A stretch of 42,302 nucleotides of DNA from Gemmatimonadales bacterium (GTDB lineage Bacteria; Gemmatimonadota; Gemmatimonadetes; Gemmatimonadales; GWC2-71-9): positions 1 through 42,302 of the forward strand of contig JANNSC010000135.1 of assembly GCA_031402135.1 (NCBI GenBank), written 5' to 3'. Below are positions 1-42,302 of the stretch, in pieces. The notes under the pieces are model-generated. The model was not told where the DNA came from, searched no databases, and saw only the letters and a list, made by a program, of their open reading frames with translations. The position numbers were made by a program, and so were the translations under genes. Within the stretch, counting starts at the first letter, position 1, and every line of letters begins with the position of its first letter.

Positions 1-204
1 GAGCTGATCCGGGAAATGTTGGAGTGGTTCGTTGATGACGTCCTCGACGAGCTCGGCAGCCGGAAGGAAGTTGAGTATGCCTTCAAGATTCTTTCGGACG
101 GCACCAGTGCCGACCGACAACTGGCGACATTTGAACGCACCGGCGACCTGAAGGCGGTCGTGGACCATCTCATCCTTGAAACCGAGGAGGGCGTGCTTCG
201 GTGA
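1..204 (+). CDS. Carboxylate-amine ligase (YbdK/GCS2 family), C-terminal part, truncated by the window start
   Basis: Frame is open from base 1 (ELIREMLEWFVDDVLDELGS...GTSADRQL...DLKAVVDHL). GTSADRQL is typical of the YbdK/GCS2 C-terminus. GTGA overlap with the next gene. Confidence 0.8.
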   Translation, partial: ELIREMLEWFVDDVLDELGSRKEVEYAFKILSDGTSADRQLATFERTGDLKAVVDHLILETEEGVLR

Positions 205-956
205 GACGGCCACTGATCGGAATTCCGACCCAAACCCTCCAGGCTATCGATGGGATTCCGGAGGGGTTACCACATTCGTGGGTAATGAATTCTCGGTACT
301 ATCTGGCCGCGGCGGAGGTTGGGGGCGCGCCAGTGATGATTCCGCTGTTCGATGAGGACCCCGACACGCTCCGCACCGTCTACGATCGGCTCGACGGCCT
401 GCTATTGGCCGGCGGGGTGGACATGGACCCGACCACCTTTGGGGAGCCACCCCACCCCCGCCTGGGCCGGACCGATCATGCTCGAGACGCCGTGGAGCTC
501 CGACTGGCGCGATGGGCGATTGCAGACCAGAAACCGATTCTGGGACTTTGTCGAGGGCACCAGGTCCTCAACGTGGCGCTGGGCGGCACCCTCTATCAGG
601 ACATCGCGGCACAGGTGCCGACGGCACTCAAACACGACTACTTTCCAAATACCGGCTTTGCGAGAGACTATCTGGCGCACCAGGTCTCCTTGACGCCCGG
701 CTCCCGCCTCCACGCCGCCTTCCAGGCGCCCAACATTCCGGTGAACAGCATGCACCATCAGGCCGTCAAGAGTCTGGCGCCCTCGCTGGTTGCTTCCGGA
801 CATTCTCCCGACGGCCTCGTTGAGGCAATCGAATCGGGCACCGATCACTTTCTGGTCGGAGTTCAGTGGCATCCCGAGATGTTCGAGCATCGGGACGAGC
901 GGACCCGACGGCTCTTTGAGGCCTTCATCGAAGCCGCGCGCCGGACTGAGTCCTGA
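201..956 (+). CDS. Gamma-glutamyl-gamma-aminobutyrate hydrolase family (peptidase C26, PuuD-like class I glutamine amidotransferase)
   Basis: RPLIGI start, LLLAGGVD, nucleophile motif LGLCRGHQ, VNSMHHQAV and GVQWHPE (Cys-His-Glu triad). Confidence 0.93.
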   Translation: MRRPLIGIPTQTLQAIDGIPEGLPHSWVMNSRYYLAAAEVGGAPVMIPLFDEDPDTLRTVYDRLDGLLLAGGVDMDPTTFGEPPHPRLGRTDHARDAVELRLARWAIADQKPILGLCRGHQVLNVALGGTLYQDIAAQVPTALKHDYFPNTGFARDYLAHQVSLTPGSRLHAAFQAPNIPVNSMHHQAVKSLAPSLVASGHSPDGLVEAIESGTDHFLVGVQWHPEMFEHRDERTRRLFEAFIEAARRTES

Positions 957-960
957 CCGG

Positions 961-1591
961 GTGCTACTCCTTCTCATTATTCTCTTGGATTGTGGCCTCG
1001 GTGCCCCGGCGCTTGCCGGCCCGCAGGCGGCTACAGACTCACCGGTGCACCCGCTGAGATGGGGGGTTGAAGCGCTCCGGTTCGCTGCCGTCGGGGGATT
1101 CCTTTTGCTCACCGACCAGAAAGTCCGCGCGACCACCCAGAGACTTGAACCGCGATTCAGGAAATCCGTGGCGAACGTTGGCAATCCATTCGGCAACCCT
1201 GGTACATTTTTCCGGCGCTCCTCGTCGGGACTGCCACTGTCGTGGTGGTGGATTCGCCCGAGCTCCGCCGGGCGAGTTGGCTGGCCTTCGCGTCGAACGC
1301 GCCGACCCAGGCGTCGACCCTCGTCCTCAAGTTCTCGATCGGGCGGCGTCGGCCTGGGGCCTACCCGGACAATCGGTACCGGTTCAATCCGTCCAGTTTC
1401 AAATTCACTCCCCTTCTCAACGGCCACAGCCCACTCCGTTTGGTCTGGCAACGTCCCTGGCAATGGAAACGAAAAACGACGTGTTTGACCTGGTCCTAAA
1501 CCGGCTGGCTGCCTGCACCGCCTTTGCGCACATGCACAACGATCATCACTGGGCGGCCGTTGTCACGCTCTCGGGAACATTCATCTTTTGA
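961..1591 (+). pseudogene. Frameshifted PAP2-family phosphatase, decayed paralog of the next gene
   Basis: Three frames align in order with the intact PAP2. Frame 1: VLLLLIILL...DQKVR...VANVGNPFG. Shift near the T-run 1207-1211 to FPALLV...LVLKFSIGRRRP...FNPSSFKFTPLLNGHS. Shift near 1430 to FGLATSLA...TAFAHMHNDHHWAAVV. Catalytic PSGH and RxxxxxHxxxD motifs are degenerate. Confidence 0.8.
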
Positions 1592-1632
1592 CCACGACGA
1601 GGAGAAGCCCGATCGTTCGGGCTCCAGACCCC

Positions 1633-2364
1633 ATGCACAAGAGAAGCATCGCGTTCAGCCTCCTGGCGCTCATCGGCCTCGCTACCATGCCCCTCCACGC
1701 ACAGGAACCCAAGCTCGACTCCGCGACCATCGCGCGGGCCAACAAGCCGATCCTCCGCACCGGCGAATTTCTCGGCGTCCTCGGCGCGACAGCCATCGGA
1801 ATGGCGCTCGATCAGGCGGTTCGCAACAGAATTCGGGATCCGCATGACAAATTGGGGCGCACGCTATCCGATATCGGTAACGCTCAGGGAAGTGCCTTTG
1901 TCTACCCGACGCTGCTGGTGCTGTCGGTGGCAGGAAAGGTCATCGGGTCGAAGGGACTCTACGGTGTAAGCTCGCGTGCGCTCAAGTCGGCCCTCGTGGG
2001 TGGGGTCGGAGGCCTCGTGCTCAAGTCCGCGATCGGACGGCAACGTCCCTATTTATCCCCCAACAGCCCGTTCTCCTTTCATCCCTTCAGTTTCAAGGAC
2101 AACGCGTTCCCATCCGGGCACACGACCGTCGCCTTTGCCCTGGCGACGTCGTTCTCGCGGGAGATCAATGGCCAATGGGACGACGCAGCCTTCTTCACGC
2201 TGGCATCGCTCACCGCGTATGCCCGACTGCACGATGACAAACATTGGTTTTCAGACGTTGTGTTCGGCGCCGGAGTAGGGATCCTCTCGGCCCGGTTCGT
2301 CCACCGCCGGGAAGCCAAGCTTCTGCTGGGGCGAAACGTGATCGGAGCGAGCCTCGATTTTTGA
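1633..2364 (+). CDS. PAP2-family phosphatase with signal peptide
   Basis: KSAIGRQRP (KxxxxxxRP-like), FPSGH and ARLHDDKHWFSD motifs. Signal-like N-terminus from ATG 1633. Confidence 0.9.
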   Translation: MHKRSIAFSLLALIGLATMPLHAQEPKLDSATIARANKPILRTGEFLGVLGATAIGMALDQAVRNRIRDPHDKLGRTLSDIGNAQGSAFVYPTLLVLSVAGKVIGSKGLYGVSSRALKSALVGGVGGLVLKSAIGRQRPYLSPNSPFSFHPFSFKDNAFPSGHTTVAFALATSFSREINGQWDDAAFFTLASLTAYARLHDDKHWFSDVVFGAGVGILSARFVHRREAKLLLGRNVIGASLDF

Positions 2365-2438
2365 ACCACGAGTGCAACAAAGAGGATGTCATGGGCGATA
2401 ATTTCCAAAAATCACCCCGAAGTAATTCGCATTGCTAT

Positions 2439-2540
2439 GAATTCCCCACGAAAATCCCCGAAGTCCAATTGAAAATCTGTGAAAATTCGTGTTGCCTCGT
2501 GAAAATACCGGAAATCTCGTGAATTCCGCTCCGAAAACTC
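2439..2540. repeat. Degenerate 10-12 bp periodic GAAAAT-like array (phased A-tracts) between convergent genes
   Basis: Units start at 2439 gaattccccac, 2450 gaaaatcccc, 2460 gaagtccaatt, 2471 gaaaatctgt, 2481 gaaaattcgt, 2491 gttgcctcgt, 2501 gaaaataccg, 2511 gaaatctcgt, 2521 gaattccgctcc, 2533 gaaaactc. Confidence 0.7.
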
Positions 2541-2549
2541 CACCCGCGG

Positions 2550-3370
2550 TCATCCATCGGGTAGGTCGGGGGAATCTCGGGGGGTCTCGGAGTCCTTGGA
2601 CGGCTTGCCGAACATCCAATTGAGGTTGAGCGGCAGCCCCCGGATCTTGCGCCGCCGGTCCGTTACCTGGTAAAACCACGGATCGATCGTCTTGTTGCTC
2701 TCGAGCGTCGCATTGAGCGGGTCGATGACCCTGAGCGTCAGGCTCAACCGGTCGTTCATCTGGTTCCTCCGCGCCGCCAGGCTGACCGGGGTCTGGCTGC
2801 CGTTCCGGCCCTGTTCAACCGTCGTCGCCCCCAGGTACGACAGGATAGCCTGCATGTCGATGGCCTTCGAGACCCGGAACGAAGCCTTGGTCGGAGCGGT
2901 CCCGCCAAGGGTCCTGGCATTGAGGCCTGGTCCTGCGTTGGATGAGAGGCTCCCCTGCCGGAAGGCGCTCGCGCCTGTAAATCCAGAAAGCCGCCCGCCC
3001 GTCAAAGCGACCGTAGCATCCGCGCCGACCGCATCGGTTGTCGTGACCTTTGCAAAGGTGCGTGTGGTGACCCCGGCGCCACCGATGGTCCGGATGGTCC
3101 GGACCGCATCGCGGGTGTGACGGTAGAAGGGCGACTGCTGAACTGTCATCCTGCCGGGACTGCGCTGTAGCCCGAGCTCAAGGGCCCCGATGTACTCCGG
3201 CTTCAGGTGGGGGGTGCCGACCGGCAGGTTGAGCGGGTCCCGATAGTGCGGCGTCGGGTCGAGGACGTCGGTGTCGTCGGGGCGGCGAATCCGAGTCGAG
3301 TTGCTCAGCTTGATCTGGTGAGCGTCATCGATGTTTCAGGCCCCAATCCGCTCGGGAACACTCGGCTGGC
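2550..3370 (-). pseudogene. C-terminal remnant of a TonB-dependent receptor / outer-membrane beta-barrel
   Basis: Open minus frame from about 3336: NIDDAHQIKLSNSTRIRRPDD..LDPTPHYRDPLNLPVGTPHLKPEYIGALELG...NDRLSLTLRVIDP...LNLNWMFGK. This matches the SxRIxRP...GNPxLKPE barrel signature. An in-frame stop and frameshift lie upstream; there is no plug domain, signal peptide or start. Confidence 0.75.
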
Positions 3371-3446
3371 CTTCAATTACATTCTCATCCCGCCGGAATT
3401 AGTGCAGAGCTCCGTCCACCGGGCACGGATCAGCGCTACATGTCGT

Positions 3447-3466
3447 TGTCAATCAACAACTTGACA
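3447..3466. promoter_or_regulatory. Inverted repeat TGTCAA-N8-TTGACA upstream of wecB (perfect -35 hexamer, possible operator)
   Basis: tgtcaa at 3447-3452 and ttgaca at 3461-3466, 40 bp before the wecB ATG. Only a weak -10 match is present. Confidence 0.35.
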
Positions 3467-3506
3467 CGTGTTGCCTATCGGCCCCGTATTTGCGCTTGTG
3501 GACTCC

Positions 3507-4694
3507 ATGCCCTCTCCGAAAGACCGCAAACACCGCATTGCCGTCGTGCTGGGCACTCGTCCGGAAGCTATCAAAATGGCGCCGGTGATTGAGGAGCTAC
3601 GCCGGCGATCGGATCGCTTCGAAACGATCGTCATCACCACGTCGCAGCAGCGGGAAATGCTGGCCCAAGCCCTCCACGCCTTCCACCTCAAGCCCGATTA
3701 CGATCTCGGCCTGACCCATGAGAATCAGACTCTCGCCGGGTTTACTGCGCGCGCCCTGATCGCCCTGACCGAATCGTTTCGCGATGTGGTGAAGCCCGAC
3801 TTGTTGCTAGTTCAGGGCGACACCAGTACGGTGATTGCGGCAGCGCTGGCGGCGTTCTACAACGGGATCCCGATTGGACACATCGAGGCGGGCCTGCGCT
3901 CCGGCGATTCGCGCCGGCCATTCCCGGAGGAAGTAAACCGGCGGATGGCGAGCTGTGTCACCGATATTCACTTTGCTCCGACCACCCGGGCGCGAGACAA
4001 TCTGCTCGCCGAACGGGTTCCCGGAGAACACATTTACGTCACTGGCAATACCATCGTGGACGCACTCGCCTCGATTCGGCACGATGGGGTGTTTGATGAC
4101 AAGACCCTCAGCAATTTCGGCTGGGACACCAAGCGGGTGGTGCTCGCAACGGTCCACCGGCGCGAAAACCTCGGCCAGAATCTTCGCAACGTCTGCGCCG
4201 CTTTCCGCCGAATTGTGGAACTCCACCCCCACGTCGAGATCTTGATTCCGGTGCATTTGAATCCCCACGTCAGGGAAATCCTGCACGGGGAGCTCCGCGA
4301 CGTCCGGGGCATCAGCATGATCGAACCGCTCGAATACCCCGACTTGATCGAGGTGATGCGGCGCAGCACCCTGGTGCTGACCGACTCCGGGGGCATCCAG
4401 GAAGAGGCGCCCGCCATGCACAAGCCGGTCCTCATCCTGCGCACCGTCACCGAGCGTCCCGAGGTCATCGAATCTGGCTTCGGCCGGCTGGTTGGCACCG
4501 ACCGGGATCTGATCGTCGGAGAGGCCTCCCGCCTGCTCACCGATCCGATTGCCTACCGGACGATGACCGAGGGCAAGAACCCCTTCGGTGACGGCACCGC
4601 CGCGCGACAGATCGCCGACATCCTCACCGAACGGTTCCGCATCGGACGACTCTTTGCCGCCCAGATGGTGGACACCACAGTGCCGCAACACTAA
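3507..4694 (+). CDS. wecB: UDP-N-acetylglucosamine 2-epimerase (non-hydrolysing)
   Basis: GTRPEAIKMAP, VQGDT, GHIEAGLRS, PFPEEVNR, TGNTIVDAL, TVHRREN, TDSGGIQEEAP, TERPE and NPFGDG motifs. ATG 3507 chosen as start. Confidence 0.97.
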   Translation: MPSPKDRKHRIAVVLGTRPEAIKMAPVIEELRRRSDRFETIVITTSQQREMLAQALHAFHLKPDYDLGLTHENQTLAGFTARALIALTESFRDVVKPDLLLVQGDTSTVIAAALAAFYNGIPIGHIEAGLRSGDSRRPFPEEVNRRMASCVTDIHFAPTTRARDNLLAERVPGEHIYVTGNTIVDALASIRHDGVFDDKTLSNFGWDTKRVVLATVHRRENLGQNLRNVCAAFRRIVELHPHVEILIPVHLNPHVREILHGELRDVRGISMIEPLEYPDLIEVMRRSTLVLTDSGGIQEEAPAMHKPVLILRTVTERPEVIESGFGRLVGTDRDLIVGEASRLLTDPIAYRTMTEGKNPFGDGTAARQIADILTERFRIGRLFAAQMVDTTVPQH

Positions 4695-5506
4695 TGATTG
4701 CCATGGAAAGACCCCGGGCCGTTGCCGCCCTCTTGTTCGCCGGCCTGGCCGCAGCGTACCCTGGCACTTCGGCTTCGGCCCAGGCGCCGGGCCGCGTTGC
4801 TGGTTCCAGCTCCATCGAGGTGGGCGCATTCTACCAGCCGGTCACCGAGGGCTTCGGCGATTGGAAAGGCGCCTACGCCCGGGCGGTGGTCACCAGCCTG
4901 AAGAACGCGTGGTACCTGGAGGCCAAGACTCAGGAGGCTTTTCGCGATCGCGGCAGCTATGGGTCCGTCTCGAACGTGCATACCATTTCGGATCGAGTCT
5001 ATTCCCAGTTCGGAATCGGAGGCGGCACCGGTGGGTACGTCCTTCCCGACCTTCGCGTCGATGGCGCCCTCTCGCTCAAGCTAGGCCCCACCAAGGCGGT
5101 GGTGGTCACGGTAGGCGCCACCCTGGTTGCTGCGAAGCAGGATTTCAGCGACAAGGCGGCCTTCGGTACGCTTGCCTGGTATGTCGCGCCGGGCGCCGTC
5201 GCGGAAATTGGCGCGCGATTCAACTCCAGCAATCCCGGCGGGGTGGGTTCGGGGCGTGGTACCTTCGCGCTGACTTTGGGACGGGTCGGACGGCACCTCG
5301 TCGTCCTGCGCGGGGGGGCCGGGACCGAGGGGTACCAACTCACCGGCGCTGGTGCGGCCCTCCGTCGTTTCAAGAGCCAGGAGGCAGGGGTCTCGTGGCG
5401 GCAGTGGCTCGCGCGGCGGTGGGGCTTGGTTCTCGGAGCCGAGTGGTATCACAACCCGTTCTACACTCGAGCCGGCCTGATGATCGGTGGCTTCCGTGCC
5501 TGGTAG
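4694..5506 (+). CDS. YaiO-family outer-membrane beta-barrel protein
   Basis: Signal peptide (ASA-Q), alternating amphipathic strands, YHNPFYTR near the end and terminal aromatic residue (FRAW). TAATG overlap with wecB and GT2 context. Confidence 0.8.
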   Translation: MIAMERPRAVAALLFAGLAAAYPGTSASAQAPGRVAGSSSIEVGAFYQPVTEGFGDWKGAYARAVVTSLKNAWYLEAKTQEAFRDRGSYGSVSNVHTISDRVYSQFGIGGGTGGYVLPDLRVDGALSLKLGPTKAVVVTVGATLVAAKQDFSDKAAFGTLAWYVAPGAVAEIGARFNSSNPGGVGSGRGTFALTLGRVGRHLVVLRGGAGTEGYQLTGAGAALRRFKSQEAGVSWRQWLARRWGLVLGAEWYHNPFYTRAGLMIGGFRAW

Positions 5507-6317
5507 CGTTTCGGCGCCAGAATTGGAGCGGTCGCGACGGCTCGATGCACTCCGGGTCCGTGGAGTGCGCGGCGGTGTCATTGCCCCGCACCGCTCGATG
5601 GTGGGTCTGCGGTGGACGCCCTGGCGCTTCTTGTCGACCTTGCTGCTGACCGCCGGTGGACTCGCGCTGTTCGTGATTGCGCTGCCGTGGATCGGAGACC
5701 TCTGGCAGTTCGTTTTTGCCCGTACCCGGGACAGCCTCGGTGGGCTGGGCGCTCCCCTCGGTGATCAGCAGTTGGTCTTACCGGGCGGGTTGGAAATCAT
5801 CCTCCCGGTCCTGGCGGCGATGACCCCGCAGCCGGGAATATCTACGTTGTGGGCAGCGGGACTCGTGACGGCAGTAGTCTTTGCGTTGAGTTTTGCACTC
5901 CCGGACCGGTTTATCCCGGCCAAGTACTTCCTCCGCCTCCTCGTCATTCTGCAAGCCTCGTCGCTGTTCTTCTTTGCCTTCTCCGCCGAGCCATTCCCCT
6001 ACCGCCTGCAGGACCACGTCTTCCTGCTGCTCACCGCGGGACTCGTGGTGATGGGGTTGGTGCCGCTGGTGCTCGGACTGACGCTTCATGTTTTCGATAT
6101 CGCACTCTGGAAAAAACTCCTGTTGACTGTTGCGCTCATGGCCCACCTTGCGGTGTTCCTGCCGCTCAACGCAATGGTCCACATCTGGCTGGTGCTGCAT
6201 GGCACCGCGGTGCTCATGCCGGTGCTTTTTCTGGTCTTCGGGCTGCTCATGGACGTGATGATCCTGGTGGCGTTTTATGGGTGGGTGCTTTCAGAGAAGG
6301 GGAAGGGTCGCTCATGA
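5496..6317 (+). CDS. Hypothetical polytopic inner-membrane protein in the glycan operon
   Basis: About 6-7 hydrophobic segments. Overlaps the upstream stop and the downstream ATG. Start uncertain (GTG 5487/5496 or ATG 5598). Confidence 0.8.
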   Translation: MPGSVSAPELERSRRLDALRVRGVRGGVIAPHRSMVGLRWTPWRFLSTLLLTAGGLALFVIALPWIGDLWQFVFARTRDSLGGLGAPLGDQQLVLPGGLEIILPVLAAMTPQPGISTLWAAGLVTAVVFALSFALPDRFIPAKYFLRLLVILQASSLFFFAFSAEPFPYRLQDHVFLLLTAGLVVMGLVPLVLGLTLHVFDIALWKKLLLTVALMAHLAVFLPLNAMVHIWLVLHGTAVLMPVLFLVFGLLMDVMILVAFYGWVLSEKGKGRS

Positions 6318-7588
6318 GACTCGCCCTCCTGGTTCCGCTCTACATCATTGTGGCGATCATGGTGATCTATACCATCCGGCACTACTTGTTTACGCTCAAT
6401 CGACTCTTCGGGCGGCACCGCCAGCCATATGTCGACATCGGGACGGCGGTGTGGCCGAAGGTGGCGGTCTTGGTGCCGTGCCACAACGAAGAGAAGGTCA
6501 TTGGGCACATGCTCGAGGCGCTTCTGTCCTGTGACTACCCCACGGAGCAATTGCAAATTATTCCGGTCAACGACCGGTCCACGGACGGCACTGCTCGCCT
6601 CGTCAACGACTTCGCCGCGCGCTTTCCAGGCCGAGTCACTCCGTTTCATCGAACCGAAGGACGGCCCGGCAAGGCTGCTGCTCTCAAGGACGCTGCCGAG
6701 AATTGTGCCTTGGAAATTCATCTGGTCTTTGATGCCGATTACCTGCCGGGCCGGGGTCTCATCAAGCAACTGGTTGCGCCGTTCTTCGATCCCGAGGTTG
6801 GCGCGGTCATGGGGCGCGTGGTTCCGCTCAACGTCAACCGCTCGCTGCTGACCCGTCTGCTCGACCTGGAGCGAACCGGCGGTTACCAGGTCGACCAGCA
6901 GGCTCGGATGAACCTCGACTTGGTCCCCCAATACGGCGGGACTGTCGGTGGGGTCCGCCGTGCCGCGCTCCTCCATGTCGGCGGATGGCGGGATGACACC
7001 CTCGCGGAAGACACTGACATCACCTTCCGCCTGGTCCTGGCAGGATGGAAGGTGGTTTATCAAAACCGCTCGGAGTGCTACGAGGAAGTGCCCGAGACAT
7101 GGCCGGTCCGGATCGCCCAGATCAAGCGCTGGGCCAAGGGTCACAACCAGTCGCTGGCGCGTTACTGGTGGCCGCTGCTCAAGAGGCCCCGTCACGTGAC
7201 CCGCCGCGCTGTCGTCGACGGAATGCTCCTGCTCGGTGTCTTTGCGGTTGGGCCGTTACTTATGCTCGGTTGGATCCTCGCGATCGTACTCTATTACCTG
7301 GGAATTCAAATTTCCGTCGGCATCCCGGCTATCCTCGCCGTGGCGATGTACAGCACCCTGGGAAATTTTGCCGCGTTCTTCGAGGTTGCGGCCGGAGCCC
7401 GACTGGATGGATCCCACGGCCGCATCCGCCTGCTCCCCTTCCTCATCACCGGATTCCTGGTCAGTATCGTCGCGGTCGCCAGCGCCACCGTTACCCAGAT
7501 TGCAACCTTCTGGCGCCCCGATCACCGCTGGGACAAAACCGAGCGCTACCGCGCCGCTGGACCCGCACTATCGAAGGGCGGCCAATAG
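6314..7588 (+). CDS. Processive family 2 glycosyltransferase (cellulose synthase/PgaC/NfrB-like)
   Basis: N-terminal TM, VPCHNEE, DRSTD, GKAAAL, FDADY (DxD), LAEDTD, QIKRW (QxxRW), then C-terminal TMs and WDKTER. ATGA overlap with the previous gene. Confidence 0.93.
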   Translation: MRLALLVPLYIIVAIMVIYTIRHYLFTLNRLFGRHRQPYVDIGTAVWPKVAVLVPCHNEEKVIGHMLEALLSCDYPTEQLQIIPVNDRSTDGTARLVNDFAARFPGRVTPFHRTEGRPGKAAALKDAAENCALEIHLVFDADYLPGRGLIKQLVAPFFDPEVGAVMGRVVPLNVNRSLLTRLLDLERTGGYQVDQQARMNLDLVPQYGGTVGGVRRAALLHVGGWRDDTLAEDTDITFRLVLAGWKVVYQNRSECYEEVPETWPVRIAQIKRWAKGHNQSLARYWWPLLKRPRHVTRRAVVDGMLLLGVFAVGPLLMLGWILAIVLYYLGIQISVGIPAILAVAMYSTLGNFAAFFEVAAGARLDGSHGRIRLLPFLITGFLVSIVAVASATVTQIATFWRPDHRWDKTERYRAAGPALSKGGQ

Positions 7589-7589
7589 C

Positions 7590-8630
7590 ATGTTGCCCTT
7601 TCTCATCCTCCTGGCGCTGACCCTCGGCTGGTTCCTGTTGCCCATGATTCCGGCAATCCGGGAACTGGCCTGGCCCACCGATGTGCAGCCGCTCCAGGTG
7701 GTAGATCGGTCGGCGGGCGAGGTGGATTTCTTTGCCCGGAGCTTTCGTCAGTACTTCGAAAGGCAGGCGGCCGCTCTCACCGCGATGTCTGGCGCGGAGC
7801 GCCCCAGCGGCGCATTCCCGGACGGAACTCGCGTGCTTGAGCTGAATTCGGCGGCGGACGCCGGCGGTGGCACCGAAGACCGGCTGGTCGTCATCGAAAA
7901 CCCGCTGGCGCTTCCAGGGGACGAAACGTTTCTGGTTGAGCTGTATGCCCGGGCAGCCTTTACCGGCGGTCCCCGAGCGGTATACCGCGCCGTGTATGCC
8001 GAGCGGGATCTTAGCCTCGGAGATGGCTCCCGGGTACTCCGCTGGGCCCACGCGGCGGGGACACTTTCCGCTGGCGCCCACAGCGTCCTGCAAGGAAGGG
8101 TTTCCTCCGATCAGGCGGTGTCACTGGGCGGCGGAGTGCTCTTCGAGCGGATAGGCGCACCGGTGATCGCGGTGGGCACCGAAAATGAACCGCCGCCGGA
8201 ACCTCCGGCGATGGCCAAGGCGTTCGTGTTGCCGGAGGGGGCCTATGCCGTGGGGGACCACTTCCGGGTGGAAGGGGATCTCATCATCCCCAGCGGCGTG
8301 CGGGTCACCACCAGTCTCGTGGTCGCGGGCAGCGTCACGATTGGGCTCGGTACCGTCGTGGAAGGCAGCATCAAGGCCTACCGAGACGTCGAGCTCGCCG
8401 ATGAGGTCCGGGTCAGCGGGAGCATTGTAGCGCGACGGCGGGTGATGACCGGCGCCGCGGCATGGATCGGTGGGCCGGTAATTGCCGAAGAGCGGGTCCG
8501 CCTCGGCCGGGGAACGGTGATCGGTGGACCGAATCTTCCAGCCACCGTGAGCGCCCCGGAAGTGGAGCTCTCCCAAGGCGCCACCGTGTACGGTCAGATC
8601 AGCGCTCCGAAGGGCGGCAGGACCTTCTAG
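7590..8630 (+). CDS. Membrane-anchored protein with bactofilin-like beta-helix repeats
   Basis: Hydrophobic N-terminus, then repeated strands VEGDLII/VAGSVTI/VEGSIKA/VSGSIVA/IGGPVIA/VYGQISA. ATG lies 1 bp after the GT2 stop. Confidence 0.8.
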   Translation: MLPFLILLALTLGWFLLPMIPAIRELAWPTDVQPLQVVDRSAGEVDFFARSFRQYFERQAAALTAMSGAERPSGAFPDGTRVLELNSAADAGGGTEDRLVVIENPLALPGDETFLVELYARAAFTGGPRAVYRAVYAERDLSLGDGSRVLRWAHAAGTLSAGAHSVLQGRVSSDQAVSLGGGVLFERIGAPVIAVGTENEPPPEPPAMAKAFVLPEGAYAVGDHFRVEGDLIIPSGVRVTTSLVVAGSVTIGLGTVVEGSIKAYRDVELADEVRVSGSIVARRRVMTGAAAWIGGPVIAEERVRLGRGTVIGGPNLPATVSAPEVELSQGATVYGQISAPKGGRTF

Positions 8631-8694
8631 CCGCGACGGAAGAGCCCTCCCCTGTTGCATCGCGCTAGCGCCTCCCAGAGCGTAACTTCAACCC

Positions 8695-10461
8695 ATGAGC
8701 GATGCCGCAACCACCCGGATCATCCCCGGCCCGCCCCCCGCGTCCGATCGGGGGGACGAAAGCCTGGACGTCTGGGGCTTCCGCGATTCCGGTTTTGCCC
8801 TGCTTCCCAACGGCAGCGTAACCATGAGCGGCGATCGCTATGCGCTCTCTGGATCGGAGCTGCCTGACCTGTTGCCGTGGATCAAGCGGGTGATGAACAT
8901 CGAGTTTCCCCTGACCGACACCCACGACTCGGCGTACCCTCCACTGATCCCGCCCGCGGTCCCGACCGCCGGGTTTCTGGAGGTGCTGCAACGCCTGCTG
9001 CCGGCAACGGCCATTTCCAACGACCCGTTGGTGCGGCTGCGCCATGGCCACGGCCACACCCTGGAGGAGATGTACGCGATCAAGTACGGAAAATTGGAGC
9101 GGGTCCCCGATCTCGTGGTCTTTCCCAGCACCGAAGCCGAGGTCACGGCGCTGGTCGCCGCCGCCGCGGAGCACCACATCTGCCTGGTACCCTATGGCGG
9201 CGGAACCAATGTGACCGATGCGTTGCGATGCCCGGTCTCCGAGAAACGCAGCATCGTTTCCGTTGATCTCCGCCGCCTGAATCGCATCCTTTGGATCGAT
9301 CCGGTCAACCTGATGGCTTGCGTCCAGGCTGGGGCCGTCGGCCGCCACCTTCAGGCCCAGCTCGCCGAGCATGGATTCACCCTGGGTCACGAACCGGACA
9401 GCGTGGAATTTTCGACCCTCGGTGGGTGGATCGCCACCCATGCCAGCGGAATGAAGAAGAACCGCTACGGCAATATCGAGGACCTGGTGCTCGATGTGCA
9501 TGTCGTCACAGCGCGGGGTCCGCTGGCCCGCCCAACTGTCGCGCCTCGGGAATCGGTGGGCATCGACCCTCGGCGCTGGATGTTCGGTTCGGAGGGAAAC
9601 CTCGGCATCATCACTCACGCGGTCATCAAGATCTTTCCCCTGCCCGAGGTCGAACGTCACGACGCCGTGCTCTTTCTGACCTTCGAACACGGTGTCGCCT
9701 TTCTTCACGACCTGACCCGGGAGGCAACGCCGCCGGCCAGCGTCCGCCTGGTGGACAATCTTCAATTTCAGCTCAGTCAGACCCTCAAACCGAAGACCGC
9801 CGGGCTCAAAGCGGTGATACGCAAGGCAGAGAAGCTCTTCGTCACCCGGATCAAGGGCTTCGACCCCGAGAAGATGGTGGCGTGCACACTGTTGTACGAA
9901 GGCAGCGCGCTCCAGGTGGCCGCGGAGGAAGCGGCGGTCCGGCGTCTGGCCCGCCGGCATGGCGGGATGCGTGCCGGGGCGGACAACGGCAAGCGCGGCT
10001 ATCAGTTGACCTTCGGAATCGCATATATTCGCGACTTCGTGATGAAACACCACATTCTCGGCGAGTCGTTTGAGACGTCGGTGCCATGGAGCGAGACGTT
10101 GACCCTGTGTGCCAACGTCAAACGGCGCCTCGCCGACGAGTATGCCGCCCGGAAGCTCCCGGGAAAGCCGTTCGTAACCTGCCGAGTTACCCAAGTCTAT
10201 CAAACCGGAGTCTGTGTGTACTTCTATTTTGGCTTCCATCACAAGGGAGTACCCAATCCTTATGGGGTGTATGCCGAATTGGAACACGCCGCTCGGGACG
10301 AGATCCTGCGCTCCGGGGGCTCCCTCTCTCACCACCACGGCATCGGAAAGATTCGTCAAGCATTCCTGCCCCGGGTTTTTTCCAAGGCCACTCTTGAGTG
10401 GGCCGCCGAAGTGAAACGGGCGATCGATCCGGCCAATATCTTCGGCATCGCCAACCAATGA
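8695..10461 (+). CDS. Alkyl-dihydroxyacetonephosphate synthase (AGPS/ADAS)-like FAD oxidoreductase
   Basis: RLRHGHGHTLEEMY, VPYGGGTNV, GHEPDSVEFSTLGGW, ASGMKKNRYGNIED, GSEGNLGI, ASVRLVDN, GYQLTFGIAYIRD, GESFETSVPW, CRVTQVY and the catalytic SHHHGIGKIR motif, all characteristic of eukaryotic AGPS. Confidence 0.92.
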   Translation: MSDAATTRIIPGPPPASDRGDESLDVWGFRDSGFALLPNGSVTMSGDRYALSGSELPDLLPWIKRVMNIEFPLTDTHDSAYPPLIPPAVPTAGFLEVLQRLLPATAISNDPLVRLRHGHGHTLEEMYAIKYGKLERVPDLVVFPSTEAEVTALVAAAAEHHICLVPYGGGTNVTDALRCPVSEKRSIVSVDLRRLNRILWIDPVNLMACVQAGAVGRHLQAQLAEHGFTLGHEPDSVEFSTLGGWIATHASGMKKNRYGNIEDLVLDVHVVTARGPLARPTVAPRESVGIDPRRWMFGSEGNLGIITHAVIKIFPLPEVERHDAVLFLTFEHGVAFLHDLTREATPPASVRLVDNLQFQLSQTLKPKTAGLKAVIRKAEKLFVTRIKGFDPEKMVACTLLYEGSALQVAAEEAAVRRLARRHGGMRAGADNGKRGYQLTFGIAYIRDFVMKHHILGESFETSVPWSETLTLCANVKRRLADEYAARKLPGKPFVTCRVTQVYQTGVCVYFYFGFHHKGVPNPYGVYAELEHAARDEILRSGGSLSHHHGIGKIRQAFLPRVFSKATLEWAAEVKRAIDPANIFGIANQ

Positions 10462-12803
10462 CCGCCTTCGATCGTCACCCAGCCGGGGCGAACGCCCCGG
10501 GGCCGTCGCGAGTCTTCCTGCTCACCGGGGCGACCGGCTTCCTGGGCAAGGTGGTGCTGGAGGAACTCTTTCGCCGTCGGGAGGAGCTCGGCCTCGATCG
10601 GGTGATCGTGGTGATTCGGCCCAGGGGGAGTGACCACGCTGCCGATCGTTTTCACCGGGAGGTGGTCGGCTCTCCCTGCCTCGCCGGGCTCCCCGCCAAC
10701 TGGATTCGCAGCGTGACCGTGTTGGAGGGCAATCTCGAGGAACCGGGACTCCACCTCACCCCGGAAGGGGCTGACTTGCTGGGCAATGTCACCCATATCG
10801 TGAATACCGCGGCCTCAGTCAATTTCAATCTGCCGATTGCCGACGCTGCTCGTGCCAATATTTCTACCAGCCTCAACGTGCTCGAGTTGGCTCGGCACTG
10901 TCCGAAGTTGGTGCGCCTCGTCTCGGTGTCCACGGCCTACGTCACCCCGCATCCCGGTGACAACACGCCCATCGAGGAAGTTCTTCCGCCCCTTCCTGTC
11001 CCCGCCGGGGAGCTCTACGCTGCCATTCAGGAAGGGGGTTCGGTTGACGCGGACCTGCTGGCCCATTCCGGCCACCCCAATACCTACACCCTGACCAAGG
11101 CGATTGCCGAGCATCTCCTGGTGCAGCGGTGCGGCCGCGTCCCGCTCACCATCGTTCGGCCCAGCATCATCTCGGCCAGCCGCCAGACTCCATTCCCGGG
11201 ATGGATCGACAGCACCGCTGGATTCGGCGCCTTCGTGGTGCTCCTTGGGCTCGGTCACCTTCGCGCCGTAATCGGAGACTCCCGGGCCCGTCTCGACCTG
11301 GTGCCGGTGGACGATGTGGCACGGCGTATCGTGCTCGCCTGCCAGAACGACACTGCGCCCATCGAGATCCGGCACGCCGTGGCCGGGCTCGACGTGTCCT
11401 CGACCGTTGCACAGTGCTGGAAGGAGATCCAGCAATTTTTCAGGGTGCATCGGGTGGCCCGGCGTCCCGAACGCCGTTACCTCGGGCCCGGCGGAGCACC
11501 CTTCCAGATGGCCGACCTCCTCCATCACCGAATACCAATCGCCATTGCGGGGGCTCAGTCTCCCGAATCGAAGCGGCGCGCCCGGCACCTCGGGGCCCGC
11601 CTGACCCACCTGAACCGGGTGTTTCCCTACTTCACCACGCGTTCATTCGATTTTCGATCGTCGGTTCTGCTGCAGCCCGCCTTCGACGGACGCGGCTATG
11701 TGACGACGGTCTGCCGGGGGGTGTATCGCCACCTGCTCAAGCGAAACGAATCGGAATGGCCACTGGCGGGCCGCTCCCACTCCGGCCACGGCGGAGACCT
11801 CCGCTGGGCGCTCACTCAACCGCATGGCAACGCCTGGATTCGAATTGCGTCGTGGCTGGTCACCAAGGTGCTGCGACGCGCCGTCGATCAAGTCACCGTC
11901 GACATTCCTTCCTTTGAGGCGGCCCGGCAAGCGGCACCGCCGGGTACCGCCCTGGTGCTGGTACCCAATCATCGGAGTTACCTCGATTTCGTGCTGTGCT
12001 CCTATCTCGCGTTTGCCCGCCCTGATCTCGGCATTCCGATTCCACACATTGCCGCGACGATGGAGTTCGGCCGGATTCCGGTACTCGGGGCCATTCTCCG
12101 CTCGATGCACGCGTTCTACCTTCGGCGAGGGGTAGGCCGGGAGGATCCGGACTTGACCCGAAGAGTTCACGCACTGATGCAGGCCGGAAAGACCCTGGAA
12201 TTCTTCATCGAGGGCGAGCGCAGCCGCTCCCGTGAATTTCTTCCTCCCAAGCGCGGCCTGCTCCGGTGCCTTCAGGCCACCGGGCAAATCTGCATTCTGG
12301 TGCCGATTGCGCTCAGCTATGACCGCATTCCCGAAGAGCGGGCATTCGCTCGGGAACTGGCCGGTCACCCGAAGCCGAAGATGCGCCTGAGAGCGCTGCT
12401 CTCCTGGGCGGTGGACGCCTGGCGCGGGAGGATCGACCTCGGCCGGATTCACGTTGCCTGCGGCACGCCGGTGACCCTCGACCAGCGCTCCGATGTGCAC
12501 GCGGTGGGCCATGAGGTCATCAACCGACTCCGCGAGGCGACTGTGGCCACCACCTACCACCTCGAGGCGTATCTCTCCCACCATTCTCGGGACGGCCTGG
12601 ACCCCAGTTCGTTGCGTTCCGCCATCCAGGAAGGGGGCGGACGGGTCCTGGAGAGTGGCCTCAAGCTACCCGAGAATCTCGATCCGCTGATCGCCCGGAC
12701 CCTCCAGCACCAGTTTGCTCACCACCTCAACGGGAATACTCCGGGGGAGGCCGGTGTCGAGCCCGCAACGGAAGGCTTGCGCGAACCGGAGCCGGTCGGT
12801 TGA
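10458..12803 (+). CDS. Bifunctional fatty acyl-CoA reductase / DHAP (GPAT-family) acyltransferase fusion (FARAT-like)
   Basis: N-terminal FAR domain: TGATGFLGK, AASVNF, VSTAYV, PNTYTLTK, IVRPSII, PFPGWID, DLVPVD. C-terminal acyltransferase: PNHRSYLD (HX4D), AFYLRR, FFIEGERSR, VPIALSYDRIPE. ATGA overlap with AGPS. Confidence 0.9.
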   Translation: MTAFDRHPAGANAPGPSRVFLLTGATGFLGKVVLEELFRRREELGLDRVIVVIRPRGSDHAADRFHREVVGSPCLAGLPANWIRSVTVLEGNLEEPGLHLTPEGADLLGNVTHIVNTAASVNFNLPIADAARANISTSLNVLELARHCPKLVRLVSVSTAYVTPHPGDNTPIEEVLPPLPVPAGELYAAIQEGGSVDADLLAHSGHPNTYTLTKAIAEHLLVQRCGRVPLTIVRPSIISASRQTPFPGWIDSTAGFGAFVVLLGLGHLRAVIGDSRARLDLVPVDDVARRIVLACQNDTAPIEIRHAVAGLDVSSTVAQCWKEIQQFFRVHRVARRPERRYLGPGGAPFQMADLLHHRIPIAIAGAQSPESKRRARHLGARLTHLNRVFPYFTTRSFDFRSSVLLQPAFDGRGYVTTVCRGVYRHLLKRNESEWPLAGRSHSGHGGDLRWALTQPHGNAWIRIASWLVTKVLRRAVDQVTVDIPSFEAARQAAPPGTALVLVPNHRSYLDFVLCSYLAFARPDLGIPIPHIAATMEFGRIPVLGAILRSMHAFYLRRGVGREDPDLTRRVHALMQAGKTLEFFIEGERSRSREFLPPKRGLLRCLQATGQICILVPIALSYDRIPEERAFARELAGHPKPKMRLRALLSWAVDAWRGRIDLGRIHVACGTPVTLDQRSDVHAVGHEVINRLREATVATTYHLEAYLSHHSRDGLDPSSLRSAIQEGGGRVLESGLKLPENLDPLIARTLQHQFAHHLNGNTPGEAGVEPATEGLREPEPVG

Positions 12804-13837
12804 CCGCTGGCCGTTGGCTGATCACCGGCGCGAGCGGGTTTCTGGGCCGGCATTTGTTGACCCACATGGAGAACGAGGCCGCTGCACCGGAGCTTTTTGC
12901 CCTGGTGCGAAATCAGGCGGAGTGGGAGACGATGGAGTGGACCCGTTCCCTCCACCGAGTGCAGACCGTGTCTGGCGCCATCACGGAACCGGAGGTGTGG
13001 AAGGATGACCCGCGCCTGTCCGACCTTTCCGGGATCTTCCACCTTGCGGCCCTGGTCCGCCACACCCGCCAACACAGCGACGAGGTTTACTACACCAATG
13101 TGGTCGGCACCCGCAACATGGTGCGGCTCGCCGCCCGGCATCGTTGCCGGGTTGTTTTTGTTTCCACCTCTGGTACTGTCGGGTGCTTCCGCCGGCCCCA
13201 AGACAGCGCCGATGAGGATGCGACCTACTGTGAACGGGAAGTCTCCGATTGGCCCTACTATCACTCGAAAATCCAGGCGGAGCGGGAAGCCCGGCGGATC
13301 GCCGGGGAGTTAGGGGTGGAGTTGGTCATCGTCAGGCCGCCGGTTCTGCTCGGGCCTGGCGATCATCGCTTTCGCTCAACCGGACACCTGATTCGGTTCC
13401 TGCGCGGGAAATTGCCCTTCCTGGTGCAGGGGGGGATGCACTACGCTGATGTCCGCGACGTCGCCCGGGCGCTGGTCCGCGCGATGATGCTCAAGAACCC
13501 TCGACCGGTCTATCATCTGCCGGGGACGAGCTGCAGCGTCGAAGATTTTTTTGTCGACGCCGGCGTGGCCGCTGGTCGGGCCCCCACCAGTCGGGTGATT
13601 TCGTCTCGGTTGGCGTGGTGGCTGGCCCGGCTTACCGCGCCGCTCCACCTTCTGCCCGACCCGGTGGTGGTCGAAATGGCCTCGCGGTACTGGGGCCTCG
13701 CCTCCCGCTACGCCGAGCCGGAGCTGGGCTATCGGAGCCGCCCCGGCCAGGAAACGCTGCGGGATACGGTCGAATGGTTACGGATGAACCACCCCCTGCT
13801 CCTCGCTCCTGGTCGGCTCAACGCGTCAAGCCCCTGA
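12800..13837 (+). CDS. Extended SDR / NAD-dependent epimerase-dehydratase family (candidate acyl/alkyl-DHAP reductase)
   Basis: ITGASGFLG, FHLAA, NVVGT, FVSTS, YYHSK (YxxxK), VRPPVLLGPGD and DVRDVA motifs. TTGA overlap with the fusion gene. Confidence 0.88.
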   Translation: MTAGRWLITGASGFLGRHLLTHMENEAAAPELFALVRNQAEWETMEWTRSLHRVQTVSGAITEPEVWKDDPRLSDLSGIFHLAALVRHTRQHSDEVYYTNVVGTRNMVRLAARHRCRVVFVSTSGTVGCFRRPQDSADEDATYCEREVSDWPYYHSKIQAEREARRIAGELGVELVIVRPPVLLGPGDHRFRSTGHLIRFLRGKLPFLVQGGMHYADVRDVARALVRAMMLKNPRPVYHLPGTSCSVEDFFVDAGVAAGRAPTSRVISSRLAWWLARLTAPLHLLPDPVVVEMASRYWGLASRYAEPELGYRSRPGQETLRDTVEWLRMNHPLLLAPGRLNASSP

Positions 13838-14057
13838 CGCCATGGCCGAGCGGCTTCTTGTTGTCGTTGTCGGAGTCGCCGCTGAAGGGCACCTCGGAAC
13901 CATAGGGAAATAGCTCCTTGATGCAGCGATGCAACGCCTGGCGCGTGGCATCGTATGGCCAGCGCCACACCCTGCGCCCCTCTCTGCCCGGCACCGCTGG
14001 CCGAGAAACACCAATGGCCGTAATTTGACTTCCTTCCCTTTCGGAGTCTCGCGAACC

Positions 14058-15534
<1,477 letters not shown>

Positions 15535-15551
<17 letters not shown>

Positions 15552-16350
15552 GCAAAGCAACCCCGCGGTCCGGCGGGACCGCGGGGCAGCTCCGGTGGGC
15601 CACCAGGGTGGTACCGCGCAGGTGGACCATCGGGAGTCGGGCCGCCATTTCGTTGAGCGCCCGAAAAACTCCGGGGCATTCCGGGGAGTAGTCGTGCCAG
15701 AGCACCAGCCCACCCGGCCGGACCATCCGAAGCGCCTTCGCAGAATCACTGACCACATACGAGTAGGCATGTGAGCCGTCTACGAAGACGACATCACAGG
15801 TGCCTGCATACGGAATGTCTTCGAAGTGCTTGCTGTCTCCAAAGAGCTGCACCACTCGGCCTTCGACCTCTGTCCCAGTGTAACGAAAGCTGGTGAACCG
15901 GGATTCCTCCTTCGCATATGCTTCCGCAGTTCGATCATCCCCCGCAACGGCTTGGTACTGGTCCAGCCGTTCCGGGTCCAGGGTCAGCGTCGTTACCGTC
16001 CCGCCCGGCGGCTGATTGCGGGCCCAGAGGTAACTTGTCTTCCCGGTGCAGGTGCCAAATTCAAAGAGCGTTCGGGCGTCCTTTGCCAGCACGGCGAGGA
16101 TCCACGCTTCGGTGTCCGAAGTTCCACCCGGAACCCGGATCGTCCCCCGGCCGAGGTAGGTCACTTCGGCCAAGCGAGTAGCCCCGAGCTCGTCGGGAAC
16201 GAAGCGAGCGTCGAGCGCCTCCACCCCAATTGTTGAAATCGGCCAGCGCCGGAACAGTCCTCGCTGCCGTTGCCGGCCTCGAAGCACCAGCCATTGGTGG
16301 GCCGTGATGGCAAGGAGGATTGTGAGTACCGCGATCAGGAGGAGATTCAT
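15535..16350 (-). CDS. Class I SAM-dependent methyltransferase (Methyltransf_24-like) with N-terminal membrane anchor
   Basis: LFEFGTCTGKT (motif I), DVVFVDGSHAYSYVVSD and RPGGLVLWHDY. Hydrophobic N-terminus from ATG 16350. Confidence 0.88.
15561..15586. terminator. GC hairpin (11-bp perfect stem, 4-nt loop) at a convergent gene junction
   Basis: ccccgcggtcc-ggcg-ggaccgcgggg, 10 bp after the phosphoesterase stop. No U-tract follows on the + strand. Confidence 0.45.
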
Positions 16351-16373
16351 GAGTTCGCGTTGGAGCAGGGCCG

Positions 16374-16720
16374 TCAGGAATCGGGTGATGCAGTAGCCCA
16401 CATGACCGCATCGATGAACCAGCGGTTGCCCAGCCGGGTCAGCACCATCAGCTCCGAAATCAGCCCTTGGATTGGTGCGCCGACGGCGTTGAATTCGGAC
16501 ACGGAGTAGGCCCGCGCTGTCACCCCGAGGAGATGTACCTCAATCGGGCCGGGCTTCCGGTTGATCGCCCGGGCCCATCGTCCCCGGAAAGCGAGATATT
16601 CAGTTTGGTCCTCCTTCATCCGATGGTTCGAACCACTGCCACCGAATCCCCGGACCGGGGTTGGGCCGATACCGGCGGAGCCATCAGGAGCAGCAGGAGA
16701 ACGAAGGAACGGTGCTGCAT
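16374..16720 (-). pseudogene. Broken secreted NTF2/DUF4440-like gene
   Basis: RBS AGAGGG plus ATG 16720 gives the signal peptide MQHRSFVLLLLLMAPPVSAQ...DSVAVVRTIG*. Another frame continues IEVHLLGVTARAYS...GLISELMVLTRLGNRWFIDAVMW, which resembles an NTF2-like C-terminus. Confidence 0.5.
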
Positions 16721-16840
16721 GCGACCCTCTCGTGATTGTCACCCCTCAGGGTGTCGCTCGGCCGTGCCTCTCATAACGATCGGCACCACATGCCATAGAC
16801 TCGTGTTGCAGCCCCTTGCCGCCAACGCTTCTTCGGAAAA

Positions 16841-17296
16841 CTAGGGAATCGGAATTCGAAAAAGCCGCTGCAGCAGCCACTCCCCACCGGGCGGGTGGAC
16901 CCACTGGGCCACGAATTTCCCGTGCTGTTCGCTGACCGGCTGACCCGGAAATGCAAGGCGTTCGAAGTAGGAGCCCCAGTACAGTGCTGTGCGCCCGAAG
17001 ATTTCAATGGTGTCGGGGCTCGCCGTCGCCGAGTCCACCCGCGCCCCGGAAAATGAGGCGATAAACGACCGGATCGAGTCCCGGCCCCGGATCGGCATGA
17101 TCCCGGGCTCGAACAGCGTCGCACTCTCGGTAAAGAACGCCGCGATGGAATCGGGGTTGACTGAGCGCGCCGCCACTTGATACCTCTCCATTGCCTCGAC
17201 CACCTGGCGGCGGGTTTCGGCGTCGGTTGGATAATCCTCGTTGGTAGGCCCCGCGCAGCCGGTGAGCGACACGGCAAGAATCAGTTGGCGCCTCAT
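16841..17296 (-). CDS. NTF2-like (DUF4440/YybH) lipoprotein
   Basis: Lipobox LTGC, IAAFFTESATL, IRGRDSIR and HGKFVAQW...EWLLQR. Confidence 0.85.
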   Translation of the reverse strand: MRRQLILAVSLTGCAGPTNEDYPTDAETRRQVVEAMERYQVAARSVNPDSIAAFFTESATLFEPGIMPIRGRDSIRSFIASFSGARVDSATASPDTIEIFGRTALYWGSYFERLAFPGQPVSEQHGKFVAQWVHPPGGEWLLQRLFRIPIP

Positions 17297-17393
17297 ACAG
17301 CCACCCCCCTCGGGGATAATGTAGAGAAGCCGTGCCCCCTCTGCCAGCGTCTGCTCGGTGGCGGCGAGCGCAGGTTATGGCCAGGTGGCCCGG

Positions 17394-17801
17394 TCACCCG
17401 ATCAGGTGGAGGACGCGAACGCCCCAGCCGACCAGCGCGATCGGAATGGGGAGGAGGGTCAATCCGACGGCGAAAGCAAACCCGTAGCGAAAGATCGTCG
17501 GGCCCACAGCGGAGTAGTTCGGCCCGAAGCGACGGCAGACCAGGGTATCAACGATCGGGCCGAGGCAGAAGCAGAGGTTTGCGAGCACAGCGTACACCAC
17601 CACCAAGGCCAACGGTGCCCCCAAGTGAACCGGGGATGGGGGCAGGGCGGCGATGAGATTTGCTATCGCCAAGGTCATCAGCCCGGTGCTGCCGACAGCC
17701 AAGTTGTAGGCGAGCCGTCGGGCTTCCCACCAGCGAATGATTGACCCGGTGGTCTGCGATGGGTACGGCATCCTGAAGAAGAACTTGGTCACTGCGGACA
17801 T
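17394..17801 (-). CDS. Hypothetical membrane protein (3 TM)
   Basis: IIRWWEARRLAYNLAVG, ANLCFCLGP and three hydrophobic segments. RBS-like GGAAGGG before ATG 17801. Confidence 0.75.
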   Translation of the reverse strand: MSAVTKFFFRMPYPSQTTGSIIRWWEARRLAYNLAVGSTGLMTLAIANLIAALPPSPVHLGAPLALVVVYAVLANLCFCLGPIVDTLVCRRFGPNYSAVGPTIFRYGFAFAVGLTLLPIPIALVGWGVRVLHLIG

Positions 17802-17924
17802 GGGCCGCCCTTCCGGGTGTCTCTGCGTTTCACCAACTACTTTATACCACAAAGCACGCTAGCACAAGCCTACGCCCCCTCGGCCCGGCTATCGTCCCCG
17901 CAACCCCCGCTCGGAGTTCCCCTG

Positions 17925-18311
17925 ATGACCCGCCCCCGCCCGATCCTCTTGGCCTCTGCCCTCGCCTTCACGGCCGGCGCGGGGGTCATGTGGGCCCAGC
18001 AGCAGGCCCAGAACAGCACCCGCCGTGTACCTCAATTCGAAAACGACCACCTGCGAGTCTGGAAATCCATCATCCTGCCCAAGCAGCCGCTTGCCCTGCA
18101 TCGCCACGAGCATGGACGGGCCCTGATCGCCCTGGTCGGCGGTCAGGCCGACGTCGTCGACCAGGACGGCAAGGTCCTCAACAGCTACCAATGGGACAGC
18201 GGCAAGGCGTATTGGCTCGGGGCCGATCCCCCCGGACAAATGCACGCCGACGTCAACAATTCATCCCAGCCCATCGAAGTCATCGTGGTCGAGCTGAAGA
18301 ACGACCGATAA
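17925..18311 (+). CDS. Secreted cupin-domain protein
   Basis: Signal peptide, FENDHLRVW, LHRHEH and MHADVN...IEVIVVELK. RBS GGAG. Confidence 0.85.
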   Translation: MTRPRPILLASALAFTAGAGVMWAQQQAQNSTRRVPQFENDHLRVWKSIILPKQPLALHRHEHGRALIALVGGQADVVDQDGKVLNSYQWDSGKAYWLGADPPGQMHADVNNSSQPIEVIVVELKNDR

Positions 18312-18326
18312 GTGGGCGTGAATACG

Positions 18327-19310
18327 TCAGGGGCGGTCCCGCGCTTCGCGAGCCGTCACACCTCGCACTGCGCCTGCAATCATCCGGTTGACCCCGGCGA
18401 GGGAGAGCCCTCCCGGATCGTTGGGCGGAATTGACGCGAGTCCGAGGGCGGACGCTTTCGGATACCGTCGAAATATCTGCTCGAAGAGCGCGGCCAACTC
18501 CACGCTCGAGGGTCCGTCGGGTACCCTGTTATGGTGGCCGGCGACTTCGCTCGGGTCCAACACGTCCAGGTCGATGTGGATGTAGATCTTGTCGGTCAAT
18601 CGGTCGAGCCGGTCGAGCTGGGCAAAAACCGCCGCTGAACCGTTCCTCAAGTCCCCGACGCTTACCTGCTGAATGCCGGAGCCGCGGAGCAGTTCCTGTT
18701 CCAGCGGGTCGGTGAGTCGAACACCTCCCATGACGATGTGAGCGTCCATGAGCGGCGGGTCGAGATGAGCGTCGAGGCGCATTCGCTGGAGTGCGCGACC
18801 GGTGGCCACCGCCACCGGCATTCCACCGAGTGATCCGCTCCGGGTTGTCTCGGGCGTGTTGAAATCGGGGTGCGCGTCGAGCCAGAGCATGCCAATCCGG
18901 ATTGGCACGCTGGTGGGTCCGGAGTGCTGCAATCCCGCCACCAGCCCCGGCATCGACGGGCAGGTGGCGAGCAGTCCCACAGTGAAATAGCCCTCGCGCT
19001 CATTCGCGGCAACGGCGTCCGCCAAGTGCCCCAGCGCCATCCCCAGGCGCTTCCATCCCCCGTATTCGGCGTTTTCCTCGGGCGTGAGCGTCACCTCGTG
19101 CACCCGGAATGCGGCACCGATCGCACCGATCAATTGCTGGACTCCGCCGGTCGCCATGGTTCGCGGGCCGGCCGACGTGCCGGTCGGCGAAAATGGCTGC
19201 TGAACCAGCGCAACTCGAACCTTGCCGTCGGCACCGGTGTACCGTTGCGCTCCTCCCGGTACCGGGAGGACCAGGGCCAGAGCCAGCGCGAGTGCTGTCG
19301 GTGTCCGCAT
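18327..19310 (-). CDS. Arginase/ureohydrolase family protein with signal peptide
   Basis: WLDAHPDFNTPETTRSGSLGGMP and IHIDLDVLDP metal motifs. N-terminal MRTPTALALALALVL...GA-Q. Confidence 0.88.
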   Translation of the reverse strand: MRTPTALALALALVLPVPGGAQRYTGADGKVRVALVQQPFSPTGTSAGPRTMATGGVQQLIGAIGAAFRVHEVTLTPEENAEYGGWKRLGMALGHLADAVAANEREGYFTVGLLATCPSMPGLVAGLQHSGPTSVPIRIGMLWLDAHPDFNTPETTRSGSLGGMPVAVATGRALQRMRLDAHLDPPLMDAHIVMGGVRLTDPLEQELLRGSGIQQVSVGDLRNGSAAVFAQLDRLDRLTDKIYIHIDLDVLDPSEVAGHHNRVPDGPSSVELAALFEQIFRRYPKASALGLASIPPNDPGGLSLAGVNRMIAGAVRGVTAREARDRP

Positions 19311-19347
19311 CGGTGAATCCTCAGGCCGTCCTAACGGGCTCTGCGAG

Positions 19348-19872
19348 TCAGGCGCACGCCCGGCGCGCCGCAGCCCGGTACCCCAGAGATCGCGCATCGG
19401 CTTCCGGACGGAATCGTCCCCGCTTGGTCTGCCCGTACAGCCTGCTGTCCGGACAATGATAGAGGCCCGATTCGGTGTTAATCCAGACCTCGCCCGGGGT
19501 CAGCGGCCGGAGCGGAAGTGGCGGGTCGGGCTTGGGGGAACATGCCGTCCGTTCCGCAGCGCCATTACCGCGAGCACGCGCTGCGGCTTCCGACATGTAC
19601 TCGCCGTCGTTGGTGGTTCCGTAGAACCGGCTGCCGGGGCAATGGTAGATCCGGTTATTGGTATTGACCCAGACCGTCGTTTGGAGCGGCCTGGGGGGTG
19701 GAATGGTTCTCGCCTGGGCCAGGGCACCGGATGTGAAAACCGGCGAGAGGGATACTACGAGGAGCAGGCGCCAGCCCCGGGCAATGCGCGGCTTGGGTTG
19801 CTGTTGCCTCGCGAGGAGGGCCGCCGCGAATTCGCGGGCCGATTCAAACCCCACGGAGAAACCTGGATTCAA
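19348..19872 (-). CDS. Hypothetical exported protein with two VWxNT..YHCPxSR.YG..EA.AR..G..C repeats
   Basis: Two internal repeats of about 45 aa separated by a Pro-rich linker, preceded by a hydrophobic stretch ending ALA-Q. Start uncertain. Confidence 0.65.
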
Positions 19873-21017
19873 GGACGCACCGGAACGACTCGGAGTACCC
19901 GACCGGTGGGACTGTCGGTCAGGAGGTACAGCAGCCCGTCCGGTCCCTGCTGCACATCGCGGATTCGCTCGCCCAGCTCACCGAGATATCGCTCCTCCTT
20001 CACCACCCGGCCGTCTTCCAACTCCAGTCGCACCAAGGCGCCTGGTGTCATGGAGCCAATGAACACACTGCCCTTCCAGCCCGGGTACCGATCACCGGTG
20101 TAGAAGGCCATTCCCGATGCAGCGATGACCGGATCCCAGTAGTAGACCGGCTGCTCCATGCCGGGCTTTTCGGCTCCCTCCCCGATCCTGGCGCCGGAGT
20201 AATCGATGCCGTAGGTGATGACCGGCCAGCCGTAATTCTTTCCCGCCTCCGGATGGTTCAACTCGTCTCCGCCCCGGGCACCGTGCTCCGCGGTCCACAG
20301 CTGTCCGGTTTCTGGGTACAGCGCCGCGCCCTGGATGTTCCGATGTCCGTACGACCAGATTTCCGGCAATGCGCCAGCGCGAGAAATGAACGGATTATCC
20401 CGCGGCACAGTCCCGTCGGCGTTGATCCGCATCACCTTTCCCATCCCGGCCGAAAGGGCCTGAGCGCTGTCGGGATAACTCTGCCTGTCGCCCTGGGTAA
20501 TGAACAGGGTGCCGTCGCGCCCGAAGACAAGACGAGCGCCGAAGTGGCCGGCCCCCCGCAGCTTGGGCCGCTGGCGGTAAATCACCCGGACCTCCTCGAG
20601 GCCGACCTCGGTCAGGCGTCCCCGTGCCACCGCCGTACCGGCGGTGCCGCCGTCTCCGGGCTCGGCAAAGGAGAGGTACACCAGACGGTTTTCGACGAAA
20701 CGGGGATCGATCGCTACATCGAGGAGTCCCCCCTGCCCACGGGCAAACACGGTGGGAACGCCGGTGAGTGGCGCGGAGAGGCTGCCCTCGGGAGTGACAA
20801 TTCGCAATCGGCCGGGCCGTTCAGTGACCAGCATCCGTCCATCGGGAAGGAATGCCAGCCCCCACGGGTGCTCCAAACCGCTCGCGACCGGCTCGGCGCG
20901 AACAACGCCGCCGGTTGACGGCGGCGTTGGCGATCGGGGAGCCGGACCCTGGGCTGGAGTCGCCTCGCACGCCAACACGGCAATACCGAAAAACACCGTT
21001 GTCTGGATGGACCGCAT
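19869..21017 (-). CDS. PQQ-dependent soluble aldose/glucose dehydrogenase (YliI/GdhB family)
   Basis: [53 protein letters not shown] and [11 protein letters not shown] motifs. Lipobox VLAC. Confidence 0.93.
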
Positions 21018-21169
21018 GACCAGCTCCTTGACGCGCGATTTGGAAATGCCAGGGGAGGTGCAATGCAACGTTAATCCGGTCCGCCCAAAGATACCCGATG
21101 GGGCGCCGGCGGCGACTCACGCAATCTCGTCCGTCATCGACGATTGGGGTCGTTCCGGCCGCCGCCGCC

Positions 21170-21370
21170 CCCCACTAGCACTGCAACGCTGATTCGCGCG
21201 GCGTAGTGCGAAAGGCAGATGAATGGATATCGGCCAGGAGCCAGCACCGGGACGACAAATTCGTAGACGGCATCATCGAGGATGAGAAGCGGACTGGGGG
21301 GTGGGCCAAGTTTGTCTCCAGGATCGCGGCGGAAGCATGCTCCGCGTACCGCCAACGAAGCGGAGGCACG
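21170..21370 (-). pseudogene. Remnant of a plastocyanin/cupredoxin-like gene (C-terminal part)
   Basis: DKLGPPPSPLL...YEFVVPVLAPGRYPFICLSHYA resembles the cupredoxin PGxYxFxCxxH Cu loop. N-terminus and Met ligand are absent. Confidence 0.4.
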
Positions 21371-21381
21371 CCGAGCAGCGG

Positions 21382-21756
21382 TCAGCGGCGAGTGTCGCCG
21401 CTGCCGGTCACGGGCGACCCTCCGGGGGTGAACACCTCCACCGCGAGGGTGAAGCTGCGTTGTTCCGTCGGGTGCAACGCGCCCACACCGACCACCTGTC
21501 GGGAGACTTCCTCTCCCCGCTCATTTCGAATGGAAAACATCACCGAATATTCCCACGCTTCACCGACGCTCGGGTGGCGGATCGTGCCCTCCACCCGAAG
21601 CGGCGAGAAGCTCGGGACGGCTCGAATCGCCGCCTTGGGATCGAATCGCAGATGATGCTTGCACGCCGGGCAGACCGGCGCACTCTCGAGGATCGTCGCC
21701 TTGCAGTGCGGACAATTGCGCGTCGCGCCGGCTGCGCCTTGCTTCAGCCCGTTCAT
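21382..21756 (-). CDS. Hypothetical protein with N-terminal zinc ribbon (CPHC...CPAC) and beta-rich C-terminal domain
   Basis: RNCPHCKATILESAPVCPACKHHL. ATGA overlap with the bactofilin gene. Confidence 0.8.
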   Translation of the reverse strand: MNGLKQGAAGATRNCPHCKATILESAPVCPACKHHLRFDPKAAIRAVPSFSPLRVEGTIRHPSVGEAWEYSVMFSIRNERGEEVSRQVVGVGALHPTEQRSFTLAVEVFTPGGSPVTGSGDTRR

Positions 21757-22262
21757 GGCGCGACGCCACTCTCCATCGTCATGCCGGAAGCGCTGACCTT
21801 CTTGTCGTCCCACCCGAATTCAACCTGCCCGCGCATCCGGGAGCCCGCCGCAACGGTCAGTGAGCCCGCTTTCAGGTTCCCGTTCAGGATTCCCGTTTCG
21901 AGCAATTCGACCCGCGAGGCCGCATCTATATTCCCCTCCAACTCACCACCGATCACCACCGTATTGGCCCGCACGCCCCCAGTGAGCTTGGCGCCGGCAT
22001 CGATGGTGAGATTGCCCTGCACGTTTACGTCCCCCTGGAATCGGCCTGCAATGCGGACGTGACCGGATCCCTCGATCTTGCCATCGATGGTCAGGCCGTT
22101 GGCAATCACCGATTCCTTCATGTCGCGTTCCATCGGTCGGCGCGGGGAGTCAAAGCCGGGTGAAAAATCCGAACGGGCGTCGGCATCTCTTTTCGCCAGC
22201 GGATCCGGCAGGGGGGGCAGGGACTCCTTCTTCACCGACGTCTGATCTTTCCAGATGGCCAT
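21753..22262 (-). CDS. Bactofilin (polymer-forming cytoskeletal protein, CcmA/DUF583)
   Basis: SVIANGLTIDGKIEGSGHVRIAGRFQGDV...GGVRANTVVIGGELEGNI...ELLETGILNGNL...GSRMRGQV. Confidence 0.93.
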   Translation of the reverse strand: MAIWKDQTSVKKESLPPLPDPLAKRDADARSDFSPGFDSPRRPMERDMKESVIANGLTIDGKIEGSGHVRIAGRFQGDVNVQGNLTIDAGAKLTGGVRANTVVIGGELEGNIDAASRVELLETGILNGNLKAGSLTVAAGSRMRGQVEFGWDDKKVSASGMTMESGVAP

Positions 22263-22422
22263 GGCTCACGGTTCCTGTTGAAAAGGCGGGGTACCAACTG
22301 AGTGAAACACTCCAACCCAAGATAGACGATTCTGGCAGACTCGGAAGGTACCGACCGGTTTTAGGTCAGCTGCGAGCGAACGGGCTGTCAAGTATTGTCA
22401 CTGCCTCACGGGTGCGCCGCTG

Positions 22423-22992
22423 CTATCGCTTGGTCCCCGGTCGGGTCAACCGCAAGAAATGGGATTTTTCCACCAGTTCGTGAAACACCAAAATGGCAAT
22501 CTGATCGAAGGCCGCCGCAAGCAGGCCGGCGCCCGACCCAACCAGCAAGGCGAAGCCGTAGGCGTGAAGGTATCCCACCGTGTACATCGGGTTGTTCAGA
22601 TAGCGATAGGGCCCGGGTGGATCGAGGGGGACAGGTGCGACCGGCACGAAGAAGTTGTGCCAGTAGTAGGCGGAATGACCCAGGCGGGCCGCCGCCCAAA
22701 ACTTGATCGAGATGCCGATGAATATGCACACGAGCCCCGCGCCGGCCAGGACCATCAACGGCAGATCCCAGGGAAGGGTATCCCGGGTTACGATGCACAG
22801 GAGCACGAAGCTCGCCGCATCGTTGTTCATCAGAATCGACGCGAACCGCCGGAAGCGACGAAATCCCGGCTCGACTCCGTGGAGCCGGGTGAAGGCCTGA
22901 TGCCGGTCCTGCCGGGTCAACGCCACCCCGACCCCGATCACGTAGGCCAGGCGGCTGGCGACATGGTAAACGACGGCAGCGGCTGTCCACAT
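22423..22992 (-). CDS. PEMT/PEM2 (ICMT superfamily) phospholipid methyltransferase-like membrane protein
   Basis: LGHSAYYWHNFF, GPYRYLNNPMYTVGY and ELVEKSH motifs with 4-5 TMs. ATG 22992 lies 2 bp after the upstream stop. Confidence 0.82.
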   Translation of the reverse strand: MWTAAAVVYHVASRLAYVIGVGVALTRQDRHQAFTRLHGVEPGFRRFRRFASILMNNDAASFVLLCIVTRDTLPWDLPLMVLAGAGLVCIFIGISIKFWAAARLGHSAYYWHNFFVPVAPVPLDPPGPYRYLNNPMYTVGYLHAYGFALLVGSGAGLLAAAFDQIAILVFHELVEKSHFLRLTRPGTKR

Positions 22993-22994
22993 AC

Positions 22995-23540
22995 TCAGCC
23001 GCCAGCCCCGGCCATCGTATTCAACTTCGTAATGGTCGACCAATTCCGGGAAGTGACCGCATCGCCAAGCGTGCGACCGATCCGCTTGGCCAGGCGACTC
23101 TCGAGAATCCCGCCGGCACACCAGAGATAGGACGCACGAGATCCAACGGCCAAAATATCAGGAGCCCAGTCCTCGGCGGCCAACGGCAGCAGGCGATTCC
23201 GATCGGCCGGGTTGGCCAGGATGGCGATGAGCAGGCGGCTTGGATCGACGGCGACCTTCTTGAGCGGGTTATTTCGCACGATCTCGGCGAGCTCCGCAAC
23301 AGTCAGCACCGTCACCCGGGACATGACACCCAACTGCGCGGCGACCTCCTCCTGGATACGCACCGCGGAGGTCCCGCGGACTCCTCGCGGCGCCGTGAAG
23401 AGGACGTTGCCGCTGTTGAGAACCGTCTGAACGTCGAGGTAGCCCAAGCCGGTGATCAAGGTCCGCAAGTCGGCCATGGCCACCCGCTTGGCCTTGCCGA
23501 CGTTGATCCCCCGGAATAGCGCGAGGTGTGTGGCCGTCAT
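22995..23540 (-). CDS. DUF1697 family protein
   Basis: ALFRGINVG, VAMADLR, VQTVLNSGNVLF and TSRNWSTITKL. Confidence 0.92.
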   Translation of the reverse strand: MTATHLALFRGINVGKAKRVAMADLRTLITGLGYLDVQTVLNSGNVLFTAPRGVRGTSAVRIQEEVAAQLGVMSRVTVLTVAELAEIVRNNPLKKVAVDPSRLLIAILANPADRNRLLPLAAEDWAPDILAVGSRASYLWCAGGILESRLAKRIGRTLGDAVTSRNWSTITKLNTMAGAGG

Positions 23541-23651
23541 CCTGAACCCGGATGGGTGATCGATGAACCTGATCGTCGATCGTGTCCCTGGTACCGCGGA
23601 GAAGCGGGCGCGGCGGCATCGGCCACTTCCGGTACGCCCGGCCCTTGGGTC

Positions 23652-24080
23652 TCAGGGGGACCCAAGGGTCGCCGTCAAGGTCACCGGAACGCTGGCCAGC
23701 GCCTTGGAGATAATGCAGTTCACCTTTGCGTCGGCCGCCAGACGCTGGAATTCCTGGTCCGGGAGGCCCGGAACCTCTCCATGTGTGGTAAGATCGATGC
23801 TGGTGATGCCAAACCCCTCTCCCACCTTGTTCAAGTGCACTACGGCGTGGGTCTCGAGACTTCGGGGAGGATGACCGGCCGTGGTCAGGCCGAGCGCAAG
23901 GGCCATCGAGAAGCACCCGGCATGGGCGGCGCCGAGCAACTCCTCCGGACTGGTGCCCGGCGTCCCCTCGAAACGCGTCTTGAACGAGTACGGACCCTCA
24001 AAAGATCCGCTTCCGAGGCGAATAGAGCCGTTTCCGGCGCGAAGATCGCCGTGCCATTTTGCGCTCGCCTTCTGATCCAT
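23652..24080 (-). CDS. osmC: OsmC family peroxiredoxin
   Basis: [37 protein letters not shown] and [19 protein letters not shown]. Confidence 0.95.
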
Positions 24081-24192
24081 GGAAATCGCTCCTGTCTGGT
24101 GGTCAATCTCAGTGAACCAGCATATCAGTCGGTTGCCCTGGGCCTCGGGCGCCAAACCTGGGGCCCCAGCCCGGCGGCCAAGCCGCAAGGCA

Positions 24193-25029
24193 TCACGGCA
24201 ATCGTCGTAACTCGAGTTCCGATATGATGAATCCAAAACCAGGCCAACCACCGGAGGCGACGGACCGCTCGAACCACGCCCGCGCGCGGACTCGGTCGCC
24301 CCGCACCAGGTACCAGTTGCCGATGCCGAAGCTCAAGGTCGCGATCTGGACATCCGCCGTGTCTGCGGCGGTGATCACCTGTTCGGGGGCACTCAGTCCG
24401 CGGTACAGCTTGAGACGCTGGGCATAGGCATTGTTCGTCGGGAGCGAGTCGGGTCGCCGGTCCAACATGGCCTTGGCCTCGGCGGTCTTTCCCGCCCGCG
24501 AAAGTGACATCCAGAGCCAATCGGTAGCCCCAGCCAACTCGCCCGCATCCGGAGCGCGCTGCTGCGCCTGGGCAAAGGCATCAGCGGCTGCCTCGAAATT
24601 GCCCCGGGCAAAGCGGACAATGCCGAGATGATAGAGGATGCCGTAGTTCTTGCCATCGAGCGCATTGCCCCGGGTCAGGTCGTCCATCGCCCGGTCGAAT
24701 TCTCGCACCGAGAGGAAGCGATGGCCTCGCCACCGATACAGCATCGGGTGCTCGGGCGCAAAGGCGAGTCCTCGAGTGAACGTTTCGATGGCTTCCCGGA
24801 ACTGGCGGGCACCCGATTGGGCCACGCCGAGCTGGATGATCCGGTCCACGTTGCGCGGGTCGGCGGCGAGGGCCGTCTCGGCGCGTGCGATGGCGCCGGT
24901 ATCCTGCTGGGCCCGGTATTCGACACCCGCCGGTGAACGATACTGTACCGTCTGCCCACCGAGTGGCCCTGCTGTCAGTGTCCACGTCGCGAACCCCGTG
25001 GCGAGCACTCCCAATCGTGTAGCCGTCAT
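24193..25029 (-). CDS. Exported tetratricopeptide-repeat protein
   Basis: Signal-like N-terminus and repeated TPR helices (AIETFTRGL, YRWRGHR, LYHLGIVRF, FGIGNWY). Confidence 0.85.
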   Translation of the reverse strand: MTATRLGVLATGFATWTLTAGPLGGQTVQYRSPAGVEYRAQQDTGAIARAETALAADPRNVDRIIQLGVAQSGARQFREAIETFTRGLAFAPEHPMLYRWRGHRFLSVREFDRAMDDLTRGNALDGKNYGILYHLGIVRFARGNFEAAADAFAQAQQRAPDAGELAGATDWLWMSLSRAGKTAEAKAMLDRRPDSLPTNNAYAQRLKLYRGLSAPEQVITAADTADVQIATLSFGIGNWYLVRGDRVRARAWFERSVASGGWPGFGFIISELELRRLP

Positions 25030-25107
25030 CGAGTCGCAGCTCCAGGTTGAAAGAAGGCCGCCCGCAACGGGACCCTGGTGAAACGCAGGGGGGAGGAAGT
25101 GAATCCG

Positions 25108-25854
25108 TCAAGGATCCCCGCCCAGTCCTGCATAGTAGCCCACCACCCGATCGTGCGCTCCCGCCCGCGTGTAGATATCGGGCACCCGAGACGCGATCAG
25201 GTCGGCGATAACCAGTGCCACTGCTTCGGGAGCTTGCGAGTCCGGCAATTGCCGCGAATCGGGGCCGCCGTATCGGGCGTTTTTCCCAAAATCGGTACGG
25301 ACGACTCCGGGTGAGACCAATGAAAACTGGATGCCGGGGTGGGTTTGTTGAACCTCGACACGGAAGTTTGCCGTGAGCGCGTTCAAGAAATGCTTGGACC
25401 CGTTGTAGGCCGATCGAAAGATGGCGTGGGGTATCCGCCCCAGCATCGAGGAAATATTGATGACGTGGCCGGCATTCCTGCTTTTGAAATGCTCCAGTAC
25501 CTCCTGGGTTCCATAGAGCGCGGATTTCACGTTCACCCGCATCATTTCGTCAATGTCCTCGTCGGTGAGCCGCGAAGGCGGACAGGTGAGCCCCTGCCCC
25601 ACATTGTTGACCCACACGTCGATTCGACCAAAGCGGACCAACGCGGATTCAACGACTCGGCGCATGTCGTTTCGTACCGTGGCATCCGCCACGACAGGAT
25701 ACGCCAGTTCTCCACAGCGCTCGGCCACGGCACGTAGCGCGGCCTCCCGCCGTGCCACCAGGGTGAGCCGGGCACCCCGGGCTGCGAGAAGCTCAGCAAG
25801 GGCTGCTCCGATACCACCGCTGGCACCGGTGATGACCACGACGGTGTCGCGCAC
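25108..25854 (-). CDS. Classical short-chain dehydrogenase/reductase
   Basis: VITGASGGIG, DVWVNNVG, INISS, AYNGSK (YxxxK) and SPGVVRTDF. GTG start at 25854. Confidence 0.92.
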   Translation of the reverse strand: MRDTVVVITGASGGIGAALAELLAARGARLTLVARREAALRAVAERCGELAYPVVADATVRNDMRRVVESALVRFGRIDVWVNNVGQGLTCPPSRLTDEDIDEMMRVNVKSALYGTQEVLEHFKSRNAGHVINISSMLGRIPHAIFRSAYNGSKHFLNALTANFRVEVQQTHPGIQFSLVSPGVVRTDFGKNARYGGPDSRQLPDSQAPEAVALVIADLIASRVPDIYTRAGAHDRVVGYYAGLGGDP

Positions 25855-25895
25855 CTTGCTTCCTCTCTGGCAGGGCCGGCCCCCAGGATGTGGTA

Positions 25896-26153
25896 CTACG
25901 GACTGGTGCCGATGGTATCCTCGATGGCCCGTCGTGCCTCCGCGCTGTCTCGAAGGGCAGTGGCCTTCTTCACCACTGAGGCGCCGGGCAATTGCGACGC
26001 GCCGACAATACTGTCGGACTCTCGCTGGGTCCGGGGAGCGGCGGCCTTCTGGCTCCCGGAGCAGGAGAGTCCGGACAGGAATACCGCAAGCAGTAGAGCC
26101 GGAGTCCATCGCGTGGTGGGGTGGTGGTGCCGGCGCTGGAACGCAATCTTCAT
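25896..26153 (-). CDS. Small hypothetical lipoprotein
   Basis: Hydrophobic stretch ending GLSC, then RTQRESDSIVGASQLPGA. Start overlaps the upstream stop. Confidence 0.55.
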   Translation of the reverse strand: MKIAFQRRHHHPTTRWTPALLLAVFLSGLSCSGSQKAAAPRTQRESDSIVGASQLPGASVVKKATALRDSAEARRAIEDTIGTSP

Positions 26154-26368
26154 GGTGAACCGGAGGCCCCGATCGTGGTCACGATCTGAATTGTCTTGTT
26201 GCGCAGCGGCAATTTGCGCTGCATGACCTTGGGCTGTGCCTGGAACTCATGTACTGCTGCCCGGAGTTCCACCGCCGTCAGCGGCCGATAGGCAAAGACG
26301 TCGTAGGTGACGTTGTAGTCCCCGTCGTGCAGTGAGGTTACGATGTTTGGTTCCCGCATCGGCGGCAT
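26150..26368 (-). CDS. Small hypothetical protein
   Basis: Protein-like composition (YNVTYDVFAYRPLT...ELRAAV), RBS-like AGAGGG and coupling to the next ORF. Confidence 0.5.
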   Translation of the reverse strand: MPPMREPNIVTSLHDGDYNVTYDVFAYRPLTAVELRAAVHEFQAQPKVMQRKLPLRNKTIQIVTTIGASGSP

Positions 26369-26619
26369 CCCTCTGGTGCCTGCTCAAGGGTTTCAGGCGA
26401 ACCCCGCCAGTGCACTGCACGGCGCTTCCAGGCCTGCCCCAGTGACGGCCGGCGGTTGGCCCATTGGCCGCTACCGAGGTCCCTTCCGTCCCGCCCCGGT
26501 CACAAGATATCCGGTGGCGGCTGAGGCGGTTAGGGGTTCGAAGTCCGTGTCGGCCACCCCGGGCGACTCCTCGGGCACCCGCCCCACCTCAGCGCGGGGT
26601 TGGGCACTATTATCCCACG

Positions 26620-27843
26620 ATGATCACAATATCCCGAGCCTGCATTGCCGCTCTTGCCCTGCTCGCACTCACCGCACATCTGGCGCACGCCCAGGCCAAA
26701 CCCCGCGCCCGCGAGCTCGGCATTCCCCAGGCCGGAACCCCCGGGCCTCTCAACGCCATCACCGACGTCGCCGGCGTCGAAGTCGGCACCGTCACCTTGA
26801 TCCGAGGCGGCGGAAAAATCGAGATTGGCAAGGGGCCGATCCGGACCGGCGTCACCGCGATCCTTCCCCGCGGCAAAAACTCCGGCACCCCCGTATTCGG
26901 CGCCTGGTTCACCCTCAACGGCAACGGCGAAATGACCGGCACCACCTGGCTGGAGGAATCCGGCTGGCTCGGCGGCCCGGTGATGATCACCAACACCCTT
27001 TCGGTCGGCGCGGTACATCACGGCACCATCCAGTGGGCGGTGAAACATCACCCGACCTGGGACTGGGCTCTCCCCGTGGTGGCCGAAACCTGGGACGGCG
27101 GCCTCAACGACATCTCCGGCCAGCATGTCACCCCCGAGCATGCGATGCTGGCCATCGACTCGGCTCGCAGCGGCCCAGTCACCGAGGGCGCCGTCGGTGG
27201 TGGCACCGGCATGGTGTGCAACGAATTCAAGGGCGGCAACGGCACTTCCTCCCGCCGGATCCGCACCCAGAACAGGGACTACACCGTCGGCGTCTTGGTG
27301 CAGTGCAACTACGGCCGCCGCGGCCGCCTCGAGGTGGCCGGCGTGCCGGTGGGGCAGGAAATCCCCGACCTCCTCCCCTGCAAGGTGCCGTTCCCCGACG
27401 GCAGTTATGGCAACCCCGACCGCGCCGCCGCCCCCTGCGGCGCCAACGCCGGCACGCCGCAGGAGGAGGTGGGCTCGATCATTGTTGTCATCGCCACCGA
27501 CGCACCGCTGCTCCCCACCCAGCTCAAACGGGTCGCCCGACGCGCCGGGCTCGGCATCGGGCGCATGGGTGGCATCGGTGGCAACGGCTCTGGCGATATC
27601 TTCATCGCCTTCTCTACCGCCAACGCCGCCGCCGCTGTCGACAGTGGCCTTGCCTCCGCGGTCTTCATCTCGAATGACGCCATCAACCCGGTCTTCGAGG
27701 CCGCGGTGGACGCGACCTCCGAAGCGATCCTCAACGCAATGCTTGCGGCGGAGACCATGACCGGAGCGGACGGGTATCGGGTTTTTGCGTTGCCGCACGA
27801 CCGGCTGATGGCCGCGCTCAAGAAGTACGGACGGGCCAAGTGA
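26620..27843 (+). CDS. P1/S58 family peptidase (DmpA-like aminopeptidase), exported
   Basis: RARELGI, NAITDVAGVEVG, RTGVTAILP, NGNGEMTG, PVVAETWDG, EGAVGGGTGM, autocleavage GSIIVVIATDAPL and SGDIFIAFST. Confidence 0.93.
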   Translation: MITISRACIAALALLALTAHLAHAQAKPRARELGIPQAGTPGPLNAITDVAGVEVGTVTLIRGGGKIEIGKGPIRTGVTAILPRGKNSGTPVFGAWFTLNGNGEMTGTTWLEESGWLGGPVMITNTLSVGAVHHGTIQWAVKHHPTWDWALPVVAETWDGGLNDISGQHVTPEHAMLAIDSARSGPVTEGAVGGGTGMVCNEFKGGNGTSSRRIRTQNRDYTVGVLVQCNYGRRGRLEVAGVPVGQEIPDLLPCKVPFPDGSYGNPDRAAAPCGANAGTPQEEVGSIIVVIATDAPLLPTQLKRVARRAGLGIGRMGGIGGNGSGDIFIAFSTANAAAAVDSGLASAVFISNDAINPVFEAAVDATSEAILNAMLAAETMTGADGYRVFALPHDRLMAALKKYGRAK

Positions 27844-29378
27844 AGCGGAGCGGCGAGAAACTTGTAGGGGGAGGAGCGCGATGCGCGGTGCGCTGGTTGG
27901 CGTGTGTCGCGGCAATGTTGGGGGCATGTGCGCCTGGCCCCAGCGGCCCCATCCCGGTGCCCACCCCCGACGATTCTGCCGTCCACGTCACCCTGCTCCA
28001 CATCAACGACGTCTACGAAATCGCCCCAGTGGAGGGGGGCAAGTCCGGCGGGCTGGCCCGGGTCGCCACCGTGCTGAAACGCCTCATGGCCGCCAACCCC
28101 AACACCCGGATGACTCTGGGCGGCGATTTCGTTTCCCCCTCCGCCGTCGGCACCGCCCGGGTCAACGGCGAACGTCTCGCTGGACGGCAGATGATCGCGG
28201 CCTTGAACGCCGCCGGGCTCGACGTTGCCACCTTCGGCAATCACGAGTTTGACATCTCCGAGGCCCAGCTCGGGCAGCGGATGACCGAGTCACGCTTTGC
28301 CTACGTGTCCAGCAACGTCACCGACTCGCTGAATCGCCCCCTGCTGGGCGCCCAGCGCCATGTCATCCTCCGCTTCGCCGATGCCCGAGGACGAACCGCC
28401 CGCATCGCCATCGTCGGCGCGACCATCGATCAGGTACGAAAGCCCAATCTCCGCTACCGGCCACCGATCGCGGCACTCCGTGAAGAACTCGCACTGCTCA
28501 AGGACAGCGCCGACGCCTTCGTCGCCCTGACCCACCTCCGGCTCCAGGACGACGCCGCGCTGGCCGATTCACTTCCTGAACTCGATCTGATTCTGGGGGG
28601 CCATGAACACGAGAACTGGGTGATCCAGCGCGGTTCCCGACTCACCCCGATCATCAAGGCCGATGCCAATGTCCGTTCAGTAGCGATTGTCGACCTCGCC
28701 GTCCGGCCTCGGGGCCGTGCGGCCGTCACCTGGCGCGTCGTCCCCATCACCGATTCGATCCCCGAAGAGCCTGTCGTCGCCGCCGAGGTCGTCTACTGGA
28801 CCGATCTGGCCTATGCGGCGTTCGAGAAGGATGGGCTGCAGGCTCGCCGGGTGGTGACCACGCTGCCGGTGCCGCTCGATGCCCGTGAAACGATTATCCG
28901 AAACCAGGAAAACACCTTCACCCGGATGCTCACCGCCGCGTGGCTCGCCGAGGCGCCCGATGCCGAGGTGGCGCTGATCAACAGCGGCTCGATCCGGCTG
29001 GACGACATTCTTCCCGCCGGCCCAGTGACGGAATACGACGTGATCCGTCTGCTGCCGTTCGGCGGCAAGGCGGTGCTGGTGGAGATGACCGGGTCGCTGC
29101 TGAAGCGCACCCTGGAGCAGGGCGACGGCAACCGCGGGCTTGGGGGCTTCCTCCTCCGCGCCAACGCCGAGCGCACCCCTGAGGGGTGGCGGGTGGGCGC
29201 GGCGACAATCGACACGCTGCGGCGCTACAAGGTGGTGACCACCGATTTCCTGGTGAGCGGAGGGGAACAGAATATGAGCTGGCTCAGCGAGCGAAACCCC
29301 TCGCTCGCCATGGTGCGGATCCTGCGCGATATTCGGCTGGTGGTGATCGACGAACTGGTGCGACGCTACTCCCGATAG
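27840..29378 (+). CDS. Bifunctional metallophosphatase / 5'-nucleotidase lipoprotein
   Basis: Lipobox LGAC, HINDVYE, GGDF, FGNHEFD, ALTH, LGGHEH and C-terminal NSGSIR...LLPFG. Confidence 0.93.
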   Translation: MKRSGEKLVGGGARCAVRWLACVAAMLGACAPGPSGPIPVPTPDDSAVHVTLLHINDVYEIAPVEGGKSGGLARVATVLKRLMAANPNTRMTLGGDFVSPSAVGTARVNGERLAGRQMIAALNAAGLDVATFGNHEFDISEAQLGQRMTESRFAYVSSNVTDSLNRPLLGAQRHVILRFADARGRTARIAIVGATIDQVRKPNLRYRPPIAALREELALLKDSADAFVALTHLRLQDDAALADSLPELDLILGGHEHENWVIQRGSRLTPIIKADANVRSVAIVDLAVRPRGRAAVTWRVVPITDSIPEEPVVAAEVVYWTDLAYAAFEKDGLQARRVVTTLPVPLDARETIIRNQENTFTRMLTAAWLAEAPDAEVALINSGSIRLDDILPAGPVTEYDVIRLLPFGGKAVLVEMTGSLLKRTLEQGDGNRGLGGFLLRANAERTPEGWRVGAATIDTLRRYKVVTTDFLVSGGEQNMSWLSERNPSLAMVRILRDIRLVVIDELVRRYSR

Positions 29379-29416
29379 AAGCGGCGTTTGCAGCACTCCC
29401 CTCGCTTGAGAAGACG

Positions 29417-30127
29417 ATGTACCAGCCGACGCTGATGGGTGGGGTGCTGCTGGTCTACCTCCTTGCGCTGCTGCCCTGGCTGGCCTATCGCAGCGCGCTC
29501 CGAATGCGGGCCGCCCGCACCGGGGCGCCGCTCCCCGGCAGCGACCCGCTCCCGCCGCTCACCGGGATCCTCAGCGGCACCCTCACCTTGCTCATCGCGC
29601 TCTTTCTGATGGCGTGGTTCGCCGGCCGCGGCTACCAATTCGACCTTTTCTGGTACGAGTCGATCGGCCTCAAAGAGATCGCTGCCGGCGTCGCCGCGCT
29701 GGCGGGATATTTCGTGCTCCGGGTGGTGAGCCGGGCCATCCGCACTCCCGAAGAGCGCAGGACGATGGCGGTCCGCCAGTTGATGCCCCGCACCCGGAAC
29801 GAGTGGGTCCTCTACATTCTGGTTGGGCTCGCGGCGGGGATCGCGGAGGAGTCGGCCTATCGCGGCGTCGGGATGTACGCCCTGACGCTGGTCACCGGGA
29901 GTCCGTGGGTCGGGGCAGTGGGGATGTCGGTGGCGTTCGCGCTGGCGCACATCACCCAGGAGTGGAAAAGTGCCGGCATCGTTTTCTTCATGGCGCTCCT
30001 GACCCATGCGCTGGTGGTGGTGACGAACACGCTGGTGGTGGCGATGGCGGTGCACGTGGTGTACGACTGGCTGGCGGCGCTGCTGTTGGTGCGGGAGATG
30101 AGAGCCGAAGCACCCGAGGCCGGTTAA
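29417..30127 (+). CDS. CPBP (CAAX/Abi) intramembrane metalloprotease
   Basis: AEESAYRG, FALAH and AMAVHVVYD motifs with multiple TMs. Confidence 0.9.
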   Translation: MYQPTLMGGVLLVYLLALLPWLAYRSALRMRAARTGAPLPGSDPLPPLTGILSGTLTLLIALFLMAWFAGRGYQFDLFWYESIGLKEIAAGVAALAGYFVLRVVSRAIRTPEERRTMAVRQLMPRTRNEWVLYILVGLAAGIAEESAYRGVGMYALTLVTGSPWVGAVGMSVAFALAHITQEWKSAGIVFFMALLTHALVVVTNTLVVAMAVHVVYDWLAALLLVREMRAEAPEAG

Positions 30128-31035
30128 CGCCCCAGGCCGGCCGGTGCCCGCGCCTTTCCGACCGCGCCGGCAAGCCCCAGCAGCGCGAGGAGGTACGGCA
30201 TCATCAGAAAGAATTGATACGGCACCGAATACCCCATCGCCTGCAAGGCGAATTGCAGGGCGTTGGCTCCGCCAAAAAACAGGGCCGCGAGGAGCACACC
30301 GAAGGGGTGCCATCGGCCCAGAACCACAATCGCAATCGCAATGAAACCCCTGCCGGCAGTCATCTTCTCGGCAAAAGTGCCAACCTGGGCCAGCACCAGC
30401 GTCGCACCGGCCAAGCCGGCCAGCGCACCACCGGTCAGGGTGGCGGCCACCTGGACCGCGCGCACCGGCACCCCCGCCGCCCTCGCCGACTCCACCGATT
30501 CCCCAGTCGCCCGGAGCGCCAACCCCGGCTGGGTCCGAAACAGAAACCACCAGACCAGTGGAACCAGCAGCCACGCCAGGTAGCCGAGCAGTGGCTGCAC
30601 GAAGAGCGCCGGGCCGAGGATGGGTATCGCCGAAAGCCCGGGAATCGACACTGCGGGCAAGGTGGGCAGCGAAAGCCCCGGACCGGCCGCTCCGAAGGCG
30701 GTGCGGGAAATCGCGCCGGTCAGCCCGACCGAAGCAAGGGTGACGGCGGTGCCGGTGATGATCTGATCCGCCTGGGCTCCGATTGCCACCGCAGCAAAGA
30801 GCGCCGCAACCATCACGCCCGCGACCATCGCCATCACCACTCCATACCACGGTCCGCCCGCTGCCGCGCCCAGCGCCGACGCCAGCGCGCCGGCCAGCAT
30901 TGCCCCCTCGACTCCCAAGTTGATGACGCCGGCCTTTTCGCTTATCAGCTCGCCGGTGGCCGCCAGCAGCAACGGGGTGGAAATCCGCACCGCCGCGGCG
31001 AGAAAGCCAACCAGCACCGCACTCTCCTCGATCAT
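30124..31035 (-). CDS. Nucleoside/sugar (BMP-type) ABC transporter permease
   Basis: EKAGVINLGVEG, GLALRATGE, GRGFIAIA and PYLL motifs. ATG 31035. Confidence 0.93.
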   Translation of the reverse strand: MIEESAVLVGFLAAAVRISTPLLLAATGELISEKAGVINLGVEGAMLAGALASALGAAAGGPWYGVVMAMVAGVMVAALFAAVAIGAQADQIITGTAVTLASVGLTGAISRTAFGAAGPGLSLPTLPAVSIPGLSAIPILGPALFVQPLLGYLAWLLVPLVWWFLFRTQPGLALRATGESVESARAAGVPVRAVQVAATLTGGALAGLAGATLVLAQVGTFAEKMTAGRGFIAIAIVVLGRWHPFGVLLAALFFGGANALQFALQAMGYSVPYQFFLMMPYLLALLGLAGAVGKARAPAGLGR

Positions 31036-32072
31036 GGTCGGCTCCCCGCGGCGGCCCTTCGGCGCAGTACTACCTCCGCCAGCACAATCACCAGGATGAT
31101 TGTCGCTTCCGCCACCTGGACCGCGACCGCCGGCACCCCAGCCTCGCGCTGCATGCCCTGCGCACCCGCCTCGAGACCGCCGAACAGGAGTCCGGTGAAC
31201 AGAATGCCCAGCGGATTGAGTCGCGCCAGCAACGCCACCGCGATCGCGGTGAAGCCGTAACCCGGAGAAAGATTCTGGAAGAGCGCGTAGGTGACTCCGC
31301 TGATCTCGACGCCGCCACCCAGTCCCGCCAGCGCCCCCGACCAGAGCAAGGCAATGCCGATCACCCGCTTGACCGGAATGCCTCCGCTCAGTTCGGCCGC
31401 CAGGGGGCCCAGCCCGACCGCTCGCAGCCGAAAGCCCCACGCTGTGCGGGTGAAGAGCGCCCACAGGAGCAACGCCAGCAGAATTGCCAGCACCAGGCCA
31501 AGATGGAGGCGGGTATTCCCGAAAAGAGGAAGACGGGCAGCGGCGGCGATCGGATCGCTCTGCGGGTAGATCCGCTTCGACTCCTGCAACGGCCCCGTCA
31601 CTGCGTAACTCACCGCCGCCTCGGCGACGAAGTTGAGCAACAGCGTCGAGATCACCTCGAGGACCCCAAAGCGGAGCTTGAGCAGAACCGGGAGCGCCAT
31701 CCAGACCACTCCCGCCACCGCAGCGGCCAGCCACACCGCACCAATGGCGACCGGCCCCGGCCACCCCGCCGCATGTACCCCCACCCAGGTCGCCGCGATG
31801 GCGCCGGCGTAGAACTGCCCCTCGGCACCTATATTGAGCGCGCCGGCACGGAACGCCAGCGCCACGCCGAGTCCAAGAATGATCAGGGGGACCGCCCGGA
31901 CCAAAGTGGCGGAGCTGAGCGCGTACCACGACCCGAACGAGCCCCGCCACAGCGCGCCCAGGGCAAGAAGTGGATCATAACCCGCCGCCGTCAGCCCGAG
32001 GGCCAGGACCAGGAGCCCCACCACCAGTGCCGTCAGCGCCACCGCCCCCGAACGGGCCAAGGCCCCTCTCAT
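31032..32072 (-). CDS. Nucleoside/sugar (BMP-type) ABC transporter permease
   Basis: LNIGAEGQ, EVISTLLLN, GFRLRAVG and GYGFTAIAVALLA. Confidence 0.93.
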   Translation of the reverse strand: MRGALARSGAVALTALVVGLLVLALGLTAAGYDPLLALGALWRGSFGSWYALSSATLVRAVPLIILGLGVALAFRAGALNIGAEGQFYAGAIAATWVGVHAAGWPGPVAIGAVWLAAAVAGVVWMALPVLLKLRFGVLEVISTLLLNFVAEAAVSYAVTGPLQESKRIYPQSDPIAAAARLPLFGNTRLHLGLVLAILLALLLWALFTRTAWGFRLRAVGLGPLAAELSGGIPVKRVIGIALLWSGALAGLGGGVEISGVTYALFQNLSPGYGFTAIAVALLARLNPLGILFTGLLFGGLEAGAQGMQREAGVPAVAVQVAEATIILVIVLAEVVLRRRAAAGSRP

Positions 32073-33475
32073 CGAACCCCCAGCATCATCTCCCCGACCT
32101 GCCGCCGGTCGGCGCCGGGTGGCGCCGCCTGCACTCGGCGTTGATGCACCACCAGCACCCGATGCGACAGCTCCAGCACTTCATCGAGATCGGTGCTGTA
32201 GAGCACGACCGCGACGCCAGCGGCCGCCGCGGCACGCAGCCGCGCGTGCACCTCCGCCGTGGCCCGTACATCGAGCCCCCGCGTTGGATTCTCGGCGATC
32301 AAGACCCGAGGGCGTCGTTCCAGCGCGCGGGCCAACACCACCTTCTGCTGGTTGCCGCCGGAGAGTGTTGCCGCGGCTGCATCGGGCCCCTCAGCCCTGA
32401 TGTCGAATGTCGACATCAGTTCCGCCGCGCGTGCCCGTGCTGCCGGCCAGTTCACCTGGAACCCTTTGGCCCAGCGTCGATCCTCGGGAAGGCCCAGCAC
32501 CAGGTTTTCGGTGATGGAGAACGCCTGGATCAGGCCTTCGGTGCTGCGGTCTTCCGGGACAAAGGCTACCGCAGGGCTATGGATGTACGCCCGAAGCAGT
32601 TCACGCTGGCCGTTGCCCACCACGGCAGCGATGCCGGTGATTTCGCCGGAATAGACGGGAACTCCGCCCAGAGCGATTACTTCGCGACGCTCGCGGAGAA
32701 GCGTGGCGTTGGCGTCGCCGAGCCCTGCGGTTTCCCTCTGTGCCTGGCCGCCCGTCGAACTCTTCCATCCACCCTCCCCCGCACCGATCATCACCTCCGC
32801 CAGCGACCGTTCTGTTTCCAGGGCCACTGGGCCATGCCGCGTCACCACTCCCTGACGCAGGACGGTGACCCGGTCAGCGGCGGCGAACACCTCCGAAAGT
32901 TTGTGGGTGATCAGCACCGCCGAACCACCCTCATCGACGAACGCCCGCACCAGGCCGAGCAGCTCCTCCACCTCGCTCGGCGCCAGCACCGCACTCGGTT
33001 CGTCGAGGAGCAGGATTGTGGCCCCCGTGGCCAGCGCCTGGACAATTTCGAGCCGCTGGCGAAGTGCCACGGGAAGGGCCTCCACCCGGGCTTTCGGATC
33101 GAGCCCCGCCATCAGCCGCTCCCCCAAACGCCCCGCAGTCCAGCTCTTCCGCCGTCCCGCGGCCAGCGTGATGTTCTCTTCGACCGTCAGTGCACCGATG
33201 GAGGTGAAATGCTGATGGACCATACCAATCCGCTGGGCCCGGGCATCTCGGGGCGAGCGGAGTGTGACGGCCCGCCCATCCACCCGGACGGTGCCGGCGT
33301 CCGGTCGAATCATTCCGAAGGCGATGTGCATCAGGGTGGACTTGCCGGCGCCGTTTTCGCCGAGGAGCGCGTGCACCTCGCCCGAAGCCAGCGCAAAATC
33401 GGCCCCGCGCAACGCCTGCACGGGGCCGAACTGTTTCATGATGCCTGAGAGCGCAAGCCGGGCCACCCCGCTCAC
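32069..33475 (-). CDS. ABC transporter ATP-binding protein (two NBDs, nucleoside/sugar type)
   Basis: GENGAGKST, MVHQHF, LLDEP, VPEDR, LSGGNQQK and PTRGLD. Confidence 0.95.
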   Translation of the reverse strand: MSGVARLALSGIMKQFGPVQALRGADFALASGEVHALLGENGAGKSTLMHIAFGMIRPDAGTVRVDGRAVTLRSPRDARAQRIGMVHQHFTSIGALTVEENITLAAGRRKSWTAGRLGERLMAGLDPKARVEALPVALRQRLEIVQALATGATILLLDEPSAVLAPSEVEELLGLVRAFVDEGGSAVLITHKLSEVFAAADRVTVLRQGVVTRHGPVALETERSLAEVMIGAGEGGWKSSTGGQAQRETAGLGDANATLLRERREVIALGGVPVYSGEITGIAAVVGNGQRELLRAYIHSPAVAFVPEDRSTEGLIQAFSITENLVLGLPEDRRWAKGFQVNWPAARARAAELMSTFDIRAEGPDAAAATLSGGNQQKVVLARALERRPRVLIAENPTRGLDVRATAEVHARLRAAAAAGVAVVLYSTDLDEVLELSHRVLVVHQRRVQAAPPGADRRQVGEMMLGVR

Positions 33476-33478
33476 CGA

Positions 33479-34249
33479 TTACATCCCGGTTGGGTGATCA
33501 TGAAACTCCCACGGAATTCCGTACTTGCCAGAGAGATGCTCGGCCAGTGCCTTGACCCCCAACGTTTCGGTAGCGTAGTGACCGGCGTAGATGACGTTTA
33601 CACCGAACTCCATGGCATCGAAATAGGTGTGGTGGGCGCCTTCGCCGGTAATGTAGGTGTCGAGCCCAGCCGCCGCCGCATTGCCGATGCGTCCGCCGGC
33701 GCCACCGGTGATGATGCCGATCCTTCGGCACCACTCGGGGCCGCCGGCAATCAGGCGGGCGATTCCGCCGATCTGCTTCACGACACGGTCAACCAGAGCC
33801 TGTCGCGACAGGGCGGGATCGAGGGCGCCCTGCACCCCAACCGGCGCTCCTCGATAGCTGTCGAATGATTCCATGGCGGCTAGCCCGATGGCTCGGCCGA
33901 GTACGTGGTTGTTGCCGACCTCCGGGTGCGCGTCCAGCGGGATATGGGCGGAGTAGAGGGCGATGTCGTGCTCGAGGAGGGCGGCAAGGCGCCGGTAGCG
34001 GCGGCCGGTTACCGGGACGTTACCGTCCCAGAAGAGGCCGTGATGTACCAACAGGAGCGTCCGTGGTGCGCGGGCCCCGGCAATCGTTGCCATGGTGGCA
34101 TCCACCGCCGCGACAATCCGCTCGATGTGGCCCGAGCGATTCTCTACCTGCAGGCCGTTCACCGCGTTCGGTTCGTCGGGTACCTCCTGAATGCGGAGAT
34201 ACTCGTCGAGATAGCTGCAGATGGTCGCGAGAGAAACACCGGCGGTCAT
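33479..34249 (-). CDS. Nif3-like dinuclear metal centre hexameric protein (YbgI/DUF34)
   Basis: NGLQVE, VHHGLFW, SAHIPLDAHPEVGNN, TGE and AGHYATE. Confidence 0.95.
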   Translation of the reverse strand: MTAGVSLATICSYLDEYLRIQEVPDEPNAVNGLQVENRSGHIERIVAAVDATMATIAGARAPRTLLLVHHGLFWDGNVPVTGRRYRRLAALLEHDIALYSAHIPLDAHPEVGNNHVLGRAIGLAAMESFDSYRGAPVGVQGALDPALSRQALVDRVVKQIGGIARLIAGGPEWCRRIGIITGGAGGRIGNAAAAGLDTYITGEGAHHTYFDAMEFGVNVIYAGHYATETLGVKALAEHLSGKYGIPWEFHDHPTGM

Positions 34250-34299
34250 CCGAGAACAATAACCAGCCTCTCACTCCGTACCGAGCGCCACCCCGGCCC

Positions 34300-35271
34300 T
34301 TACTGCAGTGGCTTCAGAGTCCCCGCGATGATGGAATCTGCGGCCGCCCTGAGGCGCGCCTGGAGTGCGGCTGGCAGCAGTGCCACCAGCGCCGGGTTGG
34401 CATCGTAGCGCAACACCCCGCCCGCCAGTCCGAAAAGTTCGACCCTGGGGGAGAAGGTCCCGTCCTTCACTTGTTTCGCGATGGCCAGAAACGCGCCGGG
34501 AAGGTCGATCACCACCGAGCCCAGCACCCGATCCGGGGCCAGGGCGCTCTGGTCGGCATTGGCACCAAAAGCGAAGGCTCCGGGACTCTCCTTCACCGCT
34601 TGAAAGAGTCCCAGCGCCGCCTGATCGGCGTTGTGGTGCAGCATGTCCACGCCCACCCGGATCATGGCCAGCGCCGCCTCCCGGCCCGCCGCTACGTCGT
34701 CGAAGGTGTTGAGGTACGCCACCCGGCTGTCCACGCTTGGGTTGACCGCCCGGGCCCCGTTGACCCAGCCTTGATAGCCGCGCTTGATCGGCGGCAGCTC
34801 GATGCCCCCAACGAATCCAATCTTGTTGGTCCGGGTCATCCCTCCGGCCACCATGCCGGCAAGGTAGGTGGCCTCCTCGATGCCGAAGACCAGAGGGACG
34901 ACGTTGCCCGCCGCACTGACTCGTTCTCCCGAGGTGACCACGAAGATCGTTTTGGGATGATTGGCCCCGATCCGTTCGGCCGGGCCCTGGAATTCGAACC
35001 CGTGCCCGAAGATCAGGTCATAGCCCTGGGTGGCGTAAGTCCGGAGGGCCTCTTCCTGTTCCCCCGGCGTGCGGGCCTCGACATGGCTCACCGCCGCCTG
35101 GAGCGAGTCACCAATCAGGTTCAGGCCAGCGTAGGCACCGGAGTTCCACGCCGCATCGGCAATCGAACCGGGAGTGATAAGGGCGACGCGAAAGGCCGCC
35201 GCGCTTGGCTGCTTAACGCAGGCGCTCACCAGCGTGGCGAGGAGGAGAGATGTCCGTGCCAGGCGAGTCAT
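34300..35271 (-). CDS. BMP family ABC substrate-binding lipoprotein
   Basis: Lipobox VSAC, IADAAWN, GYDLIFGHGFEF, YLAGMVAG, KIGFVGG and GANADQ. ATG 35271. Confidence 0.92.
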   Translation of the reverse strand: MTRLARTSLLLATLVSACVKQPSAAAFRVALITPGSIADAAWNSGAYAGLNLIGDSLQAAVSHVEARTPGEQEEALRTYATQGYDLIFGHGFEFQGPAERIGANHPKTIFVVTSGERVSAAGNVVPLVFGIEEATYLAGMVAGGMTRTNKIGFVGGIELPPIKRGYQGWVNGARAVNPSVDSRVAYLNTFDDVAAGREAALAMIRVGVDMLHHNADQAALGLFQAVKESPGAFAFGANADQSALAPDRVLGSVVIDLPGAFLAIAKQVKDGTFSPRVELFGLAGGVLRYDANPALVALLPAALQARLRAAADSIIAGTLKPLQ

Positions 35272-35672
35272 CCGACGTCGCTCACCACACCCTCCATTTT
35301 CACTGCTCCGTTCACCTGCCCCCCCTCCTCGATCAGGAGGCGGCGGGTGCAAATATCTCCATGCACGACCGAGGACGATTGCAGTTCAGCACGTTCTTCC
35401 GCAGTGATACACCCGTCGACCCGGCCGCCAATCACCGCTTCTCGGGTGACCACATCGCCCTCCACGACACCCCCTTCCGAAATCAGAACCTGATCGCCGG
35501 CATGCACGTTGCCGATCACCCTCCCTTCGACCCGGATCACTCCCGCCGCGTGCAAGTCGCCGGAGATTGTCAGATCCTTGGCCACGATCGAGAGCCCGCC
35601 CTGCGCCCCGTTGTGGCGCCGGCGCTCGACCGCAGGAATCGTGTGGGAGGCCGGTGCCGAGAAGATTCCCAT
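35268..35672 (-). CDS. Bactofilin (polymer-forming cytoskeletal protein)
   Basis: SIVAKDLTISGDL...IRVEGRVIGNV...GVVEGDV...VIGGRVDG...VHGDI...IEEGGQVNG. Confidence 0.93.
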   Translation of the reverse strand: MGIFSAPASHTIPAVERRRHNGAQGGLSIVAKDLTISGDLHAAGVIRVEGRVIGNVHAGDQVLISEGGVVEGDVVTREAVIGGRVDGCITAEERAELQSSSVVHGDICTRRLLIEEGGQVNGAVKMEGVVSDVG

Positions 35673-36472
35673 CAGTGTTCCTCCTTCACCAGCGTTTCGG
35701 GATCGATCGATACCCCATTGAGCCGAATTTCGAAATGGAGGTGCGGCGCCGACGACCGGCCGGAGTTGCCGCTCCGGGCAATCACTTCTCCCGCGGAAAC
35801 TGCCGCGCCCTGCACCGCCAGAATTCGAGAGAGGTGGCCATACATCGACTGATATCCGTCGGGATGCTCCAGGAGAACGAAACGGCCATAGGCCTCATGC
35901 TCTCCGGTCTGGAGGATGATGCCCCCGCCAGGAGCACGCACGAGACTCCCCATCGGCACCGCGATATCGATGCCAGGGTGTTCTTCCTGGGTGCTGTCGG
36001 CATTTGCCTGCCCCCGGGTGACATAGCCCCGCTGGTCGAGAGGCCAATGCCGGGGGAGCGAGGGTCCGGTCTCGTAGACTGCCGCGGCACCGGGAGGAGT
36101 CGCCAGGATTGGAGGCGCCACCGGAAAGGCGCTGCCCAACACCACCCGATCGGGCACGATGTCGGCACCAACCATCCGGCGGAGCCGCTCGTAGCTCGCT
36201 TCGACCGAATCGAGTGCCGAGGCGAGGTCTCTGACCCGAAGGTTGTCGGTGCGAAGTCGCTCGACCTCACGCTCCAGTGGGGGCACCCGCGCAGCTTGCC
36301 GCGCAATCGGTCCGTAGAATGCAATGCCCAGAATCAGGAGTCCGGTCGCAACCACCACGAGCACCACCGCGGCGCGCACCGCCCACACCGGAGCCCGGTA
36401 GGTCCTCGACTGCAGCGCCCCGTCCCGCTGCACAATAATGGAAACGCTGCGGCGCCCCGCGCCGGTGCTCAT
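35672..36472 (-). CDS. Membrane-anchored M23 family metallopeptidase with coiled coil
   Basis: TM helix, coiled coil, HPGID (HxxxD), YGHLS and PHLHFE (HxH). Confidence 0.93.
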   Translation of the reverse strand: MSTGAGRRSVSIIVQRDGALQSRTYRAPVWAVRAAVVLVVVATGLLILGIAFYGPIARQAARVPPLEREVERLRTDNLRVRDLASALDSVEASYERLRRMVGADIVPDRVVLGSAFPVAPPILATPPGAAAVYETGPSLPRHWPLDQRGYVTRGQANADSTQEEHPGIDIAVPMGSLVRAPGGGIILQTGEHEAYGRFVLLEHPDGYQSMYGHLSRILAVQGAAVSAGEVIARSGNSGRSSAPHLHFEIRLNGVSIDPETLVKEEH

Positions 36473-37368
36473 CCTCCGAACGGCTCGCCCAGAATCAACT
36501 CCAGCACGCGGGCAAGGTCGTCATTGGAGTAGTAATGAATGGTCACTGCGCCGCGGCCTCGGCGTCTGGCCGTAACCCGCACATCCGTTTGCAACCGTTT
36601 CCGAAGGGCGTCCTCGACCAGCCGGACGTCGGCGCTGGGGTTTCGCGCTTCGGCCTTGGGGCGGCGAATAACCTTGCGAGCCCCCACCGGTCCGTTCACC
36701 TGCTCGCCCCGCACCCTCGCCTCGAGATCTCGTACCGACCAGTCGGAGGCCGCGCACTCCCGGGCGAGCCTGGTGATTTCCTTGGGGTCCTCCAGGGCCA
36801 AAAGCGCTCTGCCGTGGCCCTCAGAGAGCTTTCGGTGCTGCAGGAGCCCTTGCACCTCCCCGGGTAGCCGAAGCAATCGGATGGTGTTGCTCACCGCGGA
36901 AGGACTCTTGCCGACCAAGCGGGCGATCTCTGTCTGCGGAATCGAAAACTCCTCCATCAGCCGTTGATAGCCGAGCCCCGAGTCGATCGCCGAGAGATCG
37001 TCCCGCTGGAGATTCTCGATGAGGGCCAAGGTGAGGAGCGAGCGGTCGTCCACGTCCTTCACAATCGCGGGAATGTGTTGCCAGCCCAGCCGCTGGACCG
37101 CCCGCCAACGGCGCTCGCCGGCGATCAGTTCGTACCGGCCGTTCGGCCGGGAGCGCACCACCACCGGCTGGAGCAGGCCGGACGCCTGAATCGAGTCGGC
37201 AAGTTCCTTCAGTTGGGTCTCGTCAAATTCCCGGCGCGGCTGATACGGGTTGGGCGAGATCGCGGTGACCGGCAGCTCCTTGAGCCCACCGCTCGCTTGC
37301 GCTGCTTCCTTCGAAATAGGGCCGAGCAGTGACTCGAGCCCTCGGCCCAGCCGCCTCGTTTCAGTCAT
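36469..37368 (-). CDS. parB: Chromosome partitioning protein ParB/Spo0J
   Basis: [11 protein letters not shown] ParA-activating peptide, NPYQPR, GERRWRA CTPase motif, ENLQRDDL and HTH. Confidence 0.97.
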
Positions 37369-38201
37369 GAATGCACCTCTCCCGCCGGGCGGGACGCGTG
37401 GCGCGGCCAGTCGGTACCAACCATGGCGTCACCGGACTCGGTGCGCCGCAACAGTTCCTGGGCAACGGAGAGGTAGCTCTTCGCGCCGACCGACTGCACA
37501 TCGTACATGAGGATCGATTTTCCGAAACTGGGCGCTTCGGCAAGCCGCACGTTTCGGGGGACCACCGTCTTGAAGACCTTGGGCCCGAAGTACTCGGTCG
37601 CGTCCTTGGCCACCTGGCGCGACAGTGTGAGTCGGGAGTCGTACATGGTGAGTAACACGCCATCAAGGGCCAGGTCGGGGTTGAAATTCTGCTGGACCAG
37701 ACGGATGGTGTTGAGGAGCTGGGAGATTCCTTCCAGCGCGTAGTACTCGCACTGAATCGGGATGATCACCGCATTGGCTGCGGTCAGCACGTTGAGGGTG
37801 AGGAGCCCGAGCGACGGGGGACAGTCGATGATGATGTAGTCATACGACCCCAGCGCCGGCGCCAGGGCGTCGCGCAGCCGGGTCTCTCGCTGCTCGGCGT
37901 TTACCAGTTCAAGTTCGGCACCAACCAGATCCTGTGTCGCGGGGAGAATCGAGAGGAAGGGGAGCTCGGTGTCCTGCTGCACGATCTCTTCGATCGGGCG
38001 CCGGTCCACGATCAGGTCGTAGAGCGACGGCCGGTTGGGGTCCTTCTGGACCCCTACCCCACTGGTCGCGTTCCCTTGGGGGTCGGCGTCCACCAGCAGG
38101 GTGCGTCGCTCGGCGATGGCAAGCGACGCCGCGAGATTCACGGCAGTGGTAGTCTTCCCTACCCCGCCCTTCTGGTTGGCGATCGCGATGATGCGTGCCA
38201 T
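37365..38201 (-). CDS. parA: Chromosome partitioning ATPase ParA/Soj
   Basis: [37 protein letters not shown] and RLAEAPS. Confidence 0.97.
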
Positions 38202-38214
38202 TTGTCTTGATTTA

Positions 38215-38239
38215 TAAGTGTTTGAGTTTAAATAACTTA
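38215..38239. promoter_or_regulatory. AT-rich imperfect palindrome TAAGT-N15-ACTTA immediately upstream of parA
   Basis: taagtgtttgagtttaaataactta, 13 bp from the parA start codon, in a strongly AT-rich patch. Confidence 0.45.
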
Positions 38240-38312
38240 CAGCAGAATTGCAGCCGTAAGCGCCGGCCCAGTGTATCGGAATATACTTGAGAATTCTCTG
38301 GCTGCTAGGGGT

Positions 38313-38328
38313 GTTTTCACGTGAAAAG
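38313..38328. promoter_or_regulatory. parS-like site 1 (gTTTTCACGTGAAAAg)
   Basis: Perfect 14-bp palindrome containing the parS core TTTCACGTGAAA, in the mnmG-parA intergenic region. Confidence 0.75.
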
Positions 38329-38446
38329 TTATGGGAGCTTGGCGTTTGGGCCGAAACATGGCCGTGGCTGAACCTGTGGTGTCTGGCAAACTCACCCGGG
38401 TCTTGAAAAATGGGGCGTCGGGTCCGGCCAGTTCATGCCGGTTTTC

Positions 38447-38462
38447 AGTTTCACGTGAAAAG
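38447..38462. promoter_or_regulatory. parS-like site 2 (aGTTTCACGTGAAAAg)
   Basis: Second copy of the 12-bp core TTTCACGTGAAA, 134 bp from site 1. Confidence 0.75.
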
Positions 38463-38478
38463 GTGCCCAGCCGGTCGG

Positions 38479-40353
38479 TTACTCGGTCAGCGCCGCTTCC
38501 TTGCTGCGTCGCTTGAGGATTTCCATGACGAGGTTTTGGAGGTCGCTGGGCGAGACTCCGGGGATCCTGCCGGCGTGGCCAAGACTCTCCGGTTGATGTT
38601 TGGCAAGCTTTTCTCGAGCCTCGAAGGAGAGGCTATCCAGGGCCTGGAACGCCAGACCTTGGGGAATCCGGAAATGCTCCAGCTCCTCCAATCTCGCCGC
38701 AAACTCCCGCTCCCGCTCGATATAGCCACCATACCGAAGCTCAATCGCCGCCCATTCGGATTCCGAGGAATCGGTTTCTCTGCCCATTGTCCGAAGTAGA
38801 AGCTCCAAGCGTATACCAGGGCGCTTGGCCAGCTCGGAGAGTCGAACCGGCTCCGTAATAGTCGAGCCCCCAATCCCCTCCAAATGCGGGTTGGCAAGCT
38901 CTGGAGAGATTGTCGTTCCCTGAGAGAATGCCATCACCTCTTCTTCGCACAATAGGCGAGCCTGGGCAGCATCTCGCTCTCCCTTCGAGAGCAGCCCAAG
39001 CGCCTCCGCCTTGGGGAAAAGGCGGCGCAGGGCGTTATCCTGGCGGAGGAGGAGACGAAATTCTGCCCGGGAGGTGAAAAGCCGGTATGGCTCCTCGACA
39101 CCCCGGGTGACCAGGTCGTCAACCAGGACGCCAAGAAACGCTTCGTCCCTCCCAAAGGTGATGGCGGGTCGATTCAATGCCGCTGCCGCAGCGTTCAGTC
39201 CCGCCACAACACCTTGTCCAGCAGCCTCTTCATATCCGGTGGTCCCGTTTACTTGCCCGGCAAAGTAGAGGCCCTCCACCCCGCGTACCCGGAGGGTGTG
39301 GTCCAGTTGGGTCGGCGGGAAATAGTCGTATTCGATGGCGTAGCCCGGTCGAGTCATTTCAACCCGCTCCAAACCGGGGACCGAACGGAGATACTCGAGC
39401 TGGACGGTCGCCGGCAACGAGGTCGAGAGCCCGTTCACATACATCTCGGAAGTCTCCAGTCCCTCCGGCTCCAGAAACACCTGGTGCCTCACCGCATTGG
39501 GAAACCGCACAATCTTGTCCTCGATCGAAGGGCAGTATCGGGGGCCCCGTCCGCTGATTGCCCCGCCGTACATGGCGGACTCGGCGAGATGTTCGGTGAT
39601 GATGTCCCGCAACCTCTCGTTGGTGTGGGTCAGGAAGCAGGGCAGTTGCCTGGGATGGTCCGCCCGCTGGTAGTACGAAAACCAATACGGCGCCGCATCC
39701 CCGTCCTGACGAATCAGCCCGGTAAAATCCACGCTTCTTCCGTCGATCCTCGGGGGTGTTCCCGTTTTGAAGCGTTCTATCGTAACACCAATATCTGCAA
39801 TGGCTTGAGATATTTCTATTGCGGGTCCTTCCCCGGCCCGTCCCGCCGGAGTGGGGGTGGAAAGCCCAACGTGAATTTGCCCCCGAAGAAAGGTCCCCGC
39901 GGTGATCACTACCGCTCGCGACAGGTACCGCCGGCCGTCAATCGTCTCGATGCCGGCCACCCGGGCGCCCTCGAGGATGAACCGTGCGGCAGTACCCTGG
40001 GCAAAACTCAGATTGGGGAGCTCTTCCAGTAGCGTGCGCACCGCTCGCCGGTACAGTCCACGATCACATTGCGCCCGGGGCGACCAGACCGCCGGCCCCT
40101 TCGATTGATTCAGCATCCGGAACTGGATCCGGGACAAATCGGTCGCGCGACCCATAATTCCCCCCAGGGCGTCGACTTCCCGCACCACTGTCCCCTTGGC
40201 GATTCCCCCAATCGCCGGGTTACACGACATCTGGCCGATAGTCTCGAGGTGCTGGGTCAGCATCAGTGTCCGAGCGCCGGATCGTGCCGCCATCGCGCAC
40301 GCCTCCGCCCCGGCGTGGCCGCCGCCAATCACGATGACATCAAATGCGTCCAT
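38479..40353 (-). CDS. mnmG: tRNA uridine-5-carboxymethylaminomethyl(34) synthesis enzyme MnmG (GidA)
   Basis: IGGGHAG, MSCNPAIGG, KGPAV, FKTGTPPR, GPRYCPSIEDK, GYAIEYD, AGQVNGTTGYEEAA and YRLFTSRAEFRL. Confidence 0.98.
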   Translation of the reverse strand: MDAFDVIVIGGGHAGAEACAMAARSGARTLMLTQHLETIGQMSCNPAIGGIAKGTVVREVDALGGIMGRATDLSRIQFRMLNQSKGPAVWSPRAQCDRGLYRRAVRTLLEELPNLSFAQGTAARFILEGARVAGIETIDGRRYLSRAVVITAGTFLRGQIHVGLSTPTPAGRAGEGPAIEISQAIADIGVTIERFKTGTPPRIDGRSVDFTGLIRQDGDAAPYWFSYYQRADHPRQLPCFLTHTNERLRDIITEHLAESAMYGGAISGRGPRYCPSIEDKIVRFPNAVRHQVFLEPEGLETSEMYVNGLSTSLPATVQLEYLRSVPGLERVEMTRPGYAIEYDYFPPTQLDHTLRVRGVEGLYFAGQVNGTTGYEEAAGQGVVAGLNAAAAALNRPAITFGRDEAFLGVLVDDLVTRGVEEPYRLFTSRAEFRLLLRQDNALRRLFPKAEALGLLSKGERDAAQARLLCEEEVMAFSQGTTISPELANPHLEGIGGSTITEPVRLSELAKRPGIRLELLLRTMGRETDSSESEWAAIELRYGGYIEREREFAARLEELEHFRIPQGLAFQALDSLSFEAREKLAKHQPESLGHAGRIPGVSPSDLQNLVMEILKRRSKEAALTE

Positions 40354-40467
40354 GGAGTGAAAGTTACGATGGGAAGGAGCGATCAGCTAATGGTCATTGA
40401 ACCGGTGCCGCTGGTCGATAGACACCCGCGGCGCTAAGTTCTCTTCCCCATCCCACTGGAGCTTTTC

Positions 40468-41103
40468 ATGTCTCTCCGCCTCGGCGATATCGCCCCCGAT
40501 TTTACCGCCGACACCACCCAGGGCCCGGTGAGCTTTCACGCCTGGAAGGGGAATTCCTGGGCGGTGCTGTTCAGCCACCCCAAGGATTTCACGCCGGTTT
40601 GCACCACCGAGCTGGGCCGCGCCGCCTCGCTCAAGGGGGAGTTTGAGAAACGGAACTGCAAGATTATCGGACTGTCGGTGGACTCGGTCAGTTCCCATCA
40701 CAAATGGGAGGGGGACATCCAGGAGGTAACCGGACACGCGGTGAATTTCCCGATGATCGGAGACCCCGACCGTACGGTGGCAATGCTCTACGACATGATC
40801 CACCCCAACGCGGCGGAAAATGTCACGGTGCGCTCGGTGTTCATTGTCGGCCCCGACCACAAGGTGAAACTCACCCTCACCTATCCGGCCAGCACCGGTC
40901 GCAATTTCGACGAATTGCTCCGCGTCCTCGATTCCCTGCAGTTGACCGCCAACTATTCAGTTGCCACACCGGTCGATTGGAAGGACGGGGAGGATGTGAT
41001 CATTGTCCCCGCCGTGAGTGACGAGGATGCTCGAAGCAAGTTTCCCAAGGGATTTGTCGCGAAGAAGCCCTATCTGCGGGTGACCCCGCAGCCCAACAAA
41101 TAG
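40468..41103 (+). CDS. 1-Cys peroxiredoxin (Prx6 family)
   Basis: FSHPKDFTPVCTTE, TVRSVF, YPASTGRNFDE, ATPVDW and KPYLR. Confidence 0.96.
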   Translation: MSLRLGDIAPDFTADTTQGPVSFHAWKGNSWAVLFSHPKDFTPVCTTELGRAASLKGEFEKRNCKIIGLSVDSVSSHHKWEGDIQEVTGHAVNFPMIGDPDRTVAMLYDMIHPNAAENVTVRSVFIVGPDHKVKLTLTYPASTGRNFDELLRVLDSLQLTANYSVATPVDWKDGEDVIIVPAVSDEDARSKFPKGFVAKKPYLRVTPQPNK

Positions 41104-41108
41104 GCGCT

Positions 41109-41163
41109 GCGCGGCATGCCGGTGTACCGGTGTACCGGTGTACCGGTGTACCGCATGCCGCGC
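41109..41163. repeat. 11-bp inverted repeat enclosing (GGTGTACC)x4; probable hairpin/terminator between convergent genes
   Basis: gcgcggcatgc (41109-41119), c, ggtgtacc x4 (41121-41152), gcatgccgcgc (41153-41163). Confidence 0.8.
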
Positions 41164-41176
41164 GTTGCCTACCCTT

Positions 41177-42302
41177 CTACGAAGCCCTCACCCACCGCAG
41201 CACCTCGCGGAGCGTCGCCCGCTTGCCGTACATCAGGATTCCCACCCGATAGATTCTCGACGCCACCCAGATTACGATCAGCAATCCGACGATCGAAGTG
41301 AAGATCGCTCCCATCAACTGCACCGCCGAGAGTGGGGCAATCGAATAGCGCATCGGCACCACGAAGGGTGCCAGAAGGGGGAAATAGCTGAGGGCCTGCG
41401 CGGCGGCTCCGTTGGGATCCCGGATCAGGATGAAAACCGAGAAGAACCCGGCGATTACGAACATCATCACCGGCATCTGGGCCTGACCGGCGTCCTGAAC
41501 GGTACTGCACATCGCACCCACCGCAGCGTAGATCGCCGCGAACAAGAGAAAACCCAGGGTGAAGAACGTCAAGAATACCAGAAACAGGTCGGGAGACATC
41601 GAGGGCAAGGCCAGCGGCAGTGGCCCCGAGGAGGCGACCCCGATCGCGCCGAGGATCTTGTCCTTGTAGGTGGAGAAGAGCGTCGCCGCCCCGGCCCAAA
41701 TGCTGATCTGCAGCAACGCCACCATCCCGACTCCCAGCACCTTGCCCAACATCATCTGGAACGGGGTGAGGCTGGACGCCAGCACCTCGACGATCCGGCT
41801 GGTTTTTTCCTCGATGATCGAGGTCATGATTTGCTGGCCGTAGAGCAACAACGCGATGTACAGGATCAACCCCATCGCGTACGCCAGTATGAACGTTGCC
41901 GCCCCGCTCTCACCGGTGAGTTTACCATCGGCAACCTTCGCGGTCACCAGGTCGATGCCCTGCACCGACTTCATCACCTCAGCCGGATCGACGCCCATCG
42001 CCGCCAACCGCTCGGCGATGATCAGCGGCCGGGCGATGCGCTCCAGCTCCCCCATGTCGTCGAAGCTGCCAACGTTGGCGCCAAGATACTGGAGCTTGCC
42101 GGAGGCGACCGACGAATCGCTCACCAGCAGCAGCCCCTCGAAACCAAACTCCTCACGCCTTGAGAGCCCGGTCATCTTGACCAGGGAGTCGCGGACTTCG
42201 AGCAACCGGCCGGCGGCAGCCACCCGCGTCACCTGGTAGCGGGCACCGGCACTTTCTCCCCGTCGCATCGCTGCCTGCAGGGCCCCGGTGAGCTTCTGGC
42301 CG
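41177..42302 (-). CDS. ABC-2 type (NatB/YhaP-like) transporter permease, 5' end outside the window
   Basis: SIIEEKTSRIVEVL, GKVLG, YAAVGA and RIYRVGILMYGKR. The frame stays open to the window end. Confidence 0.92.
   Translation of the reverse strand, partial: GQKLTGALQAAMRRGESAGARYQVTRVAAAGRLLEVRDSLVKMTGLSRREEFGFEGLLLVSDSSVASGKLQYLGANVGSFDDMGELERIARPLIIAERLAAMGVDPAEVMKSVQGIDLVTAKVADGKLTGESGAATFILAYAMGLILYIALLLYGQQIMTSIIEEKTSRIVEVLASSLTPFQMMLGKVLGVGMVALLQISIWAGAATLFSTYKDKILGAIGVASSGPLPLALPSMSPDLFLVFLTFFTLGFLLFAAIYAAVGAMCSTVQDAGQAQMPVMMFVIAGFFSVFILIRDPNGAAAQALSYFPLLAPFVVPMRYSIAPLSAVQLMGAIFTSIVGLLIVIWVASRIYRVGILMYGKRATLREVLRWVRAS

Follow-up and report, generated by a model that had tools for sequence, protein, structure and literature searches.

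Whether bacteria of the order Gemmatimonadales can build the ether bond at sn-1 of glycerolipids along the route used by animals and protists is the question raised by three adjoining genes in a window of 42,302 nucleotides, the whole stretch of DNA analysed here. The initial annotation read these genes as AGPS with a catalytic HHH motif, a FAR-acyltransferase fusion (FARAT) and an NAD(P)-dependent SDR, together covering all four steps to a 1-O-alkyl-glycerol-3-phosphate. Their coordinates are given in Table 1.

Table 1. Features of the AGPS-FARAT-SDR locus (positions in the window).
Feature	Position	Strand	Length or basis
AGPS (alkyl-dihydroxyacetonephosphate synthase, FAD-dependent)	8695..10461	+	588 aa
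FARAT, FAR/acyltransferase fusion	10458..12803	+	781 aa from ATG
FAR domain of FARAT, N-terminal fatty acyl-CoA reductase	~10521-11327	+	Pfam NAD_binding_4
PlsB/GNPAT-type acyltransferase domain of FARAT, C-terminal	~11931-12314	+	Pfam Acyltransferase
Extended SDR, NAD(P)-dependent carbonyl reductase, proposed 1-alkyl-DHAP reductase	12800..13837	+	345 aa
ATGA start/stop overlap, AGPS/FARAT	10458..10461	+	sequence reading
TTGA start/stop overlap, FARAT/SDR	12800..12803	+	sequence reading; FARAT stop TGA at 12801-12803

ORF calls and a reading of the sequence confirm the three coupled genes of the initial annotation, which lie on one strand with 4-nt overlaps at both junctions. In many related loci the SDR match opens 0-21 nt past the FARAT match. 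A chance origin of the three ORFs is excluded because they are long and their family matches very strong. The likely start of FARAT is ATG 10458 rather than GTG 10398, the earliest start of this ORF, because homologues open a few residues ahead of the GxxGxxG motif. A promoter and terminator scan returned no promoter-like site and three terminator-like sites, all intragenic and not above shuffled sequence, and is uninformative on the ends of the operon. Two metatranscriptome runs from one study contain contigs of a relative (~96% identical) that span positions 8000-13817; this cover is the relative's and not evidence of transcription. In the same two runs the bins past 13859 are without cover, from which nothing is concluded because the relative's contigs enter unlike sequence at 13817. 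Upstream of AGPS lie bactofilin-like, GT2 and YaiO genes, which recur in 2-5 related loci. There they do not adjoin AGPS, and they are rejected as parts of the system for this reason.

The product of the first gene possesses the Pfam domains FAD_binding_4 and FAD-oxidase_C. In phmmer searches of the PDB its residues 25-587 match the guinea-pig AGPS structure (2.9e-165, 554 bits, 563 residues covered), and Dictyostelium AGPS follows with 305 bits (9.1e-90). The alignment begins at residue 94 of the guinea-pig chain, the mammalian N-terminal extension being absent from the bacterial protein. HHH at residues 546-548 aligns with the HHH of the guinea-pig enzyme, Tyr509 (in YFYF) stands at the sole position where entries 4bby and 4bca differ, and the arginine of SVRL (349-352) aligns to guinea-pig chain residue 419. 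We take Tyr578 to be the catalytic tyrosine and Arg419 an active-site arginine of the guinea-pig enzyme. Gene 1 is firmly assigned to AGPS on these alignments, which indicate that the catalytic HHH, the tyrosine and the equivalent of Arg419 are retained. A special closeness to animal AGPS is rejected, since against the same guinea-pig chain the AGPS proteins of two Myxococcota MAGs reach 595 and 558 bits and that of a Terriglobia MAG 537 bits; closeness to eukaryotic AGPS and FARAT is here gauged by bit scores to solved structures.

FARAT combines an N-terminal NAD_binding_4 domain (1.4e-53, residues 42-310) with a C-terminal Acyltransferase domain (2.1e-21, residues 512-639, both in GTG-start numbering). 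The former carries the GxxGxxG and YxxxK motifs as GATGFLG at 24 and YTLTK at 210, the latter the HxxxxD motif as HRSYLD at 505 (ATG-start numbering). PDB matches comprise the fatty acyl-CoA reductase 7eoz and the glycerol-3-phosphate acyltransferases 9vuq and 8e4y. The nearest Atlas cluster is a bacterial FAR+AT fusion with 570 members (score 0.99), the second-nearest a eukaryotic FAR+AT+GPAT_C cluster (score 0.95), so that domains, structures and clusters agree on the fusion recognised in the initial annotation. The best curated profile match of the acyltransferase domain is PlsB, a G3P acyltransferase, with 120 bits against a cut-off of 610; the substrate of this domain would nevertheless be DHAP rather than G3P. 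According to the portion of PMC13012113 available, protist FARATs (Tetrahymena TtFARAT, Dictyostelium, kinetoplastids) likewise join a FAR at the N-terminus to a DHAP-acyltransferase-type domain at the C-terminus in a single polypeptide, and work cited there has the Tetrahymena protein provide both AGPS substrates. Protist proteins reach ~1,140 aa, against 781 aa here, and neither a GPAT_C nor a Sterile domain was detected in the bacterial FARAT with Pfam. In a sample of 401 genomes of the phylum, close AGPS and FARAT are found in one identical set of 11 genomes.

The third gene encodes an NAD(P)-dependent SDR, as first annotated, with matches to Epimerase (6.6e-27), NAD_binding_4 (2.8e-21, 76 bits) and 3Beta_HSD (2.7e-13) and with GASGFLG at 10 and YYHSK at 153 as its GxxGxxG and YxxxK motifs. 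The fold neighbours of its AlphaFold model (pLDDT 93.3) at ranks 1-10 include gox2253, cinnamoyl-CoA reductases, kavalactone reductase and cinnamyl-alcohol dehydrogenase 2, with a single UDP-glucose 4-epimerase at rank 9; dihydroflavonol reductase is 14th, and the other sugar epimerases mostly rank lower. The nearest solved folds are mostly carbonyl reductases, thioester/aldehyde reductases included beside ketoreductases.

The enzyme families, catalytic motifs, gene coupling, host taxonomy and co-occurrence together point, with good probability, to a chromosomal three-gene operon that forms the sn-1 glycerolipid ether bond in the way of animals and protists, though without an organelle. Within FARAT, the FAR domain would reduce a fatty acyl thioester with NAD(P)H to a fatty alcohol, and the acyltransferase domain would turn dihydroxyacetone phosphate into 1-acyl-DHAP. 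AGPS, using its FAD non-oxidatively, would then swap the acyl group for the alcohol, giving 1-O-alkyl-DHAP, and the SDR would reduce the C2 ketone to 1-O-alkyl-sn-glycerol-3-phosphate. Housekeeping acyltransferases and head-group enzymes would complete plasmanyl (alkyl-acyl) phospholipids. Each substrate in this scheme is a putative one, including DHAP for the acyltransferase, and the role of the SDR is the most conjectural element. Of the four steps claimed in the initial annotation, the first three have their enzyme families in the operon; the fourth is the presumed task of the SDR, a gene missing from 14 of the 34 operons that could be assessed within this AGPS clade. Compared with the animal peroxisomal pathway (FAR1, GNPAT, AGPS, DHRS7B), the first three activities are alike in chemistry and enzyme families, whereas the bacterial FAR and acyltransferase are fused and an extended SDR is put forward as reductase.

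An alternative with a smaller but appreciable chance of being right accepts AGPS and FARAT as proposed and takes gene 3 for a fatty aldehyde or acyl-thioester reductase aiding FAR, or for a later lipid or head-group reductase, the ketone being reduced by an unlinked enzyme. The NAD_binding_4 match and the cinnamoyl-CoA reductases among the nearest folds are consistent with it, as is a thioester-reductase profile that gives 86 bits, under its cut-off. The SDR is not obligatory, because besides its absence from those 14 operons no homologue occurs elsewhere in any of the seven genomes with SDR-less operons that were searched. The animal enzyme DHRS7B is presumably a classical and not an extended SDR. 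It is the known animal alkylglycerone phosphate reductase, a role given to DHRS7B/DHRS7 in the accessible part of PMC13200781. Against the alternative, the SDR is confined in the phylum sample to genomes with AGPS and FARAT (8 of 11, versus 0 of the 390 others). Its fold neighbours also include dihydroflavonol reductase and kavalactone reductase, which act as ketoreductases.

Five sister loci possess a DegT-family aminotransferase and an acyltransferase in the slot of the SDR, and on two metagenome contigs an aminotransferase is likewise located at the SDR position. That this ketone-modifying enzyme replaces the SDR in the five sister loci is consistent with a ketone as substrate of the third-slot step, since an aminotransferase requires a ketone and not an alcohol-bound aldehyde. 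We infer that gene 3 encodes the alkyl-DHAP reductase, the fourth step of the pathway.

A similar cluster, placed by the initial annotation in Myxococcus xanthus, does exist there with the same gene order: MXAN_1676-1675-1674 are described as AGPS, a FAR-GNPAT fusion and an NAD-epimerase-family protein in the text available of PMC9131029. MXAN_1676 has a part in forming alkyl ether lipids (PMC9131029; PMC13012113, in the sections available), although its loss lowers ether lipids only slightly, ElbD being the main route (PMC9131029). Both operons share gene order on one strand, a likeness that follows the published description, sequences having been compared only with Myxococcota-titled MAGs. 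The two systems differ in phylum and in setting, as M. xanthus has both CarF/PEDS1 and ElbD. The Gemmatimonadales genome (99.17% complete) lacks a match to the CarF/PEDS1 (TMEM189) desaturase, PF10520, a search that the initial annotation had suggested, and so do two other Gemmatimonadota carriers; as a positive control, PF10520 is matched in two of three Myxococcota-titled genomes. Neither an ElbD-like FARAT paralogue nor an HGD-D domain of the PlsA/Ger type was found in the Gemmatimonadales genome, which contains five further PF01553 acyltransferases available for sn-2 acylation. The lack of CarF/PEDS1 leads to the prediction that the products are saturated alkyl (plasmanyl) ethers and not plasmalogens. 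The operon would be the sole route, ending at alkyl and not vinyl ethers. The ElbD pathway (myxobacteria, Acidobacteria SD4) and the reductive PlsA/PlsR-Ger routes likewise lead to glycerol ether lipids in bacteria, but their proteins are unrelated to those of the AGPS-route operon or differently built.

With about the same modest probability as the other reading of gene 3, the product could be an ether lipid of a minor or specialised kind, for example, as in M. xanthus, a signal lipid, a stress lipid or a neutral alkyl-diacylglycerol, instead of bulk plasmanyl phospholipid. The homologous M. xanthus operon adds little to total ether lipid, and the ether lipids of that species include the neutral lipid TG-1 (PMC9131029, in the part available). 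The patchy occurrence of the operon in the phylum (11 of the 401 sampled genomes) implies that it is dispensable for the group. Any ether lipid made would depend on this operon, however, because no second route was found in the genome. Sequence is uninformative on the amount or class of ether lipid.

Far less probable is that the contig was mis-binned or recently transferred from Myxococcota and that its assignment to Gemmatimonadota is an artefact. MAG bins can include foreign contigs, and the clade of the AGPS tree in which this AGPS is placed, mostly Gemmatimonadota, includes a single Propionibacteriaceae-titled locus and four Gammaproteobacteria-titled ones. The same 42-kb contig, however, carries mnmG, parA and parB, and its MnmG is 78% identical to that of two Gemmatimonadales MAGs, 59% to that of a Gemmatimonadaceae MAG and 47% to that of a Terriglobia MAG. 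The AGPS shares 61-67% identity with that of Myxococcota-titled MAGs. Three of the four other genomes of the genus have the operon, and GC content is even over the whole window. MnmG, the congeneric carriers and GC lead us to reject mis-binning. Judged by these sequences the contig is Gemmatimonadales and the operon native to the lineage, not myxobacterial, as the initial annotation had supposed. The weakest reading, that gene 1 is an ordinary FAD-linked glycolate/D-lactate oxidase in a cluster unconnected with ether bonds, can draw on its generic Pfam domains, common to such oxidases, and on a GlcD profile match of 161 bits (cut-off 568), but is ruled out by the PDB bit scores, where the best non-AGPS match, a glycolate oxidase, reaches 92 bits against 554 and 305 over the full length of solved AGPS, by the AGPS-specific N-terminal region aligned from residue 25, by the retained HHH and tyrosine, and by the strict co-occurrence of FARAT (11/11 genomes).

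Relatives of this AGPS occur in at least 570 stretches of species-representative genomes. Among the best 80 related loci, FARAT follows AGPS in 51 and the full AGPS-FARAT-SDR order is present in 35, with titles from several phyla; it is found in 5 of the 13 loci with Myxococcota titles among the related loci examined. GTDB has been surveyed for these ether-lipid enzymes in a PNAS paper of 2026 (PMC13012113, available in part), whose genome and phylum lists (Datasets S1-S5, SI Fig. S5) may already name Gemmatimonadota. Literature searches yielded no paper in which Gemmatimonadota are connected with AGPS or ether lipids, PMC11316326 and PMC9426513 containing reference-list or unrelated mentions. 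The novelty that the initial annotation saw in a non-myxobacterial host was overstated, given the 35 loci from several phyla and the existing survey. What the Gemmatimonadales operon adds is a new carrier for a system already known.

A wider reading joins several propositions and is, as a whole, offered tentatively. The operon may be the only ether-bond route of the lineage and supply a bulk plasmanyl membrane lipid, in which case the monoalkyl glycerol ethers of sediments and soils would have an oxygen-independent and so far unrecognised source in Gemmatimonadota. Gene 3 would be the bacterial alkyl-DHAP reductase, an extended SDR unrelated to DHRS7B. The third slot would be a branch point, from which one branch reduces the ketone of alkyl-DHAP and the other transaminates and N-acylates it to give an undescribed 1-O-alkyl-2-acylamino lipid.

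The finding leaves the picture of how ether bonds form unchanged, and the distribution of the system outside myxobacteria is already in print as phylum counts. The exchange of genes in the third slot, together with the pattern of co-occurrence, provides a testable hypothesis for the missing bacterial step that processes alkyl-DHAP. Being compact, with three genes, the operon lends itself to tests of the bacterial pathway, in which the assignment of steps still comes only from sequence even in M. xanthus. With it, a phylum seen in sediment metagenomes joins those bacteria for which synthesis of alkyl glycerol ethers via AGPS is predicted, and this bears on the reading of ether-lipid biomarkers.

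Three long ORFs on the plus strand span 8695-13837 of the window (table), and ORF calls together with sequence reading confirm the coordinates and the start/stop overlaps of the three genes in the initial annotation. Homologues of gene 2 begin a few residues ahead of the GxxGxxG motif, which, with the ATGA overlap, argues for the ATG start at 10458; the 781-aa protein read from there is the likely gene 2 product.

Coordinates of the predicted ether-lipid operon and of other features (window positions unless a locus is named)
Feature	Position	Strand	Remarks
Gene 1, AGPS (alkyl-DHAP synthase)	8695-10461	+	588 aa translation
ATGA overlap	ATG 10458 over gene 1 stop	+	read from sequence
Gene 2, FARAT (fatty-acyl reductase/acyltransferase fusion)	10458-12803	+	781 aa from ATG 10458; frame open from GTG 10398
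TTGA overlap	TTG 12800 over gene 2 stop TGA 12801-12803	+	read from sequence
Gene 3, extended SDR	12800-13837	+	TTG start; ORF, Pfam, motifs
Branched-chain amino-acid permease gene	30124-31950	-	
parB	36469-37368	-	
parA	37365-38201	-	
mnmG	38479-40353	-	
Variant operon, FARAT to acyltransferase	L020:1867-5995		FARAT 1867-4011, DegT 4008-5204, acyltransferase 5201-5995
Second AGPS type	L086:2334-5706		genome G371; another family of phylum
Second AGPS type	L085:1994-8156		genome G286; another family of phylum
Broken SDR match	L039:10168-11155		Gemmatimonadaceae MAG

By its sequence gene 1 is an AGPS, in agreement with the AGPS-like flavoenzyme first proposed. It matches the Pfam families FAD_binding_4 and FAD-oxidase_C and, among all PDB sequences, guinea-pig AGPS (2.9e-165, 554 bits, query 25-587) and Dictyostelium AGPS (9.1e-90, 305 bits). 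The top non-AGPS match is a glycolate oxidase at 92 bits, so the FAD protein sides with AGPS and not with the oxidases. Conserved residues include the HHH motif (546-548), the Tyr at the only position that distinguishes PDB entry 4bby from 4bca, and the Arg that lines up with guinea-pig chain residue 419. A special closeness to the animal enzyme was considered and rejected, as AGPS of Myxococcota and Terriglobia MAGs score 595, 558 and 537 bits against 554. Gene 2 is, judged by the same kind of evidence, the expected FAR-acyltransferase fusion, with NAD_binding_4 (1.4e-53) followed by Acyltransferase (2.1e-21), the motifs GATGFLG, YTLTK and HRSYLD, and PDB matches to a fatty acyl-CoA reductase and to glycerol-3-phosphate acyltransferases. 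Its nearest two ESM-Atlas clusters, taken as a lead only, comprise bacterial FAR+AT fusions (570 members) and eukaryotic FAR+AT+GPAT_C proteins (260 members). Gene 3 matches Epimerase, NAD_binding_4 and 3Beta_HSD and carries GASGFLG and YYHSK. The nearest folds to its confidently predicted structure (pLDDT 93.3) are gox2253, cinnamoyl-CoA reductases and kavalactone reductase, with UDP-glucose 4-epimerase at rank 9, dihydroflavonol reductases from rank 14 and most other sugar epimerases lower; these neighbours indicate a carbonyl reductase by fold.

The operon lies on contig C135, which also bears parA, parB and mnmG; the assembly totals 3.2 Mb in 504 contigs and is rated 99.17% complete. The window MnmG shares 78% identity with its counterparts in two MAGs titled Gemmatimonadales, against 59% for a Gemmatimonadaceae MAG and 47% for a Terriglobia MAG. 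The closest AGPS relatives (73-77% identity) are, among the matches listed, nearly all titled Gemmatimonadales or Gemmatimonadota, one same-genus genome matching at contig coordinates identical to those of the MAG behind the related locus L007. GC content is uniform along the window. The suspected Gemmatimonadota, non-myxobacterial origin of the contig is supported by MnmG, the titles of the AGPS relatives and the even GC. The three genes parB, parA and mnmG are grouped on the minus strand, an arrangement typical near a chromosomal origin. An AT skew of +0.30 at 30001-32000 coincides with the permease gene and probably reflects the T-rich codons common in membrane-protein genes.

Species-representative genomes contain at least 570 stretches encoding a gene 1 relative. 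An AGPS tree of the best 80 of these and the window, a sample biased to the query, was built by quick search with SH-aLRT as its only support. It places the window inside a starred set of 26 rows (21 titled Gemmatimonadota), enclosed by a starred 44-row side with 34 Gemmatimonadota, 4 Pseudomonadota, 1 Actinomycetota and 5 rows without phylum label, the window included; the opposite side mixes Myxococcota, Acidobacteriota, Pseudomonadota, Binatota and others. Among the same best 80 of at least 570, AGPS is followed by FARAT in 51 loci and by FARAT and SDR in 35. The Gemmatimonadota-type clade (43 loci) has a full FARAT in 37; in the other six it is cut by the contig end (four), lacking despite room (one) or without room (one). 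In the phylum sample of 401 genomes, own genome included, a close AGPS (at least 59% identity) occurs in 11, FARAT in exactly those 11, and SDR in 8 of the 11 and 0 of the 390 others; the genomes are kin and not independent, so these counts are no statistical test. The linkage of AGPS, FARAT and SDR is clear. With 11 of 401 genomes the operon is rare and patchy within the phylum, yet 3 of 4 other members of the window's genus carry it.

Several neighbourhoods depart from this arrangement within the best 80 of at least 570 relatives. The AGPS of L021, L023, L025 and L026 (Gammaproteobacteria/Woeseiaceae titles) form a starred clade nested in the Gemmatimonadota-type clade, which suggests that AGPS-FARAT, without SDR, may have been transferred between Gammaproteobacteria and Gemmatimonadota; a poly(A) polymerase (pcnB-type) gene comes after FARAT in L021 and L026. 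L017, titled Propionibacteriaceae, is likewise nested there and may be mis-binned. FARAT does not adjoin AGPS in 10 of 10 Acidobacteriota loci (L056, L057, L060, L065, L069, L070, L073, L075, L079 and L080), 9 of which have 6 kb of room, and in Binatota L059 and L068 AGPS is followed by an acyltransferase-domain match only (FARAT query residues ~450-775); AGPS partners thus differ between phyla. The SDR match of L039 is broken across two frames, either by a frameshift or by an assembly error.

In sequencing runs labelled freshwater sediment, nearly every sampled word of the window stretch is present; these runs may be the source sample and give no independent support. A relative ~96% identical occurs in contigs from three further runs, one of sediment DNA from a different study and two metatranscriptomes from yet another; the RNA-run contigs count as cover of its sequence, not as proof of transcription. 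One of its contigs has 121 differing letters over 10555-13817. The relative spans all three genes and continues into unlike sequence from 13817, 20 nt before the SDR stop. The same loose end is found in RNA run X5 and DNA run X7, from different studies, so the 3' edge of the operon is a synteny break between close strains.

In the proposed pathway the FAR domain of FARAT would supply the fatty alcohol and its acyltransferase domain acyl-DHAP, AGPS would swap acyl for alkyl, the SDR would reduce the ketone to 1-O-alkyl-G3P, and general phospholipid enzymes would complete the lipid. The enzyme families are shown, and we infer all substrates from characterised eukaryotic enzymes, such as the Tetrahymena FARAT cited in PMC13012113; DHRS7B is the animal reductase according to PMC13200781. 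Of the four steps ascribed to the operon at the outset, the enzyme families stand by homology, and the SDR remains a putative alkyl-DHAP reductase. Among clade loci with at least 1,500 nt past FARAT (best 80 of at least 570 AGPS relatives), it is present in 20 of 34 and missing in 14, and no SDR homologue was found in 7 of 7 searched genomes whose operons lack it (two positive controls matched); ketone reduction by the SDR is the weakest step. In favour of this role, the SDR occurs in the phylum sample only where AGPS and FARAT do, and an aminotransferase takes its place in sister operons. In the own genome, 99.17% complete, PF10520 (CarF/PEDS1, the plasmalogen desaturase) has no match; the same search matches 2 of 3 Myxococcota-titled genomes and 0 of 2 Gemmatimonadota carriers. 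No FARAT paralogue, hence no ElbD-like protein, was found there with the FARAT query, nor an HGD-D domain as in PlsA/Ger; five additional PF01553 acyltransferases are present. Given these three absences, the operon appears on this evidence to be the only recognisable ether-bond route of the genome, and its products should end at saturated alkyl ethers. As a reading of the genes, the functional interpretation has good support from homology.

The Myxococcus cluster named at the outset exists: according to PMC9131029, MXAN_1676-1675-1674 of M. xanthus is the same three-gene operon, and MXAN_1676 contributes a minor share of alkyl ether lipids beside ElbD, the other myxobacterial route (PMC9131029; Sci Adv 2022). 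PMC13012113 (PNAS 2026), where the fusion is named FARAT, reports individual ether-lipid genes in several phyla and all four enzymes together in 73 genomes, of which 61 are Myxococcota; it states that the phylogenetic signal of AGPS is too low, and its main text does not name Gemmatimonadota. The window operon adds a lineage to the carriers of an operon type that is already known and does not represent a new system; novelty beyond myxobacteria was overstated, the operon having been described and its order recurring in 35 of the 80 best loci.

In a variant operon (L003, L010, L012, L014 and L020), AGPS and FARAT are followed by a DegT/DnrJ/EryC1-family aminotransferase and a PlsC-like acyltransferase, which occupy the position of the SDR; in L020 the genes are joined by 4-nt overlaps. 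The only two close aminotransferase relatives found in metagenome contigs (L091, L092) share the four-gene context, so that 7 of 7 close copies found stand in it. No SDR homologue was found in two searched genomes carrying this variant. An aminotransferase in the SDR slot is consistent with the substrate here being a ketone and suggests that the variant operon makes an amide/ether lipid; possibly the alkyl-DHAP ketone is transaminated and then N-acylated to an undescribed lipid of this kind, of which no description was found in the literature searched, by titles listed. A second AGPS type (30-33% identity to gene 1) occurs in three genomes sampled from a different family of the phylum. In the loci L086 and L085 a separate FAR, ending in a Sterile domain, precedes it. 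In L086 it keeps HHH and scores 402 bits with Dictyostelium AGPS vs 318 with guinea-pig AGPS, a preference reversed in the window AGPS; in L085 an HAD hydrolase and a DegT-family aminotransferase gene converge on it. Of the features described, the variable third position and the existence of two AGPS types merit follow-up. The two bacterial types mirror the two eukaryotic ones and may be relevant to where eukaryotic AGPS came from.
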